A stretch of DNA of 64,000 bases, from assembly GCA_903893855.1 (NCBI GenBank), contig CAITNV010000054.1:32562-96561 (forward strand), given 5' to 3'. This document shows positions 1 through 64,000 of this stretch, piece after piece. A program made the position numbers and the translations under genes. The stretch comes from Candidatus Tayloriibacteriota bacterium. Lineage in GTDB: Bacteria > Patescibacteriota > Minisyncoccia > Phycocordibacterales > PALSA-1337. Each line of letters opens with the position of its first letter. Positions within the stretch are counted from its first letter, which is position 1. Under the pieces are notes generated by a model. It was given only the letters and a program-made list of their open reading frames with translations, did not search any database and was not told the origin of the DNA.

Positions 1-665
1 TAGAAGAGATACTCTACCCTGCTATGGAATCAGGCAAGCTTGATATTATTATCGGCAAAGGGCCATCTGCTCGAACAATACAGTTAGACCTTCCGCAATT
101 CACACTCATCGCCGCAACGACAAGAATTGCGATGATTTCTTCGCCATTGCGATCGCGCTTCTCTGGAGGAGTCTTTAAGCTTGAGTTTTATAGTGAGGAT
201 GAGATACGCGAGATCATCGAACGATCGGCAAAAATCCTCGATATCGATATTGATGCTGATGCAGCACAAGAAATCGCTCGCCGAAGCCGATTTACCCCAA
301 GAACTGCCAATTATTTCCTAAAAAGATGCAGAGATTTCGCTGAAGTTCATGAAGAAGTAGTAGGTAAATCACGCCTTACTAAAAAGAGCGTTGAGAGGGC
401 ACTTGAAATGCTCGGTGTAGATGTCTTGGGGCTTAATAATGCTGACCGAAGCATACTAAAAGTGATGATTGATAAATTTGGTGGTGGCCCAGTAGGCCTC
501 AATACCCTTGGTGCCGCCCTTTCAGAAGAACAAGCCACGATTGAAGACGTCTATGAGCCGTATCTGATTCAACTTGGCCTACTTGAGCGTACTCCACGCG
601 GTAGATCTGTGACGGAGAAGGCATACGCACATCTCGATATGAAAAATTCTGGAAAGTTGGTATAG
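1..665 (+). CDS. ruvB: Holliday junction DNA helicase RuvB, C-terminal part (5' end lies outside the window)
   Basis: The translation matches the RuvB C-terminal domain; the motifs LDxxIGxGPxARxIxLDLPxFTLxxATTR and [32 protein letters not shown] are present. The frame is open to the window edge. Confidence 0.9.
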
Positions 666-751
666 TGGGAATGTTACAGATAAATATTGAATAGTTAGTA
701 GGTGCGCACGCCTTCATCTGTATACACATTTAAAAAATAATATATAAAGCT

Positions 752-1282
752 ATGTCAGGACATAATAAATTTTCAAAAATTAAGCATCAGAAAGCGAAAA
801 CCGATGCACAAAAGAGCAAGGTTTTCGCAAAAATGGTGAAGCTTATCTCTGCCGAGGCAAAGAAAGCTGGTGGTAATCTACGATCCCCAGGACTTGCAAC
901 AGCAATTGAAAAGGCGAAAAAAGAAAACATGCCGAATGACACTATCGATCGTGCAGTAAAGAAGGCTACTTCCGATAATAGCGCAGCGATGGAAGCTATA
1001 ACATATGAGACATACGGTCCGGGGGGTGTTGCTATTGTTATTGATACCCTTACCGATAACCGCAACAAAGCGGCACAAGAGATAAAGCATATCCTTACGC
1101 TGCACGGTGCTGAACTCGCAGCTCCCGGTAGTGCGTCATGGGCATTTACCAAATCACACGAGGGCTGGGTAGCACAGACGACTATCCCTCTTGAAGATGC
1201 AGATATAGCCACGCTTGGCGCTCTTGTTGAAGCACTTGAAGAGAACGATGAAGTTCAAGACGTATTTACGAATGCAGAATAA
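752..1282 (+). CDS. yebC: YebC/PmpR family probable transcriptional regulator (short, 176-aa form)
   Basis: The N-terminus MSGHNKFSKIKHQKAKTDAQKSK and the C-terminus DEVQDVFTNAE match the YebC family. The gene sits between ruvB and ruvC, as is typical for YebC. Confidence 0.85.
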   Translation: MSGHNKFSKIKHQKAKTDAQKSKVFAKMVKLISAEAKKAGGNLRSPGLATAIEKAKKENMPNDTIDRAVKKATSDNSAAMEAITYETYGPGGVAIVIDTLTDNRNKAAQEIKHILTLHGAELAAPGSASWAFTKSHEGWVAQTTIPLEDADIATLGALVEALEENDEVQDVFTNAE

Positions 1283-1760
1283 AACAATAAAAATTCTTGG
1301 TATCGACCCTGGATATGGCAGATTAGGTATTGCAGTTATAGAAAAGAACGGCTCTCACAATAAAGAAACACTACTTCATTCCGAGTGTTTTACAACCGAA
1401 GGTGACATTTATGATAGATTGACGGAAATTGGCTCTCGTATTAAGGCCACTATCGAGCAATACAAACCTGATATCCTCGCAATGGAGACACTTTTTATAA
1501 CTAAAAATCAAAAAACTGCTATGCACGTCGCTGAAGTTCGTGGAATTATTGCGTACGAAGCGCGACTTCACGGTATGCCCATAACCGAATACTCCCCTCC
1601 CCAAATAAAAGCTGCTGTTACAGGAAATGGCGCTAGTGATAAGAGTTCTATTATAAAAATGGTTCCTTTGCTTATCAAAATCGATGCGACCACAAAGCGC
1701 CACGACGATGAATATGATGCGATAGCAGTGGCTCTTACATGCAGTGCACACCATAGGTAA
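1272..1760 (+). CDS. ruvC: Crossover junction endodeoxyribonuclease RuvC
   Basis: The ILGIDPGYGRLGIAVIE motif and a downstream acidic catalytic residue pattern match RuvC. The start was chosen at the internal Met MQNKTIKILG, which overlaps the yebC stop; the ORF track starts it at 1215. Confidence 0.85.
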   Translation: MQNKTIKILGIDPGYGRLGIAVIEKNGSHNKETLLHSECFTTEGDIYDRLTEIGSRIKATIEQYKPDILAMETLFITKNQKTAMHVAEVRGIIAYEARLHGMPITEYSPPQIKAAVTGNGASDKSSIIKMVPLLIKIDATTKRHDDEYDAIAVALTCSAHHR

Positions 1761-1857
1761 TAAATAAAAATGAAATGAATTAGTTTTCCACAGTTGTAAG
1801 GATTTGCAAAAAAAATTGCGTTTTGTTACAAATATGAAATCATAAAAAATATATAGT

Positions 1858-2031
1858 ATGCCAAAAACAAAAGCACTACCAAAAGAAGAAGAATTAGAGG
1901 ACGATGAACCAATAAAGGTCCCGGCTGGTGACATTGAGGAAGAAGAGCTCGGCAACGTCGAAGAATCAGAAGATGACGGCATGATGGATGCTGAGGACGT
2001 AAACCCATTTGGGGATCGCTGGGAAGAATAG
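1858..2031 (+). CDS. Small highly acidic hypothetical protein, about 57 aa (MPKTKALPKEEELEDDEPIKVPAGDIEEEELGNVEESEDDGMMDAEDVNPFGDRWEE)
   Basis: The ORF is below the 60-aa track cutoff. A TTGCAA..TATAGT promoter-like sequence lies directly upstream. It is antisense to the low-complexity 222-aa track ORF, which looks spurious. Confidence 0.3.
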   Translation: MPKTKALPKEEELEDDEPIKVPAGDIEEEELGNVEESEDDGMMDAEDVNPFGDRWEE

Positions 2032-2093
2032 TTCCGCATTTTTTATATAATTGCGGTGTCCAGCAAGGACTAAATATGATAGAATTTTAAAAT

Positions 2094-4715
2094 ATGTTCT
2101 CATCATATCGAAACTCTAAAAGATGGTGGCACGCTCTCGCAAAGAAACACTGGTATATACGACACCTAAAAGCTGCTGTATTATCAGTGTTTTCTGTTTT
2201 TTTTATCGCTGGGGGGATCTTTTCAATATGGATATCGAGACTTCAGCTACCTGATTTGAGTGCTTTTAATGCAATTCAAGTCCCTCAATCAACAAAAATA
2301 TACGATCGAACGGGCAAAGTTTTACTTTATGACATTCACGAGGATGTCAAAAGAACGGTTGTTCCACTAACCGCAATATCAACCGACATTCAGAATGCGA
2401 CGATTGCAGTAGAAGATAGTGATTTTTATACCAATATGGGGATAAAACCTCTCTCGATTCTTCGATCTGCAGTTGTAGACCTTTTTACTGGTAGTTATGA
2501 CCAAGGTGGTTCGACGATTACCCAGCAAGTTATAAAAAACTCCCTCCTCACACAAGACAAGACTATTAGCCGTAAGATTAAAGAGTGGGTATTAGCTGTT
2601 AAACTAGCCCGCGCAGTTCCAAAACCAGATGTATTAGCAACATATCTTAATGAGACAGGATATGGAGGTAATATTTATGGTGTAGAAGAAGCAACCAAAG
2701 TATTCTTTGGAAAAGATGCGAGCGATGTCGATCTTGCTGAAGCTGCGTATATTGCTGCTCTTCCCCAAGCTCCGAGCTTCTATTCTCCATATGGATCGAA
2801 CAAAGCTGGCCTCGACTCTCGGCAAAAGTTCGTACTCCAAAGAATGCTTGATAATAAATTCATAACCAAGGATCAATACACGAAGGCAATTGCAGAGACA
2901 GTGAATTTTCTTCCGAAAAACACTGGAACATTGCTCGCTCCTCATTTCTCAATGTATGTCCGTAATTATCTTGAAAGTAAATACGGCACCGACACAGTTA
3001 TAAACGGTGGTTTACGAGTAACGACCTCACTTGATTACGATCTCCAACAGAAAATGGAACAGGTTGTGGCGAACTTCTCTCCACAAATTAAATCACAGTT
3101 CGGGGCTACGAATATGGCTATGGTAGCAATCGATCCTACAACAGGCGACATTTTAGCTATGGTTGGATCTGAGAATTATTACCACACACTGAATTCTGGT
3201 AATTTTAATGCGGCGACGGCATATAGACAACCAGGGTCTACCTTTAAGCCTTTTGTATATGCAACTTTATTCGAGAAGGGATACACACCGGACACTGTAC
3301 TTTTTGATACAAAAACAGAATTTTCAACTCTATGTACTGTCGACGGAAAACCAAAAGACCCCTACGCTTCAAGCACTGCCTGCTATTCACCAGTTGAATA
3401 TGATAATAATTACGAAGGTCCTCTATCGATTCGTACGGCTCTAGCCCAATCAAGGAATGTTCCCGCAGTTAAAGCCCTGTATCTCGCAGGTATTGCTGAC
3501 TCAATAAAAACCGCTCAAGATATGGGAATCACGAGCCTCTCTGATTCGAATCGTTATGGTTTAACACTCGTGCTTGGAGGTGGAGAAGTTTCATTGCTTC
3601 AACTAACAAGTGCTTATGGAGTATTTGCGGATGATGGAGTACGAAATGCATACCGATCTGTAATGGAAGTAGATGATAGCTCAGGAAATACACTTGAGAA
3701 ATCAAGCCTGTCTCCAGTTCAAGTAATGCCAATTCAACCTGTACGACAGATTAACAGCATTCTTTCGGATTCGTCTACCGGAGTAAGAATGTCGAGTATT
3801 ACCTCGGTCACCTCTCCGCTTGGACGAACAGTCGCTATTAAAACAGGTACTACCAACGACTATCGTGATGTGTGGGCGGTTGGATATACTCCTAACCTTG
3901 TTGTAGGTGCTTGGGCTGGTAACAATGATGACACACCACTCAATCACAACATCGCTAGCCTTGTTATTACTCCAGTATGGGGAGCATTTATGTCTTTGGC
4001 ACTACCTTCATTCCCCGTACAAAACTTCAAGGTTCCAGACCCTGTGTCTCCAAATTTAAAGCCAGTATTGCGAGGAGTTTGGAAAGGTGGAACTTCTTAC
4101 AAGATAGACAGCTTGTCGGGCAAATTAGCGACAGAATATACTCCACCTTCATTAACTCAAGAGGTAGTACAAAACAATGTCGACAGTATACTTCAATGGG
4201 TTGATAAGAGTAATCCAACAGGACCAATTCCTCTTAATCCAACTGATCCACAGTATCCATATTGGCAATATGGCGTTAGAGATTGGTATACCAATGTATT
4301 TTTACCTGCAAACCCCGGATTTAAAGAAGTCGGAACATCGACAGTAATAAGTGCCCTTATGGCCTCAACGACACTCATTTTACCAGGGATGCCTACGAGC
4401 TATGATGATATTCATGTGCCTGCAAACTTTCCTCAAGTCACTATTACCTACCCCGCATCTAATACAGCTATCGCAGCAAATCAAAAAACGACTGTAGTCT
4501 TTACTGAATCTGGAAAATTTCCGGTACAAAAAACTGATTTATTCATTAACGATCGTTATATCCAGAGCAACATAGGCACACTCAATCAATTCACATTCGT
4601 TCCAAAAGATATTGAGGGGGTAACAATAAACGGAACAAATACCATCAAGCTTGTTGTGTACGACAATATCCTCAATCAAAATTCAACATCTACTGATTTT
4701 ATTGTAAATCAATAA
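2094..4715 (+). CDS. Class A penicillin-binding protein (glycosyltransferase plus transpeptidase, PBP1A family) with a long C-terminal extension
   Basis: There is an N-terminal TM anchor. GT51 motifs EDxxFYxxxGI and GGSTITQQ are present, followed by a transpeptidase-like region. The protein is 873 aa. Confidence 0.9.
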   Translation: MFSSYRNSKRWWHALAKKHWYIRHLKAAVLSVFSVFFIAGGIFSIWISRLQLPDLSAFNAIQVPQSTKIYDRTGKVLLYDIHEDVKRTVVPLTAISTDIQNATIAVEDSDFYTNMGIKPLSILRSAVVDLFTGSYDQGGSTITQQVIKNSLLTQDKTISRKIKEWVLAVKLARAVPKPDVLATYLNETGYGGNIYGVEEATKVFFGKDASDVDLAEAAYIAALPQAPSFYSPYGSNKAGLDSRQKFVLQRMLDNKFITKDQYTKAIAETVNFLPKNTGTLLAPHFSMYVRNYLESKYGTDTVINGGLRVTTSLDYDLQQKMEQVVANFSPQIKSQFGATNMAMVAIDPTTGDILAMVGSENYYHTLNSGNFNAATAYRQPGSTFKPFVYATLFEKGYTPDTVLFDTKTEFSTLCTVDGKPKDPYASSTACYSPVEYDNNYEGPLSIRTALAQSRNVPAVKALYLAGIADSIKTAQDMGITSLSDSNRYGLTLVLGGGEVSLLQLTSAYGVFADDGVRNAYRSVMEVDDSSGNTLEKSSLSPVQVMPIQPVRQINSILSDSSTGVRMSSITSVTSPLGRTVAIKTGTTNDYRDVWAVGYTPNLVVGAWAGNNDDTPLNHNIASLVITPVWGAFMSLALPSFPVQNFKVPDPVSPNLKPVLRGVWKGGTSYKIDSLSGKLATEYTPPSLTQEVVQNNVDSILQWVDKSNPTGPIPLNPTDPQYPYWQYGVRDWYTNVFLPANPGFKEVGTSTVISALMASTTLILPGMPTSYDDIHVPANFPQVTITYPASNTAIAANQKTTVVFTESGKFPVQKTDLFINDRYIQSNIGTLNQFTFVPKDIEGVTINGTNTIKLVVYDNILNQNSTSTDFIVNQ

Positions 4716-4974
4716 TAGTCAAACTAGGATTTTTATCTTTAATAGCTTTTAGAATCGAGGTTTTCTTCATGAAAATCTCGTTTTTAAATATGGCACTGAC
4801 ACGAATTCTAATTATCTTATTTTTTAACTCGACGTCTTTTAGCTCTATTTTAATTGCTTTGGCAATTTGAGGGTTGATATTTGCAAACACAGCATCAATG
4901 ACGCTTTGACGCAATAGCATCTCTTTGAGTGTAGCATTCTTAAATTTCTCAAAAAATGAACCGATATTTAACAT
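4699..4974 (-). CDS. DUF721/DciA-like small protein downstream of dnaN
   Basis: This 91-aa ORF sits immediately 3' of dnaN on the same strand. Its pattern IAKAIKIELKDVELKNKIIRIRVSAIFKNEIFMKKTSILKAI resembles the DUF721 consensus. Its position in the dnaA-dnaN neighbourhood also fits. Confidence 0.45.
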   Translation of the reverse strand: MLNIGSFFEKFKNATLKEMLLRQSVIDAVFANINPQIAKAIKIELKDVELKNKIIRIRVSAIFKNEIFMKKTSILKAIKDKNPSLTIIDLQ

Positions 4975-4993
4975 ATGTGTCTCTATAATGCGA

Positions 4994-6100
4994 TTAGCGG
5001 TTCATCGGCATCACAAGGTAGGTAAAGCTCGTATCCCCCACTGGGCGTATCACCATTGGACGATTAAGACCGGCCAGACTAAGGCTGAGACTATCAGCGT
5101 CGATAGATTGGAAACAATCTGAGATGTAGCGATAATTAAAGTTGATTTCTACGTCCTCACCAGTAAGAGCGGCGTCTACTTTGTATACAGTCTCTCCGAC
5201 ATCTTTATTTTTGGTCTTAATTTCGAAAATATTATCTTTCGGGTTTATCTTGATATTAACTTGGTTAAATTTATCTGAGAAAATATGTGAAATCTTCAAT
5301 GCATTCATAAGATCCTGCTTTAGAATAATTGCTTCGGTTTTTGTCTCTTTTGGAATAATTTGGCGATAATCAGGGAATGTTCCATCGATCACCCTCGAAA
5401 CGAGGTAAAAGTTTTTATGGATGAATGCGATCTGATTCTTATTAAGCTCAACTGTAACGTCTTCTGTTACACCCTCCAAAATTCGCATTATTTCAGGAAC
5501 ATTCTTAAAAGGTATCAAAATCTGGCCAAAATCATTGTCTTTTTGGAGTTTTACTTTCTTCTCTGCAAGTCGGAATGAGTCTGTGGCCGCGAAAGTAGCA
5601 AAATTATCGCTGTAATATATATAAACACTTGATAATTCAGGCTTAACATCTGAAATTGACGATGAATACCATACGGCTTTTAGACCCTTAATGAAGTCTG
5701 CTGCATTTATAGTAAAGGACTGCCCATCCTGAACGCGAGGAATATTAGGGAATTCCTCATGGGGCATAGTTTTAATGACACTACTGATAGCTGTAGTTTT
5801 AATAACAACATTCTGATCTTGGCTTACAATCGCGATGTTTTTATCATTTGATTTGATACCAGAAACAAAAGAACTGATGATACCTGCTGGAATTGCCGCA
5901 AAACCTTCTTCTTCTACTTTGGCAGGGATAATTACTTCAACACCGAGGTTGAGGTTGGTAGCTTTGATAACAAGAGTGTTATTCTTCTTTGCTTCGAAAA
6001 GTAAACAAGAAAGAACCGGCAGAGTAATATGCTTTCCGGCGATTTTTTCTGCTCGATGAATTCCATCAATTAATTTTTCTTGTATGCATTCTATTTTCAT
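4994..6100 (-). CDS. dnaN: DNA polymerase III beta sliding clamp
   Basis: The 368-aa protein has an N-terminus MKIECIQEKLIDGI...LPVLSCLLFEA typical of DnaN. It lies directly downstream of dnaA. Confidence 0.93.
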   Translation of the reverse strand: MKIECIQEKLIDGIHRAEKIAGKHITLPVLSCLLFEAKKNNTLVIKATNLNLGVEVIIPAKVEEEGFAAIPAGIISSFVSGIKSNDKNIAIVSQDQNVVIKTTAISSVIKTMPHEEFPNIPRVQDGQSFTINAADFIKGLKAVWYSSSISDVKPELSSVYIYYSDNFATFAATDSFRLAEKKVKLQKDNDFGQILIPFKNVPEIMRILEGVTEDVTVELNKNQIAFIHKNFYLVSRVIDGTFPDYRQIIPKETKTEAIILKQDLMNALKISHIFSDKFNQVNIKINPKDNIFEIKTKNKDVGETVYKVDAALTGEDVEINFNYRYISDCFQSIDADSLSLSLAGLNRPMVIRPVGDTSFTYLVMPMNR

Positions 6101-6341
6101 TTTATTTAATAGATTATTACTATTAGTCCTGTGGATATGGGGATAGATTTTTATTACCCATACATCGCTTCATATTTTACCTATTAGGATTTCCACAACC
6201 TGTGAATAAAATCTGTATAAAAAAATAATATATTTTTTTATAAAAAATTACCCACAAACCGCCAACACTCTTTGAACAACCTATAAACAATCTTTCAACA
6301 AGCTCCCCACAAGCTATCCACAGTCTTATCCACACCTTAAA
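6101..6341. other. Putative oriC: DnaA-box cluster plus an AT-rich putative DNA-unwinding element in the dnaA-dnaN intergenic region
   Basis: A perfect TTATCCACA lies at 6326-6334. Near-consensus boxes lie at 6314-6322 (cTATCCACA), 6248-6256 (TTAcCCACA) and 6130-6138 (reverse-complement aTATCCACA), with TTTCCACAA at 6190-6198. A nearly pure A/T run lies at about 6218-6250. Confidence 0.6.
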
Positions 6342-7688
6342 TCAAATCAAAGCGCGGATTTGAGAAAGCTCTTCGGAGAGAATAGGGTTAGATTTTAGAT
6401 CTTCTTTGATCTTTTCACATGAGTGAATGACGGTTGTGTGGTCACGACCACCAAGCTTCTCCCCTATTGATGGGAATGAGATGTTGAAATCCTCACGAAG
6501 GATATACATTATCACCTGTCGAGGTTTAACCACTTCTTTTTTGCGAGTTTTGTCGTAAACGCTATCCTCACTGACATTATAGAAGCTTGCGATTGCGCGA
6601 ATAACGTCCTTCACTGGAGTGTTTTTCTTTGGTTTTGCATTGTTTTTAACCAAATTCTTTATTTCAAGAATGCTCAAGTTTTTTTCTTTTAACTGAGTCT
6701 GGCAAACAATAGTATTAACTACCCCTTCTATCTCACGAATGCTTCCTTCGATGTTTTTCGCAAGATAATCAATAGTCTCTTCGGTCATTTCAATATTTGC
6801 ACTTCGCATTTTAGCCTTAAATATAGCCATTCTAGACTCGTGGTCGGGAGATGGAATGTCTACGATCATACCAGAATTAAAACGGGTCTTAAGTCGATCT
6901 TCGAGTTCATTAATGAAGTTGGGGTGTTTGTCAGCCGAGAAGACAAGCTGTCTGTTGGAATTAACGAAAGTGTTGAATAGATGAAAGAGTTCTTCTTGGA
7001 ATTTCTCTTTGCTTCCGAAGAACTGAATGTCATCCATAATGATCACGTCATATTTTCGATACTTTTCTTTGAACTTCTGTGCAGTATTCGACTGTAAAGA
7101 TGAGAAATATTCAGAACCAAAACGTTCAGATGTAAGGTAAAAGACCTTTTTATCAGGATATTCCTTCTTTATCTGGTTCCCTACTGCTTGGATGAGATGT
7201 GTCTTTCCTCTACCTGAGTCACCATATATAAATAGCGGGTTATATGACATGCCAGGGGCTTTAGATACGGCAAGCGAAGCTGCGTGAGCGAGTTCATTGA
7301 ATGGTCCTACGATGAAGTTTTCGAATGAATAGCGAGGGTTTAGATTGTCATCCTTGTTAATATAGTAATTCTCAAGAGGCATTGATATGGTGGGAGCTGG
7401 ATCCTTCTTCCTCTTCTCATCATTTTTACGTTTATCGTCTTCTTTGACGATGGTATACTCAAGGGCTCGAATGTGTTCATTAAGCTTACGTAGGGCGCGT
7501 AGCGTCTCATTGTGGAACTTACTTGAAAGCCAGTCATAAGCAAACGGGCTAGGCACACCAAGGTGTACTACTCCCTCGTCTATCTTAATAATGTGTGTGC
7601 CCTTAAACCACGTAGAAAAATTGGTTTTAGAAGTCGAATGTTCGACTTCAGCAAGCACACCTTCCCATAAATTCGAGTAATCATTCAT
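6342..7688 (-). CDS. dnaA: Chromosomal replication initiator protein DnaA
   Basis: The 448-aa protein carries the AAA+ Walker A motif GDSGRGKTHL. Its C-terminal DNA-binding domain ends IRALI. dnaN follows immediately. Confidence 0.95.
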   Translation of the reverse strand: MNDYSNLWEGVLAEVEHSTSKTNFSTWFKGTHIIKIDEGVVHLGVPSPFAYDWLSSKFHNETLRALRKLNEHIRALEYTIVKEDDKRKNDEKRKKDPAPTISMPLENYYINKDDNLNPRYSFENFIVGPFNELAHAASLAVSKAPGMSYNPLFIYGDSGRGKTHLIQAVGNQIKKEYPDKKVFYLTSERFGSEYFSSLQSNTAQKFKEKYRKYDVIIMDDIQFFGSKEKFQEELFHLFNTFVNSNRQLVFSADKHPNFINELEDRLKTRFNSGMIVDIPSPDHESRMAIFKAKMRSANIEMTEETIDYLAKNIEGSIREIEGVVNTIVCQTQLKEKNLSILEIKNLVKNNAKPKKNTPVKDVIRAIASFYNVSEDSVYDKTRKKEVVKPRQVIMYILREDFNISFPSIGEKLGGRDHTTVIHSCEKIKEDLKSNPILSEELSQIRALI

Positions 7689-7854
7689 AGATAAATAATT
7701 TATAAAACAATTATATACCTGTTTATAAATTTAAAAACTTGTGGAAACAAAATTATCATGTTGATAAGGTGTTTATAAGTGAAAAATAATATCCTAACAG
7801 TATTCGGCAGTATTTGTTGCAGAAATGTTGTAATTAAGATATAGTTGTTCCACT
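7689..7854. promoter_or_regulatory. AT-rich dnaA upstream / rpmH upstream region with degenerate DnaA boxes
   Basis: TGTGGAAAC at about 7740-7748 is the reverse complement of a TTTCCACA core. TGTTGATAA at about 7759-7767 is the reverse complement of TTATCAACA. The region is very AT-rich and carries the divergent promoters for dnaA and rpmH. Confidence 0.4.
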
Positions 7855-7989
7855 ATGTCATTTACATACAATCCTAAGAAAAGAAAGCGCGCAAAGTCAC
7901 ACGGTTTTTTGGTCCGAAAGAAGACGACAGCTGGACGAAATGTCCTTAAGCGTCGCCGAGCTAAGGGTCGTAAGAAACTGTCAGTTTAA
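7855..7989 (+). CDS. rpmH: 50S ribosomal protein L34
   Basis: The 44-aa translation [44 protein letters not shown] is the conserved L34 sequence. It is too short for the ORF track. rnpA follows. Confidence 0.9.
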
Positions 7990-8026
7990 GCCGTATTTTA
8001 AGGTTTTTGTCCTATAAAATTATTAT

Positions 8027-8386
8027 ATGATTCCAAAAGATAGGAGATTAACTACTAAGCTATTGGATGAAGTAATCAAAACAGGGAGACTATTTCAGTC
8101 CCCTGTTTTGTCCTTGAGGGCTAGTAAGGTCACGTCGGGCAAAACCCGCTTTTCCACAGTTGCTTCAAAGAAGCATTTTAAGACCGCAGTTGAGAGAAAT
8201 AAAATACGCCGACGTCTTTATGTAGCTATCACTCCCCTATTGCCGGTTGTCGATAAAGAGTCTATAGACAATAACCGAACCTTCCACTGTATGATTGTAG
8301 CGAAACCTCAAGTGTTACGGCTTACTAAGGACGAGCTCGCAAAAGCCGTACAAGATATATTATTCGAATCTCGTATCCTGCAATAG
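8027..8386 (+). CDS. rnpA: Ribonuclease P protein component
   Basis: This basic 119-aa protein sits in the conserved rpmH-rnpA-yidC synteny. Confidence 0.8.
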   Translation: MIPKDRRLTTKLLDEVIKTGRLFQSPVLSLRASKVTSGKTRFSTVASKKHFKTAVERNKIRRRLYVAITPLLPVVDKESIDNNRTFHCMIVAKPQVLRLTKDELAKAVQDILFESRILQ

Positions 8387-8432
8387 TTTTATGCACGCTT
8401 GTTAATATTACCCGATAAAGTAAAATAGAGTT

Positions 8433-9206
8433 ATGTTTTCATATTTATACACAACATTTATCTTCGCTCCTCTTTATAACGGTCTAATTGCGCTTTTTGA
8501 TACGATTCCTTGGATTGATGCGGGTATAGCGGTGATACTCTTTACGATAATCGTTCGCCTTATCCTCTTCCCTCTTTCAAAAAGAGCTATTATCGCCCAA
8601 GTTAAGATGCGAGAACTTCAACCTGAGCTCGATAGAATCAAGATCGATTACAAAGACGATCGACAGAAGCAAGGCACGATGATGATGGAAATGTATAAAG
8701 AGAAAGGAATCCATCCTTTTTCGAGCGTTTTGTTGCTTTTTATTCAGTTGCCTATTATTTATGCTCTATATGGAGTATTTATTCATTCAGGCCTCCCTGT
8801 CGTAGATCACACACTTCTTTATTCTTTTATCAGTACACCGGTTATCAACATCCACTTCTTTGGCCTTTTTGATATTACAAAGCCAAGCCTCATTCTTTCT
8901 CTCGGTGCAGCAGTTGCTCAGTACCTACAGCTTGAATTTTCATTGAATGCGATGAAGTCTTCTGCTCCTGCGGCCAAGAATGGTGTTAAATCACAAGCAG
9001 ATATGGCTCAAAGTATGACCAATCAGATGAAATACATATTTCCAGTTGTTATTTTCTTCATCTCATATCGCCTTTCAGGAGTACTCTCACTGTATTGGAT
9101 TACAACAAACCTCTTCACGCTTGTTCAGGAGCTCGTAGTTCGCAAGAAATTAGCTCATAAGAAGACTCACGATGGACGGCCAGCGGTTCCACCAATTAGC
9201 ATTTAA
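8433..9206 (+). CDS. yidC: Membrane protein insertase YidC (short form)
   Basis: The 257-aa protein has multiple TM segments. It sits downstream of rnpA, and the conserved core resembles YidC/Oxa1. Confidence 0.85.
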   Translation: MFSYLYTTFIFAPLYNGLIALFDTIPWIDAGIAVILFTIIVRLILFPLSKRAIIAQVKMRELQPELDRIKIDYKDDRQKQGTMMMEMYKEKGIHPFSSVLLLFIQLPIIYALYGVFIHSGLPVVDHTLLYSFISTPVINIHFFGLFDITKPSLILSLGAAVAQYLQLEFSLNAMKSSAPAAKNGVKSQADMAQSMTNQMKYIFPVVIFFISYRLSGVLSLYWITTNLFTLVQELVVRKKLAHKKTHDGRPAVPPISI

Positions 9207-9227
9207 TACTATATAGAAGGGTGAAAA

Positions 9228-10514
9228 CTAAGAGTTAAGGTTGACTGACCAAAGTGTTAGGTCTCGCTTGTTGATGAAATATAGAACGTTTTCTTTTGGG
9301 TCTAGTGTTAAATTGGTAGCATCTAGTAATTCGCCAGGGAAATTAAGCATTGTAGCTATCTGGTGAGCCTCCCCTGTTGTGATATTAACCTCCCATATGC
9401 TATCGGTGAATGCGGTGTTGCCTTGATACCAATCTTCTGGATACTGGGCTGTTGGTATCGTAGATGGTACGGCACAAATAAGGTTGTCCTTCTTTATTGA
9501 GCTCCAAACACATTTCTCTGGCATGGTGTTGAAAGCAAGTTCTTGATCAGTTCCAGTTTTTACATCAAAAATTGATGATGACAGGGTCTGTCCGACAGAC
9601 TTAGTGTAGAGAATCTTGGTAGCGTCTTTGTTTGTAAGTGTCGCTAGGCCATTTATTCCGCCTAAAACCTTTGTAAATTGGCCCGTCTTCGTGTTCACGA
9701 AGTAAAGGAAGCCTGCAAGAGCTGAATTACCTTTGGTTGTAATCGCAAGTGTACTATCGGTCGGCCATTCAACATTGATATCTTTAAGTGGAGTAGAGAA
9801 TAATTTAATGGTTTTGGTACCATCAAATTGCGAAATATAGCCAGATCCGTCTGCGAGGCGGAATATTTTATCTGCAAGCGGAGATAATGCCAAAACCGTC
9901 GTGTTTGCAGGAAGGACATCCCCTTTTAGGACATATGGTGTATTCTTTGATATCGATGATGTTGCCGTGGTCGTTGCTTGAGTTGGTGATTTGCTTAAAG
10001 CTACATAAAAATTAGTAATCTTGGTTCCTGTATCATCGAGTGATTGAAAAACGAAAGCTGTTCCATTACGATTCCAGAAGCTTTGATATATCATCGGTAC
10101 GGTCGTGTTGGAAAGTAGAGTTGTATCAAGTGAATTCGATCGAGCTTCATACACATAGCCTGTGCCACGATTAACCCAGAGTACGAGCGTTGATGTTCCA
10201 CTTGTTGACGCCACCATTCCCCCAACCGGCGTAGTGCTCAATTCACGGATTGTAGGAATAGCTACTGTTGTAGAGGAACTATTTTGAGCATTTTGACCAG
10301 TATTGTTCGTAGTGTTACGTAGCGGTAAGGTGTTTTGTGTACGAGTCGTTCCATTAAGAGGTGTAAAGATATTCCCTCCCGAAGTAGTCGTGGTAGTAGT
10401 TGTACGAGTGTTAATAACACCAGAACCAAAATAATTATTGTAAATCCAATATCCTCCCCCAGCGAGGACTAGTACTAAAATGATTATTATGAGGATTGAG
10501 GTTTTTTTGGACAT
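9228..10514 (-). CDS. Hypothetical membrane-anchored protein: N-terminal TM, poly-Thr/Gly-Asn linker, and a C-terminal beta-propeller-like (PD40/WD40-like) domain. It is the last gene of the T4SS-like operon.
   Basis: The N-terminus MSKKTSILIIIILVLVLAGGGYWIY is a TM helix. A TTTTTTT run follows. The C-terminal half is a repetitive beta-strand-rich region. Confidence 0.6.
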   Translation of the reverse strand: MSKKTSILIIIILVLVLAGGGYWIYNNYFGSGVINTRTTTTTTTSGGNIFTPLNGTTRTQNTLPLRNTTNNTGQNAQNSSSTTVAIPTIRELSTTPVGGMVASTSGTSTLVLWVNRGTGYVYEARSNSLDTTLLSNTTVPMIYQSFWNRNGTAFVFQSLDDTGTKITNFYVALSKSPTQATTTATSSISKNTPYVLKGDVLPANTTVLALSPLADKIFRLADGSGYISQFDGTKTIKLFSTPLKDINVEWPTDSTLAITTKGNSALAGFLYFVNTKTGQFTKVLGGINGLATLTNKDATKILYTKSVGQTLSSSIFDVKTGTDQELAFNTMPEKCVWSSIKKDNLICAVPSTIPTAQYPEDWYQGNTAFTDSIWEVNITTGEAHQIATMLNFPGELLDATNLTLDPKENVLYFINKRDLTLWSVNLNS

Positions 10515-10526
10515 ATTTTGGTTTTA

Positions 10527-11579
10527 TTACTGACCAGGTAGGTAGCTTCCATGTTGTTGATTAGTTCCTGTTTTATTTGCATTTTTTTGCGCCGCCGCTT
10601 TGTCTGCAGCTGCCGCCGCAGCCATATCCGCTTGTTTCTTCAAGAATGGCGCTTGTGCAGCGTTATATGCAGCAGTTAACGCAGCTTGATCAGCCACATC
10701 GTTATTGGCTTTCAACGTTGCCATGTCTGCATTGTAGACTGCAGTATTTGCGTTTAAGCTTGATTGTATTAATTCAGGTGTTTCTATTCCATTATATTGA
10801 GTTGCGAGCTTTTCTCTTTCGAGAAGTGCATTTGCAGCGAAATCATTGGTAGCATGCGCAAAGGCTTCTTTATTTATTGATGCGGTAGCTGTGTCTTGCA
10901 GATTCTGCCATTTTTGTATAGCACCTTGGCAATCAGGTGTAAGAGAGTTTTCGTTCTGACTTCCATTACTTTCCAAACATTTCGAATTGATAAGATCGTT
11001 ATATGCTGTCGCTACTGCGGCATTATCGGTTGCTACTTTTGCTTGAAGTGCACGAGTTTCATTGGTAAGTTCAGCTGCTTGTGCAGCTAACGCAGCAACT
11101 GCAGCAGGATCACTGGTACTTATTGGTTGTACTGTCAAATTAAGCTTTGGTACGGTAACGAGGCTTATGTCTACGAGCTGAGGGTTAATGGTGTAGAGGA
11201 TAAGATATGATAGGAGTGCTCCAGCAAGGCCTAAGAAAGCGTTTTCTATCGTCGATCTCGCGTCCCCCTTCTTGGTCACTGAGTCGGTAAGCATGTATTG
11301 AAAACCGCCAATTATAACCATAACAACGGTTGCAAATACCGCAACCGCAATCATTAGTTTAAATATATAGACAATATATGTCTGTATATTGACTTCCTTC
11401 GTTACTTCGCCGAGTGTGCAGTTGTTCCCTGTTCCTGGGATGCATGGTACTGGTTCAAGAAGTGTATATTGTCCTGTTGTCTGTGCAGATACTATTAGGC
11501 TTGGTGCTGAAAGAGTGCCAAATATGACGATAATGCTACAGAGCGCAGAAACTTTTTTGATTATGTTTTGTGTAGACAT
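10527..11579 (-). CDS. Hypothetical pilin-like / VirB2-TrbC-like candidate: signal peptide, two hydrophobic helices, then an Ala/Gln/Asn-rich coiled-coil C-terminal region
   Basis: There is a signal peptide. TM helices lie at IVYIFKLMIAVAVFATVVMVIIGGFQYML and AFLGLAGALLSYLILYTINP, giving a hairpin topology like conjugative pilins. The Ala-rich tail is about 200 aa. Confidence 0.55.
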   Translation of the reverse strand: MSTQNIIKKVSALCSIIVIFGTLSAPSLIVSAQTTGQYTLLEPVPCIPGTGNNCTLGEVTKEVNIQTYIVYIFKLMIAVAVFATVVMVIIGGFQYMLTDSVTKKGDARSTIENAFLGLAGALLSYLILYTINPQLVDISLVTVPKLNLTVQPISTSDPAAVAALAAQAAELTNETRALQAKVATDNAAVATAYNDLINSKCLESNGSQNENSLTPDCQGAIQKWQNLQDTATASINKEAFAHATNDFAANALLEREKLATQYNGIETPELIQSSLNANTAVYNADMATLKANNDVADQAALTAAYNAAQAPFLKKQADMAAAAAADKAAAQKNANKTGTNQQHGSYLPGQ

Positions 11580-11587
11580 GTTTTTGA

Positions 11588-12649
11588 TTAAAATGTGATA
11601 CTAGCCGCGCCGTTAACTTTGTTCGAAGTGGTGTCGTATATTGCACTAAAAGAGTTATTTGCTCTTTGGAGGATGTCTGTAGTGTTTTGGATTTCGAGCT
11701 TAATATCAGAACTACCCGATGTTCCACTTGGTGTCGCGAGCAAAATTGCAGAGCTCGAAGCTAGTTCATCATGAAGAATTTCATTAATCATCCAGCTATA
11801 CGTCATGGTACCCGAATCGTCTGCCATATCGAAACCATAAGGTGCTGCAGTAATCTTAATTTGATTATGCTCAAGATTGATACTATCCCCTACTGACTTA
11901 TTATATAACACTCCATAGAGCGGGTCATTTTGATAAAAGTTAATTGCTGGAGATGACGGATTGATGGCGATTTGGCTTTCAGCGTGAGCCTTGCCATCAG
12001 TAGAATTTACTTTTAAGTTAATAACAAACGGTCGTGCTATTAATGAACCTTTTATCGAAAGGCTTTGTTTGCCATAACCTGAAAGACTGCCAAGTACGGT
12101 TGAATCCTGTTTCCATGTGTATATAAGAGCTTGAGGGTCAATTGGTTTGCCGTTTGAATCCACAAGGTTTGGCATTGCTACAAGCTTAACGGTATTTTGG
12201 TAAACAAAGAGATTTTTGCCTCGATATAAAGGGGGCACGTATCCACTCGTTTCAGGAATTATATCCACTGAGCCTGTTTTAATAGTAAGTACTTTTTGAA
12301 TTGTCGCACCTTCGACGGTCTTTACACTGACACTTATAGCTAGGCTTTTGCCAACAGGAGGAGCCTGCACGGTAATGCTTGTGAGGCCTACGCTTTTACC
12401 AATCGATTTACCGTTTGAAGACCAATTGATCGTAGCACCGTTTAGATCTGTGCTGTAGCTTTTTACGTCCACAGTGACACTATCCCCCGGTGCAGGGTTG
12501 GCTGGTGACATTTCAATATCGACTCCGTCAAGAGATACATTACCAATTGAAGATTGAGCATGTGAAACGTGCGGATTAGACAGGCTAAAGAAAGTAAAAA
12601 ATAGGATAAATATACTAATGTGCAGAACTAGAAATCCATTTTTTTTCAT
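11588..12649 (-). CDS. Hypothetical secreted protein (signal peptide; beta-rich, Ig-like repeats likely)
   Basis: The signal peptide is MKKNGFLVLHISIFILFFTFFSLSNPHVSHA. No recognisable catalytic motif is present. Confidence 0.55.
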   Translation of the reverse strand: MKKNGFLVLHISIFILFFTFFSLSNPHVSHAQSSIGNVSLDGVDIEMSPANPAPGDSVTVDVKSYSTDLNGATINWSSNGKSIGKSVGLTSITVQAPPVGKSLAISVSVKTVEGATIQKVLTIKTGSVDIIPETSGYVPPLYRGKNLFVYQNTVKLVAMPNLVDSNGKPIDPQALIYTWKQDSTVLGSLSGYGKQSLSIKGSLIARPFVINLKVNSTDGKAHAESQIAINPSSPAINFYQNDPLYGVLYNKSVGDSINLEHNQIKITAAPYGFDMADDSGTMTYSWMINEILHDELASSSAILLATPSGTSGSSDIKLEIQNTTDILQRANNSFSAIYDTTSNKVNGAASITF

Positions 12650-12686
12650 CTATATAATTCTACCACAACATACGCTGGATGTAATA

Positions 12687-13109
12687 CTACTTGCGAGGTA
12701 AACGCATTCCGTTATTGTTAACCGGAGGGGGTTGGAATTGTTGTCTATTTTTTGCTTGTATTGAGGCTGGTGTTGCTACGGTTGCGGCTGACGCTAAACG
12801 TTTGTTCTCGGCACGGACTGAGAGATGTGTCATTGCAACATCAAGTATCCACAATGGTAATGAACCAGCAACGAGCTCTTCAAAGAAGAAAGTTGCAACG
12901 AGTGTTAATATACGCCCCGGTTTAGCCATAGAAACACCTCTCCAGTAGAAATAACCTCCCAATATTGCACCAATCCCTGCATCGGCAAATTCGTTTATAA
13001 ATTCTCCAGGACCTGGGAAAAAAACATCAATAAGCGGTTGCCCAATATCACATGCCAATGTGAAGCAATAAAGTACTATCCAATCTACAGTTTTCATTTT
13101 TGAACCCAT
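12687..13109 (-). CDS. Small integral membrane protein (2-3 TM) immediately downstream of the VirB4-like ATPase
   Basis: The 140-aa protein has hydrophobic segments. It lies within the co-directional operon. Confidence 0.5.
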   Translation of the reverse strand: MGSKMKTVDWIVLYCFTLACDIGQPLIDVFFPGPGEFINEFADAGIGAILGGYFYWRGVSMAKPGRILTLVATFFFEELVAGSLPLWILDVAMTHLSVRAENKRLASAATVATPASIQAKNRQQFQPPPVNNNGMRLPRK

Positions 13110-13120
13110 TTTGTTGCGTT

Positions 13121-14947
13121 TTATATTCGAGCGGCACCGTTTGCCATTTCGAGCTCGTCTTTGGCTTTTTTAATAGCCATAACTTGTGCAGGATTCGTAG
13201 TAATAATCTGATCTTCTGTATACGAAGCGATGATTTTTAGTGCGACATGCTTAAGTCCTACGAAGAATATGCCCTCCCCCACTTCTGATTCAAGAAGTAG
13301 ATATTTCTCTTCATCAGTAAGGCTAAATGTCTGCTGAATTCTATCAATCGATGAAGGTGACTGTTTGAGGAGGATTTGTATCGAAGAGTTGGTAAGAATC
13401 GGCAAGCCATAGGGTGATTTCAAGAAGTCATCAACGTCTTGAGTGATTGTTGCAAGTCCTAAGTAATATTTTCGGCCTCGTTTAGCCAAACCAAGTAGGA
13501 ATGAAGCCGTATCTTCTGATTTCATCATCCACCAAGCCTCGTCAATAACAAGAAGACGCTTCTTTGGAGTACGACGAATAGCATTCCATATATAGTGTGT
13601 AACAATATACATTGCGACCGGCTTCAGTTCATCTTCCATATCGCGAAGTGAAAACACCGCAAATTTCTTATTAATATCCACATTTGTAGGCTTATTAATA
13701 AAGCCAGACCAAGTACCTTTGGTGTATTTCGTAAGTCTTTCGACGAGTGATTCAGCACCTTCCATGCCCGCCAAAACAAGCTCAAAGTCAGATAGAAGTG
13801 GCGGTGTCACATTACTAAAATCAGATTCAGGGGTGATATCCTTAAGTGCGTATGTTTCACTAATAGCTCGATCGATAATGGCATCTTCTTCCTGTGTAAG
13901 GCCACCAAGCATGATACGGAATAGCCCAACGAGGTTAATAATGTTAGATCGAAGCACATCAGAAGCGGCTTCGTCCTCTCGTGCGATCGGCAAGTCAAAA
14001 GGATTGATATGATTCTCTGAGTTAAGAGAGATATTGAAGTACTTCCCTCCTGTGGCATTCGCCATATACTCATATTCGCGTTCAGGGTCGATAACGATAA
14101 CTTCGGTATCGAACATAAGTGTTCGTAATATTTCGAGCTTGGTGCAATATGATTTACCCGATCCAGACTTAGCAAACGTTACTGAATTGTAGTTCTCGAG
14201 GAGGAAGCGGTCAAAAAGCACGAGAGATGAATTGTGGCGATTAATTCCATACAAAATACCCTTATCAGATGTGAGGTCGAATGAAACGAAAGGAAATATG
14301 CTCGAAAGTGGCGAAGAATTAAGCTTAGAATGTACTGAGAGTCGATCGTCTCCAAGCGGTAACACGCTTTTGTAACCATCTTCTTGCTGGAAAAGAGCAG
14401 GTTTTATATAAACAAGCTTAGACTCAAGGATAGATTTAACCTCAGACTCAAGCTTATCAAGTTCGCCATCAGAATCTCCAAAAAGAGTAATATAAACACC
14501 AACATCGAAGATTTTCTCTTGTGCTTGCATGAGATTATTACGAAGTGATTCGAGGTCTTGATATGCAGTGTCGAGCATTGGGTCACGAACGAGTCCTTTA
14601 TCCTCTCTTTGATTGATCTGGCTCTGTACTTCAGCCACCTTCTTCTGGAAATGACGTAGGATTTTAGCCGTATCTACCGGATGAATGAATATTGAAATGT
14701 TAAAAACCTTATCAAGGTTAATGATGGGGGCAAACCAAGAATCAGTAAGGAAACGTGGGTATGATATAACGAAGAATGTGCGCGCGACTTTCTCCCCGAG
14801 GTTAAGCTCTTTAGGACTAATCTTAAGTGCAGAAGGTGCAATAATGTCACGGAGTTCCAACACTCCCTGTTCATATATATCTTGTGGCAAAAGCGATGTT
14901 ATCGCAGGTGCATCTTTTTTACCAAATAATTTTCCTATAAAGCTCAT
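13121..14947 (-). CDS. VirB4/TrbE/CagE-family type IV secretion ATPase (Gram-positive PrgJ/TcpF-like)
   Basis: Walker A is AKSGSGKSY and Walker B is LLVIDEAWWMM. A conserved ...GLATITQD... motif is present. The protein is 608 aa and has an N-terminal domain ahead of the ATPase core. Confidence 0.8.
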   Translation of the reverse strand: MSFIGKLFGKKDAPAITSLLPQDIYEQGVLELRDIIAPSALKISPKELNLGEKVARTFFVISYPRFLTDSWFAPIINLDKVFNISIFIHPVDTAKILRHFQKKVAEVQSQINQREDKGLVRDPMLDTAYQDLESLRNNLMQAQEKIFDVGVYITLFGDSDGELDKLESEVKSILESKLVYIKPALFQQEDGYKSVLPLGDDRLSVHSKLNSSPLSSIFPFVSFDLTSDKGILYGINRHNSSLVLFDRFLLENYNSVTFAKSGSGKSYCTKLEILRTLMFDTEVIVIDPEREYEYMANATGGKYFNISLNSENHINPFDLPIAREDEAASDVLRSNIINLVGLFRIMLGGLTQEEDAIIDRAISETYALKDITPESDFSNVTPPLLSDFELVLAGMEGAESLVERLTKYTKGTWSGFINKPTNVDINKKFAVFSLRDMEDELKPVAMYIVTHYIWNAIRRTPKKRLLVIDEAWWMMKSEDTASFLLGLAKRGRKYYLGLATITQDVDDFLKSPYGLPILTNSSIQILLKQSPSSIDRIQQTFSLTDEEKYLLLESEVGEGIFFVGLKHVALKIIASYTEDQIITTNPAQVMAIKKAKDELEMANGAARI

Positions 14948-14955
14948 TTTTTTAT

Positions 14956-15615
14956 TTAATTTATTTGCATTGGCTTCTCAGTGTCCCCAGGGTTGAATAT
15001 CTTATAGAACAATTCTACCACTTCTTCGGTTCCAAGTTCAGCGACTCGTATACCGCAACGAGTAAGTCCTTGCTCCACTGAACCTACTCTCTGCTCGAGC
15101 TGGCTTCGGTATTCCTCGAATTCTTCATTTGCGAGGGTTTTACCACTTCCGATGCTTTGTGATGAACCTGTATTATTCTTTCGATTTAAGAATGAAGAAA
15201 TTGGGTTCTTCGTCGCACTAATCTGTGCAGGAGAATACGGGATGACGATGAAGAAGCTTTTTGTCATAATGCTTGAATTGTCGACGAAGGTTTTGACGAA
15301 TTCAATGTATTCTCGGGTTTGAATTTTCATGAGTTCGCTTGCCTGTTCCTTATAACGGCTTTCAAGAAGCGCAACATACGGCCTAATATCAAGCTTTTTT
15401 GACTGTATGAAGATCTGAACTGAGAAATCAAGAGAGTTTAAAAAGTTTTGAAATTGAAAAATAATAGAGTTCTGCTCATCTATTGACTTTAGGGCGAAGT
15501 TTACCGATGTTGCAAGGACGATTGCGCGCAAAGAACCGTCATTAAGAATAGCAATTCCATCACGGATCTCTTTAATTGGTACAAATTCTTGAGTTGTTTT
15601 GGTTGAAGTGGCCAT
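14956..15615 (-). CDS. Hypothetical protein resembling a VirB4 N-terminal domain (PIKEIRDGIAILNDGSLRAIV...NFALKS..EQ...FQNFLNSLDF..QIFIQS)
   Basis: The start was set at the internal Met MATSTKTTQEF, so it abuts the upstream gene's stop. The sequence pattern matches the N-terminus of Gram-positive VirB4-like proteins. The following 608-aa VirB4 has its own N-domain. Confidence 0.5.
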   Translation of the reverse strand: MATSTKTTQEFVPIKEIRDGIAILNDGSLRAIVLATSVNFALKSIDEQNSIIFQFQNFLNSLDFSVQIFIQSKKLDIRPYVALLESRYKEQASELMKIQTREYIEFVKTFVDNSSIMTKSFFIVIPYSPAQISATKNPISSFLNRKNNTGSSQSIGSGKTLANEEFEEYRSQLEQRVGSVEQGLTRCGIRVAELGTEEVVELFYKIFNPGDTEKPMQIN

Positions 15616-15616
15616 A

Positions 15617-16078
15617 TTAACGTTGATTTCTATTACTATAGAGACTTTCTTTAATATCGAGACTCCATGCAAGGTCTTTCAATTTACTTTCTGAAATCTT
15701 CGGCACCATAATACCCGCATAATTCTTGCCGAGGCGTACATCTTCCGCCGCTTGTTCCCCCGGAGTCATATTCTTCTGTAGTGCAGGATCTGGACGGCGA
15801 TTTACTTTCTTCCAGATGTAGAGTTTGGCAGCGAAGTAGTATTTGAATGCCGCTTCAACAACAAAAATGAATGGTTTATTGTTGATTCTATAGAAAGCGA
15901 GGGCCCCAGAAAAAGTAGCAACTACAACTATAAACGGGAATGCAAGGAGTAATGGTAAAAATTTATACAATAGGAAACAAATTCCAGCCCCACCAGCCAT
16001 ATAAATAAATTGGCGCAAGGTGAATGGGCCGAAAATCTTGTCCTCAACTTCGATAAATTGTGGGACTTGGAACTGCAT
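15617..16078 (-). CDS. PrgI/VirB3-like small membrane protein
   Basis: The N-terminus MQFQVPQFIEVEDKIFGPFTLRQFIYMAGGAGICFLLYKFLP is followed by a second TM. This is characteristic of the PrgI family, which is encoded just upstream of VirB4 in Gram-positive T4SS. Confidence 0.6.
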   Translation of the reverse strand: MQFQVPQFIEVEDKIFGPFTLRQFIYMAGGAGICFLLYKFLPLLLAFPFIVVVATFSGALAFYRINNKPFIFVVEAAFKYYFAAKLYIWKKVNRRPDPALQKNMTPGEQAAEDVRLGKNYAGIMVPKISESKLKDLAWSLDIKESLYSNRNQR

Positions 16079-16098
16079 GCGTATATTATACCCTACTC

Positions 16099-16749
16099 TT
16101 ACGCGATTGGCTCGCGGTATGGATCAGAAGTAGTGTTCGGCGTTTGAGGTTGAGGGTTTTTTGTTGTCACGGGAGCGGACATGAATTGATCGAGGAGATT
16201 GATAGACTTTACCGCAGGTGCTGGAGCTGTTGCAGGAGCGGATACAGGTGTTGCTATTGGGGTTGGGACAGTGTGCGCTTCCTGACCAGCGACAATTGCT
16301 GGATATTCCGCGAGGAGATTTACAGGAGTTGGTGTTGCAGTATTCTGTGCGAGCGTGGTCGGATTTTCAATTCCTTTTAGGGTATTTGCACGAGCAATTG
16401 CTTCATTGTCCAACTTTTCGTCATCATTCGTATCTTCGAGTTTTTGTAGGCTCTCACGAATACTACCAATTATATCAGTGTTTATGTCACCAGCTATATC
16501 TCTCGCTGTCTCTCTTGGGATCTCGACGTTATCACTTAGATTTGAAATTAAATTATTAGAACTTTCAAGGCCAAGCATGACAAGCATCGTCTCGGTCTGT
16601 ATGTCCCCAGCTTGTTCTATGGTTAAGGCGTATTTTTTTGATATTTTAGCAAATTTCTCAGGAAGGTTTCCTCCTGTTATCGCATCTTGAATCTCTCGGG
16701 GAAGAAGCTCAAAGTTTTTTTTAATTAATTGTTGTGTTTCAGGTTCCAT
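16099..16749 (-). CDS. Hypothetical protein (no TM; Pro/Thr/Ala-rich C-terminus) within the T4SS-like operon
   Basis: The 216-aa protein is co-directional and tightly spaced with its neighbours. Confidence 0.5.
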   Translation of the reverse strand: MEPETQQLIKKNFELLPREIQDAITGGNLPEKFAKISKKYALTIEQAGDIQTETMLVMLGLESSNNLISNLSDNVEIPRETARDIAGDINTDIIGSIRESLQKLEDTNDDEKLDNEAIARANTLKGIENPTTLAQNTATPTPVNLLAEYPAIVAGQEAHTVPTPIATPVSAPATAPAPAVKSINLLDQFMSAPVTTKNPQPQTPNTTSDPYREPIA

Positions 16750-16755
16750 ATTGTA

Positions 16756-18573
16756 TTATTTTTTATCTGGTTTGTTTTTTGCATCACCGTCACTTTTTTC
16801 TTCGGTTAGCAGATCTTTTATATCATCTGCAATTTTTTCATTTTTTGATTTATTCATTCCTTTACGGATCTTATTGGCGGCATCTTTCCTGCCCTTTTTG
16901 GTCATGTTAAAGAAGCCTGCACCCTTTTCAAGATTATTAGCGTATTCCTCCTTGCCTTGCTTTGACAGCCTACCTTGAATATCTGTATCATCGACAGCTC
17001 TTTCCGATGCCTCTTTTTTTGCAGCATCCATTACAGCTTTTAGTCTTTCTGCACGTGCCGCTTCTTCCGCTCTCTCTCGAGCGCTTAAATTGCTATCTGT
17101 AGATCTAGATGCTGCCAGATTATACAAGCGCTCTTTTTTGTTGGCTTCATATTCTAACCTCTTTGTCTCTTTCTTATACTCGTCAGGAGTTATTCTTGAT
17201 AGTGCGCGATCGGCAAACTTTGTTTGTGATTCAGTATATTTTTTTAATCTGTCACTATAGCCGCCTTTTGAGCCGCCAAATGTAGCATTCGTAGTCCTTG
17301 AAACTATTTGTTTATCTACAAGGTTTCCGATAGTAGGATTAGAAGTAACAAATCTTTTGAATTTATCATTATCAGCAACATATTTGGCACCCCTTCCAAT
17401 TGTGTGTTGGCCGACCCAACCTGCACTACCGCTTACGCCGCTTGTAAGCTTCCCTTGTCCCCATTTCTTAGCGCTCTGGCCTAATTTAACTGCGATATCA
17501 GTTCCATCTGAACCAATTTTAATTGCAGCCGCCATCGGGGCATTGATAAACATAAAGGCAATGATGTATTGGAGGACGATACCGACAACATTTGGAGAGA
17601 CGAGAGCATTACCGAGTGTGCCAGTTGTCGAAGATACTTTTGCAAAATCAAAGAAACGTGGATCATTAATAACGCTAACCGCAACATACATAAGAAATAG
17701 ATACACCGGCATAAAGAGACACATTGCAATGAGTGTCTTTTTCCACTGCTCGGCGTATTGCTCTGCTTGTGGCAATATCATAGCGATGAAATAGATCGGC
17801 GAGAAAGCCATGAGAAGGATAAGAATTCCTAGTCGTACTGCGAATGCCACCGCCGCAAAGAGGAAGCTTCCTGCTGCAGCAAGCATAAGGACTGTTCCTC
17901 CGGCATACGCAAGGGTAATCGTACGGTTATTATTAGGATCTCCCCCACCATTTGGAGCAATAGCGCTAGCTCCAACGATCTTGTTGATACTCAAGCTCTG
18001 CATGAATACATTCGATAGACCTCCATCGTTAAACGCTGAAGATATCATTCCATTAAAGCCGTTAGTTGCAGCCACGGTATCTTGTCCGGGGGCAATAGCG
18101 TTATAGAACGATAGCGATATGATGTTTGAAGTATCTACTGCGAGCCGAGTAAAGAAAAGGCTGAAGTTAATAAGGAGACCAGCAATAATAATATTTTTAA
18201 TTAGCGTAGAAAGATCCGCGTTCTTTAGCCCTAAAATCATCTTGATTGAAGCATACAGAAGCATGAATATTATGAATATGCTCGAGAAGTCTCGAATGGT
18301 TCTCCATGCAATACCAATTGCCGTTACTTTATCGACGATAGTTTGAATGTGAAGAGTAGCTACAAGTGTTCCATTGAGAAGCACTCCAGTGAGGGTCAAA
18401 ATTGCTCCAGCTGCAGCGAATGCTAGTTCGGCGATCCATGATGTTACTGTAAATATGGTCGCTGTAACATCAATACCCAAAAATGCATACGCAAAGTGCG
18501 GCGTAATAAGCGTCAATAACGGTATCGCGATTGCAACAGCGGTAATTATTTTTTTGTACGAGTTGCTTTTCAT
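16756..18573 (-). CDS. VirB6/TrbL-like polytopic membrane protein with a long Lys/Glu-rich C-terminal hydrophilic tail
   Basis: A signal-like N-terminus is followed by at least 6 predicted TM helices and an about 230-aa charged tail. This architecture is typical of VirB6/TrbL and the Gram-positive PrgH/TcpH proteins. Confidence 0.6.
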   Translation of the reverse strand: MKSNSYKKIITAVAIAIPLLTLITPHFAYAFLGIDVTATIFTVTSWIAELAFAAAGAILTLTGVLLNGTLVATLHIQTIVDKVTAIGIAWRTIRDFSSIFIIFMLLYASIKMILGLKNADLSTLIKNIIIAGLLINFSLFFTRLAVDTSNIISLSFYNAIAPGQDTVAATNGFNGMISSAFNDGGLSNVFMQSLSINKIVGASAIAPNGGGDPNNNRTITLAYAGGTVLMLAAAGSFLFAAVAFAVRLGILILLMAFSPIYFIAMILPQAEQYAEQWKKTLIAMCLFMPVYLFLMYVAVSVINDPRFFDFAKVSSTTGTLGNALVSPNVVGIVLQYIIAFMFINAPMAAAIKIGSDGTDIAVKLGQSAKKWGQGKLTSGVSGSAGWVGQHTIGRGAKYVADNDKFKRFVTSNPTIGNLVDKQIVSRTTNATFGGSKGGYSDRLKKYTESQTKFADRALSRITPDEYKKETKRLEYEANKKERLYNLAASRSTDSNLSARERAEEAARAERLKAVMDAAKKEASERAVDDTDIQGRLSKQGKEEYANNLEKGAGFFNMTKKGRKDAANKIRKGMNKSKNEKIADDIKDLLTEEKSDGDAKNKPDKK

Positions 18574-18580
18574 ACTGGTA

Positions 18581-20152
18581 TTAGTTTACACCATTATTCG
18601 CAGTCGGGCTAAATGTCTGACAAGCATAGAGCCGGTTATTTGCATCTGACTGTATTGGATCGATGGTAGAACGCAATGTGGTTAGATCTGTATTTGATTG
18701 GGTTACTGCTGCAGTTGACGGAAGGTTACCACTCGCCGCTAAGCCCTGTAACTGCTGGCTTGGATCATTGAGGCCGGTTGCGTTCTGGGCGTCTGAGAAT
18801 TTATTTGCAAGATCAATCAATGATTGATATGAAGAGCTTGCATTGTTGTATTTTACGGTGCTCTGGGCTACAAGAGGCGCGACTTGGGTAAGAATTATAG
18901 TGTTAATCTGGTCTAGCTGACCTTGAGCATGAGCGACCGCAAGTGCATTCGTTTGATTACCTACACCGTAACTTGGTTGTGAGTACTTTGTAATCAAATC
19001 GTTGTTACAACTTTGTGCTTTATTGAGTGTCGTTTGTGCAGCAAGTACAATGTTGAGGCCTACTTGGGCGTTCTGTGTTACTTGTTGAGCATTGTTTAAA
19101 TACGGCTGTATATTATTAATCGTAGACGCCTGTACAGATTGAAGATTATTGCTCTGCTCAGCTTGTATTTGCTGAACATACGCGGTGTTACTTGTTCCAT
19201 TTGAACCGCTAATTGCACCAAGGCCACTCTTAAGTGCAATAAGAACGAGCTGAGAGAAAGCGGCATTAATAATCGCATTAATATCATTTGCGAGTTCAAG
19301 CTCATCAGTTGGTACGCCGAGACTTTTATTAAGTGTGGCCGAAATAGCGCTTCCTGGTGTCTGAACCTCACAATCCTGTCCTGTACCTTGGCCCGAATAG
19401 TCTTCTGGATCGTCAGTACATTTTTCGAAAGAAAGAAAGCCGTTCGCACTTAAAACAAAGTTTTGTTTTAAGGTGACTTGTTGGCCGATTTTTGCATTGA
19501 GATCACTTTGTGCAAGAAGAAATGCACCATTTGGATTGTTTGCTGGTACTGTGGTTAACGTAAGAAATGCCGGCCATCCTCCTTGTCGGAAATCACCAGC
19601 CGTAAAGCCATTTATTGAAGCACCTTTAACGGCGTTCTTTGTATTCTTTACCATGTCACTTAATGTACATGTATAGGGGTTTTTGATTCCTCCCGACATC
19701 TCGAGTGCTAGAGAGATTCGAACACTTATATTAAATGGGCTACAAAGGCTCGCCGCGAGAGGGCTGACACTTGAGAGGAATTTACCCGCAATCTGATCAC
19801 CCACTCCTTCGAAGAATTTTGTTGGATTCTGGATAAAAGAAGGGCTACCATTAAAACCTGAGTTAATCCAAGAGATTATACTAAGGGTTAATTGTTGAAG
19901 TATTTGCTTCACAATCATTACCGCTACTTTATCGAGGCTAAAAGATTTTAGTTGAAGTAATGACTCGGATTGTGCGGATACTCCAGCAGATGCTGCAATT
20001 GTACTAGTGTTTGTTTCTACAAGTATGTCTGAGACGATGTCCCCCGCTCCAAACAATGCATCAACCTTTTTTGGTGCATAAAGTTGTGAGCTTGCAAGTA
20101 CAACAAGCGCGAAGGATATAATGATTGATGTTTTTTTAAAAAAGAAATTCAT
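18581..20152 (-). CDS. Hypothetical secreted Gln/Asn/Ser/Thr-rich protein (523 aa)
   Basis: The signal peptide is MNFFFKKTSIIISFALVVLASSQLYA. The protein is low-complexity Q/N-rich and has a few Cys residues. Confidence 0.55.
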   Translation of the reverse strand: MNFFFKKTSIIISFALVVLASSQLYAPKKVDALFGAGDIVSDILVETNTSTIAASAGVSAQSESLLQLKSFSLDKVAVMIVKQILQQLTLSIISWINSGFNGSPSFIQNPTKFFEGVGDQIAGKFLSSVSPLAASLCSPFNISVRISLALEMSGGIKNPYTCTLSDMVKNTKNAVKGASINGFTAGDFRQGGWPAFLTLTTVPANNPNGAFLLAQSDLNAKIGQQVTLKQNFVLSANGFLSFEKCTDDPEDYSGQGTGQDCEVQTPGSAISATLNKSLGVPTDELELANDINAIINAAFSQLVLIALKSGLGAISGSNGTSNTAYVQQIQAEQSNNLQSVQASTINNIQPYLNNAQQVTQNAQVGLNIVLAAQTTLNKAQSCNNDLITKYSQPSYGVGNQTNALAVAHAQGQLDQINTIILTQVAPLVAQSTVKYNNASSSYQSLIDLANKFSDAQNATGLNDPSQQLQGLAASGNLPSTAAVTQSNTDLTTLRSTIDPIQSDANNRLYACQTFSPTANNGVN

Positions 20153-20158
20153 TATATT

Positions 20159-21088
20159 TTAATGTAAATTTGGCGCAATGATATATCCCGCTTCAGTTGG
20201 TGTGAATGTGATATTTGCTGATTTCAAATATTGACCGACCTCAGTTAGGGCATTTGAAAGATCTAGAACACCTTTTTGATATGCACTAAGTCCCGCAAGA
20301 CTTGTAATGCCGTCAGAATATACTTTCGCTAGGCTTTCATCGGCAAATACTATTTCATTCATTGCATTTACGAGATCAACATGAATTTTTGTTAGCGCTG
20401 ACGGTGCCGGAGTTGCGATAAAATTTTTTAAAATGTTTTGATACGAAGTGATGATCGGGTCGAGCTGTTTGAGCAAGTCAGGGTTCTTTGTATTGAGGCT
20501 GTTTTGCACAATTTCCGGTTCGTATGAATGAATTGTGGTGTTAGCCTTGATGACGGTGACAATAGAATTAACGTATCTTTTAATCGAAATGACGCTATTA
20601 TCAGGTGTAATTAAGATATCTTTTGAGGTGTAAACTTTCGGAGTCGCAATATATGTCCCATCGGCCAAGACCTGATTAGTGATCTGTTGTTGAATTTGCG
20701 GGTCATTAAAATTAACTCCTGCCTTTTGGTATTCAGCATATTTTGAAAAGAGATCTCGGCTAAAAAGGTCAGTCGCCGTAAGGTTAGTTTGTACTGGTGC
20801 CGCTTTCCCTGTTGCCCATGTTGAACTAGCTCCGAGTGTTCCAGAAAGAGACTTTTGCCAATTACCCTCATATGCAACAAGTGAGTTTTGTATAGATGTT
20901 GTAGCGGTCATAATTGCTTTATTGAGCGTAGCAACCTGCTGCTGTTGAGCAACACTCGCATCATTTTGGTATTTTGAAACCACAAAAGCACCAAGGATAA
21001 TAAGGACAGCAGTCGTAATTAGTATAAAGTTTTTAGCGCTAGGTTGTTTCAAGGCGTGTAGCTGGCTAGTAATTTGCATATAGAGCAA
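20159..21088 (-). CDS. Hypothetical bitopic membrane protein (short cytoplasmic N-terminus, one TM, about 260-aa extracytoplasmic domain). Its topology is VirB8-like, but no similarity is claimed. It is the first gene of the T4SS-like operon.
   Basis: The TM is FILITTAVLIILGAFVV. The upstream 21089-21174 region is AT-rich and promoter-like. Confidence 0.5.
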   Translation of the reverse strand: MLYMQITSQLHALKQPSAKNFILITTAVLIILGAFVVSKYQNDASVAQQQQVATLNKAIMTATTSIQNSLVAYEGNWQKSLSGTLGASSTWATGKAAPVQTNLTATDLFSRDLFSKYAEYQKAGVNFNDPQIQQQITNQVLADGTYIATPKVYTSKDILITPDNSVISIKRYVNSIVTVIKANTTIHSYEPEIVQNSLNTKNPDLLKQLDPIITSYQNILKNFIATPAPSALTKIHVDLVNAMNEIVFADESLAKVYSDGITSLAGLSAYQKGVLDLSNALTEVGQYLKSANITFTPTEAGYIIAPNLH

Positions 21089-21174
21089 ATTACATAGATG
21101 CCACTAAAATTATAACAAATATATATAGCTAATAATAGAGATAAACTGCTGTTTTTAAGCGTTTATGTGGAAAA

Positions 21175-22086
21175 CTAAATGATGTATGAACTAAGGGCGA
21201 ACGTAATGTCCTTCCAGTCATTTAGAGACAGTTCTTCGGCACGAATTGTCGGAGAAAATCCTTTGTTTTGCCACAAAGTGCGAATTTTTTCTTTAAAAGC
21301 TTCAATTGTCTGTTTTTCGGAAGTATTTTCGAGTAATGATTCGAGATTTTTAATTAAAACCTTTCGTTTGTGTGCGAAGCCAGTTTTAACAACCTCAAAA
21401 AAGCTTTTCTCGTCAATAGCTATGTTTTCAGCCGTAAAAAAGTCTTTCGATATGTTGTCTATGTATAATAGAGCAGAATCAACGTTGGGAATTGGTCGAA
21501 AGAAGCGGGCGGGCACGGTCGTGACGAATTTTGGTGACCCATAAGCCTTTACGCTTATTGATAATATGCTCTCTTTTTCTCGATTTGATCCTGAATTTAC
21601 CGCGGTATTAACAGAAATACGCTTCGCGACTTCTTTTTGGAGCATTAAAATCATTCTTTTTGGTGGAAACTGGGTTTCTAGAAATTTACGGAGGAATTCT
21701 CCGGTGATGTAATACGGAATATTCGCTGCAATTACATAATTTAGTCCTTTAAGCCCGATATTTTCTGGGTCAATTTCAAGAACATCTCCGTGAATTAGTG
21801 TGAACTGTCTTGTAGACATGCTCGAAGCGAATTTTTCTTTAAGAAAATCGATCGCGCGGTCATCTTTCTCGATTGCAATAACTCGAATGCCTGTTGCGAG
21901 TAGTTTCTCTGTCAGTGCGCCCTTCCCCGGTCCTACTTCAAAGACTATTTCGTCCGCTTCCCCACCAGCCTCCACTCCAATCCTTGCGGCGTGAATCATT
22001 TTGCCAATGACATTTGGAGCATGGAGGAAATTCTGTCCAAGGGATTTTTTGGCGGTAAAGTTATTGTTCGGCTCTTGCATGTACAC
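21175..22086 (-). CDS. rsmA: 16S rRNA (adenine1518/1519-N6)-dimethyltransferase RsmA/KsgA
   Basis: The motifs SLGQNFL and EVGPGKGALTEKL (a SAM-binding site) are present. Confidence 0.9.
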   Translation of the reverse strand: MYMQEPNNNFTAKKSLGQNFLHAPNVIGKMIHAARIGVEAGGEADEIVFEVGPGKGALTEKLLATGIRVIAIEKDDRAIDFLKEKFASSMSTRQFTLIHGDVLEIDPENIGLKGLNYVIAANIPYYITGEFLRKFLETQFPPKRMILMLQKEVAKRISVNTAVNSGSNREKESILSISVKAYGSPKFVTTVPARFFRPIPNVDSALLYIDNISKDFFTAENIAIDEKSFFEVVKTGFAHKRKVLIKNLESLLENTSEKQTIEAFKEKIRTLWQNKGFSPTIRAEELSLNDWKDITFALSSYII

Positions 22087-22101
22087 AGTATACTTAATCT
22101 A

Positions 22102-24009
22102 TTAAAAATCGATAGAGAGGATTGATAATAACTCTCGCGTTTCCTCTATTAAATCTTTATCAATGTCACTGATAAATTGCGATGGAGTATTTACCTTTTG
22201 TGTGCCGAATATGGTCCGAAGTTGAGCATAGCTTAAGAACACCTTCTTTCGTGCGCGCGTGATTGCAACATAAAAGAGTCTTCGTTCTTCCTCTTCTGCT
22301 GCTTGCGTAACGTTGTTCTCGTTCATGCGCTTGTGCGGAAAAAGATCTTCCTCAAGGCCTGTGATAAATACATAATCAAATTCAAGACCCTTCGAAGCAT
22401 GCACGGTCATAAGCTTAACTGCGCGGTTAGTTCTTTCCAATTCATCTTGATCAGTTGCGAGAGCGGCATTCTCAAGAAGTGTCTCAACAGAGCCATATTG
22501 TGACGCAACAGATACAAGTTCACGAATATTTTCTAGCTTTTCTTGGTCGTCCGGCGTGCCATTTTTAAATGCAGTTTCCATACCAGTTTCTTGCATAATG
22601 TACTTGATCAGAGTCGCGGGAGTTTCTTTCTCCGCGAGCGCTTTGATGCGATCAAGTAGCTTTGTAAATGAAGCAACTTTCTCTCGAAGTGATGGACCGA
22701 GCGTCGCAGCTTGACCAGAGATGACTTTAAGGATTGTCGCTTTACCGATTCCGCGCGGCGGAATATTTATTATGCGGACGAGGTCATTTGAACTGTCACG
22801 ATTAATTGCTGCACGGATAAATGAAAGCACATCTCTAATCTCTTTACGGTCGAAGAATCGAGTGCCGAGTATTTGATACGGGACCTTTTCACGGAGGAAT
22901 GCTTCTTCGAGTGCTCTCGATTGAAAGTTTGCTCTATAGAGTACAGCAATCTCGCTTGGATCCTTCCCTTCTCGAATAAGATCACTAGCTTTACTTGCGA
23001 TCGATCTCGCTTCATCAACTTCTGTGTAAGATATAGTTACCTCGATTTTTTCTCCAGCTACATTTTTTGTAAAAAGGGTTTTCTTACGTCGAAGGGTGTT
23101 TTTCTCAATTATTGCATTGGCTGCCGCAAGAATGGTTTGTGTGGAACGATAGTTTTCCTCGAGTAAGATCACTTTTGCTTCAGGATAATCTTTCTCAAAA
23201 TTTAAAATATTGTGAATAGTTGCCCCTCTCCAGCTGTATATATTTTGGTCGATATCACCAACCACAGCGAGATTTTTGTTATTTACGCAGAGTAGTTTAA
23301 CGATTTCATATTGTACGGTGTTGGTGTCCTGATACTCGTCAACGTGCACGTATTTCCATACAGAATTGTAATAATCACGGATTTCTTTGTCATGTTTCAA
23401 TAAAAGGGCAGTTTTTAGTAGTAAATCATCAAAATCAAGCGATTTTTCCTTGCGGAGCGTAGCTTCATAGCGATCCCAGACATCAGCGACGATATTAGAG
23501 AAATAATCATGGACTTTTTCGCGGTAGGCCTTATTAGTGACTGCGTTTCCCTTTTCTCTCGATATTGTGTTTAAAATGATTCCCGGTTCATACTGTTTTG
23601 GGTCTAGAGAAAGGCTTTCTACCGCGTCTTTTACAGCTTTTTTTGAATCATTTCGATCGTAAATTGTGAATTGTCGAGGAATATCGAGCCGTGCGCACTG
23701 TTCTTTGATTATGTGCACACCTAAAGCGTGGAATGTGCTTACAAATGGCCGTTCTTGTATTGATATTGGACGATTTATCATTTTATCGTCAGAAAGTAGC
23801 TTATTTACACGCTCACGCATCTCTTTTGCGGCTTTGTTTGTGAATGTTATGGCTAGGACAGATGAAGGATTGGTGCCTTTTTGAATTAAATTAAGGATTC
23901 TGTGAGTAATTGTCTTGGTTTTTCCAGCTCCAGCACCTGCAAGGATCAATAATGGTCCCTCGGTCGTTTCAATAGCTTCTTTTTGCTGCGGGTTAAGGTT
24001 ATTTTCCAT
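22102..24009 (-). CDS. pcrA: ATP-dependent DNA helicase PcrA/UvrD
   Basis: The N-terminus LNPQQKEAIETTEGPLLILAGAGAGKTKTITHRI is typical of UvrD-family superfamily 1 helicases. The protein is 635 aa. Confidence 0.9.
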   Translation of the reverse strand: MENNLNPQQKEAIETTEGPLLILAGAGAGKTKTITHRILNLIQKGTNPSSVLAITFTNKAAKEMRERVNKLLSDDKMINRPISIQERPFVSTFHALGVHIIKEQCARLDIPRQFTIYDRNDSKKAVKDAVESLSLDPKQYEPGIILNTISREKGNAVTNKAYREKVHDYFSNIVADVWDRYEATLRKEKSLDFDDLLLKTALLLKHDKEIRDYYNSVWKYVHVDEYQDTNTVQYEIVKLLCVNNKNLAVVGDIDQNIYSWRGATIHNILNFEKDYPEAKVILLEENYRSTQTILAAANAIIEKNTLRRKKTLFTKNVAGEKIEVTISYTEVDEARSIASKASDLIREGKDPSEIAVLYRANFQSRALEEAFLREKVPYQILGTRFFDRKEIRDVLSFIRAAINRDSSNDLVRIINIPPRGIGKATILKVISGQAATLGPSLREKVASFTKLLDRIKALAEKETPATLIKYIMQETGMETAFKNGTPDDQEKLENIRELVSVASQYGSVETLLENAALATDQDELERTNRAVKLMTVHASKGLEFDYVFITGLEEDLFPHKRMNENNVTQAAEEEERRLFYVAITRARKKVFLSYAQLRTIFGTQKVNTPSQFISDIDKDLIEETRELLSILSIDF

Positions 24010-24206
24010 AATGTAGAAGATAAACTATAGCACAATTTTACCCACAGGGCTTCATTGACTTTTTGCATTTTTTCGACTATTCTTGCATAGAAATGTTAAA
24101 AATCTTATTTTATTATATGGCTCAATAAAGCCATTTAATAAAATAAATACTGATTAGTCTGTTACGGTTCACTCCGTGTACCCCTTCCCGATTTATCATT
24201 TCTATT

Positions 24207-25388
24207 ATGCAATTTTTCTCCCAAGAACGTTGGTTATATAGGTTACAACAGATAAAGGCATATCCAAAAGAGCTTATCCTCGCTTTCATCTTGGTTATTA
24301 CTTCATTTGTTTTCCCCACGATAGCAAATGCGGGTTTTTTCTCATTTGTCACAGACTTTTCTGCAAATAAAGCATCCGCAGAGACCAGACCTGCAACCAC
24401 GACAAATAACCCTCCGGAGAAGGTCACTTCACAGAATATGGTTATTTTAAGCGCTGCAATAAACCCTAATCCGAACCCCGACACTATCAGTTCAAGCGAT
24501 TTACCGATTTTAGGTAATGCTATAGCCCCAGAAGCTGCGACACTCGATAGTGCTACTAATACTATTGGCTTTGTAAACACTGCAATTAGTACGTATGTAG
24601 TTCGCCAAGGAGATACTCCAGCTCTTATTGCCAAGCTTTTCGGTGTTTCGGTTAATACCCTTATTTGGGCTAATGATTTGTCAGCCAACCCTATTTTGAC
24701 ACCCGGTCAGACTATCGTTATCTTGCCTGTTTCGGGCATTAACTATACTTTTAAAAAGGGTGACACCCTTCAGGCCGTCGTAAAGAAATTTAATGCTGAT
24801 TTGACTGAAGTTTTGCAATATAATAACGTTACTGCCACGTCAACATTGGCCATCGGAGATTCTATTATTATCCCTGATGCTGAACTTGGAACAATTAAGG
24901 CACCTTCAGCTAATGTGCAGAAGACTACCACAATTGCTCGATATACCGGTAAAGGTATTCCGCCGCGATCACTTTGGGGTGTTACTGGAGAAAATCCCGC
25001 TCATGATACAAATGGGCCAGATCTCGGAGACTATTTTATCCGCCCAGTTGCACATGGTGTAGTTACACAAGGTTTGCACGGGTTTAATGCTGTTGATATC
25101 GCTGCGCCTGTTGGAACACCACTTCTCGCTTCTGCTGCAGGTACAGTTATTGTTAGCAAGACTTCTGGTTGGAATGGTGGTTATGGAAATTATATTGTAA
25201 TTAGCCATCCTAATGGCACGCAGACAGTTTATGGACATGCAAGCAAGAACTATGTAAGTGTCGGACAAACAGTATCACAGGGGCAAGTTATTGGACTTGT
25301 TGGCAAAACAGGTGAAGCGACAGGGGCTCATGCCCACTTTGAAATACGAGGTGCTAAAAATGACTTCGCTACGCCAGTCGCTTTCTAG
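24207..25388 (+). CDS. Secreted peptidoglycan hydrolase: two LysM domains plus a C-terminal M23 metallopeptidase
   Basis: The LysM segments are YVVRQGDTPALIAKLFGVSVNTL and YTFKKGDTLQAVVKKFNADLTEVL. The M23 motifs are HGFNAVDIAAPVGTP and GxxGxATGAHAHFEI. Confidence 0.85.
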   Translation: MQFFSQERWLYRLQQIKAYPKELILAFILVITSFVFPTIANAGFFSFVTDFSANKASAETRPATTTNNPPEKVTSQNMVILSAAINPNPNPDTISSSDLPILGNAIAPEAATLDSATNTIGFVNTAISTYVVRQGDTPALIAKLFGVSVNTLIWANDLSANPILTPGQTIVILPVSGINYTFKKGDTLQAVVKKFNADLTEVLQYNNVTATSTLAIGDSIIIPDAELGTIKAPSANVQKTTTIARYTGKGIPPRSLWGVTGENPAHDTNGPDLGDYFIRPVAHGVVTQGLHGFNAVDIAAPVGTPLLASAAGTVIVSKTSGWNGGYGNYIVISHPNGTQTVYGHASKNYVSVGQTVSQGQVIGLVGKTGEATGAHAHFEIRGAKNDFATPVAF

Positions 25389-25389
25389 A

Positions 25390-26913
25390 TTATTGATTAG
25401 TATTTCTCTGGCGATATTGCAAGGCTTCGAGTATATGTTCTTTTTTAATTTCAATTGATTTTGCTAGGCAGGCTATAGTCCTAGCCACTCGTAATGTACG
25501 CAGGTATGATCTACCTGAAAGGTGTAACTTTTTGGCATATTCTACATACAAATTCTCTGATTCTTTCGGCGTGTAGAATTTTTCTTTATGTTCAATTTCA
25601 AATTGACGCGCTGAAATAACTCTTTGTCGTATTTTGTCTGATGATTCTGGTCGTTCTGTTAGGTTATTGGTGTTTTTGTTTACTAAAAATTTATCATATT
25701 CGACTTGAGATAGTGTTACCCACATATCGATACGGTCGATAATCGGGCCTGAGATCTTCTTTTGGTATTGTAATAGTTCCCGATATGAACAAATACATTT
25801 CTTGTCGCTAGGGCGAGGACTAAAGAGCTTTGAGGCGTTTGCATAACCACAAGGACAAGGATTCATGGCTGCAATAAATATGCATGCAGCAGGATAAGTG
25901 ATTGAACCCTTTGAGCGTGTAATTGTAATCTTCTGTTCTTCCAGTGGTTGGCGCAATGTGTCAATTGCATAACGATTGAATTCTGGAAACTCATCCATAA
26001 AGAACACACCCCTATGCGCCAGTGTTATTTCCCCTGGTCGCATTGTAGCGCCACCACCTGTGAGTGATATATGAGAAGAAGTATGATGAGGAGACCGAAA
26101 TGGTGGCATCATCACAATCTCATCCCCAATAATACCTGCTATTGAGTGCACCTCTGTTACTTCAAGTATTTCTTCTTTGGTAAGCGGTGGAAGTATCGTT
26201 GGAAATGTTCTTGCAAGCATTGTCTTCCCTGTTCCAGGGGGTCCACTCATTGCAATGTTGTGTCTACCAGCTGCTGCGATTTCAAGAGCTCTTTTTGCAT
26301 TGTCTTGTCCGAATATCAAAGCAAAGTCACTATCTATTGCCTTCTGGTGAGCTACAAGTTCTATCCGTGTTGTCTTTTGGGGTGTTATGTATGAAAAATT
26401 TTTAACATGATCGACGACTTCTTTTAGTGTGTCTGCAGGGTAAATTGTGATTCCAGAAATAAGTGCTGCCTCGAATGCATTCGCTCGAGGTAAAAATATG
26501 TATTTGAAACCTATTTTCTGAGCAGCTTTTACAATAGCAAGTATTCCCCCAACCCTCCGAAGACGCCCCTCGAGCGAAAGCTCTCCAGCAAATAATGTCT
26601 TGTTGTCATTCATGACCAGATCACCTGTTGCAGATAAATATCCTATTGCCATACCAAGATCAAATACTGGACCTTCTTTTCTAATATCTGCAGGTGCAAG
26701 GCTAATTACTACGCGCTGGTTCTTTTGTTTTGGGGATATAAAACCCGCATTTTTGATAGCTGCAGATATCCTATCCTTTGATTCGGTAACTGCTTTATCC
26801 CCCAATCCGATTACAAAAAATGAATGCAGACCATTAGATATGTCTACCTCTATCGTAATAATATCTACAGTCATTCCTATGACCTGTGCTGAATATACTT
26901 TTGAAACACTCAT
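25390..26913 (-). CDS. comM: YifB/ComM family Mg-chelatase-like AAA+ ATPase
   Basis: The N-terminal Lon-like segment is MSVSKVYSAQVIGMTVDIITIEVDIS. A Walker A GPPGTGKTM and a C-terminal Mg-chelatase domain are present. Confidence 0.88.
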   Translation of the reverse strand: MSVSKVYSAQVIGMTVDIITIEVDISNGLHSFFVIGLGDKAVTESKDRISAAIKNAGFISPKQKNQRVVISLAPADIRKEGPVFDLGMAIGYLSATGDLVMNDNKTLFAGELSLEGRLRRVGGILAIVKAAQKIGFKYIFLPRANAFEAALISGITIYPADTLKEVVDHVKNFSYITPQKTTRIELVAHQKAIDSDFALIFGQDNAKRALEIAAAGRHNIAMSGPPGTGKTMLARTFPTILPPLTKEEILEVTEVHSIAGIIGDEIVMMPPFRSPHHTSSHISLTGGGATMRPGEITLAHRGVFFMDEFPEFNRYAIDTLRQPLEEQKITITRSKGSITYPAACIFIAAMNPCPCGYANASKLFSPRPSDKKCICSYRELLQYQKKISGPIIDRIDMWVTLSQVEYDKFLVNKNTNNLTERPESSDKIRQRVISARQFEIEHKEKFYTPKESENLYVEYAKKLHLSGRSYLRTLRVARTIACLAKSIEIKKEHILEALQYRQRNTNQ

Positions 26914-26975
26914 GCCGATATAGTAGCAGAGTGTGTTAAATTTTCTTTAAATAAAGTCTAAAGTAAAGATAGATT

Positions 26976-27341
26976 TTATTTAGCCATGTGTTCTAGGCAG
27001 GTATTTGCAGAAGAATTCGCTTCTAGACGGTCATTTTCGATTGGTTTATTGCAGATTTCGCAAACACCATATGTTCCCTTCTCAATTCTTTCAAGTGCAG
27101 AATTAACTGCGGATAGTTGTGTTTCTAGTTGTTCAAGAATCGCAGAATTTTCTTCAAAGTCTTCGATTTTATCAGCGAGTTCGTTTTCATCGGCATTGTC
27201 GACATCCATCTTCGAGGGGCTAGCTTCCCATCCCCCAGCAATCTTTGAATCAGTATGTCCAAGGCTTTTAAGCTCGGTTTCGAGCATGTTTTTTTCTGTG
27301 TTTAATTTTTTACCGAAATGCTCGAGATCTTTTTTATTCAT
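26976..27341 (-). CDS. DksA/TraR-family C4-type zinc-finger protein
   Basis: A coiled-coil N-terminus is followed by C-terminal GTYGVCEICNKPIENDRL...TCLEH. The protein is 121 aa. Confidence 0.65.
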   Translation of the reverse strand: MNKKDLEHFGKKLNTEKNMLETELKSLGHTDSKIAGGWEASPSKMDVDNADENELADKIEDFEENSAILEQLETQLSAVNSALERIEKGTYGVCEICNKPIENDRLEANSSANTCLEHMAK

Positions 27342-27381
27342 AGTGGTTTTATTATTTTCGGTTATATACTACCTCATTATT

Positions 27382-28581
27382 TTAACGTATATAGCCTTGT
27401 TTTTCAATCCGTCCAACAATGTTACGGAATGTAGCTTCATCTCGTGTAATGAGTAATTTCTGGTTATCGATGAAGCCATATAAGAATAGGGGTACACCAG
27501 TAATACTCACATATTCTCGTATATTCTTATTGTCGAGGATTCTATCTTGATATGTGCCATGTACACCGATTGGGAATCCAAGAACTTGGCTTAAATCTTC
27601 AGGGATTGTCGGCTCCCAAGCTAACATTCCAGCGAATGTATTTTGAAAAAAGTTTGTGGTTACAAGCATAAATGGCGCAGCTCTGGTGTCACCAGTAGAA
27701 TCAAGACCGAACATCCAAGAATTACCAAGTGATGTTGTAAAAGAGGTCGGTGGGTTTATTTTTATTTGATACAAAAACTGCACCGGCGTAATCACCTGAA
27801 TCGTGGTGGAAGTGCTGTAATCTCGTGTTTCAAAGACTATTTCACTAATTGATCCGAGCTGTGCCGCTTGACCAGTCAATGGCTTTTTAATTTCAGTAAA
27901 TATATCAGACGGTTTAAAGTCTGTAATATCTACAATTTTTTGAAAATTAGGAGTGACAATGCTCGGTACGCTTTGTTGGTCTACTGTATTTTGTCGGGTT
28001 GTGGTTATTGGTTGTGGCGTTTTGTTTTTGTATTGACTGTAAAGATAATATCCAACGGTAAATCCACCACCAATAAGGATGACACTAATAATAATTTGAA
28101 AAAATATTTTAAGACTATTACCACCCCTCTTTTTTTCAGCTTTAACTTCTGTGTAGCTATCTTGTTGCGTATGTATTTTTTGAGGGTGCATCTGAGGGGA
28201 AACAAACACTTTTTGAGCTTGTTTCACTACCGGCACTGGTTCGATTGGTGTTGCTGGAATAAAGGTCGGTCTCGTTGTTAAGTTTACTGTTTCAATTACC
28301 GGCTCTTTTTCTGCTACCGGTGGAGTGTTTGTTGCTATTTCATTATTAGCACCTACGGGATTCATGTTAACTGTCTCTGCGGGTTGCATTTGCTCCTGTG
28401 AAGGAATTGAAGCTGTTTCCTTTCTTCGTCTATCAGCTTCTGCAATTACAATAGATGCTGTCGAGATTTTTTTCGCAGCAGCAGCTTCTGCTATATCGTT
28501 TTCATACGTACGAACCGCTGGTATTTTATAACCAACTGGTCCGTGATCTTTGTTTTGCGATTGTGGAGAGTTTTCTTCCAT
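27382..28581 (-). CDS. Hypothetical bitopic membrane protein (about 150-aa cytoplasmic N-terminus, one TM, C-terminal extracytoplasmic domain)
   Basis: The TM is IFFQIIISVILIGGGFTVGYYLY. No recognisable motif is present. Confidence 0.5.
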   Translation of the reverse strand: MEENSPQSQNKDHGPVGYKIPAVRTYENDIAEAAAAKKISTASIVIAEADRRRKETASIPSQEQMQPAETVNMNPVGANNEIATNTPPVAEKEPVIETVNLTTRPTFIPATPIEPVPVVKQAQKVFVSPQMHPQKIHTQQDSYTEVKAEKKRGGNSLKIFFQIIISVILIGGGFTVGYYLYSQYKNKTPQPITTTRQNTVDQQSVPSIVTPNFQKIVDITDFKPSDIFTEIKKPLTGQAAQLGSISEIVFETRDYSTSTTIQVITPVQFLYQIKINPPTSFTTSLGNSWMFGLDSTGDTRAAPFMLVTTNFFQNTFAGMLAWEPTIPEDLSQVLGFPIGVHGTYQDRILDNKNIREYVSITGVPLFLYGFIDNQKLLITRDEATFRNIVGRIEKQGYIR

Positions 28582-28609
28582 ATACGCATTATAACAGATT
28601 TAGTGTTTT

Positions 28610-29215
28610 TTATTGTTCACTCTTTTCAACGGGAGGTGTATTTGGTCGAATTCTTCGGTCTGTACGCTCACGCCGTCCTCTTTGTCCCCCACCGTTTGAT
28701 GGAGAGCCCGCAATCAGAAGATATTTACGAGGGTTTTGATCAAGGTCGATAAAGTCATCAGCCGCTTCTATAAGCTTGCTCGATGTCGATTTTCCGAAAG
28801 AAACTACTTCAACCTGACATCCTTCATGGATCTGGAGGAATTCAACGAGTGGAATAAAATCTCCATCTCCTGTAACAAGGACAACTGCATCCAGTTTTGG
28901 TGCTAATTGCACGGCATCAATTGCCATACCAACGTCCCAATCGGCTTTTTTGCTTCCTCCTGAGAATATTTGAAGGTCCTTAGTCTTCGCTTCGATCCCC
29001 ATTTTAACTAAGGCTTCGAAAAAGGCTTTTTCGTCCCCCGCTTCGGTTGTAATAACATATGCTACCGCTCGGATGAGAGAACGGTCTCCAAGGGCATCTT
29101 TGACTATTTGTGCGAAATTAACTCGTGCGTGATAAAGGTTTTTTGCTGTATGATAAAGGTTTTGCGTATCGATAAAAATACCAACTCGCTGTTCTTTGTG
29201 TTTAATAACTGCCAT
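28610..29215 (-). CDS. NYN-domain (LabA-like, PIN-related) protein
   Basis: The N-terminus VGIFIDTQNLYHTAKNLY...VAYV is followed by LVTGDGDFIPLVEFLQ, as in NYN/LabA proteins. The C-terminus is a Gly/Arg-rich tail. Confidence 0.75.
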   Translation of the reverse strand: MAVIKHKEQRVGIFIDTQNLYHTAKNLYHARVNFAQIVKDALGDRSLIRAVAYVITTEAGDEKAFFEALVKMGIEAKTKDLQIFSGGSKKADWDVGMAIDAVQLAPKLDAVVLVTGDGDFIPLVEFLQIHEGCQVEVVSFGKSTSSKLIEAADDFIDLDQNPRKYLLIAGSPSNGGGQRGRRERTDRRIRPNTPPVEKSEQ

Positions 29216-29301
29216 AAAAAATAATATAGGCTATAAAAATAATAAATGTAAACGTACGAATACTTGAGAAAATAGAAAGAAGATAACAGTCTTAAGTAAA
29301 A

Positions 29302-29568
29302 CTATTTCTTAAGATCTAACTTTTTTGTTATTGAAGAATAGCGTCGAGGATACTTTTTCTTCAAGTAATTCAAATGTGTCTGTCGATCAGCTACCATGGC
29401 CAAAAGTCCACGTCGTGAGTGATTGTCTTTAGCGTGCTTCTTGAGGTGATTAGCTAGTTCCTCGATCTTTTTTGTAAGAATAGAAACTTGCACTTCTGGA
29501 GAGCCAGTATCTTTGTCGTGAATTGCGACTTCTTTAATAATCTTGCTTTTTTGTTTCGTTGTTAGCAT
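29302..29568 (-). CDS. rpsO: 30S ribosomal protein S15
   Basis: The sequence MLTTKQKSKIIKEVAIHDKDTGSPEVQVSILTKKIEELANHLKKHAKDNHSRRGLLAMVADRQTHLNYL is a clear S15 match. The start was trimmed to the internal Met of the track ORF. Confidence 0.92.
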   Translation of the reverse strand: MLTTKQKSKIIKEVAIHDKDTGSPEVQVSILTKKIEELANHLKKHAKDNHSRRGLLAMVADRQTHLNYLKKKYPRRYSSITKKLDLKK

Positions 29569-29631
29569 CGTGGTACCACAATAGCACAAATGGTCTTATG
29601 ATGCAAGCGATCTGTGTGTTTGTGATAGAAT

Positions 29632-30546
29632 ATGTGTATGTCGCACAACATCTCATCACCAATAGAACGGCTTAAAAAGGAGTTTTTACAGTATGTTGAA
29701 ATTGAAAAAGGGCGCAGTTTAAGCACCGTTTCCAACTATGATCACTATATATCTAGGTTTCTTGATTTCGCTAAGATAAAGGAAGCTTCTGAGATTACTG
29801 ACGATTTAGTAAGAAACTTCAGATTATGGCTTAATCGCCAAGGTTCTTTGAAGAAAAAGACTCAAAATTATTACCTTATCGCTTTTCGGGCTTTTCTTAA
29901 ATATATGGCTAAACGTGGGGTTGCCACCCTTCCTGCAGATAGAATTGAACTTGCCAAGGTTCCCGAACGGTCCCTTGACCTCATTTCAGCATCTGATTTG
30001 AAGCGTCTTTTTGATTCTCCAGACACCTCTACACCCGCAGGGCTTCGTGATAGAGCCATATTTGAGCTACTTTTCTCTACCGGTTTGCGCGTATCTGAGC
30101 TTTGTAGCCTTTCGAGAGACTTAGATATTAAAAGAGACGAATTCTCGATTAGAGGAAAGGGCGAGAAGGTAAGGGTTGTCTTTATATCCGAAAATGCTCG
30201 TAGTGCCGTAAAGAAATACATAGATTCACGGAAAGACATGGACGGTGCAATGTTTGTCCAAATTCCAAACAAAAAGATTAAATCGCAGAAATCATTGCGC
30301 CTAACTGCTCGTTCTGTCGAAAGAATTGTTAGTTACTACGCTGTTAAGGCTGGAATATCCAATAAAGTAACCCCACACGTGATACGGCACTCATTCGCTA
30401 CTGATTTATTGAGAAATGGGGCTGATTTGCGATCAGTTCAGATGCTTCTTGGACACTCAAATATATCAACTACCCAGATTTATACGCATATAACTGATAC
30501 TGAGCTTGGTAATATTCATAAAAAGTTCCATAATAAAGGAAAATAA
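29632..30546 (+). CDS. Tyrosine recombinase XerC/XerD family
   Basis: The motifs RDRAIFELLFSTGLRVSELCSL and HVIRHSFATDLLRNGADLRSVQMLLGHSNISTTQIYTH carry the R..HxxR..Y catalytic set. Confidence 0.88.
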   Translation: MCMSHNISSPIERLKKEFLQYVEIEKGRSLSTVSNYDHYISRFLDFAKIKEASEITDDLVRNFRLWLNRQGSLKKKTQNYYLIAFRAFLKYMAKRGVATLPADRIELAKVPERSLDLISASDLKRLFDSPDTSTPAGLRDRAIFELLFSTGLRVSELCSLSRDLDIKRDEFSIRGKGEKVRVVFISENARSAVKKYIDSRKDMDGAMFVQIPNKKIKSQKSLRLTARSVERIVSYYAVKAGISNKVTPHVIRHSFATDLLRNGADLRSVQMLLGHSNISTTQIYTHITDTELGNIHKKFHNKGK

Positions 30547-30547
30547 T

Positions 30548-31354
30548 ATGAGAATAATATCTTGGAATGTTAATGGATTGCGCGCAAACGTCAAAAAAGG
30601 CGGTTTCCAGTGGTTTACTGACGAATCACCAGATATTTACTGCATACAAGAAACAAAAGCTCACCCAGAGCAATTAGATGAGAATACTAGGAATCCACAA
30701 GGTTACACAGGATATTTCGATCATTCTAAGGGTAGAAAAGGATACAGTGGCGTTGCAATTTACGTTAAACAAGAAATTGAGGTTGAGAAGGTAGAATACG
30801 GCTTTGGTATTGATGAATTGGACCAAGAAGGTAGGTTCTTGGGCGTATTTATTGCAGGCGAAGCTAATATGGCCAACTCTGGTGTTAAAAAGTTTGTAAT
30901 AATTAACTCGTACTTCCCTAATGGAGGTAGTGGTCCTGATCGGCTTGAGTACAAACTCAAGTTTTACGATGCTTTCTTGAAGTACATAAATAAAGTTCAC
31001 AAGAAAGGATACGAGATTATTTTTTGTGGAGATATAAATACTGCGCATACAGAAATTGATTTGGCGAGACCAAAAGAAAATTCTGAGAATACTGGATTTT
31101 TACCAATCGAAAGAGCGTGGATCGACAAAGTTATTGCTGCGGGATACACAGACGTGTTTAGAAATTTTCACCCAAATGAAGTTGGACAGTATACATATTG
31201 GGATATGAAAACTTTTGCTCGAGATAGAAATGTTGGCTGGAGAATCGATTATTTTTTCGCAACTAAGCTTATTTTAAGCCATATTAAAGAGGCAAATATT
31301 TTAAAAGACATTATGGGTTCTGATCATTGTCCAATAGAAATGATTATAAAATAA
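30548..31354 (+). CDS. xth: Exodeoxyribonuclease III (AP endonuclease)
   Basis: The N-terminus is MRIISWNVNGLRA and the protein ends with the conserved SDHCP motif. The start was moved to the internal Met of the track ORF. Confidence 0.9.
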   Translation: MRIISWNVNGLRANVKKGGFQWFTDESPDIYCIQETKAHPEQLDENTRNPQGYTGYFDHSKGRKGYSGVAIYVKQEIEVEKVEYGFGIDELDQEGRFLGVFIAGEANMANSGVKKFVIINSYFPNGGSGPDRLEYKLKFYDAFLKYINKVHKKGYEIIFCGDINTAHTEIDLARPKENSENTGFLPIERAWIDKVIAAGYTDVFRNFHPNEVGQYTYWDMKTFARDRNVGWRIDYFFATKLILSHIKEANILKDIMGSDHCPIEMIIK

Positions 31355-31660
31355 GTTATCCACAGTTTATTTTGTTTTTGTCCTTTACAATGTCTTTTAG
31401 ATTGATAGAATAGTACCAGACCGGTAGAGAAATAAACCAAGGAGGTTTCTCCCATTGATCTTTGAAGAATTTTTTGGTTCAAGGGCATCGTGTGTAGTTC
31501 TCTGTTTCAATTAGGAAGCAACTACCCTTTCGGAGCTCTGCAGAATCTAAACCTCTTATCACTATTTTTTTAGAACCACATGGTTCGTTGTTATCAAGAA
31601 AGTGTTTAGATTCTCCTAAGGTCTGATCGTACCCCTTTACGGTAAGTTGTTTCTTTTTTA

Positions 31661-31757
31661 AGCCGCGTCGCGTACCTTATCTCTTGGTCCGCATACTACG
31701 CGGCTTTGTTTTGTCTGTTTCACGAGTAACATCGATAATGTTACTCGTGAAACGCCG
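31661..31757 (+). terminator. Tandem hairpins downstream of xth: a 9-bp GC-rich stem followed by a T-run (31661-31712), then a perfect 15-bp palindrome (31723-31757)
   Basis: The first hairpin is aagccgcgt...acgcggctt followed by tgttttgt. The second is tttcacgagtaacat-cgata-atgttactcgtgaaa. Both lie between the convergent xth and cca genes. Confidence 0.55.
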
Positions 31758-31804
31758 TATTTATATATTTTAAGCCATACAATTAGCAATCACTGAACGA
31801 ATCG

Positions 31805-33283
31805 CTATGATACGTGGTGTTTCCGTTTTATATCCTCAATATTGGAGTTTTCGAGTTCGTCACGCTTATCTTCGCCTTGTTTGCCAAGCTTTTTAAGGTC
31901 ATTATCAGGTAATTGAAGCAACTCAAGTGTTCTTTTTGTTAGATATTCGATGTTGTTGAGGGTAGGATTCTCCAAGACCTCTTCAAGGAGTGCGTTTAAT
32001 GTCCAGCCAATTTTAGGACCTGGGTTAATCTTCCCTATTTCCATAATTGCCTTTCCGTCAACTTTAAGCATTACTACTGAGATTGGGTCTCGAAGTGCTT
32101 CTTCTATCATTGATTTGTATTTACGCAGTCTGTAAGGACTTTCTTTCGGTCTTCCCGTTCCTATACGATCGCAAATGCGGATGTTTACTAAGTCCCATAT
32201 ATCGTCTTTCCCTACATTAGCTATCATTCTGCGTACAGCAGATAATGTTATTGTTTCAGTATCTGAGAAAAACATATGCCATCGCACTAGTTTCACTACT
32301 TTATCTATGATTTTACGAGGGAATTTGAGTCTCTCAAGAATACTCTCTGTTTCACGTGAACCAACCACCTCGTGCCCGTAGAACGTAAATTGATTGGTTT
32401 CACGTGAAAAACGACGTGTTTGAGGTTTAGCTATGTCATGAAACAGAGCCGCAAGACGTATTTCAAGTAGCCATTTTTTGTCAGCAGCGTGTTGCATTGT
32501 TCTTAGACAATGCTCCCAGACGTCGAATGAGTGTGCCTGATTCTGTTCAACATTAATGCCCTTTTCAAGCTCCGGTACGATATATTGTAAAAGACCGAGA
32601 CTATGCAACAGCTCAATCGCTTCTTTCGGCTTGTCCGATAGGAGTATTTTAGTAAACTCATCCCTAACCCTTTCACGTGAAACACCTGAAAGAAGGCCTG
32701 ATTTAGCCATAATTGCACTTCTGGTCTCTGCGTTAATCGTGAAACCTAACTCAGCGCTTAAACGAACAGCCCTAATAAGACGTAAAGCGTCTTCCTCGAA
32801 ACGTTCCTCAGGCTTCCCTACGGTCCTTATTACTTTGTCCTTTATGTCCTTTATTCCTCCGAAAAGGTCAACCGTGTCTTTTATGACTCCATTTGAGACA
32901 TTTATAGCTATTGCATTAACTGTGAAGTCACGTCTCTTGAGATCGTCTGATATGTCTTTAGTAAAGACGACACTATCTGGCCGTCTATGGTCGCTATATA
33001 CCCCTTCAATGCGATATGGAGTTACTTCTATAATCTTGAGTGTTTCGTCCTGACTATCCCCATAGACCACACCCACAGTGCCAAAGGTGTTTTCATAGAA
33101 AGTTTTAGGAAACAGTGCAACGATATTTTCCGGTGTCGCGTTTGTAGTTATATCCCAGTCTTTCGGTTTCTTGCCAAGGAAGAAATCTCTAGTGCAACCG
33201 CCCACCATGTATGCCTCAAAACCTGCCTTCTCTAAGACGTCGATTGTATTAGTTACTTGTGTTGGGATTAGTTCGGATTGCAT
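31805..33283 (-). CDS. cca: CCA-adding tRNA nucleotidyltransferase (PolyA_pol head plus HD domain)
   Basis: The motifs GGCTRDFFLGKKPKDWDITT and HDIAKP (HD domain) are present. The start was set at MQSELIPTQ, an internal Met of the 519-aa track ORF. Confidence 0.85.
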   Translation of the reverse strand: MQSELIPTQVTNTIDVLEKAGFEAYMVGGCTRDFFLGKKPKDWDITTNATPENIVALFPKTFYENTFGTVGVVYGDSQDETLKIIEVTPYRIEGVYSDHRRPDSVVFTKDISDDLKRRDFTVNAIAINVSNGVIKDTVDLFGGIKDIKDKVIRTVGKPEERFEEDALRLIRAVRLSAELGFTINAETRSAIMAKSGLLSGVSRERVRDEFTKILLSDKPKEAIELLHSLGLLQYIVPELEKGINVEQNQAHSFDVWEHCLRTMQHAADKKWLLEIRLAALFHDIAKPQTRRFSRETNQFTFYGHEVVGSRETESILERLKFPRKIIDKVVKLVRWHMFFSDTETITLSAVRRMIANVGKDDIWDLVNIRICDRIGTGRPKESPYRLRKYKSMIEEALRDPISVVMLKVDGKAIMEIGKINPGPKIGWTLNALLEEVLENPTLNNIEYLTKRTLELLQLPDNDLKKLGKQGEDKRDELENSNIEDIKRKHHVS

Positions 33284-33428
33284 ATATTTACATTGATTAT
33301 TCATCAAACAGTCAATTATTTTTATATGGTAGCATTTTTTATTTAAAAACAGAATTTTTGACATGTCTAAGAATGTTTCGGTCTTGTTATTTGAACATAA
33401 TTGTATAATAATATTGTTATATAATAAT

Positions 33429-34178
33429 ATGGATAATGTCCAATTAAAAAATAGAGCTATAAGACTTAGAGAAGAGGGTTACTCTTATTCTGAGATAGAA
33501 CGTGCACTTTTTATCCCGAAAAGCACATTATCATATTGGTTGAAGGGGATTTCGCTTAATTCGGATCAAATAATTGGACTAAAGAAACGAAATCTTGAAA
33601 AGGGGAGTAGGGGACGCTTCTCCAATTCAATTAACCTGAAGGTAAGAAAAGTCCATAGAGAGCAGGTCGCGCATTCGAGGGCCAAGTATGAGTTTGATAA
33701 GATAATTAACCCTGTTCACGTGCATTACCCATTCACAACAGTCATAGGTGATACACGCCTAAATAATCTATTTGTAACTGGTGTAAGCCTGTATCTGGCA
33801 CATGGCGGAAAGACTGGTGGATATTTCCAATTTATGAGTTCAGATCACCAGATACTTGGTATTATGATTGATTGGATTGAGGTTTTTCTTAATATTGATA
33901 GGAAATCAATCAAATACAGGCTTATTATTCATGAAAGCTACAAAGATCAAGATATTGAAGGCTATTGGATCAATGTATTGGGGATAAATAAAGAAAATAT
34001 GCAAAAAAGCATATTTACTACCAAGGGTATAGAACGTAATAAGAGGCCTGCATATAAGGGTTCTATTGGTATAGTGATCACCAATATCGAGGTATTTAGA
34101 AGGGTAATGGCTTGGCAAAATCTACTTATCAAGTATTATAAGGGTGTAAGTGATGGGGAAAGTGAATTGCTCCCGTAG
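33429..34178 (+). CDS. Hypothetical protein with an N-terminal HTH motif (LREEGYSYSEIERALFIPKSTLSYWLKG). The C-terminal domain is unknown.
   Basis: The ORF track gives 33363-34178. The start was chosen at MDNVQLK. The 3' end overlaps the tRNA-Arg gene by about 10 nt. Confidence 0.5.
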   Translation: MDNVQLKNRAIRLREEGYSYSEIERALFIPKSTLSYWLKGISLNSDQIIGLKKRNLEKGSRGRFSNSINLKVRKVHREQVAHSRAKYEFDKIINPVHVHYPFTTVIGDTRLNNLFVTGVSLYLAHGGKTGGYFQFMSSDHQILGIMIDWIEVFLNIDRKSIKYRLIIHESYKDQDIEGYWINVLGINKENMQKSIFTTKGIERNKRPAYKGSIGIVITNIEVFRRVMAWQNLLIKYYKGVSDGESELLP

Positions 34179-34240
34179 TGAAATGGATATCACATCAGTC
34201 TTCGGAACTGCTGTTGGGGGTTCGAATCCCTCCGGGAGCA
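34169..34240 (+). tRNA. tRNA-Arg (anticodon TCG), no encoded CCA
   Basis: The 72-nt sequence folds manually into a cloverleaf. It has a 7-bp acceptor stem (GCTCCCG/CGGGAGC), a D-arm, an anticodon loop cTTCGga and a T-arm GGGGGTTCGAATCCCTC. Confidence 0.6.
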
Positions 34241-34304
34241 CAAGAAATATGGCAGAAAAGACATACTTCTGTTAGAATAATGTTGTAAATTTATTGTAGG
34301 TAAT

Positions 34305-34378
34305 GCGGGCATGGTTTAGTGGTAGAACACGTCCTTGCCAAGGACGAGACGGGAGTTCGATTCTCCCTGCCCGCACCA
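34305..34378 (+). tRNA. tRNA-Gly (anticodon GCC), CCA encoded
   Basis: The sequence GCGGGCA...TGCCCGCACCA folds as a cloverleaf. The anticodon stem-loop is CGTCC-TTGCCAA-GGACG and the T-loop is GGGAGTTCGATTCTCCC. Confidence 0.8.
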
Positions 34379-34417
34379 AATTAGCTGAAATATAAGGGTC
34401 ATTGTTTCGGACAAAAC

Positions 34418-34438
34418 TGTGGATAACTCTGTGGATAG
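34418..34438. promoter_or_regulatory. Tandem DnaA boxes (TGTGGATAA, a perfect reverse complement of TTATCCACA, and TGTGGATAG) upstream of yraN
   Basis: The sequence is directly visible at aaaactgtggataactctgtggatagtg. It lies outside the origin region. Confidence 0.45.
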
Positions 34439-34570
34439 TGTTGGTAAAAGACATAAAAAATGGCTTATATTCACAAGGTCATTTTAAAGTAAAAAGTCAG
34501 TTTAGTCAGAATACTCTTATTTTAAGGGCTATATTCGTAAAAAGACATTATTTAACACATTACGGACAAA

Positions 34571-34966
34571 ATGTTTAAGAATACTAAAGAAAAAGGTGCG
34601 GCAGGTGAGGAAATAGCTTGTAAATATCTAGTGAAAAACGGTTTCACTATCCTTGATAGGAATTATCAAAAAAAGTGGGGAGAATTGGATATTGTCGCTA
34701 ATTATAAGGGTATACTTAATTTTATTGAGGTAAAGAGCGTGCTAGGTAGTATAAAGGACGCTAAAGGTGATACAGATGCGGGCTATAGGCCAGAAGATAA
34801 CGTGCATATCCGTAAGCAGGGAAGGCTACGACGAGTAATACAGTCATATTTACAAGAGAGGGGCTATTCAATTGAAACCGATTTCTGTTTTACAATTGCT
34901 ATTGTTGTGATGGATATTAAGCTACGCAGAGCAAAAGTGAGACTTATAGAAAATGTCGTCTTTTAG
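34571..34966 (+). CDS. yraN: YraN family (UPF0102) putative endonuclease
   Basis: The motifs GEEIACKYLVKNGFTILDRNYQKKWGELDIVA...FIEVK carry the conserved YraN core. Confidence 0.8.
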   Translation: MFKNTKEKGAAGEEIACKYLVKNGFTILDRNYQKKWGELDIVANYKGILNFIEVKSVLGSIKDAKGDTDAGYRPEDNVHIRKQGRLRRVIQSYLQERGYSIETDFCFTIAIVVMDIKLRRAKVRLIENVVF

Positions 34967-35037
34967 AAAAACCAATAAATATGGAGTTTTTCGCCTTGCT
35001 GTGGTACGATGTGGAAGTTATTATTTTATTTAGTTTT

Positions 35038-35113
35038 CGGAGTGTGGTGTAACGGCTAACATCCTTGTTTTGGGAACAAGTGACTCCGGGTTCGAATCCC
35101 GGCACTCCGACCA
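35038..35113 (+). tRNA. tRNA-Pro (anticodon TGG), CCA encoded
   Basis: The sequence CGGAGTG...CACTCCGACCA has an anticodon stem-loop CTTGT-TTTGGGA-ACAAG and a T-loop CCGGGTTCGAATCCCGG. Confidence 0.8.
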
Positions 35114-35135
35114 GTTTGTGATAAAATTAGACAAT

Positions 35136-35206
35136 GCGGGATTAGTTAAATGGTATAATAACAGTTTTCCAAACTGTGGTCGGGAGTTCGATTCTCCCAT
35201 CCCGCA
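35136..35206 (+). tRNA. tRNA-Gly (anticodon TCC), no encoded CCA
   Basis: The sequence GCGGGAT...ATCCCGCA has an anticodon stem-loop ACAGT-TTTCCAA-ACTGT and a T-arm GGGAGTTCGATTCTCCC. The D-loop is short. Confidence 0.7.
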
Positions 35207-35216
35207 CAATAGACAT

Positions 35217-35786
35217 ATGAAATTAAAAGATAACTATGCAATAGTTATGATAGGGAAGACTCATACTGGTAAGACTACATTTGCTCAGGATATAGTTAAA
35301 AGACTCAATACCTTCGAGATATTAGAAGCTGATGCGGTAAGTTTATTTCTTAAGGCGAATTTTCCGCTACTTCGGGAGATCGATAAATCAAAGCATGGCG
35401 TTTGGGAAACACCGACATTAAAATTGCTTCTTTTCCAAGATATCGTTAAATATGCCTTTGTAAATAATCTTAATGTGATTCTTGCGAATTCTAACTTATC
35501 CACAAAGGTTAGATCCGAAAACCTTTTTTAAGCTAAAGAATTCAGATACAAGACAATAGGTATTTTCTTAAATTACTCTGATGATTCTATCAATCGACAC
35601 ATCGCTCAATCTGTAAGAGCAACTGAAGTGCTCAATAAAACAAAGACATATGATGAATTGCTCGTAAAACAAAAGAAAATGCTCGAAGCTCCTTCTTCAA
35701 ATGAATTTGATTATTTTCTTGAGGTAACAAAACCAGAAGATCTTGTGTCGATTAGGGAGAAAGTTATTTCAATTGTATCAACATAA
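35217..35786 (+). pseudogene. P-loop NTPase (AAA/kinase-like, Walker A GKTHTGKTT) interrupted by an in-frame TAA at 35529-35531. The same reading frame stays open for another 84 codons.
   Basis: The first part is MKLKDNYAIVMIGKTHTGKTTFAQDIVKRL...VRSENLF. After the stop, the frame continues AKEFRYKTIGIFLNYSDDSINRHIAQ...EKVISIVST. The N-terminal part of track ORF 35070-35531 overlaps the tRNA genes and was trimmed. Confidence 0.5.
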
Positions 35787-35892
35787 ATATGAATAAAGTG
35801 AGTATGTCCCCAACACGTAGACATACGACAGGGAAGAGGCAACAAAAAACCGCTTTATGCGGTCTTTTGTTGCTTAAACTAAGCAAATAGAG

Positions 35893-36165
35893 CTATTTAA
35901 CTGCGTCCTTCAAAGCCTTTGCTGCTCGGAACTTAGGAACTCGCATTGCTGGAACTTTGATTGCTTCGCCAGTTCGAGGGTTTCGAGCTTCTCGTGCTGC
36001 TCGCTGCTTCACTGAGAAGATACCAAGACCTGCAACTGAAACCTCTTCGCCCTTCTTCATTGTATTGACGATTGAGTCGAACACTACGTCAACGGCCTGT
36101 TCTGCCTGAACCTTAGTACCACCTAATATTGCATGGACTGCATCTACGATTGCTGCTTTATTCAT
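35893..36165 (-). CDS. hup: DNA-binding protein HU
   Basis: The sequence is MNKAAIVDAVHAIL...GEEVSVAGLGIFSVKQRAAREARNPRTGEAIKVPAMRVPKFRAAKALKDAV. The start was trimmed to the internal Met. Confidence 0.9.
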   Translation of the reverse strand: MNKAAIVDAVHAILGGTKVQAEQAVDVVFDSIVNTMKKGEEVSVAGLGIFSVKQRAAREARNPRTGEAIKVPAMRVPKFRAAKALKDAVK

Positions 36166-36311
36166 GAAAATATATTTATTACTATTAATAATGGGTTTAA
36201 CCACTGCAATCATTATATCGTAAGGGTTTTTTGACGCAATAGCCTAAAAATAGCGACACAATATTACCTTATCGGCAAATATGTGTCGCTATTTTTTATG
36301 GTGACGATATA

Positions 36312-37841
36312 TTATCGAGCAAATTCAACTGCACGTAGCTCACGAACGATGGTAACCTTAATTTCCCCAGGATATTTAAGGTCCTTTTCGATTTTTAGGG
36401 CTATATCGCGGGCCATGTTTCGAGCTTCCAAATCAGTAACATCTTCGGGTTTTACAAATATTCTGATTTCACGGCCAGCTTGAAGGGCGTATGACTTCTC
36501 CACACCCTTAAATCCATTTGCAATTGCTTCTAGATCACCAAGCCGCTTGAGATAATTCTCAATACTATCACTACGAGCCCCCGGACGTGCTCCAGATATT
36601 GCGTCTGCGGTTTGCACAATGCGCGATTCAATCGTTTCATAAGGATATTCCTCATGATGTGCTTGCATTGCTTTGATGATATCTTCGTTCGCGCCAAATT
36701 TCTGAAGTATTCTGCGGCCAATCTCTACATGTGTGCCAGCTACTTCGTGATCGAGAGCTTTACCAAGATCGTGCAGAAGGGCACCAGCTTTCGCTACAGC
36801 AACGTTTGCTCCAATCTCTTCCGCTATCATACCCGCAATGTGCGACATCTCTATTGAATGCTGCAATACATTCTGGCCATAGCTCGTTCGGAAATGTAAA
36901 CGACCGAGTATTAATAGTATTCGTGGATCAAGGCCAACAACACCACACTCATATGCTGCTTGCTCACCCTTCTCTTTAATACTCTTATTGATGTCGGCTT
37001 GAGCCTGTTCAACCGCCTTCTCGATCTTAGCTGGTTGGATACGGCCATCTTTAATTAACTCTTCAAGTGCAGCCTTGGCTACGTGACGTCGTACAGGATC
37101 GAATGATGATATGGTAATAGCCCCAGGCGTATCATCGACAATCACTTCAACTCCAGTCATACGTTCGAATGCCTTAATGTTGCGACCTTCTTTCCCGATG
37201 ATTTTACCTTTTATCTCGTCGTTCGGAATGCTGACATTGGTTGACATTACATCTGCAGCTACGGAACTCGCAAGGCGCTGGATCGACATTGCTAAGATAT
37301 CCTTGGCTTTATTCTCGAGGGTTTCTTGTCCTGATGTTTCGAGCTTTTGAATCCGAACTAAAAGGTCCGCTTCGGCGTTCTTTTCAATTGTTTTAAGCAA
37401 TTCGGTTCTCGCTTCTTCTTCAGTCAATCGTGCAGTCTTTTGAAGTGTTTCTTTTTTCTCTTGCTCTATCTTTTCTGTTCGATCTCGAATAATACGGATC
37501 TCAGATATTCTCTCTTTTATGATTTCAACTTCCTTATCAATATCGGTTTGACGCTTGTCGAGAAGGTCTTCTTTCTTAATAAGGCGGCTTTCTGTTTGTT
37601 CGGCTTTCTCTTCTTTTTCACGGATATCTTGTTTGCTCTGTTCAATAAGTGTATCTGCTTTCGTCTGTGCTTCAGTCGTAATCTTCTTTGCTTCTTCCTT
37701 TGCTGTTAGCAACATCTCTTTGATATCTAATTCCATCGAACCTTTTTTGCCAAGGGAGATGATGAGTCGAAGATAATATCCAATTGCAATACCTAAAATT
37801 CCTGCAATACCTAATAAAATAACAATTACTTTTAATGACAT
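36312..37841 (-). CDS. rny: Ribonuclease Y
   Basis: An N-terminal TM is followed by a Lys/Glu-rich coiled coil, a KH domain (GKIIGKEGRNIKAFE) and an HD domain (LLHDLGKALDHE). Confidence 0.9.
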   Translation of the reverse strand: MSLKVIVILLGIAGILGIAIGYYLRLIISLGKKGSMELDIKEMLLTAKEEAKKITTEAQTKADTLIEQSKQDIREKEEKAEQTESRLIKKEDLLDKRQTDIDKEVEIIKERISEIRIIRDRTEKIEQEKKETLQKTARLTEEEARTELLKTIEKNAEADLLVRIQKLETSGQETLENKAKDILAMSIQRLASSVAADVMSTNVSIPNDEIKGKIIGKEGRNIKAFERMTGVEVIVDDTPGAITISSFDPVRRHVAKAALEELIKDGRIQPAKIEKAVEQAQADINKSIKEKGEQAAYECGVVGLDPRILLILGRLHFRTSYGQNVLQHSIEMSHIAGMIAEEIGANVAVAKAGALLHDLGKALDHEVAGTHVEIGRRILQKFGANEDIIKAMQAHHEEYPYETIESRIVQTADAISGARPGARSDSIENYLKRLGDLEAIANGFKGVEKSYALQAGREIRIFVKPEDVTDLEARNMARDIALKIEKDLKYPGEIKVTIVRELRAVEFAR

Positions 37842-38034
37842 GTGCCGGTGCGGCGTCGTTTTTTAGTTTGTAGCGATACTAATATGTATGTAATGAAAGG
37901 GGAGTAGAAAGAAAGATTCAGGAAAATACTGTAATTCATTATATTCATTAAAGGAGCTTTTCTGAAAAACTAAGCCGGAAAATTAAATCCAGTAATAAAC
38001 ATATAGTATAACAACTTGCTACGGAAGTCTAGAG

Positions 38035-38604
38035 TTAGAGAACTTTGTCGATGATGCCGTATTTTTTGCCTTCTTCTGCTGACATGAAGAAATCTCGATC
38101 AACGTCCTTCTCAATTTTAGAGAGTGGCTGTGAAGTATTTTTTGCTAACATTTTGTTCAGATTCTCTCGGAGCTTGAGAATGTGTTTTGCGCTGATCTCG
38201 ATATCTGAAGCTTGTCCCTCAGCTCCTCCTAATGGTTGATGAATCATAATCTCAGAATTCTCGAGGGCGTATCGTTTGCCTTTTTCTCCAGCTGACAAAA
38301 CAAGAGCTGCACCTGAAGCAGCGATTCCTACGCAGACGGTAGAGACATTATTTTTGATGTGGTTCATCGTGTCGATAATTGCCAAAGTTGCGGTAACTGA
38401 TCCTCCCGGAGAATTGATATAAAGATTGATGTCTTTTTTTGAATCTTCTGATTGGAGGAAAAGGAGTTGCGCAATAATAATGTTAGCGACATTGTCGTCA
38501 ATTACTCCACTCAAAAAGACAATGTTGTCTTTTAATAGACGTGAATAGATATCGTACGCACGTTCGCCAAAATTTGTTTTTTCTATAACGGTTGGTATAA
38601 GCAT
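38035..38604 (-). CDS. clpP: ATP-dependent Clp protease proteolytic subunit
   Basis: The motifs [18 protein letters not shown] and catalytic Ser/His/Asp context ([16 protein letters not shown]) are present. Confidence 0.92.
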
Positions 38605-38684
38605 GTCGGCATTATTGCATACTATTTTAAATTAATAAAGTAGCGTGAAACATCTTTAGTGATATACTATTTTTATACAACTTT

Positions 38685-39437
38685 ATGCGACTGCACAGAT
38701 TTTTTATCGGAGACTTTTCTGAAACTAAGAAACACAACGGAACGAACGATGTAAGGGGAATCGTTGAGGGCAGTACTATCACCTATGCACAGGGCACACA
38801 CCAGTGGCAGAGGGTTTTTCGGTTTGGCGCAGGTGATCGTGTTTTACTTTTTGATGGTTCAGGAAATGACTATCTCTGTGAAATCAAGGAATATCAAGGC
38901 GAAACGACGATTCTAACTGTGGTGAGTGCGGAACCAAATAATGTGAAACCAAGTCGCGATGTTATTCTTGTTTCGGCGTTAGTAAAGAAAGATACATTTG
39001 AATGGATTGCTGAGAAAGCGACGGAGTTAGGTGTTTCACGGTTAGTTCCACTTCTCGCTGAACGAAGTGAAAAGAAAAACATCAATGAAGATCGTCTCGA
39101 GAAAATAATTATCGAAGCGTCTGAACAATCAGGTAGAGGCACTTTAATGGGACTTGATTTGGTCAAAGACTTGTCGCTTATCCTAAAGGACAAACGTCTT
39201 ATATCACATGCAATTGTCTTTGAACCAACAGGAAGAAAATTTGAAGCAAATGATTTTGACCCTAATGCTTTTGATCAAGAAAAACCGCTAACAGTTTTCA
39301 TTGGCCCTGAAGGTGGATGGTCAGAAAAAGAACTTGAATTGTTTGTCGAAGCAGGTATTCCGGTGGTCTCTCTTGGGCCACAAATATTACGTGCAGAAAC
39401 TGCAGTCATAGCTGCCCTTAGTTTGGTTGTTTTTTAG
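38685..39437 (+). CDS. rsmE: 16S rRNA (uracil1498-N3)-methyltransferase RsmE family
   Basis: The protein starts MRLHRFFIGDF. A PUA-like N-terminal domain and a SPOUT C-terminus (FIGPEGGWSEKE) are present. Confidence 0.8.
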   Translation: MRLHRFFIGDFSETKKHNGTNDVRGIVEGSTITYAQGTHQWQRVFRFGAGDRVLLFDGSGNDYLCEIKEYQGETTILTVVSAEPNNVKPSRDVILVSALVKKDTFEWIAEKATELGVSRLVPLLAERSEKKNINEDRLEKIIIEASEQSGRGTLMGLDLVKDLSLILKDKRLISHAIVFEPTGRKFEANDFDPNAFDQEKPLTVFIGPEGGWSEKELELFVEAGIPVVSLGPQILRAETAVIAALSLVVF

Positions 39438-39602
39438 TTGGTATCCACAACGTCTGTATAATAGTGAAGAACTTTCCCTCGTATCACTTGACGCTTGATT
39501 ATTAACCCCATTTGCTATAAGCTTACGGCAATCAGAGAGTTACTCTCTTTTTTAATTTATACGTTTTATTAACACCATTATTTATTAACTTACGCAACAT
39601 AT

Positions 39603-41768
39603 ATGCAACGCGATTATCCACTTGAGAGAGTTCGAAACTTCGGTATCATTGCCCACATCGATGCGGGTAAGACTACGACATCAGAGCGCATTCTTTACTA
39701 CACAGGAATGATCCATAAGATCGGAGAGGTTCACGATGGTGCAACTACAACCGACTGGATGGAACAAGAACGAGAGCGAGGTATCACTATTACTGCCGCT
39801 GCGATTACTTGTTTCTGGAATCCAACATATGCAACTGGTCTTAAGGGTCCAGATGGTAAGCCTGATGTTTCTCACAAAGTTCGTTTCAATGTTATCGACA
39901 CACCAGGACACATTGACTTCACAGTTGAAGTGAAGCGATCACTCCGAGTGCTCGACGGTGCTGTTGTGGTATTCGACGGTGTTGCGGGAGTGGAGCCACA
40001 GTCTGAGACCAACTGGCGTTACGCAGATGAGAGCAATGTGCCACGACTCTGTTTCATCAATAAGATGGACCGAACTGGTGCAAGCTTCGAGAAATCATTC
40101 GCATCTATCCTTGAGCGTTTGAATAAGCACGCTATTCGATTCCAACTTCCTATTGGTCTTGAAGGCGAACATAATGGTGTCGTAGACCTCCTTCGAATGA
40201 AGGCATATTACTTCGATGGCGAAAAAGGTATTAATGTTCGTGAAGAAGAGATTCCAGCTAATCTCGTAGACGATGCAAAGAAATACCGCGCTGAGTTAAT
40301 TGAGAAAGTTGTTGAACATGATGACGTCCTTATGCAGATGTATCTTGATGGAAAAGAGATTGCACTTGCTGAATTAAAGAAGGCTATTCGTAAGGCGGTT
40401 ATTGCCAATAAAATCTTCCCAGTATTTACAGGTTCTGCTTTGAAGAACGTTGGAGTTCAGCTCGTACTTGATGCGGTTGTTGATTACCTCCCATCTCCAC
40501 TCGATATCCCTGCTGTTAAAGGTATTAACCCAAACACAGGTGAAGAAGTTCTCCGACATGCATCTGATAGCGAACCGTTTTCTGCTCTCGCTTTCAAACT
40601 CCAGAACGACCCATTCGTAGGACAGCTCACATTCTTCCGAGTGTATTCTGGATCTATTGAAGCTGGTACTTATCTATATAACTCTTCAACTGGTAAGAAA
40701 GAACGACTTGGCCGAATCGTACGATTGCAAGCTAACGATCGAGAAGAAGTTAAGAAAGTATATGCTGGAGAAATTGCAGCAGCGGTGGGTATTAAGGATG
40801 CACTTACATCTAATACATTCTGTGATGAAGAGAATCCAATCGTCCTTGAAACTATTAAATTCGTTGACCCTGTGGTGTCTCTACGTATTGAGCCTAAGAC
40901 AAAAGCCGATCAAGAGAAAATGGGTATGGCTCTACGAAAGCTTGGTAATGAAGATCCAACATTCAAAATCTCATCAAACAGTGAGACAGGTGAGACTATC
41001 ATCTCAGGTATGGGTGAACTACACCTTGAAATTATGGTTGATCGAATGAAGCGAGAGTTCGGTGTGGAAGCAAACGTTGGTAAGCCTCAGGTAGCGTACC
41101 GAGAAACTATTCTTGGTGAAGCAGAAGCTGAACATAAATACATCAAGCAGACTGGAGGTAAGGGTCAGTACGGTCACGTAGTCCTAACACTACGCCCAAT
41201 GCAGCCGCTTGTTGAGGGTGCGAAGATCCCAAAGAATGTTAGCCGATATGATGACTTTGAGTTCATTAACTCTATTAAAGGAGGTGTTATTCCAAACGAA
41301 TTCATTCCTGCGGTAGAGAAGGGTGTTCATGAGGCTATGGATCGAGGTATTGTGGCTGGTTATAAGATGGTAAATGTATCTTGTGAGCTAACATTCGGTA
41401 GCTATCACGATGTGGACTCATCTGAAATCGCTTACAAAATCGCTGCATCTCAGGCATATCAGGATGCTGCAAAGCGTGCAAAACCCGTTATCCTTGAGCC
41501 TATTATGAAGCTCGAAGTACTTTTCCCAGATAAGTTCATGGGAGACGTTACAGGCTCTATTTCTTCAAAACGAGGTACAATTGAGGAAATGACTGAGCGA
41601 GGTCAGGCTAAAGTGCTCCATGCTAAGGTTCCTCTTTCAGAAATGTTCGGATACACCACACAGCTTCGTTCTATGACATCAGGTCAGGGAAGCGCAACAA
41701 TGGAATTCGATCATTATGAAGTGGTTCCAAAGAACGTAGAAGCTACAATTATCGAGGCAAGAAAGTAG
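39603..41768 (+). CDS. fusA: Elongation factor G
   Basis: The motifs IRNFGIIAHIDAGKTTTSERIL and DTPGHIDFTVEV are present. The protein is 721 aa. Confidence 0.95.
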   Translation: MQRDYPLERVRNFGIIAHIDAGKTTTSERILYYTGMIHKIGEVHDGATTTDWMEQERERGITITAAAITCFWNPTYATGLKGPDGKPDVSHKVRFNVIDTPGHIDFTVEVKRSLRVLDGAVVVFDGVAGVEPQSETNWRYADESNVPRLCFINKMDRTGASFEKSFASILERLNKHAIRFQLPIGLEGEHNGVVDLLRMKAYYFDGEKGINVREEEIPANLVDDAKKYRAELIEKVVEHDDVLMQMYLDGKEIALAELKKAIRKAVIANKIFPVFTGSALKNVGVQLVLDAVVDYLPSPLDIPAVKGINPNTGEEVLRHASDSEPFSALAFKLQNDPFVGQLTFFRVYSGSIEAGTYLYNSSTGKKERLGRIVRLQANDREEVKKVYAGEIAAAVGIKDALTSNTFCDEENPIVLETIKFVDPVVSLRIEPKTKADQEKMGMALRKLGNEDPTFKISSNSETGETIISGMGELHLEIMVDRMKREFGVEANVGKPQVAYRETILGEAEAEHKYIKQTGGKGQYGHVVLTLRPMQPLVEGAKIPKNVSRYDDFEFINSIKGGVIPNEFIPAVEKGVHEAMDRGIVAGYKMVNVSCELTFGSYHDVDSSEIAYKIAASQAYQDAAKRAKPVILEPIMKLEVLFPDKFMGDVTGSISSKRGTIEEMTERGQAKVLHAKVPLSEMFGYTTQLRSMTSGQGSATMEFDHYEVVPKNVEATIIEARK

Positions 41769-41780
41769 TTCTAAAGAAAA

Positions 41781-41889
41781 TTACCCGTTTGTATTTGAGA
41801 GAAACTCTCGGAAGTTGCGAAGGCAACTGAGAGGGAGACGTCCGGTCACCAGACCGGAACGTCGGTTTCTCGAAAATACAAACGGGTAA
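41781..41889 (+). other. Highly structured intergenic element. A 16-bp perfect inverted repeat (ttacccgtttgtattt / aaatacaaacgggtaa), extendable by a 7-bp helix (gagaaac / gtttctc), encloses two internal hairpins (gttgc-gaag-gcaac and gacgtccggtc-acca-gaccggaacgtc).
   Basis: Base-pairing was read directly from the sequence. The element lies in the 316-nt fusA-tuf spacer. Confidence 0.6.
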
Positions 41890-42084
41890 TTTTCGTTGTA
41901 ACCCTTTCATTGCTTGTACATGTCGTTTAATAGTTGACTTCTATAAGCCCATTTGTTAGGATACAAAGTACGCATTTTTCTTGCGTTGGTTTGTATATAT
42001 TATCAATTTTATTAACAATTTAACTTTCTTTTGTGAATACGAGGCTCTCGCTTCGAACGTTACAAAATAAAGCAATAAAATCAT

Positions 42085-43275
42085 ATGGCAGCATCAGAAT
42101 TCAATCGTTCAAAGCCCCATGTAAACGTTGGTACTATTGGCCACGTTGACCACGGCAAGACTACTTTGACTACATCTATCCTAGCAGTACAAGCTAAGGA
42201 TGGTTTGGCTACACTTAAGGCTTATTCAGATATTGCAAAGGGAGGTACAGTTCGAGACGATTCAAAGATCGTTACGATTTCTCTTGCACACGTAGAATAC
42301 GAGACTCCAAATCGTCACTACGCTCATATCGATGCCCCAGGACATGCCGACTACATTAAGAACATGATTACCGGTGCTGCCCAGATGGACGGTGCTATTC
42401 TTGTGGTATCTGCCCTCGACGGTGTTATGCCACAGACACGAGAGCATATTCTTCTTGCGTATCAGGTTGGTGTGCCAAAGATCGTCGTTTTTCTAAACAA
42501 GTGCGATATGGTTCCTGAAGCTGACCTTCTTGACCTCGTTGAGGAAGAAGTTCGAGATCTTCTCACAAAGAACCATTATGACGGTAAGACTGCTCCAGTT
42601 GTTCGAGGTTCAGCCCTAAAGGCCCTTGAAGGAGATCCAGTTTACGTCGCTAAGATAAAAGAGCTTATGAATGCTCTTGATACATACATCCCAACGCCTG
42701 TTCGTGAAGTTGATAAGCCTTTCCTTATGCCTATTGAAGACATCTTCTCTATTGAAGGTCGAGGAACTGTAGTTACTGGTCGTATTGAGCGAGGTATGGT
42801 TAAGGTTGGTGAAGAAGTTGAGATTGTTGGATTTAAGGATACAACAAAGACTACTATCACTGGTATTGAAATGTTCAACAAGTCTCTTAAAGAGGGAATT
42901 GCTGGAGACAATGCCGGACTTCTCCTACGAGGTACTGGAAAGGATGACGTTTCTCGTGGTCAGGTTCTTGCAAAGACTGGCTCAGTTAAGCCACACACAG
43001 AATTTGAGGCTGAGGTTTACATCTTGAAGAAGGAAGAGGGTGGACGACATACTCCATTCTTCACAGGATACAAGCCACAGTTCTATATTCGAACTACAGA
43101 TGTTACTGGTGAAGTAACACTTGCAGAAAAGGTTGAAATGGTTATGCCAGGTGATACAGTAACATTCAAGGTAAAACTTGTTGCTCCTGTAGCTCTTGAT
43201 GCACAGCAGCGATTTGCCATCCGAGAGGGTGGAAAGACAGTCGGTGCCGGTGTCGTAACTAAAATAGTTGCATAA
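42085..43275 (+). CDS. tuf: Elongation factor Tu
   Basis: The motifs [26 protein letters not shown] and NKCD are present. The protein is 396 aa. Confidence 0.97.
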
Positions 43276-43302
43276 ATTAGATAAAACACATACATTAGTA
43301 CC

Positions 43303-43701
43303 ATGACATCTGCCGTAAAAGACACAAAGAGCGAAATTACAAAGAAAGCCGGAGTAAAAACTCCGAAGGTGAAGGTTTCTGTTAAAGAAGGCGAAGTATC
43401 AATACTACGTATTCGTGTGCGAGCATACGAACACAAGATTCTTGATGCGTCTTTGAAACAGATCATGGATACAGCTATTCGATATGATGTAAAGTTCTAC
43501 GGTCCTGTTCCACTTCCTACAGAAATCAAGAAGTATACAGTTAACCGTTCAGCCTTCATCTTTAAGAATGCGCGTGAGCAATTCGAAATGCGAGTCCACA
43601 AGCGACTTATTGACATTTTGAACCCTACGCCTAAGATAATTGAGGCCCTTACTAACTTAAGTCTTCCATCTGGAGTCAATATTGATGTAAAGATGATGTA
43701 A
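43303..43701 (+). CDS. rpsJ: 30S ribosomal protein S10 (with an N-terminal extension)
   Basis: The sequence ILRIRVRAYEHKILDASLKQIMDTA...GPVPLPT is the S10 core. Confidence 0.92.
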   Translation: MTSAVKDTKSEITKKAGVKTPKVKVSVKEGEVSILRIRVRAYEHKILDASLKQIMDTAIRYDVKFYGPVPLPTEIKKYTVNRSAFIFKNAREQFEMRVHKRLIDILNPTPKIIEALTNLSLPSGVNIDVKMM

Positions 43702-43738
43702 AACAATAAAGAGGTGCTCGGCTCGTATACGAAAATAT

Positions 43739-44386
43739 ATGACCAAGCCAACCACTAAATATACTGCAATGAAATTCATTCTTGGACGAAAACTTAATAT
43801 GACCCAAATCTTCGATAAGGACGGGGTTGTTCATCCTGCAACAATCATCTCTGTCACACCTATCGTTGTTACACAGGTCAAAAACAAAGAGACTGATGGC
43901 TATGCCTCAGTTCAGGTTGGAGAAGGTGTCCGAAAAGCTTCACGATTAAGTAAGGCTGTTAAAGGCCATACAAAGGAGCTTGGTAATTTTGCTAAGATTC
44001 AGGAATTCACAACAGTTGAAGGCGATTCATCTATGAAGGTTGGCGACAAAATGGACATAACACAGTTTGCAGCTGGCGACACTGTTGAAGTAAGCGCTAT
44101 TTCAAAAGGAAAGGGATTTCAGGGTGTAGTTAAGCGACACGGTTTCGGTGGGGGTCCACGATCTCACGGTCAGAAGCACTCTGAGCGAGAACCGGGTTCT
44201 ATCGGAGGAGGTCTTCGAAACAAAGTTCCAAAGATGATGCGTATGGCAGGACGTATGGGTGGAGATCGTATAACCGTGAAAAATCTCAAGGTCGTTCACG
44301 TTGATGCAACTGCAAATGAACTCTATATTTCTGGAGCGGTTCCAGGAACTCGAGGAACACTTGTGGAAATCGTCACAAAAGGCTAG
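43739..44386 (+). CDS. rplC: 50S ribosomal protein L3
   Basis: The motif ILGRKLNMTQIFDKDGVVHPATII is present. The real start may be the internal Met at 43769. Confidence 0.92.
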   Translation: MTKPTTKYTAMKFILGRKLNMTQIFDKDGVVHPATIISVTPIVVTQVKNKETDGYASVQVGEGVRKASRLSKAVKGHTKELGNFAKIQEFTTVEGDSSMKVGDKMDITQFAAGDTVEVSAISKGKGFQGVVKRHGFGGGPRSHGQKHSEREPGSIGGGLRNKVPKMMRMAGRMGGDRITVKNLKVVHVDATANELYISGAVPGTRGTLVEIVTKG

Positions 44387-44421
44387 GATATGACGACTTC
44401 ATTGAAGTAATCTAAAAAAAC

Positions 44422-45084
44422 ATGGAAACAACGATATACAATCAAAAAGGAGAGTCAGCAGGAAAAATAAAGGTTCCTGAGAGCGTCTTCGGCGTAAACT
44501 GGAATGCTGACCTCGTACATCAGGTTATGACAGCTATGCTTGGAAACGAGCGAACACCTGTTGCTCATACTAAGACTCGAGGAGAAGTATCTGGAGGAGG
44601 TAAAAAACCTTGGCAGCAAAAGGGTACAGGACGTGCTCGACACGGATCTACTCGATCTCCTATTTGGGTAGGTGGAGGTATTGCACATGGTCCTCGAAAG
44701 GATAAGAATTATTCTCGAAAGATCAATCGAAAAGCTAGCACACAAGCTCTTTATGTAGTTCTTTCTCGAAAATTCCGAGATGGAGAGATTCTTTTTGTAG
44801 ATAACCTTACTTTTGCTACACCAAAGGCTAAGGATGCAAAGGCTGTTATCTCAAGCTTTTCTAAGATTAAGGGATTCGAAAAGCTTGCTACAAAGCCAAA
44901 GAATGCAGCTTTGTTTACCATCAACAATAAATACCCAGAATTAACTAAGAGTTTTGGTAACTTCGGAAACGTAGCTATTGAAGAGCTACGAAACATCAAC
45001 CCTCTTTCTATTCTTAATCACAAGTACATTATTATTACTGATCCAAAAGAGTCATTAATGGCACTTGAGGCGAAGAAGAAATAA
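44422..45084 (+). CDS. rplD: 50S ribosomal protein L4
   Basis: The motifs PWQQKGTGRARHGSTRSPIWVGGGIAHGP are present. Confidence 0.92.
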   Translation: METTIYNQKGESAGKIKVPESVFGVNWNADLVHQVMTAMLGNERTPVAHTKTRGEVSGGGKKPWQQKGTGRARHGSTRSPIWVGGGIAHGPRKDKNYSRKINRKASTQALYVVLSRKFRDGEILFVDNLTFATPKAKDAKAVISSFSKIKGFEKLATKPKNAALFTINNKYPELTKSFGNFGNVAIEELRNINPLSILNHKYIIITDPKESLMALEAKKK

Positions 45085-45100
45085 ATTTAATTATAAAACC

Positions 45101-45481
45101 ATGGCTATTCTCTCAAAGACAAAAAAGGCAGTAAAGAAGGAAGTTGCTCCAAAAGCAGTTGCTACTTCAGCTGTCGCAACAACAAATACTGCAAATACAG
45201 TGCCAAAGCAGGAGCTTTTCACGATGACTCCTCGAATCACGGAGAAGGCTAACTTCCACGCTGAATCATTGAATAGCTATACATTTGTAGTAAAAGGTAA
45301 TTCAAATAAGAAGTCTATTGCTCACGCTATTAAGACAACATTCAAGGTCACTCCTCTTAAGATTAGAATTGTTAACACAGCAGATAAGCGTGTTTCAAAC
45401 CGAGGCCGTATATCACTTCGATCTGGTTTTAAGAAGGCGTACATCACTCTCAAAAAGGGAGATAAGATAGAAGTCGCATAA
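45101..45481 (+). CDS. rplW: 50S ribosomal protein L23 (Lys/Ala-rich N-terminal extension)
   Basis: The C-terminal core YTFVVKGNSNKKSIAHAIKTTFKVTPLKIRIVN matches L23. The start was trimmed to MAILSK. Confidence 0.88.
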   Translation: MAILSKTKKAVKKEVAPKAVATSAVATTNTANTVPKQELFTMTPRITEKANFHAESLNSYTFVVKGNSNKKSIAHAIKTTFKVTPLKIRIVNTADKRVSNRGRISLRSGFKKAYITLKKGDKIEVA

Positions 45482-45506
45482 AGCCGATTCAATATTTAAT
45501 ACATTT

Positions 45507-46358
45507 ATGAAAAAATACCACCCATCAACACCATCACGACGACATATGTCGACCATTTCTTTCAAGAAATACTTGACTGCAAGTGAACCGCATAAGGCTT
45601 TGACACATGGTTTCAAGCGAGATGTGGGCCGCAATGCTTTCGGACGTATTACGGTACGACATCAGGGTGGAGGACATAAGAAGCTCTATCGTGCTGTGGA
45701 CTTTGTCTATAACAAGAAGGATATTCCTGCGACTATTACAACTATTGAATATGATCCTTTCCGAACAGGCTTCATCGCACTCGTGAATTATGCTGATGGA
45801 GAAAAGCGTTACGTTCTTGTTCCAAAGACAACTAAGGTTGGTGATAAATTCATCGTATCTGAAACAGCCGAAGTTGTAACAGGTAATCGTCTACCACTTA
45901 AGAAGATTCCAGTTGGTACATTCGTCTACAATGTTGAAATCCGACCAGAAGGTGGAGCACGACTTGTTCGATCAGCTGGTTCATTTGGTCAGGTTATTGC
46001 AAATGATGCAGGATTTACTCACATCAAAATGCCATCTACAGAAGTACGCCGTGTAGATGAGAATGCTTGGGCAAGCATCGGTACCGTTTCAAACGATGAG
46101 AATCGGCTTGTTAATATTGGTAAGGCCGGCCGTTCTCGATGGCTCGGTATTCGTCCTACAGTTCGAGGTACTGCACAGAACCCTGTGGATCACCCACACG
46201 GAGGAGGTGAAGGTCGTCAGGGACGAGGCCTACGACGTGCTAAGACCCGTTGGGGTAAGCCGTCGGGTAAGGGTCAGAAGACTCGTACACCGAAGAAATA
46301 CTCAAACGTCTTCATTGTTTCACGAAGACGAGTGGGTAAGGCCAAGAAGGGCGAGTAG
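45507..46358 (+). CDS. rplB: 50S ribosomal protein L2
   Basis: The motifs GGGHKKLYRAVDF and GRSRWLGIRPTVRGTAQNPVDHPHGGGEG are present. Confidence 0.95.
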   Translation: MKKYHPSTPSRRHMSTISFKKYLTASEPHKALTHGFKRDVGRNAFGRITVRHQGGGHKKLYRAVDFVYNKKDIPATITTIEYDPFRTGFIALVNYADGEKRYVLVPKTTKVGDKFIVSETAEVVTGNRLPLKKIPVGTFVYNVEIRPEGGARLVRSAGSFGQVIANDAGFTHIKMPSTEVRRVDENAWASIGTVSNDENRLVNIGKAGRSRWLGIRPTVRGTAQNPVDHPHGGGEGRQGRGLRRAKTRWGKPSGKGQKTRTPKKYSNVFIVSRRRVGKAKKGE

Positions 46359-46550
46359 TAAGAGTTTTTTGAGATAGTAGTTTAATAGAGTATGGATCTT
46401 TTAATCAAATCGACGAAGAAAATAATTGAGAGTCTTTTATTAAAAATAATAGATCACTTTCACGGTTAATTTCAAACGATTTATTTGACTAAAGACGAAG
46501 GTTTTGTTAGCATGGGAAACCAAGCTCAGTAGAGCTTATTTATTTATAAA

Positions 46551-46907
46551 ATGTCACGATCACTTAAAAAAGGCCCGTTCGTAGAAGAACGACTCCTAAA
46601 AAAGATTGCAGGAAAGAAACCGCTTGAAACGGGGCTTATTAAGACTTGGTACCGCCGTTCTCAGATTGCTCCAGAAATGATTGGTTTTACTTTCGGTGTT
46701 TACAATGGACGACAGCATGTCGAAGTACTTGTTACTGAAGACATGGTCGGACATCGACTTGGCGAATTCTCACCTACACGCAAGTTCGTACGACACGGAG
46801 GTAAGATGCAGAAGGAGCTTGAAATGAAACAAAAGGAGTCTGAAATTGCAGCTGCAAAGTCAGCAAAGGAGGCAACAACTCCAGGGGCTAAGCCAGCAGC
46901 AAAATAA
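46551..46907 (+). CDS. rpsS: 30S ribosomal protein S19 (C-terminal extension)
   Basis: The motifs [12 protein letters not shown]...[35 protein letters not shown] are present. Confidence 0.93.
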
Positions 46908-46921
46908 ACTGATTTACATAT

Positions 46922-47332
46922 ATGATTACTGCATCACTAAAAAATTACCGCCAGTCTCCTCGAAAGGTTCGATCCGTAGCTAATCTTGTTCGTGGTAAGT
47001 CGGTAGTAGAAGCGCTAAATATGCTCGCTTTTCTTCCAAAGAAGGCTACAGGTCCTCTTTCAGATCTATTGAATTCTGCAGTAGCTAATGCAAAGAATAA
47101 TTTTAATATTGATAAGGCTAATCTTTTCATCAAAGAATTTAGAATTGACGGAGGTGTTACACTAAAGCGATCAATGCCAGTATCACGAGGTTCAGCACAC
47201 CCAATTCACAAGAGATCAAGCCATGTGCTTGTTACTCTTGCTCCTCTTGCAGATAAGCCTGTTAAAGCTCGACGTTGGGCATTTCGAGAAAGTGCTAAAG
47301 TCGCTAAAGCAGATATAACAGCAAAAAAATAA
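46922..47332 (+). CDS. rplV: 50S ribosomal protein L22
   Basis: The motifs SPRKVRSVANLVRGKSVVEALNMLAFLPKKA are present. Confidence 0.92.
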   Translation: MITASLKNYRQSPRKVRSVANLVRGKSVVEALNMLAFLPKKATGPLSDLLNSAVANAKNNFNIDKANLFIKEFRIDGGVTLKRSMPVSRGSAHPIHKRSSHVLVTLAPLADKPVKARRWAFRESAKVAKADITAKK

Positions 47333-47333
47333 C

Positions 47334-48059
47334 ATGTCACATTCTGTACACCCATATTCACATAGATTAGGAGTTATTCGCGATTGGAAAAGCCGATGGT
47401 TTGGTGTTGATAAGCAATACCGTAATTACCTAAAGGCCGACATCATCATTCGTGAATATTTGATTAAGGAATTGCGACAGTTTTTTATTGCTGATGTTCA
47501 TATCGAACGTAATCAGAAGGCTCTCCGAATTGTTATTAAGTCTTCACGACCAGGTATGATTGTTGGCCGAGCAGGGGATGGAGTTGTGACTCTACGAAAC
47601 AAGCTTATCAAGCTTCTTGCTAAGCGTAAGATTGATCTTACAGGTCAAGAACTAAAGATTGATATCGAAGAAGTTCGTAATCCAGAAGCCAATTCAGCTA
47701 TTGTCGGTCTTATGGTTGCGGAAGGTCTTGAAAAGCGTCTTCCTTTCCGACGTGTCGTTAAGCAGGCTCTTGAGAAGGTTATGGCTAACAAAGAGGTTCA
47801 GGGTGCTCGTATTAAGCTCTCAGGTCGTCTAGGTGGTGCCGAAATGGCCCGACAGGAAGATCTTAAGAAGGGTCGAATTCCACTTCAGACACTTCGAGCT
47901 GACATTGACTTCGCTCGTGAGAAAGCTCATATGACCTACGGTGATATCGGTATTAAGGTCTGGATTTATAAGGGCGAGATCTTCGCTAAGGACGCAAAGG
48001 CCGCTGCAGTAGCACAGGCTGGATTTGCTCCAGCACGAGATAGTCGAGAACGCGCATAA
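47334..48059 (+). CDS. rpsC: 30S ribosomal protein S3
   Basis: The N-terminus is MSHSVHPYSHRLGVIRDWKSRWF. KH and S3-C domains are present. Confidence 0.93.
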   Translation: MSHSVHPYSHRLGVIRDWKSRWFGVDKQYRNYLKADIIIREYLIKELRQFFIADVHIERNQKALRIVIKSSRPGMIVGRAGDGVVTLRNKLIKLLAKRKIDLTGQELKIDIEEVRNPEANSAIVGLMVAEGLEKRLPFRRVVKQALEKVMANKEVQGARIKLSGRLGGAEMARQEDLKKGRIPLQTLRADIDFAREKAHMTYGDIGIKVWIYKGEIFAKDAKAAAVAQAGFAPARDSRERA

Positions 48060-48085
48060 TATTTATATAATTATTAATTACTACC

Positions 48086-48529
48086 ATGCTTTTCCCTAAA
48101 AAAGTAAAATTCCGAAAGTGGCACACAGGCCGAAAGAACGCAAAGAAGCTTGCGGTCGCTGTTGAAACACGTGGTATTAACCTTTCATTCGGTTCATTCG
48201 GTTTGAAAGCTCTTAAATACGGCCGTCTAACATCAAACGAGATCGAAGCTGCTCGTAAGGTTATGGCTCGTTACGCTACAAAGTCAGGGAAAGTATGGGT
48301 GCGAATTTTCCCAGATCGACCATTTACACAGAAGCCTGCTGAAGTGAAGCTCGGAAAGGGTAAGGGAGATCCAGTTGGATTCGTGGCTCCAGTTAAAGCA
48401 GGTCGTATTCTTTTTGAAATCGACGGAGTTGATGACAAGATTGCTCTCGAAGCTCTCCGAAAAGCAGGAACAAAGATATCAGTAAAGACTAAGATTGTTA
48501 GCCGAGCTGGTATGGGTATGGCAATTTAA
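48086..48529 (+). CDS. rplP: 50S ribosomal protein L16
   Basis: The N-terminus MLFPKKVKFRKWHTGR and the motif GKGKGDPVGFVAPVKAGRILFEI are present. Confidence 0.93.
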   Translation: MLFPKKVKFRKWHTGRKNAKKLAVAVETRGINLSFGSFGLKALKYGRLTSNEIEAARKVMARYATKSGKVWVRIFPDRPFTQKPAEVKLGKGKGDPVGFVAPVKAGRILFEIDGVDDKIALEALRKAGTKISVKTKIVSRAGMGMAI

Positions 48530-48580
48530 ACAAAACTGTGATATAACAGCCAGACTGAAACTCACAAAAATACTAAAAAC

Positions 48581-48841
48581 ATGAAAGAAACAACTACAAC
48601 AAAGACATACACACCAAAACGAAAGACTCTTTCAGGTGTTGTCGTATCCGACAAAATGAAAGACACTATTGTTGTTCTTGTTGAACGATATGTTAAAGAC
48701 GAGAAGTATCAGAAGTTTATCAACCTCCGAAAGCGCTATAAGGTTCATGATCTTGGTAATACAAAGAAAATAGGCGATAAGGTTACTATCGAATCATGCC
48801 GACCTATTTCTCGACATAAATCATTTAAAATAATTAACTAA
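48581..48841 (+). CDS. rpsQ: 30S ribosomal protein S17
   Basis: The motifs RKTLSGVVVSDKMKDTIVVLVERYVKDEKYQK are present. No rpmC (L29) ORF exists in the 51-nt gap that precedes it. Confidence 0.9.
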   Translation: MKETTTTKTYTPKRKTLSGVVVSDKMKDTIVVLVERYVKDEKYQKFINLRKRYKVHDLGNTKKIGDKVTIESCRPISRHKSFKIIN

Positions 48842-48842
48842 T

Positions 48843-49214
48843 ATGATCCAGCCACGCTCAATCGTACGAATAACAGATAATTGCGGTGCCAAAATCGGCC
48901 GTATTTTCAAAGTGCTTGGTAGCTCAAAGAAGCGCTATGCTGAGATTGGTGACCTCGTAGTACTTTCTGTACAGAAGGCAGAACCACGAAAAGCTATTAA
49001 GAAGAAGGATATTCTTCAGGCGGTAGTAGTTCGTCAGCGAAAGCCTTTCCGAAGAAAGGATGGATCATACGTTCGTTTTGATGAAAACTCAGTAGTTATT
49101 ATTGAAAAGGGAAAGAAGGAGCCAATCGCAGGACGTATTTTCGGCCCAATTCCTCGCGAGCTTGCTGAGAAAGGTTTCCAGACTATTGCTTCCCGAGCAC
49201 CAGAAATAGTATAA
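48843..49214 (+). CDS. rplN: 50S ribosomal protein L14
   Basis: The motifs MIQPRSIVRITDNCGAKIGRIFKVLG are present. Confidence 0.93.
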   Translation: MIQPRSIVRITDNCGAKIGRIFKVLGSSKKRYAEIGDLVVLSVQKAEPRKAIKKKDILQAVVVRQRKPFRRKDGSYVRFDENSVVIIEKGKKEPIAGRIFGPIPRELAEKGFQTIASRAPEIV

Positions 49215-49222
49215 ATAACACC

Positions 49223-49480
49223 ATGGCTATAAAAAAAGACGACAATGTAATAATTTTGACTGGCAAGTGTAAAGGTATGACTGGAAAGGTCATCAAGTCT
49301 TTACCTAAGGAAAATAAAGTAATCGTATATGGTATTAACTTACTCAAGCGACACCAGCGACCTCGCAAAGAAGGCCAGAAGGGTACTATCGTAGATAAGG
49401 CTATGCCTATCGATGTTTCAAATGTAGCACTTGTTTCTGCTGCAACTCCTAAGAAGGCTACTAAAGCTTCAAAGAAATAA
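49223..49480 (+). CDS. rplX: 50S ribosomal protein L24
   Basis: The KOW motif VIILTGKCKGMTGKVIKSL is present. The protein is 85 aa. Confidence 0.9.
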   Translation: MAIKKDDNVIILTGKCKGMTGKVIKSLPKENKVIVYGINLLKRHQRPRKEGQKGTIVDKAMPIDVSNVALVSAATPKKATKASKK

Positions 49481-49493
49481 TAAGTAAATTTTT

Positions 49494-50057
49494 ATGAAAA
49501 CGACACACAAGACAATTAAAGAACTCGAAAAGGCAAGCTACGCTGACCTAAAGGCGCGCTTTGGTTATACTAACCCAATGCAGTCACCACGACTTATCAA
49601 GGTTGTCGTATCTACAGGTGTAGGTTCAATTAAGGACAAGAAGAAAATTGAGCTTATTGCTGACCGTGTTGCAAAGATTACAGGCCAGAAGCCAGCTCTT
49701 CGAGGTGCGAAGAAGTCAATCGCTTCATTTAAGGTGCGAACAGGAGATCCTGTAGGTTACCAAGTAACACTACGAGGTAAGAGAATGAATGATTTCCTCG
49801 ATCGTCTAACTAACATTTCTCTCCCTCGAACAAAGGACTTCCGAGGAATTTCACGAACTTCAGTTGATGAAATGGGTAACTATACATTCGGTATTCGAGA
49901 ACACACTATCTTCCCTGAGACTTCAGACGAAGATCTAAAGGATGTTTTCGGCATGGCGATCACAGTTGTTACATCTTCTTCTGATAAGGTTCAGACTATT
50001 GCTTTCCTCGAACACCTCGGTTTTCCTTTCAAGAAGGAAGAGGTCAAGAAGAAGTAA
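49494..50057 (+). CDS. rplE: 50S ribosomal protein L5
   Basis: The motifs PRLIKVVVSTGVG and FKVRTGDPVGYQVTLRGKRMNDFLDRL are present. Confidence 0.93.
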   Translation: MKTTHKTIKELEKASYADLKARFGYTNPMQSPRLIKVVVSTGVGSIKDKKKIELIADRVAKITGQKPALRGAKKSIASFKVRTGDPVGYQVTLRGKRMNDFLDRLTNISLPRTKDFRGISRTSVDEMGNYTFGIREHTIFPETSDEDLKDVFGMAITVVTSSSDKVQTIAFLEHLGFPFKKEEVKKK

Positions 50058-50241
50058 TGTTGAAGAGGTAGTATTTCAGTTTGACTTCGAAAGGGTCATC
50101 TGATAGGATACCAGAGTTATTCGAAAGTAGGTAAACACAAAAGGTGTTGGAAGCAGGCCGCCACATAGAGCGGAAGCTAACCAACAGTTTTCGTTTTTTA
50201 TAGCAAGATCAATAATTAAACACACGTAAAAAAGTCATATT

Positions 50242-50427
50242 ATGGCAAAGACATCAGTAAAAGCACGAGCAGCACGAAAGCCGAAATTCAAGTCGCGCGT
50301 TGTTCGACGTTGTTTCCGCTGTGGTCGTAAGAATGGCTATATGCGAGATTTCGATCTATGCCGAATCTGCTTTAGAGAATTCGCTAACGAAGGAGTTATT
50401 CCAGGAATTAAGAAGTCATCTTGGTAA
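50242..50427 (+). CDS. rpsN: 30S ribosomal protein S14 type Z (zinc-binding)
   Basis: The 61-aa protein carries CFRCGRKNGYMRDFDLCRIC. Confidence 0.92.
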   Translation: MAKTSVKARAARKPKFKSRVVRRCFRCGRKNGYMRDFDLCRICFREFANEGVIPGIKKSSW

Positions 50428-50444
50428 TACAATAATATAATTAT

Positions 50445-50867
50445 ATGGTAACAGACCCAATTGCAGATTTCATAACACGCGTAAAGAACGCAAGCGATGC
50501 CAACAAGGCAGTAGTATGTATGCCGCATTCTTTACTTAAAGAGTCTATTGCGCATGTTCTTGCAAAAGCCGGCTATCTTAAGTTAGTCGAGAGCAAAGGC
50601 AAGAAGTCAGAAAAGACTCTTGAAGTAACATTGTCATACATTGCTGCACCAGCATCACAGGGTGCAAACGTTGCAGGTGAGCCAGTTGTACACGGAGTGC
50701 AGCGAGTTTCAAAGTCTTCTCGAAGAATTTATCAGAAGGCTAAGGATATTCGTCCGTTTAGGAATGGTTTCGGTAATGTCGTGCTTTCTACCCCAAAGGG
50801 TATTATGCTTGATGTTGATGCACGAAAACAAAAGGTCGGTGGCGAAGTGCTTTTCAAAGTTTGGTAA
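50445..50867 (+). CDS. rpsH: 30S ribosomal protein S8
   Basis: The N-terminus is MVTDPIADFITRVKNA. Confidence 0.93.
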   Translation: MVTDPIADFITRVKNASDANKAVVCMPHSLLKESIAHVLAKAGYLKLVESKGKKSEKTLEVTLSYIAAPASQGANVAGEPVVHGVQRVSKSSRRIYQKAKDIRPFRNGFGNVVLSTPKGIMLDVDARKQKVGGEVLFKVW

Positions 50868-50885
50868 TTTATTTTATATACATAT

Positions 50886-51419
50886 ATGTCAAGAATTGGA
50901 AAAAGAATACTAACAATACCTGAGAAGACTACTGCTACCATAGCAAACGGCGTTTTCACTGTGAAAGGTCCATTAGGAGAACTTACTCGAACATTCAAGT
51001 CTGAAGTTGAGATTAAGATTGATAATGGCACTATTACACTTGTACCTGTTCGAACAAGCCTCGAAATTAACGCTCTTTGGGGAACATATTCAGCTCACGT
51101 TAATAATATGATTGAAGGTGTTAATAAGGCTTTCGAAAAGAAGCTTATTGTTGAAGGTATCGGTTTCAAGTCAGACGTTAAGGGAACTGATCTTCACCTC
51201 GCGCTTGGTTTCTCTCACCCAATTAAGCTCGCTATTCCGGCAGGTCTTAAGGTTACCGCAGATAAGAACGTTATTACCGTATCTGGTATCGATGTTGAGA
51301 AGGTTGGCCAGTTTGTCGCAAAGGTCCGATCACTTAAGAAGCCTGAACCATATAAGGGTAAGGGAGTTCGATATGATAATGAGGTTGTCCGAAGAAAGCA
51401 GGGTAAGAAGTCTGTCTAA
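50886..51419 (+). CDS. rplF: 50S ribosomal protein L6
   Basis: The N-terminus MSRIGKRILTIPEKTTATIANGVFTVKGPLGEL is present. Confidence 0.93.
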   Translation: MSRIGKRILTIPEKTTATIANGVFTVKGPLGELTRTFKSEVEIKIDNGTITLVPVRTSLEINALWGTYSAHVNNMIEGVNKAFEKKLIVEGIGFKSDVKGTDLHLALGFSHPIKLAIPAGLKVTADKNVITVSGIDVEKVGQFVAKVRSLKKPEPYKGKGVRYDNEVVRRKQGKKSV

Positions 51420-51433
51420 TATAAATAAAATAT

Positions 51434-51757
51434 ATGAGTACCGCTAAAACAAAAATTGAAAAGATTGAACGACGTCACCGACGTATTCGAGCTACCATTT
51501 CTGGTACCGAAGAACGTCCTCGTTTGTCTGTGTTTCGATCAAATAAAGGCATGTATGTTCAGCTTATCAATGATGATAAGGGTCATACATTAGCACAAGC
51601 ACATTCAGCAGATGCAAAGACTGCTGGTATCGAGCTTGCAAAGAAAGCGAAAGCCCTTAAGATTACTAAAGTAGTCTTTGATCGAGGCGGTTACCTTTAT
51701 ACAGGTAAGATTAAGGCAATTGCAGATGCTGCTCGAGAAGGAGGACTTATATTCTAA
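51434..51757 (+). CDS. rplR: 50S ribosomal protein L18
   Basis: The motifs [41 protein letters not shown] are present. Confidence 0.92.
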
Positions 51758-51778
51758 TAAAACGATTATTTAAATACT

Positions 51779-52447
51779 ATGGACGATACCACAAAAAACC
51801 AAATAGCTCCCGCAACACCAACAGCCGCTCCAGCCGGAGTTGCAGCTAATTTCTCAAACGATCCACGAGGAGACCGACGTGGTGCTATGGGTGGCAATCG
51901 ACGCCCACCTTCACGACGTCCAGAGCGATCTGGTCGTGAGCGAATCAAGCCTGAATTCGACACAAAGATCATCAATATCCGCCGCGTAACTCGAGTGGCT
52001 GCTGGAGGACGACGATTTAGCTTCTCTGTTGCAGTAGTCTCAGGAGATCGAAAGGGTAAGGTTGGTGTAGGTCTTGGTAAGGCAGGGGATACTTCACTTG
52101 CTATCGATAAGGCTACACGAGATGCAAAGAAGAATATGATTAAGGTCGCTCTTCTCCCTACAATGTCTATTCCTCACGCTATCGAAGCTAAATATTCAAG
52201 CGCTGTCGTTACGATGATGCCTGCAAAGGGCCGTGGAGTTGTAGCAGGTAGCGCAGTACGAAATGTGATCGAGCTTGCAGGTATTAAGGATGTAGTTGCA
52301 AAGCTACGTTCTGGTAGCAAGAACAAGCTTAATATCGCTCGTGCAACTATTACCGCTCTCTCAATGATAAGCAAGACCGGCAAGCCAGCTCGATTTGTTA
52401 ATCGAGTATCTTCTCGAGAAGCGGCGCCAGTTTCTAATTCAAAATAA
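51779..52447 (+). CDS. rpsE: 30S ribosomal protein S5 (Pro/Arg-rich N-terminal extension)
   Basis: The motifs IINIRRVTRVAAGGRRFSFSVAVVSGDRKGKVGVGLGKA are present. L15 follows directly, with no rpmD (L30) gene between them. Confidence 0.92.
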   Translation: MDDTTKNQIAPATPTAAPAGVAANFSNDPRGDRRGAMGGNRRPPSRRPERSGRERIKPEFDTKIINIRRVTRVAAGGRRFSFSVAVVSGDRKGKVGVGLGKAGDTSLAIDKATRDAKKNMIKVALLPTMSIPHAIEAKYSSAVVTMMPAKGRGVVAGSAVRNVIELAGIKDVVAKLRSGSKNKLNIARATITALSMISKTGKPARFVNRVSSREAAPVSNSK

Positions 52448-52456
52448 TAAAATTTT

Positions 52457-52921
52457 ATGCAGAGCCACAACGTACAACCAGTTCACAAAAATAAGCCGAC
52501 AATGATCGTTGGTCGTGGAGGACACCGAGGTAAGACTTCTGGCCGAGGAGGTAAGGGTCAGACAGCACGCGCAGGAAACAAGCGCCGTCCAGAACTCCGA
52601 GACTTCATTAAGCGTATTCCAAAGCTTCGAGGTCGTGGCAAGAGCTCATTTAAGTCTTTTGCTATTAAGCCAGTGAATGTATCTCTTGAAATGATCGAGG
52701 CTACATTCTCAGCGGGTGAAGTTATTACTCCAAAGATCCTTGTAGAGAAGAAGCTCGTTTCAATGCTTGGCGGTAATATCCCTAAAATCAAGATTATTGG
52801 CGGCAAAAAGCCTGCTGATAAGGCTGAATTCTCAAAGAAAGTGACTATTTCAGGTTGTATCGTATCTGTAGGAGCTAAGGCTTCGATTGAAAAAGCTGGT
52901 GGTTCTGTTACAGTTAAATAA
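52457..52921 (+). CDS. rplO: 50S ribosomal protein L15
   Basis: The motifs GRGGHRGKTSGRGGKGQTARAG are present. Confidence 0.92.
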   Translation: MQSHNVQPVHKNKPTMIVGRGGHRGKTSGRGGKGQTARAGNKRRPELRDFIKRIPKLRGRGKSSFKSFAIKPVNVSLEMIEATFSAGEVITPKILVEKKLVSMLGGNIPKIKIIGGKKPADKAEFSKKVTISGCIVSVGAKASIEKAGGSVTVK

Positions 52922-54192
52922 TGAATACATTTTTGGAAAAAATGAAGACAGTGTTTCGAGATCCTAGTATGAGAAAAAAGGTTCTCTTTACGCTTGGAGC
53001 ACTTGTAGTGTTTAGACTACTCGCGTCTATTCCTATGCCTGGAATTAATGCAGCGTCTCTGGCTAAATTCCTCTCAGGGAATCAAATCCTCGGTCTTTTT
53101 GATGTCTTCTCAGGTGGAGGAATATCACATTTCTCTATCGTGATGCTTGGAGTAGGTCCTTACATCACAGGATCTATTATCATGCAGCTTTTGACAATGA
53201 TGTCACCACGATTGAAGTCTCTTTTCCAAGAGGAAGGAGAGCGAGGACGCCAGAAGCTTTCTCAGTATTCACGACTTCTAGCGGTTCCTTTAGCACTTAT
53301 CCAAGCACTCGGTTTTATTAAACTTCTCCAGAGCCAGAATGTTCTTGGTTCTTTGTCTATCGGTGCTCTATTTACCAACATCATCGTTATATCTGCAGGT
53401 TCTATCCTCCTTATGTGGATTGGTGAACTTATTAGCGAATTCGGTATTGGAAACGGAGTATCACTCATCATTTTCGCTGGTATTATAGCTCAGCTTCCTA
53501 CGAAGGCTCTTCAGTTTAGCGCTACATTTGATTCTGCATCTATTCCAGTTTACATTGTGGCTCTCGCTGTTGGTCTTATTGTTATCCTCACGGTGGTATT
53601 TGTTACTGAAGCCGAACGATCAATTCCTGTAACCTACGCTAAGCAGGTTCGAGGTAATAAAGTCTACGGTGGTGTTTCTACATATCTTCCACTTCGCCTC
53701 AATCAGGCTGGTGTTATTCCTATCATATTCGCTCTTTCAATACTTGTTATCCCTCGAGTAGTCGCTGGCTTCTTCGCTACCGCTTCAAATGCAACTGTCG
53801 CTCATTTCGCTACTTTAGTAGGTAATATCTTGGCAAACGGCTGGATATACAATAGCTTGTACCTCTTGTTTGTTGTTATCTTCACGTACTTCTATACTGC
53901 AGTTACGTTTGATCCTAAGCAGATATCTGAGAATCTCCAGAAGGGTGGTGCTTTTATTCCAGGTATTCGCCCAGGTGATTCAACAATGCTTTATCTCGGT
54001 AAGGTTGTGACTCGAATTACTCTTGTTGGTGCATTATTCCTTGGTATCGTTGCAGTACTTCCACTTATTATGCAGTCAGTTACTGGTAACCAGATGCTTG
54101 CTATCGGCGGAACAGCACTCCTCATCGTTGTCTCAGTTATCCTTGACCTTGTAAAGAAAGTAGACGCTCAGATCTCAATGCAAGAGTATTAA
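52921..54192 (+). CDS. secY: Protein translocase subunit SecY
   Basis: The 423-aa protein has 10 TM helices. The N-terminus is RKKVLFTLGALVVFRLLASIPMPGIN. Confidence 0.95.
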   Translation: MNTFLEKMKTVFRDPSMRKKVLFTLGALVVFRLLASIPMPGINAASLAKFLSGNQILGLFDVFSGGGISHFSIVMLGVGPYITGSIIMQLLTMMSPRLKSLFQEEGERGRQKLSQYSRLLAVPLALIQALGFIKLLQSQNVLGSLSIGALFTNIIVISAGSILLMWIGELISEFGIGNGVSLIIFAGIIAQLPTKALQFSATFDSASIPVYIVALAVGLIVILTVVFVTEAERSIPVTYAKQVRGNKVYGGVSTYLPLRLNQAGVIPIIFALSILVIPRVVAGFFATASNATVAHFATLVGNILANGWIYNSLYLLFVVIFTYFYTAVTFDPKQISENLQKGGAFIPGIRPGDSTMLYLGKVVTRITLVGALFLGIVAVLPLIMQSVTGNQMLAIGGTALLIVVSVILDLVKKVDAQISMQEY

Positions 54193-54220
54193 AATCCATC
54201 GGATTTGTTATACTTTATGC

Positions 54221-54829
54221 ATGAATAAAAAAGCTTTTATAATGATTGGCCGTTCTGGCTGTGGAAAGGGTACACAGGCAAATCTTCTCTCTGAACATCT
54301 CTTAAAGTCTTCAGAACCGGAAGATACAGGCATTCCAAGTGTTCTTTATATTCAGAGTGGCAATGAATTTCGTGACTTCATGGCTCGCACAAGCTATACC
54401 GCTAAATTATCTCGACAAGTCGATGAAGTCGGCGGACTGCAACCTGAATTCTTAGCTGTATACATGTGGACCAACATTCTCGTTCGAGAATACAATGGTA
54501 ATGAACATCTCATTTTCGATGGTATGCCACGTAAAGTCCATGAAGCGGGCGTTCTTCACTCGATTTTTGAATTCTATAAGATTAGTCGACCACAGGTTAT
54601 TTATATAAATGTCTCTGCAGAATGGGCAACTAAACATTTGCTCGTTCGAGGGCGGCATGATGATAATGAGGTGGATATTAAAGCTCGTTTGAAGTGGTTC
54701 GACGAGAAAGTAATGCCAACCGTAGAGTTCTATCGTACCAATCCAGAATATGATTTTTATGAAATTAACGGCGAACAGTCAGTAGAAGACACACACAACG
54801 AGCTTATCAAGAAAGTTTTCGCAAAATAG
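54221..54829 (+). CDS. adk: Adenylate kinase
   Basis: The P-loop is IMIGRSGCGKGTQANLLSEHL. The gene sits in the conserved spc-operon position. Confidence 0.85.
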   Translation: MNKKAFIMIGRSGCGKGTQANLLSEHLLKSSEPEDTGIPSVLYIQSGNEFRDFMARTSYTAKLSRQVDEVGGLQPEFLAVYMWTNILVREYNGNEHLIFDGMPRKVHEAGVLHSIFEFYKISRPQVIYINVSAEWATKHLLVRGRHDDNEVDIKARLKWFDEKVMPTVEFYRTNPEYDFYEINGEQSVEDTHNELIKKVFAK

Positions 54830-54834
54830 CCAAT

Positions 54835-55686
54835 ATGATAACTATTAAGACAAAAGAAGATATAGCCATATTACGAGAAGGTGGCAGACGACACGCTGCT
54901 ATTATGCGTGCTTTGGTGGCTATGGTTAAGCCTGATCTTGATATTGCAGAGCTCGATGCTGCAGCGGTTCGTCTTATTGGAGAATTTGATAAGGACGCCA
55001 ACGGTAATCGTTCGGGGGATAAGTCCGCTATTTTAAATTACAAACCATATGGAGCGAAGCGACCATATCCTGCAAGTACCTGCATATCTGTAAATGATGA
55101 AGTGGTGCACGGCATTCCTACTGAAAATAACCGCGTACTTGAAGAGGGTGATATCGTAAGTATCGATTTCGCTCTTGTTCATCGTGGTCTCATTACGGAT
55201 ATGGCGGTGACCGTACCGGTTGGCAAAGTCTCAACCGAGGTCAAAGACCTTGTTGAAGCCACAGAAAAGGCTTTAAAGGCAGGCATTACTGCTGCTAAGG
55301 GTGGAAACTACATTGGGGATATAAGTATGGCTATAGAGCGTTTTGGACGTGGTGGAGGGGGTAAAAGTGTGAATGGCGGTAAGGGATATGGCATAGTTGA
55401 AGAACTTGTAGGACATGGGGTTGGTTACGATGTTCATGAAGATCCATATGTACCAAACTATATTTCTGGAGTGCGCGGAACAAGCGCCGGAGCACACCAT
55501 CAAAAGGGTGATGTTTTACGTGCGGGTATGGTAATTGCAATTGAACCAATGTTTAATCTAGGTTCTCGAGAAGTTACTATTGATCCTGATGGATACACTA
55601 TTCGCACATATGACGGTAAACCAAGCGCTCATTTTGAACACACTGTGTTAATCACAAAAGGTGCTCCAGAGATACTGACGATATAA
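54835..55686 (+). CDS. map: Methionine aminopeptidase type I
   Basis: The motifs HGIPTENNRVLEEGDIVSIDFAL and the metal-ligand context HEDPYVPNY...AIEPM are present. Confidence 0.9.
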   Translation: MITIKTKEDIAILREGGRRHAAIMRALVAMVKPDLDIAELDAAAVRLIGEFDKDANGNRSGDKSAILNYKPYGAKRPYPASTCISVNDEVVHGIPTENNRVLEEGDIVSIDFALVHRGLITDMAVTVPVGKVSTEVKDLVEATEKALKAGITAAKGGNYIGDISMAIERFGRGGGGKSVNGGKGYGIVEELVGHGVGYDVHEDPYVPNYISGVRGTSAGAHHQKGDVLRAGMVIAIEPMFNLGSREVTIDPDGYTIRTYDGKPSAHFEHTVLITKGAPEILTI

Positions 55687-55711
55687 CTTGATCGTGATAT
55701 GATATAGGGAA

Positions 55712-58585
55712 ATGGAAATTTTCTCACCGTCACAAGAGTCAAAAAATTTACAGACGCCTGAACAAGAATTGGCGTATCTACGTGAACGTCTTGCTGCAAA
55801 AGAAAAGGAGGTTGCGGCAATTCGCCAAGAAGGTGGTCCAGATAAGAGTCGCGATGCTCTAGTGCAAGAGACTCTTCATGAATACAAAAACACTCCGAAA
55901 GAACAACTTTTACATAAAGACTTTGCTCTTGCAAAAGAAAAGTCGGAAGCTATTGTCCTCGAACTTTCGCCTGAAGAACACGATGAGAAGATCGCCGAAC
56001 TTTTAGGAATTCTTCAGACTCATGGCGTACGAAATGCTCTTGATATCGTAGGTAAAATGAATAACCCTCATGTTGAGAGGGATTTTGAACGTTTCCTCGT
56101 GCAATACATCAAAGCAGGCTTCGAGCTACAAGGACTTCCGGAGAAGACTCCAGAGTTTAAAGCGCTACATATGACGCTCTATGAGATTACATTGCCCGAG
56201 AAGACCGATGAGGGTAAAGAGCGCGCTCTCAAAGAAGTGATTTCTTCAATGGAGCAGTTTTATGCTGGTATGATGTCGGTCGGTGGGGAAGCGACTGGCT
56301 CTGGAACGGGCTATTTTACTATAGAGCTTGCGGTGGCGAATCATAGTGATGAATTCGCTTTCCACGTTGCGGTGCACGATAGTAAGAAGAGCCTTTTTGA
56401 GAAGCAAATACTCGCGGTTTTCCATAATGCAAAGATCATCGAGAAGAAAGACGATTACAATATTTTTAATGAAGAAGGAGTGACTGTAGCTGCAAGTGCT
56501 CGCTATGCCAAGAATTCCGTTTGGCCACTTAAAACATATGATAAATTCGATCATGATCCGCTAAATATTCTTCTCAATAGCTTCTCAAAAATAAAGACGC
56601 ATGGAGAGGGTGCTGCGGTGCAGATCATAATTCGTCCTGCAGGACAAGGTCCAGCTAAAAAGTATCATAAGATTCTCGAAGAGATCATGAAGGGCGAGAA
56701 AGTAAGCGAAGCAATAGCTAATAGCGAGAGTGGGCTTATAAAGCATTTTGATGGCTTTATTAAAGGCGTTTCTGATTTTGTAATGCCTGCAACTAAAGAA
56801 GAGAAAGAAAAGGCAAAAGAAAAGAAGCGCGAAGCTGCACAGCGAGTCGACCAGACAGTAGTCGAAGCTATTAAAGAGAAATTAGCTTCTCCGATTATGG
56901 CTATAGACTTGAGGATTATAGCTTCTGGTGAGAATGAGACGACCGCGCAAGCTATCCTTGCGGACATAGAGTCTTCATTTAATCAATTCGAAAATACTTC
57001 GGGTAACCGTGTACAGTTCGATCATGCTAAAAAAGGTGCTTTACGGGACCTTCTACATGATTATACTTTTAGACTCTATGATGAAAAGAGCCAAATGTAC
57101 GCTTCTATAAAAGAGCTCACATCGATTATGCATTTCCCAGCTACGGTATTGAAATCATCTCCTCATCTTAAGGTTGCAAAGGCTGGTACTGCACCGGCAC
57201 CGCTTGATCTTCCTCGTCCTCCGGCATCGGCGGCTTCTTCTGCTGGTTCAAATGAACAAGCCAATACTCCTGCCCCCGGCTACGTCCTCCTTGGGGTTAA
57301 TCGAGATCGCAACACCGAGACTAAGGTCTTCATGACAGCAGAGGATAGACTCCGACACTTCTACGTTATCGGACAGACTGGTACTGGTAAGACCACGCTT
57401 TTGAAAAATATGCTTGCGCAAGACATTGCCGCAGGGGAGGGTGTCTGTATGATTGATCCACACGGTTCTGATATTCAGGATATTCTTTCTCTTATTCCCA
57501 AGTCTCGTTACGAAGATGTAATTTATTTTGATCCATCGCATACCGCGCGTCCTATGGCGCTTAACATGCTCGAATATGATCGCCGTTTCCCTGAGCAGAA
57601 GACTTTCGTCGTTAACGAAATGCTCTCTATCTTCAATAAACTTTTTGATATGAAGACAGCGGGAGGACCGATGTTCGAACAATACTTTAGAAATGCCGTG
57701 CTTCTTGTTATGGAGGATCCGGAGTCGGGTAATACCCTGCTTGATGTATCGCGAGTTCTGTCTAATAAAGTGTATCGTGAGATGAAGATTTCTCATTGTA
57801 AGAACCCTATCGTCGTGCAGTTCTGGAAAGAAGTCGCAGATAAAGCGGGAGGTGAAGCATCGCTTGCTAACGTCGTGCCATACATCACAAGTAAGTTCGA
57901 CGTGTTCTTGTCGAACGATATTATGCGACCGATTATTGCGCAGGAGAATTCAAGTATTAATTTCCGTGAGATTATGGATACTAAAAAGATTCTGCTGGTC
58001 AATCTTTCAAAGGGTCGCCTCGGTGACATTAATGCCAACCTTATCGGTCTTATTATCGTAGGTAAAATACTGATGGCTGCACTTTCTCGTGTGGATGTTG
58101 TAGGTAAAATGGGTCCGGACGGTAAGCCACTTGCTCTCGCACCATTTTATCTCTATATCGACGAGTTCCAGAACGTTACGACTGATTCTATTTCAACTAT
58201 TCTTTCTGAAGCTCGTAAGTACAAGCTCTCGCTCTCTGTCGCACACCAGTTCATCGCACAGCTTGAAGAGGGGATACGTGACTCAGTCTTCGGTAACGTT
58301 GGTTCTATAGCTGCATTTCGTGTGGGTGCTGAGGACGCCGAATATCTCGAGAAACAGTTCTCGCCGGTCTTCAATGCAAAGGACATTATGTCAGTCGACA
58401 ATCGTAATGCTTACATTAAAATGCTCGCAAATGGTCGCCCAGTTAAGCCGTTTAATATCGAGACCTTGCCTCCTCCGAAGGGTGACGTATCAGTAGTTGA
58501 AAGCATTAAAGAGCTCTCATATCTAAAGTACGGCAAAGATCGCGCCACTGTTGAAGACGCCATCATGTTGAAATACAAAAAATAA
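55712..58585 (+). CDS. Large soluble ATPase: an about 480-aa coiled-coil N-terminal region fused to a VirD4/TraG/TraD-like (type IV coupling protein family, TraM-recognition-type C-terminus) P-loop domain
   Basis: Walker A is GQTGTGKTT. MIDPHGS resembles the T4CP DPKGE motif. Walker B is LYIDEFQN. The C-terminal SLSVAHQFIAQLEE..IAAFRVGAEDAEYLEKQF parallels the VirD4 xxTQSxAQL...Ae.ls tail. No TM helices are present. Confidence 0.55.
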   Translation: MEIFSPSQESKNLQTPEQELAYLRERLAAKEKEVAAIRQEGGPDKSRDALVQETLHEYKNTPKEQLLHKDFALAKEKSEAIVLELSPEEHDEKIAELLGILQTHGVRNALDIVGKMNNPHVERDFERFLVQYIKAGFELQGLPEKTPEFKALHMTLYEITLPEKTDEGKERALKEVISSMEQFYAGMMSVGGEATGSGTGYFTIELAVANHSDEFAFHVAVHDSKKSLFEKQILAVFHNAKIIEKKDDYNIFNEEGVTVAASARYAKNSVWPLKTYDKFDHDPLNILLNSFSKIKTHGEGAAVQIIIRPAGQGPAKKYHKILEEIMKGEKVSEAIANSESGLIKHFDGFIKGVSDFVMPATKEEKEKAKEKKREAAQRVDQTVVEAIKEKLASPIMAIDLRIIASGENETTAQAILADIESSFNQFENTSGNRVQFDHAKKGALRDLLHDYTFRLYDEKSQMYASIKELTSIMHFPATVLKSSPHLKVAKAGTAPAPLDLPRPPASAASSAGSNEQANTPAPGYVLLGVNRDRNTETKVFMTAEDRLRHFYVIGQTGTGKTTLLKNMLAQDIAAGEGVCMIDPHGSDIQDILSLIPKSRYEDVIYFDPSHTARPMALNMLEYDRRFPEQKTFVVNEMLSIFNKLFDMKTAGGPMFEQYFRNAVLLVMEDPESGNTLLDVSRVLSNKVYREMKISHCKNPIVVQFWKEVADKAGGEASLANVVPYITSKFDVFLSNDIMRPIIAQENSSINFREIMDTKKILLVNLSKGRLGDINANLIGLIIVGKILMAALSRVDVVGKMGPDGKPLALAPFYLYIDEFQNVTTDSISTILSEARKYKLSLSVAHQFIAQLEEGIRDSVFGNVGSIAAFRVGAEDAEYLEKQFSPVFNAKDIMSVDNRNAYIKMLANGRPVKPFNIETLPPPKGDVSVVESIKELSYLKYGKDRATVEDAIMLKYKK

Positions 58586-58622
58586 ATAATGTTGTATACT
58601 ATATCCATAATATAATAATTTT

Positions 58623-59855
58623 ATGGCCACACTAAATCCAACATCACCAGAAGCAGAAGCAGAGCTTACTGAAGGTTTCAATGTAGAGAAAGCGTTGAAT
58701 ACCAAAGGTTTCGCTGAATTTCTTGCGAAATTTTCAGATGCAAAAGAGGGTGATATCTCGCCTGAGGATATGCAGGAGAGGTTTGAAGTTTACGAAGCTG
58801 TTGAAGGTGTAAGTAAAGCAGTTAAAGAAATATATTCTAAAGAAATTAGTGCAGAGCTCGGTATTGCACTTAGCGAAAAAGACATATCTTGCGTAGATGA
58901 ATATCTGAATAATTTAGCGGTAGAGAGTCCGAAGGAAGTTATGGATATGCAGGAGCGTATCGATACATACAATCGATTGCCTGAAGAAATCGCACAGGCA
59001 CAATCAGACATCGACAATCTTGCGATTAACGGAGGCTTTGAGGCTCGAGCAAAAGAGATGCATGATATGGATCAAATCCTTCAGACAGCAGATAAAGCTT
59101 CTAATACATGGGGTAAGGTTAAAATGAATGCCGGTTTACTTTGGGGTGCGTTTACGGGGAATTATGGAGAAAGTCAGGATATATCAAATGCACGTAAGAT
59201 TGCGGGTTTATATGGAGGTCCGTTGACAACAGAGGGCATTGCAAAGCGTCGTGCACAAATATCAACAGAAGCTGCAGCCCAACAACAGAAATATCAAGAG
59301 TTAAAGAGTGAAAAAGAGGCTGATTTAGGAAAGTTGAAAGGTTCGCTAGCCAATACACGCAATGCTCTTTTTGCACATGAAGAAATGACTAAGAAAGTTG
59401 TAAAGATTGCAACACTTAAGCTCGGGAACACGGTCAATAAGATTGCAGAACAGAAAGGTCTTGATAGTTTTGCAAAAGCATACGATAAGCTTGTTGAATC
59501 AAAGGTTGGTAATGAGACTGGAATTGAATATATTGCAGAGGGTGAAGAAGAAAGAATTGTTAATTCGCTTAATAAAGCGGCTGAACAGAAGGTTACCGAT
59601 GCAGTCATGGCTGCGTTTAATCAGGTGCAACTAAATAAAGCAGATCAGTTTTCAGGTCTCCAAAAATCACTTTCTGAAGTACTATCAGTTAAGAAGTTGG
59701 GAACTAAGAGTGAGCAAGAGACAAGGGATTCTATCGTAACAATCCTTACAGAAATTCTTGTGGTTCTCGATCCATCTGAACCAGCAACTGTTTTGAAAAA
59801 GATCCTTATGAAACAGCTTATTAAAAAGTTCCAAGCTAGCCCAATAACAGCATAA
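58623..59855 (+). CDS. Hypothetical protein (410 aa, acidic, coiled-coil-rich, no TM) downstream of the VirD4-like ATPase
   Basis: The ORF is long, co-directional and close-spaced with its neighbours. No recognisable motif is present. Confidence 0.55.
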   Translation: MATLNPTSPEAEAELTEGFNVEKALNTKGFAEFLAKFSDAKEGDISPEDMQERFEVYEAVEGVSKAVKEIYSKEISAELGIALSEKDISCVDEYLNNLAVESPKEVMDMQERIDTYNRLPEEIAQAQSDIDNLAINGGFEARAKEMHDMDQILQTADKASNTWGKVKMNAGLLWGAFTGNYGESQDISNARKIAGLYGGPLTTEGIAKRRAQISTEAAAQQQKYQELKSEKEADLGKLKGSLANTRNALFAHEEMTKKVVKIATLKLGNTVNKIAEQKGLDSFAKAYDKLVESKVGNETGIEYIAEGEEERIVNSLNKAAEQKVTDAVMAAFNQVQLNKADQFSGLQKSLSEVLSVKKLGTKSEQETRDSIVTILTEILVVLDPSEPATVLKKILMKQLIKKFQASPITA

Positions 59856-59859
59856 AGCC

Positions 59860-60141
59860 ATGAATAATATCTCATCTTTAGGTAGTTTAATTCAACAAGG
59901 TAAGCTCGAAGAAGCGAAGGCAGTACTCGCGAGTGTTGTTAATGCTCCACTCTCTGATGCTGATCGGGGACAAGCACTCGTAACACTTGCTATGGTCTAT
60001 ATGGAGGCTAAAAATAAGATTAATCAGGAATTCTTAGATGAAATTAAAAAGACGATTCAGGAGATTAAATCTCTCAATAAAGTAGAGTCAGGGATCAATG
60101 ATCAGGTAGATTTAGCAAAGGTTCGAGCTAAGCTTCAATAA
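59860..60141 (+). CDS. Small hypothetical helical protein (93 aa)
   Basis: Its start lies 5 nt after the upstream stop. The predicted fold is helical. Confidence 0.45.
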   Translation: MNNISSLGSLIQQGKLEEAKAVLASVVNAPLSDADRGQALVTLAMVYMEAKNKINQEFLDEIKKTIQEIKSLNKVESGINDQVDLAKVRAKLQ

Positions 60142-60153
60142 TTAATTTTACAT

Positions 60154-60762
60154 ATGAATACACATTTTAAACACGAACAAACACTCGTTGTTATTAAGCC
60201 TGATGGAATACAGAGGAGCCTTATTGGGGAAGTGATACAGCGCTATGAGCGAGTAGGTCTTAAGCTTGTTGCGATTAAAATGGTAGTTCCGACTGAAGAA
60301 TTTATAGAGAAGCACTATACGCTCGATCCAGAATGGAGAAGAATTACGGGTGAGAAGTCTATTAAAGGTTTTAAGGATAAAGGGCTTACGCCACCAACCG
60401 AAGATCCACTTGAATTAACTGGTTTGCTTCTTGGTAAACTTAAAAAATATATGACCAGCGGTCCTGTTATCGCTATGGTCTGGCAAGGTGCACATTCAGT
60501 CGCTATCGTGCGTAAGATTACTGGTGGAACTGAACCACTTACATCTCCTGTGGGCACGATACGAGGCGATTATGTACTCGATTCATATCAAATGTCTGAG
60601 TCTGATATTCGTTCAGTGCGCAATATTATTCATGCTTCCGGTTCAGTAGCTGAAGCAAAGAATGAGATCGTTCACTGGTTCACAAAAGATGAAATTATTG
60701 ACTATAAGATTGTGCAAGAACAGATTATGTACGATGTCAATCTCGACGGTATATTTGGCTAG
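60154..60762 (+). CDS. ndk: Nucleoside diphosphate kinase (long form with an internal insertion)
   Basis: The N-terminus is EQTLVVIKPDGIQRSLIGEVIQRYERVGLKLVAIK. A catalytic His context IIHASGS is present. The protein is 202 aa versus about 140 aa typical. Confidence 0.8.
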   Translation: MNTHFKHEQTLVVIKPDGIQRSLIGEVIQRYERVGLKLVAIKMVVPTEEFIEKHYTLDPEWRRITGEKSIKGFKDKGLTPPTEDPLELTGLLLGKLKKYMTSGPVIAMVWQGAHSVAIVRKITGGTEPLTSPVGTIRGDYVLDSYQMSESDIRSVRNIIHASGSVAEAKNEIVHWFTKDEIIDYKIVQEQIMYDVNLDGIFG

Positions 60763-60773
60763 AGTATAATTGA

Positions 60774-60950
60774 GTGGGTTATCGGAGTATTAACCCTATA
60801 AATTATATTTTGGGACTTCGAGAGCTACGGCTCAACTTGTGTCGCACCTTGGTGTTGACCATAGAAGACCCACCTGGATTAAAATCTAGGTTGCAATACT
60901 CAGATAACCCACCAAGAAAGTCTGCAGCTCTTAGAGTTTGCGGCTTTTTT
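60774..60950 (+). ncRNA. Candidate structured small RNA or leader. The 5' segment gtgggttatc (60774-60783) pairs with gataacccac (60903-60912), closing an about 139-nt domain, followed by a T-run at 60944-60950.
   Basis: A TATAAT-like -10 element lies at 60765-60770 just upstream. A separate extended -10 (tgcTACAAT, about 60990-61000) could serve the RNase J-like gene. The 65-aa track ORF here is probably not coding. Confidence 0.35.
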
Positions 60951-61011
60951 GTTTATCGGGATTTTATTTAATCTTTATCTTTTCATTATTTCGGTGTGCT
61001 ACAATAGCAGT

Positions 61012-62397
61012 ATGAATGATATTTTTAATGTAACCTTTTATTCAGGAATCGGCTCTGTAACAGGTGCGAATTTCCTTTTGGAAGTTGGGGGAGTTATGCC
61101 ATTGCGAATACTTGTTGATTGCGGTCTGACGCAAGGGGAGAAGACTGCTGAGGATGTGAATAGGGAACCATTTGGATACGATGTATCGAGTATCGACTAT
61201 CTTTTTATTACTCACGCTCACCTTGACCATGTCGGCCGAATTCCAAAGCTCGTTAAAGAAGGCTTTAAGGGTATTATTTACTCAACTGAACAGACCAAGG
61301 ACCTCGCACGCCTCATTCTCGAGGATGCAGTTGGTATTCTTGCTAAAGAAGCTCATCGAGACAATGTCACTCCACTCTATGATCTCGATGACGTGACTAA
61401 GAGCTTCCCGTTGTGGCAGACGATTCCATATCATGAGAAGAAGACGATTTCTCCTAATCTTTCGGTATTCCTAAAAGACGCAGGGCATATACTCGGTTCT
61501 TCAATGTTTGAATTTACTCATACTGATAGTAAGGGGGCTTCGAAGAAGATCGTATTTACTGGTGATCTTGGTAATACCCCGACACCGCTTCTTCGCGATA
61601 CTGAGCCGGTTACTGGGGCGGATTATCTCGTTATGGAAAGTGTATATGGAGACAGGAATCATGAGCCTAAGGATGAAAGAAGGAAGAAGTTGCAGGATAT
61701 TATCCTCGATACCATTAAGCGTAATGGCACCGTACTTATTCCTGCTTTCTCTCTCGAACGAACACAGGTACTACTCTATGAGCTTAATCGTATGATAGAG
61801 GGAGGGGAAATACCTTCAATACCGGTCTTCGTGGATTCACCGCTCGCTATCAAAGTGACCGATGTATACGAGAAGAGTACCGAACTTTTTAATGAAAAGG
61901 CTCAGCAAGAGATTAAGACAACAGGGGATATATTTAATTTCCCAAAACTTGAGTTCACCATCACTGCAGATGCATCAAAGGATATCGATCACGCTCGAGC
62001 ACCAAAGATTATCCTCGCAGGTTCAGGAATGTCTACTGGTGGACGAATGCTTCATCATGAAGTGATGTATTTAAGTGATCCTAAGAATACGATTATCTTC
62101 GTAGGCTATCAGGGTGTAGGGACTCTCGGACGAACCATTGCTGATGGGGCGAAGCATCTTACTATTGCCGGCGTACCTGTTGATATAAAAGCTAGTATCG
62201 AAGAGATCCTCGGATATTCTTCACATAAGGATTCAGATCATCTTGTAGAGTTTGTTGCGACGGCGCACGATACCCTTAAGAAGGTCTTCGTTGTTATGGG
62301 TGAGCCTAAAGCTTCGCTCTATTTAGCACAAAGACTCCGCGATGAGGTCGGAGTCAATGGTTTTTATCCCGAAAGAGGGAGGAAGTATGATCTCTAG
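61012..62397 (+). CDS. Beta-CASP family metallo-beta-lactamase-fold ribonuclease (RNase J-like)
   Basis: The MBL motif is HAHLDHVGRIP. Beta-CASP and RMMBL regions are present. The start was set at MNDIFNVTF; the track ORF starts at 60949. Confidence 0.8.
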   Translation: MNDIFNVTFYSGIGSVTGANFLLEVGGVMPLRILVDCGLTQGEKTAEDVNREPFGYDVSSIDYLFITHAHLDHVGRIPKLVKEGFKGIIYSTEQTKDLARLILEDAVGILAKEAHRDNVTPLYDLDDVTKSFPLWQTIPYHEKKTISPNLSVFLKDAGHILGSSMFEFTHTDSKGASKKIVFTGDLGNTPTPLLRDTEPVTGADYLVMESVYGDRNHEPKDERRKKLQDIILDTIKRNGTVLIPAFSLERTQVLLYELNRMIEGGEIPSIPVFVDSPLAIKVTDVYEKSTELFNEKAQQEIKTTGDIFNFPKLEFTITADASKDIDHARAPKIILAGSGMSTGGRMLHHEVMYLSDPKNTIIFVGYQGVGTLGRTIADGAKHLTIAGVPVDIKASIEEILGYSSHKDSDHLVEFVATAHDTLKKVFVVMGEPKASLYLAQRLRDEVGVNGFYPERGRKYDL

Positions 62398-62413
62398 TAG
62401 ATGAAGAGTCTAA

Positions 62414-62764
62414 CTAAGCAGCCTTCTTAACGACAGCGGCAAAAGTCTTTGAATGATGTTCTGCAAGATGAGCAAGAGCCTTTCGGTCAAGAGAGATATT
62501 GGCCTTTTTTAGGCTACCAATAAACTTGCTGTATGAATGCTCAGGATTAATAGCTCGGAGAGCGGCATTGATCTTAACATTCCAAAGTCGTCGAAAATCA
62601 CCTTTTTTGTCTCGTCGGTGTGCGAAAGCATAAGCTCCAGCGTGTGAAATAGCATCATAAGCAGCTCGCTCAGTCTTTGAACGGCGGAAACGATATCCTT
62701 TAACCTGCTTAAGGACATTTCGTCGGGTCTTCAGGGCGTGTACTCCTTTTTTTACTCGTGTCAT
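62414..62764 (-). CDS. rplT: 50S ribosomal protein L20
   Basis: The sequence MTRVKKGVHALKTRRNVLKQVKGYRFRRSKTERAAYDAISHAGAYAFAHRRDKKGDFRRLW is a clear L20 match. Confidence 0.93.
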   Translation of the reverse strand: MTRVKKGVHALKTRRNVLKQVKGYRFRRSKTERAAYDAISHAGAYAFAHRRDKKGDFRRLWNVKINAALRAINPEHSYSKFIGSLKKANISLDRKALAHLAEHHSKTFAAVVKKAA

Positions 62765-62781
62765 ATTAGTTTATTTAAATA

Positions 62782-62967
62782 TTATAAATTGATGAGAAAG
62801 CGGCTCTTCTCCTTATTGCTCATAGGGAAGTTCTGCATTCGGGCTTTACGAAGCTGAGAACGACCTGACTCCTTTGAATTGAAGTGGTTTTGACCAGTTG
62901 CACGCGCAAGAATCTTACCGTTTTTGGTAACTTTAAGGCGCTTTAGATATGATTTGTTTGTTTTCAT
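62782..62967 (-). CDS. rpmI: 50S ribosomal protein L35
   Basis: The protein is small and basic (MKTNKSYLKRLKVTKNGKILARATGQNHF...). It sits in the conserved infC-rpmI-rplT order. The start was trimmed to the second Met. Confidence 0.8.
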   Translation of the reverse strand: MKTNKSYLKRLKVTKNGKILARATGQNHFNSKESGRSQLRKARMQNFPMSNKEKSRFLINL

Positions 62968-62980
62968 GTTGTTGGTTTTA

Positions 62981-63493
62981 CTACTTCTTTTCAATAATGG
63001 TTGTCAGTCCCTTCGGGCCCTTCTTTGGCTCTTCTGCTACACGGTATTCTACCGTAATAAGCTTGAATATTCGGTCGAGTCTCTCTTTGAGAAACTTGAA
63101 ATCCATATATTTTGAGCGGCCAATGAGGAAGAGGTCAATTCGGACGCGATGGCCTTCTTTGAGCCATTCTGAGGCTTTTTTGGCCTTTAGTTCGAGATCG
63201 TGGTCTCCGGTGCCTATTTTAACCTGAATGTTCTTGAGATCGGAAGTCTGGGCCCGTGATTTAGCCACTTTTACCTTCTTTTTCTCTGTGTACTGAAATT
63301 TACCATAATCCATGATTTTTGCAACCGGTGGGACTGCGGTAGGGGATATTTCGATAAGATCGAGGCCTCGAGCCTGTGCTTCGGTCAAAGCCTGTTGAAG
63401 AGTAATAACGCCTAAATTACCTCCGTCTTCTGTGATAACACGTAGTTCAGGTGACTTTATGAAATGATTGATTCGAACTCGGTAAGTGCTCAA
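62981..63493 (-). CDS. infC: Translation initiation factor IF-3
   Basis: The motifs INHFIKSPELRVITEDGGNLGVITLQQALTEAQARGLDLIEISPTAVPPVAKIMDYGKFQYTEKKK are present. Confidence 0.92.
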   Translation of the reverse strand: MSTYRVRINHFIKSPELRVITEDGGNLGVITLQQALTEAQARGLDLIEISPTAVPPVAKIMDYGKFQYTEKKKVKVAKSRAQTSDLKNIQVKIGTGDHDLELKAKKASEWLKEGHRVRIDLFLIGRSKYMDFKFLKERLDRIFKLITVEYRVAEEPKKGPKGLTTIIEKK

Positions 63494-63550
63494 GGTGTTT
63501 AAAGAGTCTTATTTATAGCACGGCTTTGGGTATTTTGCAAATTTTTCGGT

Positions 63551-64000
63551 TTATAAGAACTTGCGAATTGGTTTAACGAGCATTTCGGGTATTTTCTGGA
63601 GGAAAATACGTCGTTTCCACGTTTTGGTGTCGATGAGCTCTGAATGTTCGATATCACTCCAAAAACTCTTCAGTATCTCACCGACGAAATGATGATTGGT
63701 AGATACAATATTTGCTTCAAAGTTATATAACAGACTAATCGTGTCCATATTGAGCGTTCCGATACTTGCCCAGTTTTCATCGATAATGAAGGTTTTGCTA
63801 TGTATCATTCTATTGCCGGTAGCAGTCGCTCCTTTGTAATAGTATATCTTCACCCCAGCATCAAACATCTTTTGAAAATATGAGCTAGCCGCAAGATCGA
63901 CAACAGGGTGATCTGATACTTTGGGTATAATAATACGCACATCCACACCTTGGTATGCAGCGAGTCGCAATATACGTGAGAGTCTGACTGTCGGCACGAA
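63551..64000 (-). CDS. Phospholipase D-family protein (cardiolipin synthase-like), C-terminal HKD domain. The 5' part lies beyond the window end.
   Basis: The HKD motif is HSKTFIIDENWASIGTLNMD. The frame is open to the window edge. Confidence 0.75.
   Translation of the reverse strand, partial: FVPTVRLSRILRLAAYQGVDVRIIIPKVSDHPVVDLAASSYFQKMFDAGVKIYYYKGATATGNRMIHSKTFIIDENWASIGTLNMDTISLLYNFEANIVSTNHHFVGEILKSFWSDIEHSELIDTKTWKRRIFLQKIPEMLVKPIRKFL

Follow-up and report, generated by a model that had tools for sequence, protein, structure and literature searches.

A soluble coupling-type ATPase with a predicted VirB4-like N-terminal domain: a candidate motor of type IV secretion in the CPR core genome

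A 957-aa protein is encoded on the plus strand (55712..58585) of the 64,000-nucleotide stretch analyzed here, referred to below as the window, and its single ORF combines a fused small partner, a DUF8128 domain and a T4CP-like ATPase domain. With a probability of about one half, this protein serves the CPR type IV secretion system (T4SS) as a soluble coupling or energising ATPase, which would dock by means of its VirB4-like N-terminal domain. The family to which it belongs can, with similar reserve, be viewed as a very large, CPR-wide and vertically inherited group of soluble type IV secretion ATPases, which is uncharacterised. With a cut-off of E≤1e-3 it spans 19,711 cluster representatives, and 4,683 clusters remain at E≤1e-30. 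Its more than 1,748 close matches all originate from CPR, with 60-80% identity, and every named entry among the 6,113 matches of a profile search is from Patescibacteria. Identity of the ATPase within the class is likewise 60-80%, far above the 23-28% of the adjoining genes, and each genome carries several paralogue types. Orphan T4CP homologues in CPR have already been published.

The N-terminal part of the protein was initially annotated as a 480-aa coiled coil. In the AF2 model (pLDDT 84.2) it instead consists of a helical module (residues 16-135) and a mixed alpha/beta domain (residues 154-472), and is predicted to represent a VirB4-NTD-like domain together with a fused small partner. The acidic helical module (aa 1-135; 55712..56116, plus strand, as are all parts of the protein; pI 5.2) is supported both by structure models and by profile matches to small separate ORFs. 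Its homologue in other CPR lineages is a separate ORF of 139-149 aa, immediately upstream of ATPases of ~830 aa, and a profile of residues 1-150 yields L092:9533-9982 and L093:9565-9984 as the best two of 416 ORFs (E 2e-7). A small gene elsewhere in CPR is here joined to the ATPase by gene fusion. The alpha/beta domain (aa 153-475; 56168..57136) belongs to DUF8128 (PF26449); the assignment derives from a precomputed match on an identical protein, P0001, and, the model being absent from the local Pfam copy, from a profile built from distant members, which matches residues 153-458 (E 3.6e-69). A Pro/Ala/Ser-rich linker (aa 476-524; 57137..57283), with a pLDDT of 50-65 and a minimum at residues 507-513, leads to a RecA-like ATPase domain of the VirD4/VirB4 clade (aa 525-920; 57284..58471). 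The motifs picked out by the initial annotation are all in place and vary little or not at all among 87 homologues: Walker A GQTGTGKT (G554-T561; 57371-57394), DPHG (582-585), IDEFQN (816-821) within the Walker B region (58148-58174), and AHQFIAQL...GAEDAEYL (844-879). The claim that N-terminal TM helices are lacking is also borne out, as the N-terminal half contains no TM-like segment: the first 520 residues form soluble domains in the model, and no 19-residue window before residue 773 reaches a Kyte-Doolittle mean of 1.6.

The nucleotide-binding domain, with its Walker A and Walker B motifs, is of the FtsK/HerA superfamily. As in T4CPs, it carries an all-alpha insertion, modeled by AF2 as helices at residues 629-742 between the two motifs, and 362 of the 420 residues of TrwB align with the predicted structure. 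By sequence, the RecA-like domain is nearest to the coupling proteins TrwB, DotL, TraD and VirD4. Profiles speak both for and against the T4CP assignment of the initial annotation. PF01935 and PF12696 are precomputed on P0001, and Pfam TrwB_AAD_bind (22.1 bits, cut-off 20.5) and TraG-D_C (25, cut-off 22) are matched just above their thresholds, whereas PF02534 is recorded for some relatives only and the T4CP equivalog cut-offs of NCBIfam are missed by far (SXT_TraD, 48 bits against 366; CD1115, 39.5 against 250). HerA- or FtsK-type helicases, which had been considered as possible best matches, are not favored: the sequence profiles prefer T4CP over HerA, the best similarity is not to HerA or FtsK-SpoIIIE, and neither the HAS-barrel N-domain of HerA nor the alpha and gamma domains of FtsK are found in the protein. 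The VirD4-family T4CPs (TrwB of R388, DotL/IcmO, TraD and Cag-beta) possess an N-terminal TM anchor, which the 957-aa ATPase lacks; in place of the anchor are ~520 additional N-terminal residues, predicted to fold like the VirB4 NTD, and in CPR it is not located beside relaxase or T4SS genes.

The only match to the predicted fold of DUF8128 is the VirB4/TrwK N-terminal domain, and the likeness of DUF8128 to the VirB4 NTD is indicated by two methods. In R388, the N-terminal domain of VirB4 anchors the protein to VirB3/VirB8 in the inner-membrane complex. Compared with VirB4 (TrwK of R388 and the C-terminal domain of T. pseudethanolicus VirB4), the ATPase shares the VirB4-type N-terminal domain by predicted fold, yet lies outside the VirB4 sequence families and is not encoded with VirB3, VirB6 and VirB8 in a T4SS cluster. 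It has no Pfam match to CagE_TrbE_VirB, AAA_10 or P-loop_TraG, and TIGR00929 matches only a 24-residue P-loop segment (547-570; 21 bits, cut-off 643). Alignment to the VirB4 of the window by hhalign gives a probability of 2.5%, and the DUF8128 profile has no match on that VirB4. Structure alone does not separate VirD4 from VirB4 for this ATPase.

Relatives with the same TM-less architecture of DUF8128 and a T4CP-like ATPase are borne on Bacillaceae plasmids, namely the DUF87/DUF8128 proteins WP_248290882.1 (Shouchella clausii) and WP_144625398.1 (Bacillus subtilis NRS6116_2). The DUF8128 profile matches them at E 2e-22 and 2.4e-28, and the CPR ATPase shares 24% identity over 672 aa with a plasmid relative (E 3e-32). 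In contrast to the CPR protein, they lack the first ~135-aa module, possess an acidic C-terminal tail and are encoded immediately upstream of a replication-relaxation (relaxase-type) gene with Tcp-type/conjugal-transfer genes, which is the position of a coupling protein. No experimental characterisation of these Bacillaceae proteins was found.

A candidate partner machine is encoded in the window, where the initial annotation had correctly located a VirB4/VirB6 operon. This monoderm-type T4SS operon (9228..21088, minus strand), recognized from Pfam matches and TM-like segments, encodes a VirB4-like protein (13121-14947; P-loop_TraG 2.9e-26, AAA_10), a PrgI/VirB3-like protein (15617-16078; PrgI 1.7e-9), a VirB6-like protein with 8 TM-like segments (16756-18573), a pilin-like protein (10527-11579; weak T4SS_pilin match) and further membrane-anchored proteins. 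The CPR T4SS derives from the MPF-FATA systems of monoderms, and no coupling protein is recognisable in its gene clusters (PMC12102498, PMC10633639). The initial annotation suggested that the ATPase might serve this operon. Gene position does not link the two: the operon is 35-46 kb away, and none of 80 related CPR loci contains a VirB4/PrgI/VirB6 homologue within 10 kb of the ATPase. In one locus, L093 (Pacebacteria), genes for a T4SS pilin and a cell-wall amidase are found 2.5 kb from the ATPase. Strict co-variation of the ATPase with the T4SS operon is unlikely, since a survey detected T4CP homologues in 2,918 of 3,035 CPR genomes (about two per genome) and VirB4 in 2,417, and placed just 148 of 5,713 T4CP homologues near virB4; its authors stated that exaptation of these homologues cannot be ruled out (PMC12102498).

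Southlakia epibionticum has two proteins in which an N-terminal region of ~360-380 aa precedes a P-loop domain (Wang et al. 2023, Cell); their NCBI names are 'TraM recognition domain-containing' and 'T4SS DNA-binding domain-containing'. SEML1_0142 and SEML1_0141, a 139-aa ORF 12 bp upstream of it, are essential, whereas SEML1_0293 is non-essential in spite of the essential Southlakia T4SS (Wang et al. 2023, Cell). It is SEML1_0293 that the survey detected as the T4CP homologue (PMC12102498). The layout of SEML1_0141/0142 resembles that of loci L092 and L093 and the fusion in the 957-aa ATPase, a likeness of layout and names. Functional transfer thus hinges on which of the Southlakia proteins is the orthologue.

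In a scenario of type IV secretion, the CPR ancestor would have gained the ATPase along with a monoderm-type T4SS, and the gene would later have moved into the core genome; in this lineage its place is between map and ndk, and co-transcription with the spc operon is probable. The protein is probably a hexamer that works as an ATP-driven motor, which would dock on the chromosomal T4SS (VirB3/VirB4/VirB6, 9-21 kb) via the VirB4-like N-domain in place of a membrane anchor, and then recruit or push the substrate of the system. Such a role is supported by the N-domain, the missing TM helix and the fused small partner, by the plasmid relatives in transfer loci, the T4SS operon in the window and the CPR clusters devoid of a coupling protein, and by the CPR-only conservation of the family, the L093 neighbours, the essential SEML1_0141/0142 and the adjacency of the genes for a 410-aa and a 93-aa protein. 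It is weakened by the 0 of 80 loci with a nearby T4SS gene, the occurrence of T4CP homologues in more genomes than VirB4, the non-essential SEML1_0293, the missed NCBIfam cut-offs and the failure of structure to separate VirD4 from VirB4. A bolder and rather doubtful extension is that DUF8128 ATPases supply the 'missing' coupling or energising motor of the T4SS that is essential in Patescibacteria, and mark an intermediate stage in evolution between VirB4 and VirD4, the window protein being the fused equivalent of SEML1_0141/0142, with fast-evolving substrate or adaptor partners such as the 410/93-aa pair. If true, a T4CP-type motor would have retained an ancestral VirB4 docking domain instead of a membrane anchor, and could possibly move host-derived macromolecules with such partners.

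The genomic setting bears on the alternatives. Three plus-strand ORFs of 957, 410 and 93 aa indeed follow directly after secY-adk-map. The conserved upstream neighbour map (methionine aminopeptidase, Peptidase_M24; 54835..55686, plus strand) is separated from the ATPase gene by 25 bp, with no terminator above background in the gap. The genes of the 410-aa (58623..59855, plus strand) and 93-aa (59860..60141, plus strand) proteins follow with tight, operon-like spacing, and then the conserved downstream neighbour ndk (60154..60762, plus strand; Pfam NDK 1.8e-36). A homologue search of the whole window found no InfA, RpmJ, RpsM or RpsK, in line with the initial claim. The suggestion that the ATPase gene replaces the 3' ribosomal cluster does not describe an event particular to this one genome: the GC content does not stand out, and roughly half of 79 relatives at species level show the order map-ATPase-ndk-betaCASP-(rplT/infC), with map at most five genes upstream in 34 loci and ndk at most four genes downstream in 40 (immediately adjacent in 23). 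Because of this synteny, the ATPase gene belongs to the core genome rather than being an insertion.

Core-gene behaviour would be explained by a T4SS-independent housekeeping role, whereby a descendant of a T4SS ATPase has been exapted as a cytoplasmic nucleic-acid or protein translocase or remodeller, for example in chromosome/nucleoid handling or nucleotide-salvage-linked RNA/DNA processing. This explanation is possible, albeit less likely than a secretion role. It accords with the conservation of the ATPase amid divergent adjoining genes, with its housekeeping operons (secY-adk-map-ATPase-ndk-RNaseJ-like in this lineage, cysS/dnaB...ATPase...dnaX in L091 and L092), with its absence from the vicinity of virB4 in the 80 loci, with the several paralogue types per genome, and with the wider spread of T4CP homologues than of VirB4, for which the survey authors allow exaptation (PMC12102498). 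However, the ndk/map linkage is a lineage-specific synteny, lost in distant members, and thus says little about function. The N-domain retains the fold that binds T4SS membrane components in VirB4, the plasmid relatives lie within transfer loci, and one CPR locus adjoins pilin and amidase genes. Moreover, VirB4 is present in ~80% of CPR genomes, and MAG incompleteness can explain part of the gap.

Far less probable is an anti-phage or anti-plasmid defence ATPase (HerA/DndH/MADS-like), raised by the initial annotation, in which the 410-aa and 93-aa proteins would be its sensor or effector partners. Defence genes typically lie in islands and have a patchy distribution, a poor fit with a near-universal, single-locus, syntenic core gene conserved at a housekeeping level. 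Such a function is faintly suggested by a PADLOC mad8 match (E 2.7e-11, aa 548-911), by relatives of the ATPase domain, which are borne on mostly non-mobilisable plasmids and in one case flanked by CHAT/TPR proteins, and by the rapid divergence and variable size of the adjoining genes; yet none of these genes contains an effector domain such as a nuclease, methyltransferase or Sir2, the 410/93-aa pair is missing from most loci, and the profiles point to T4CP rather than HerA. A further alternative is that the gene was left behind or carried in by a conjugative or mobile element, which integrated after map and displaced the remaining ribosomal cluster. This would suit the T4CP-like sequence, the plasmid-borne relatives beside relaxases and a phrog_5156 match (aa 148-952, 1.3e-78), but is very improbable and largely refuted by a position conserved across dozens of species (52-73% identity). 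The locus has neither a relaxase or integrase nor repeats or a shift in GC, the sole integrase-family gene is 25 kb away, and phage/viral-contig matches, at 21-42% identity, are confined to the ATPase half.

For a secretion motor, the two downstream proteins may be partners. The 410-aa protein is acidic, all-helical and fast-evolving, matched only 7 homologues, contains an invariant N-terminal motif (ALNTKGFAEFL) and gave no match in family profile searches. Proteins of its type span 410-1645 aa, and their C-terminal tail is mostly cationic (net-positive in most). Its positional orthologue in L004 shares 23% identity with it, against 63% for the ATPase of that locus, and the 93-aa protein is 28% identical to L004:14142-14435. 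The latter is helical and weakly TPR-like (TPR_19 below threshold, 0.0048), and neither protein has a TM-like segment. Judged from position and composition, the two may act as an adaptor/regulator pair, comparable to CagZ with Cag-beta and IcmS/W with DotL, or alternatively as a substrate with its small chaperone. Small T4CP-bound adaptors or regulators are exemplified by CagZ-Cag-beta and IcmS/IcmW/LvgA-DotL, and effector-chaperone pairs by VirE2-VirE1. By analogy, these and the 410/93-aa pair would have in common small helical or large-plus-small proteins, an adjoining coupling ATPase and fast evolution, although no sequence or profile similarity between them was detected. The ATPase and the two genes do not form the trio initially envisaged, as the pair co-occurs in only ~12 distinct lineages; the genes are lineage-specific, fast-evolving accessories. 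Where present, 410-aa-type genes always adjoin the ATPase, on either side, and the 93-aa gene is always directly 3' of them.

In the window, the genes secY (52921-54192), adk (54221-54829) and map (54835-55686) are followed directly by three co-directional genes on the plus strand, coding for proteins of 957 aa (55712-58585), 410 aa (58623-59855) and 93 aa (59860-60141), exactly as the initial annotation had placed them. Downstream lie ndk (60154-60762), a beta-CASP/RNase-J-like gene and, on the opposite strand, rplT-rpmI-infC. The gaps between the map, 957-aa, 410-aa, 93-aa and ndk genes are 25, 37, 4 and 12 bp, and a scan for promoter-like and terminator-like sites around the three genes gave background levels only; the layout is thus operon-like. 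The reported absence of infA, rpmJ, rpsM and rpsK after map extends to the entire window, in which no homologue of their products was found with E. coli sequences as queries. A search of the window for a second T4CP-like gene found none.

The C-terminal half of the 957-aa protein groups, by sequence profiles, with type IV coupling proteins (T4CPs), in agreement with its initial description as VirD4/TraG-like. It matches Pfam DUF87, TraG-D_C and TrwB_AAD_bind; NCBIfam matches to SXT_TraD, VirD4-like CD1115 (aa 536-875), TrbC and TraD fall far under the curated cut-offs, and the best PDB matches in sequence and profile searches are TrwB (3.7e-7) and DotL (2.7e-5). Every T4CP-type motif quoted earlier is present, and G554-T561, DPHG (582-585), D817-E818 in YIDEFQN and AHQFIAQL are invariant or nearly so in 87 homologues. 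The stated lack of N-terminal TM helices also holds, as no TM-like segment occupies an anchor-capable position in the 957-aa protein, nor in the 410-aa or 93-aa protein. The 480-aa coiled-coil N-terminus that had been assigned to the ATPase is wrong, being ruled out by composition and AF2 models. The AF2 model, based on an 87-sequence alignment (mean pLDDT 84.2), begins with helices (16-135) and a mixed alpha/beta domain (154-472); after a Pro/Ala-rich low-confidence linker come a RecA-like domain (525-920), into which an all-alpha segment (629-742) is inserted, and two terminal helices.

The protein is a member of the DUF8128 family (PF26449): this domain is annotated on the N-terminal half of an identical protein in a public collection, and a profile built from distant relatives finds it at residues 153-458 (E 3.6e-69). 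No mention of DUF8128 was found in the literature, and no sequence-level similarity was detected between it and the N-domain of the window's own VirB4. The predicted structure of DUF8128 resembles the VirB4 N-terminal domain in fold, a predicted likeness which, as far as searchable literature shows, is new.

Most family members, at about 800-830 aa, correspond in alignments to residues 150-952 of the window ATPase; the first ~150 residues are found in this Paceibacteria subfamily only. When a profile of residues 1-150 was run against 416 ORFs, its best two matches (E 2e-7) were ORFs of 149 aa and 139 aa, located directly upstream of the ATPases (~830 aa) of two distant CPR genomes (loci L092 and L093, respectively). 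The motif K-I/V-x-x-L-L...G-I/V...L-x-D-P-x-L-x-D-x-F/H is shared. The N-terminal module is thus a small partner protein, fused here to the ATPase, and such a fusion is new as far as the literature could be searched.

The small partner and the 410-aa and 93-aa proteins have no family match above threshold in Pfam, NCBIfam, PADLOC or PHROGs. With iterated profiles, the 410-aa/93-aa type of pair was detected in only about 12 distinct lineages; it invariably sits next to the ATPase, with the large gene before the small one. The pair lies downstream of the ATPase in the window, L004 and L022, and upstream of it in L015, L023, L029, L031, L033, L035, L042, L043 and L046. That the two stay adjacent to the ATPase in spite of such reshuffling points to a functional connection with it, in which the pair may serve as an adaptor or regulator, or as a substrate plus its chaperone. 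The trio is not a conserved unit: in many loci map, the ATPase gene and ndk are directly adjacent, and no similarity to the pair was detected for the 582-aa and 69-aa genes at the equivalent position of L009. A mobile accessory pair of this kind has, as far as can be searched, no precedent in the literature. The large protein, which varies from 410 to 1,645 aa across lineages, is acidic and helical in its 410-aa form, with an invariant ALNTKGFAEFL motif near the N-terminus; the last 30 residues are net-positive in most homologues. At L023:4297-9231, L043:4983-8633 and L042:5182-9186 the homologues are of 1,217-1,645 aa or are tandem duplicates, suggesting that the accessory protein has grown by modules or repeats.

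The ATPase family is large (19,711 cluster representatives at E<=1e-3; 4,683 at the stricter E<=1e-30) and is present in at least 570 GTDB species. Its named matches are all from Patescibacteria and are termed "T4SS DNA-binding domain-containing", "TraM recognition domain-containing" or "DUF87" proteins. Identity within the class is 60-80%, and in a genome with a 63%-identical ATPase the orthologues by position of the 410-aa and 93-aa proteins are only 23% and 28% identical. Of 79 distinct related loci, 40 have ndk at most four genes downstream of the ATPase (in 23 of them as its immediate neighbour) and 34 have map at most five genes upstream, several loci being plainly map-ATPase-ndk; the contexts in the other half are unrelated. 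A nucleotide-salvage reading of the adk/ndk/RNase-J-like neighbourhood was set aside, since this linkage is limited to one lineage, distant members of the family are located between cysS/dnaB and dnaX, and adk after secY is ancestral.

Paralogues also occur. One subfamily has an ATPase 45-48% identical and an N-domain missed by the DUF8128 profile. At L054:21206-22774, 8 kb downstream of a DUF8128 gene on the same contig, a stand-alone T4CP-like ATPase (43% identity to the window ATPase domain) lacks the N-domain and ends in a Gly/Arg/Asp-rich disordered tail. The Nomurabacteria MAG CALRBL01 contains two full-length DUF8128 ATPase genes (L020 and L041) of 61% mutual identity, either as true paralogues or because the bin is mixed.

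The window also contains a complete-looking monoderm-type type IV secretion system (T4SS) operon on the minus strand (9228-21088), with pilin-like genes (10527-12649), a VirB4-like gene (13121-14947; P-loop_TraG, 2.9e-26), a PrgI/VirB3-like gene (15617-16078), a VirB6-like gene (16756-18573; 8 TM) and several single-TM proteins without a family match. Between this operon and the ribosomal cluster are an NYN-domain protein (28610-29215, minus strand) and a XerC/D-type tyrosine recombinase (29632-30546, plus strand), neither with an apparent link to the ATPase. The Patescibacteria T4SS is the first to be proven essential for its bearer, and its substrate, transport direction and coupling ATPase are not yet known (PMC10633639, PMC12857230). 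In Southlakia epibionticum, Wang et al. (2023) reported an essential T4SS cluster without a recognisable coupling protein, and their tables include two proteins in which ~360-380 aa of N-terminal sequence precede a P-loop domain (PMC10633639). SEML1_0142 (1,019 aa) is essential, as is the 139-aa SEML1_0141 which lies 12 bp before it, while SEML1_0293 (921 aa) is non-essential (PMC10633639). In gene layout, a small ORF before the ATPase, SEML1_0141/0142 resembles L092, L093 and the window fusion. Among 3,035 CPR genomes, Quinonero-Coronel et al. (2025) found VirB4 in 2,417 and 5,713 VirD4-type T4CP homologues in 2,918, only 148 of them near virB4 (PMC12102498). The locus as such is no discovery, since orphan T4CP homologues of CPR are known from the literature and the N-domain already has a DUF entry.

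The ATPase has no TM anchor, is embedded in core-gene synteny and carries a motor that is T4CP-like by sequence. At roughly even odds (about 0.5), it would work as a hexameric motor, docking via the VirB4-like domain on the chromosomal T4SS to serve as coupling or energising ATPase, and the 410-aa and 93-aa proteins would be lineage-specific adaptors or substrates. The main rival, a tentative one to which we give clearly less weight, is an exapted ATPase with a housekeeping role independent of the T4SS. It is favoured by a distribution wider than that of VirB4, by the housekeeping operon context and by the lack of any positional linkage to the T4SS: at the related loci, no homologue of the window VirB4, PrgI or other T4SS proteins lies within 10 kb of the ATPase. 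Quinonero-Coronel et al. likewise considered exaptation possible, since the Southlakia T4CP homologue is non-essential (PMC12102498). A defence role fits the data poorly and is improbable. A mobile-element remnant, the least credible reading, is also a poor fit, GC content being uniform over the whole window and, together with the conserved synteny, ruling out a recent insertion.

As a phylum-wide, highly conserved, TM-less ATPase that combines a T4CP-like motor with a predicted VirB4-like docking domain, the family is a candidate for the missing T4SS component, and it bears on the divergence of VirB4 and VirD4. Should its role prove T4SS-independent, the family would clearly exemplify the exaptation of a conjugation ATPase as a core gene. 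Testable handles are the small partner, whether fused or separate, the invariant ALNTKGFAEFL motif and the plasmid relatives in genetically tractable Bacillaceae.

L093:12815-18481 (Pacebacteria) is the sole CPR locus seen with T4SS-type neighbours; after its DUF8128 ATPase come proteins of 118 aa and 599 aa, the latter with a single TM, then a T4SS_pilin gene and an Amidase_2/SpoIID protein of 1,027 aa, the pilin and large amidase genes lying 2.5-5 kb downstream of the ATPase. In two distant CPR genomes, a conserved ~200-aa protein (L091:13287-13892 and L092:12708-13301; 62% identical) without a Pfam match above threshold lies just 3' of the ATPase and 5' of dnaX. At L092:1-2663, an intein with a LAGLIDADG endonuclease domain interrupts the DnaB gene.

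Outside the CPR, tblastn against plasmids matched 220 records, mostly over the ATPase half (28-34% identity), including Bradyrhizobium, Sulfitobacter, Streptomyces and haloarchaea. Plasmid relatives of the ATPase occur in transfer loci, and the link of DUF8128 ATPases to TM-less relatives in Bacillaceae transfer loci has not, as far as searchable literature shows, been described before. The non-mobilisable plasmid p131_1 of Bradyrhizobium sp. 131 (L006, 1-12232) codes for a 708-aa protein related to the ATPase half (33% identity), with genes for CHAT-domain and TPR proteins flanking it, a context that resembles defence or signalling; the DUF8128 profile does not recognise its N-terminal ~300 aa. 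A phage origin, raised by phrog_5156, was rejected, tblastn against phages and IMG/VR having returned matches to the ATPase half only (21-42% identity). Viral contigs from IMG/VR (L094-L110) and gp156 of the jumbo Bacillus phage G likewise code for relatives of this half only, at 27-42% identity.

Follow-up and report, generated by a model that had tools for sequence, protein, structure and literature searches.

A probable short-armed 6S-type RNA encoded between ndk and a beta-CASP ribonuclease gene in Parcubacteria-group Patescibacteria

6S RNA has been described as present in almost all bacteria (PMC8998176). According to PMC8876501 and PMC8414754, it is a rod of about 160-200 nt whose ends form a closing stem, with a large 5′ central bubble and a looped apical stem, and both B. 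subtilis 6S-1 and the 6S RNAs of lactic acid bacteria form a hairpin opposite the 5′ strand of the bubble. PMC8876501 also reports that 6S-1 cut to the bubble and two short arms completes the cycle of binding, product-RNA synthesis and release in vitro, and describes a 'central bubble collapse helix' in 6S-1. Known product RNAs carry GG at positions 4/5, with an A beside the start site in the template, and non-canonical 6S candidates of Weissella have been identified from their gene neighbourhood together with a TATAAT box and terminator (PMC8414754). Ms1 of Actinobacteria, according to PMC9130861, is a 6S-related structured RNA that binds RNA polymerase and takes the place of 6S in a phylum where 6S was not found. 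The element studied here lies in the spacer between ndk and a gene for a beta-CASP ribonuclease, on the + strand of a stretch of 64,000 nt (the window, meaning the whole stretch of DNA that was analysed), in which a covariance model search finds one copy of it. A sequence-only reading had proposed a candidate structured sRNA or leader of about 175 nt for this spacer, its ends pairing with each other as in RNAs of the 6S type. The proposal of such an sRNA is supported by covariation, by the fold and by a predicted promoter and terminator of its own, and the 6S-type architecture is borne out by the fold, by covariation and by a sub-threshold match, in register, to the Rfam 6S family RF00013. We are almost certain that the element is a conserved, structured and independently transcribed sRNA gene, its transcription itself being a prediction, and we infer that it is probably a 6S-type (SsrS-like) RNA, divergent and with short arms, that belongs to the Parcubacteria group of Patescibacteria.

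The RNA is modelled as a rod consisting of a closing stem, a large central bubble, an inner stem clamped by GGG/CCC and an apical arm with a CUUG loop (coordinates are collected in the table). The segment gtgggttatc (60774-60783) is, as had been pointed out, the exact reverse complement of 60903-60912, and the domain closed by this end-to-end pairing indeed measures 139 nt (60774-60912); a repeat finder extends the pairing to an 18-nt inverted repeat whose arms, 103 nt apart, are 94% complementary with one mismatch. The closing stem so formed has 17-18 bp in the window copy and 14-17 modelled pairs across the family, and all 14 modelled pairs show compensatory changes in both of the alignments described below. 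The 5′ strand of the bubble is 19-25 nt long (median 21) in 50 homologues and variable in sequence. In the inner stem, GGG-CCC pairing is found in 50/50 genome sequences, and among the metagenome sequences two of these pairs occur in 53/53 and the third in 52/53; beyond GGG/CCC, the next four pairs all covary (3-4 covarying pairs across the family). The apical domain varies between 29 and 84 nt in homologues, and single-sequence folds of 100 members contain an apical hairpin: one hairpin in 58/100 sequences and two in 35/100, with CUUG as the commonest loop. The hairpin on the 3′ strand of the bubble, 13-20 nt long in homologues and beginning with CCU(A/G)G, is 93-96% paired, with compensatory changes in 4/6 of its modelled pairs. 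No other sequence in the family is as well conserved as the block CCCACCU(G/A)G. The structured core, 139 nt in the window, ranges from 117 to 172 nt in the family (median 128 nt). Folding of 60771-60952 on the + strand gives a minimum free energy (MFE) of -69.1 kcal/mol; 200 dinucleotide-shuffled sequences give -42.1 +/- 3.8, and none of them folds as well (z = -7.1). Folding of the reverse strand of the same segment gives z = -4.1.

Table. Predicted features of the RNA gene and its downstream boundary (positions in the window)
Feature	Position	Strand	Basis and remarks
-35-like hexamer TCGACG	60743..60748	+	within the last ndk codons, 16 nt 5′ of the -10 box; promoter scan, 10/12 matches
-10 box TATAAT	60765..60770	+	TAnAAT in homologues
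Closing stem, 5′ strand, GUGGGUUAUC-G-GAGUAUU	60774..60791	+	inverted repeat, MFE fold
5′ strand of central bubble, 20 nt, A/U-rich, single-stranded	60792..60811	+	unpaired in MFE, centroid and consensus fold
Inner stem, 5′ strand: invariant GGG, A, CUUC	60812..60819	+	both alignments
Apical domain: side hairpin 60822-60833, terminal hairpin with CUUG tetraloop 60848-60851	60820..60863	+	MFE fold
Inner stem, 3′ strand: GAAG, A, invariant CCC	60864..60871	+	MFE fold, both alignments
Hairpin on 3′ bubble strand, A-CCUGGAUU-UAAA-AUCUAGG-U	60872..60891	+	six modelled pairs
Unpaired linker UGC, 3′ bubble hairpin to closing stem	60892..60894	+	MFE fold; 3-7 nt in homologues
Closing stem, 3′ strand, AAUACUC-A-GAUAACCCAC	60895..60912	+	inverted repeat, MFE fold, both alignments
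Putative intrinsic terminator: A-rich 5′ flank, imperfect G+C hairpin, U-run 60945-60950	60913..60950	+	MFE fold, homologues
Extended -10 TGcTACAAT (60997-61005) and beta-CASP ATG (61012)	60997..61014	+	boundary feature, outside the RNA

Homologues were collected in two ways. A search with the ndk protein yielded 80 species-level genomes (69-79% identity), all of them Patescibacteria MAGs, and those with informative names belong to Parcubacteria-group candidate phyla; the downstream beta-CASP protein served as the anchor for a further, separately collected set of 80 metagenome loci. With the window element as query, nhmmer gave 11 same-strand matches directly 3′ of ndk. Covariance model R1, built from 8 sequences, matches on the + strand in 56/80 of the ndk-anchored genome loci, and model R2, built from 50 sequences, adds three more (L058, L015 and L022), bringing the positive loci to 59/80, on the same strand. 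In 65/80 loci of the metagenome set, the RNA is found 5′ of the beta-CASP gene and shares its strand. Among the 15 negatives, 10 have less than 500 nt of upstream sequence, and no match was obtained in L097, L098, L121, L124 and L158, where 0.7-2.5 kb upstream of the beta-CASP gene is available. The RNA is conserved in more than 100 ultra-small Parcubacteria (candidate phyla radiation), and the positive loci are all of Parcubacteria type, with examples in Zambryskibacteria, Lloydbacteria, Taylorbacteria, Kaiserbacteria, Campbellbacteria, Paceibacterota and Minisyncoccia.

The comparative covariation check that had been recommended for this spacer supports the helices in two alignments made from the separately gathered locus sets. 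In the genome alignment (50 sequences), 93.6% of the cells pair, versus 33-50% in controls with the 3′ partners displaced by 1-3 columns, compensatory (two-sided) changes occur in 22/27 pairs, and 0/500 shuffles reach any of the observed measures. The corresponding values for the metagenome alignment (53 sequences) are 96.0% versus 34-45%, with compensatory changes likewise in 22/27 pairs; this alignment includes no sequences used for model building but was aligned to a model derived from the genome set, and therefore leans toward the model structure. A MAFFT re-alignment of the trimmed cores (A2) misaligned the 5′ end and was replaced by A1 and the model-based alignments. The RNA can be placed on the + strand because G-U pairs are frequent and matches to the reverse strand are far weaker, the covariance match of the window element being 126 bits on the + strand versus 19 bits on the reverse strand.

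The RNA is predicted, from motifs that recur at the homologous loci, to have a conserved sigma-70-type promoter and a terminator of its own. The TATAAT box to which attention had been drawn is present three bases 3′ of the ndk stop codon (TAG, 60760-60762). In the 50-sequence alignment the TAnAAT box ends ~7 nt before the first pair of the stem, at a fixed distance, and in most homologues a TTGAC/TTGCA-type -35 motif is found at the same distance, inside the end of ndk or in spacer DNA alike. Transcription in the window would start at ~60776-60778 (about 60777), where the closing stem begins to pair. A T-run 3′ of the domain is also present as proposed, consisting of six T at 60945-60950, with its start having been placed one base too early, at 60944, which is a C. 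It is preceded by an imperfect hairpin (60913-60944), which is part of the MFE fold and of which cleaner versions exist in homologues, where a hairpin and U-run likewise lie 3′ of the closing stem; a simple terminator scan of the window copy did not call this hairpin, owing to a bulge. With a 3′ end at ~60950, the predicted primary transcript would measure ~174 nt (60777-60950). Downstream, the next gene most often encodes a multi-pass membrane protein of ~140 aa and is followed by the beta-CASP gene, which comes directly after the RNA in the window and in about a dozen relatives; elsewhere the next gene encodes a lysozyme-like protein (L009) or a surface protein of more than 790 aa (L002). 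The beta-CASP gene of the window had been taken to be RNase J-like, and this assignment did not hold: the product is a CPSF/aCPSF1-like beta-CASP ribonuclease, which within NCBIfam scores highest against Cas14_MBL_CASP (399.8 bits, short of the 800-bit cutoff) and aCPSF1 (292 bits), with the RNase J family reaching only 19 bits.

How close is this RNA to 6S? At gathering level, an Rfam scan of the window and 20 homologue loci reported no family at the element and no 6S, and in the window it returned four tRNAs only. (A tRNA-SeC called by ARAGORN at 44925-45019 on the - strand is not called by Rfam, has no T-loop motif and is probably a false positive.) The suggestion that the element be compared with Rfam, 6S included, was thus answered in two parts: in a permissive scan of short stretches, RF00013 was the sole family to align the core in register, and on the + strand only, yet with scores far below the gathering threshold of 46.4 bits. 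These were 14.2 bits for the window (model positions 19-169, printed E 1.6), 13.6 bits for L053 (19-169, 0.71, the best of its list), 12.6 bits for L136 (41-146, 1.4) and 9.5 bits for L054 (48-144, 7.5), with no match for L062; the printed E-values include a factor of 4227 families and correspond to ~2e-4 to 2e-3 for 6S alone, as a family named beforehand, and the matches are not mutually independent, the sequences being homologous. Other names in the permissive scans (Thr_leader, rnk_pseudo, istR, OrzO-P and miRNA hairpins) were rejected as spurious: all fall on the terminator hairpin and vary by homologue. In the RF00013 alignments, the invariant GGGA and CCCACCU(G/A)G, which form the two sides of the stem closing the bubble apically, align to the conserved (upper-case) letters of the 6S consensus stretches 'GGGag' and 'caCCCACCUgg' in the same structural place, and the CUUG apical loop aligns to 'CUUGuA'. 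Conversely, a search of the E. coli ssrS locus with R1, filters off, found nothing at ssrS, a negative that says little, since 6S subfamilies seldom detect one another in model searches.

In its anatomy the Parcubacteria family agrees with the published definition of 6S save for its shorter arms. The expected fold is found in MFE and consensus folds, with covariation in two alignments and an apical hairpin; an open 5′ bubble strand (~15-20 nt expected) lies opposite a 3′ strand able to form a hairpin, at 19-25 nt versus a hairpin of 13-20 nt; and against the ~160-200 nt of 6S stand a predicted transcript of ~174 nt and a structured core of 139 nt. The resemblance is closest to B. subtilis 6S-1: the rod is closed by a stem that joins its two ends, the large bubble has ~20 nt of its 5′ side single-stranded, and its 3′ side carries a hairpin that is already formed, as also in lactic acid bacteria. 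As in 6S, too, G-C pairs clamp the bubble on its apical side, the apical stem ends in a loop, and the letters GGGA / CCCACCUGG occupy the consensus positions; the RNA further has, by prediction, its own TATAAT promoter and rho-independent terminator, together with neighbours that are fixed within the lineage. It differs from 6S in scoring only 9.5-14 bits, in its shorter core and an apical arm of about half the usual length, and in a transcript whose apparent start coincides with the closing stem and which apparently retains the terminator hairpin as a 3′ tail. The short arms are no argument against function, because truncated 6S-1 works in vitro. Being too divergent for the general 6S model is a trait shared with the Weissella candidates, from which the Parcubacteria RNA differs by its canonical rod with a central bubble, and with 6S-Flavo (RF01685), which we take to be a lineage-specific 6S-like family needing its own covariance model; RF01685 itself gave no match in the Rfam scans of the window. 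Ms1 differs in several ways: it binds the core enzyme, whereas the Parcubacteria RNA would, by analogy with 6S, bind the holoenzyme; at ~300 nt it is much longer; and no sequence or model match between the two was seen. The element is likely a lineage-specific 6S-type RNA, comparable to those subfamilies that need a model of their own and not annotated by Rfam.

The low RF00013 scores, far below threshold, together with the gene neighbourhood, would also suit a new RNA class unrelated to 6S and tied to the CPSF-like beta-CASP enzyme, be it as preferred substrate, decoy/inhibitor or partner RNA, an explanation that we regard as unlikely. The RNA is linked more tightly to the beta-CASP gene than to ndk: it precedes the former on the same strand in 65/80 loci, most of the exceptions (10/15) having less than 500 nt upstream, and ndk is absent within 1.7-1.9 kb upstream in eight loci that have both the RNA and beta-CASP. 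Moreover, among the ndk loci that extend 1 kb or more downstream, the 17 lacking an RNA match lack a beta-CASP gene as well, as if the two had been lost together. Gene order is, however, often conserved without a functional tie, and canonical 6S also keeps its neighbours (rarA/uspA in lactic acid bacteria, PMC8414754; fau in E. coli). Three loci (L002, L015 and L046) keep the RNA with no beta-CASP gene downstream, so that, taken with the loci lacking ndk upstream, neither neighbour is obligatory, and in most loci the unrelated ~140-aa membrane-protein gene stands between RNA and beta-CASP. A class tied to the nuclease would furthermore leave unexplained why the RNA agrees in such detail with 6S, both in anatomy and in the GGGA/CCCACCUGG consensus. 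That a non-6S RNA of a new class acts together with beta-CASP, for example by serving as a decoy, as a regulator or as a scaffold for the enzyme chiefly responsible for RNA decay in these reduced genomes, appears to us more doubtful still. A milder version is conceivable, in which the RNA is a genuine 6S in miniature and depends for its maturation or turnover on a coupling with the neighbouring beta-CASP nuclease; a tie of this kind between a 6S-type RNA and a beta-CASP enzyme may be imagined since RNase J1 matures and degrades the 6S-1 and 6S-2 RNAs of B. subtilis (PMC10578484).

Two further explanations concern the sequence in cis. The RNA lies on the same strand as the membrane-protein and beta-CASP genes, always upstream of them and with the terminator between, and in many loci the next ORF begins 2-50 nt after the U-run, all of which would be expected of a 5′ leader, attenuator or riboswitch controlling these genes through the terminator. 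Such a role, which had been suggested as an alternative to an sRNA, is nevertheless very improbable, given that the RNA has a predicted promoter and terminator of its own and that the next gene varies (membrane protein, beta-CASP, lysozyme-like protein, large surface protein) and is preceded by a TATAAT-like -10 box of its own, 6-8 nt 5′ of the ATG. By a naive start-codon call, 58/94 loci have a TAnnnT box whose end lies 4-10 nt 5′ of where the next gene starts, and a Shine-Dalgarno-like motif precedes that gene in only 3/94; in the window, the downstream promoter tgcTACAAT noticed earlier is indeed in place, six bases before the ATG, a spacing that implies a leaderless beta-CASP mRNA with its own promoter. 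The downstream genes thus look leaderless, with mRNAs that would start at the start codon, and a -10 box at the start codon without a Shine-Dalgarno motif argues against the RNA being their 5′ UTR. In addition, only ~4 bp of possible anti-terminator pairing could be made out by eye in the window copy, the 17-18-bp closing stem is far too stable for the P1 of a riboswitch, and the conserved nucleotides lie in helices and one hairpin, with no junction able to form a ligand pocket. A coding function has practically no standing. A 65-codon frame with a GTG start (60774-60971) does exist in the window, as the sequence-only reading had recorded, and on this view the region would encode a 65-aa protein, its pairing being incidental; conservation of that protein, which would have spoken against an RNA, was absent. 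A Pfam search of the ORF gave no match, tblastn of the peptide gave one weak match only, in L009 (35% identity, E = 0.001), and it is this nearest homologue that has 2-5 stops in every frame of the element. Over 57 homologues the longest open stretch has a median of 40 codons, indels are not multiples of three, and substitutions keep base pairs rather than codons, observations that refute the protein reading.

If the element is a 6S-type RNA, as we think probable, E. coli 6S and B. subtilis 6S-1 may serve as models for its action. The helix-bubble-helix shape would mimic an open promoter, and the RNA would lodge in the active-site cleft of the polymerase holoenzyme that carries the housekeeping sigma factor (sigma-A/sigma-70), competing there with promoters; sequestration of the polymerase would damp transcription when nutrients or the host are limiting. 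On the return of NTPs, the polymerase would transcribe the 5′ side of the bubble, together with the closing-stem strand next to it (roughly 60785-60799), into a short product RNA, the synthesis of which would unzip the stem, refold the RNA and free the enzyme. The 5′ strand of the bubble, 60792..60811, is accordingly the presumed template. A start opposite U60799 would yield 5′-AUAGGGUUAAUAC, with GG at positions 4/5 and a template A just 3′ of the start, features that fit product-RNA synthesis as a weak hint. A possible switch is hinted at by the far end of the 5′ bubble strand, which in 16/50 members (e.g. L040, L051, L052, L046 and L049) could pair strongly with the closing stem's 3′ strand, with a different sequence in each member. 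This complementarity, present in about a third of the members, resembles the collapse helix of 6S-1; a collapse-helix test over the 50 sequences gave a mean z of only -0.64, and the window copy shows no such complementarity (z = +0.45).

Parcubacteria have tiny genomes, few regulators and a host-dependent lifestyle. A polymerase-sequestering RNA, if that is what the element encodes, would offer them a plausible route into and out of dormancy and a global brake on transcription. In the open-access literature searched, we found no paper linking 6S RNA to Patescibacteria, the candidate phyla radiation, Saccharibacteria or Parcubacteria, and the scans of the window and 20 loci point to an annotation gap, in that the Rfam model does not detect 6S in the Parcubacteria lineage. 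The RNA would also be a natural minimal 6S, with short arms and a median core of 128 nt, which would fit the result obtained with truncated 6S-1 in PMC8876501. Alignments A4 and A5 together with model R2 could serve to annotate the gene across Parcubacteria and guide the mapping of groundwater metatranscriptome reads. 6S RNA is typically abundant and stable and has one or two genes in a genome; as to copy number here, one locus of the collection, L149, carries two copies of the RNA in tandem.

The gene that follows the RNA in the window had been described as RNase J-like in the sequence-only reading, a label that is not supported: its product scores just 19 bits with the RNase J family and is instead a beta-CASP ribonuclease of the CPSF/aCPSF1 type. 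Among NCBIfam models it matches Cas14 MBL/beta-CASP best (399.8 bits, against a cutoff of 800), followed by aCPSF1 with 292 bits. In most relatives the RNA and the beta-CASP gene are separated by a gene for a multi-pass membrane protein of ~130-150 aa, and the sole example searched, that of locus L056, had no NCBIfam match. The window has no such gene, nor do some dozen of the relatives, so that there the beta-CASP gene lies directly 3' of the RNA. The ndk loci without a beta-CASP gene downstream are also without the RNA (L024, L025, L042, L076 and 13 others), and all four full-length loci labelled Moranbacteria belong to this set.

A TATAAT-like box ends 4-10 nt 5' of the start codon of the gene after the RNA in 58 of 94 related loci, and a Shine-Dalgarno motif is nearly absent before these genes across the 94. 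Such proximity of box and start codon, together with the near-absence of Shine-Dalgarno motifs, points to leaderless mRNAs as the norm for genes after the RNA in Parcubacteria. Elsewhere in the window, a tRNA-SeC call is probably a false positive, because the Rfam gathering scan reported no tRNA there and no T-loop motif was found in the sequence.

Coordinates of features in the window and in homologous loci (L-numbers)
Feature	Location	Strand	Remarks
CPSF/aCPSF1-type beta-CASP ribonuclease gene	window 61012-62397	+	461 aa; NCBIfam scores
-10-like box and start codon of beta-CASP gene	window 60997-61014		same arrangement as in relatives
Second inverted repeat	window 60765-60781 with 60791-60807		17 nt, 82% complementary
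tRNA-SeC call	window 44925-45019	-	ARAGORN; 95 nt, anticodon TCA
Multi-pass membrane-protein gene	L041 3832-4272
Multi-pass membrane-protein gene	L056 3938-4369
Multi-pass membrane-protein gene	L019 3879-4310
RNA copies	L149 1510-1695 and 1780-1981		R2 matches

In about a third of the RNA members (including L040, L051, L052, L046, L049, L080, L011, L050, L028 and L003), the closing stem's 5' strand recurs in the 5' bubble strand, at its far end, giving the 3' strand of the stem two alternative partners, of up to 9 bp each and differing in sequence from lineage to lineage. Judged from these pairings, a conformational switch is possible. The window copy lacks this repeat. The window does contain the second inverted repeat listed above, and the 5' end of its RNA, GGGUUA, is also able to pair with UAACCC where the bubble strand begins; this could represent a different hairpin at the 5' end or an intermediate in folding.

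The metagenome contig L149 carries two RNA copies in tandem, scoring 42 and 109 bits with R2, the covariance model built from 50 sequences. Both retain GGGA...CCCACCU, and the pair is reminiscent of the 6S-1/6S-2 paralogues of Bacillus.
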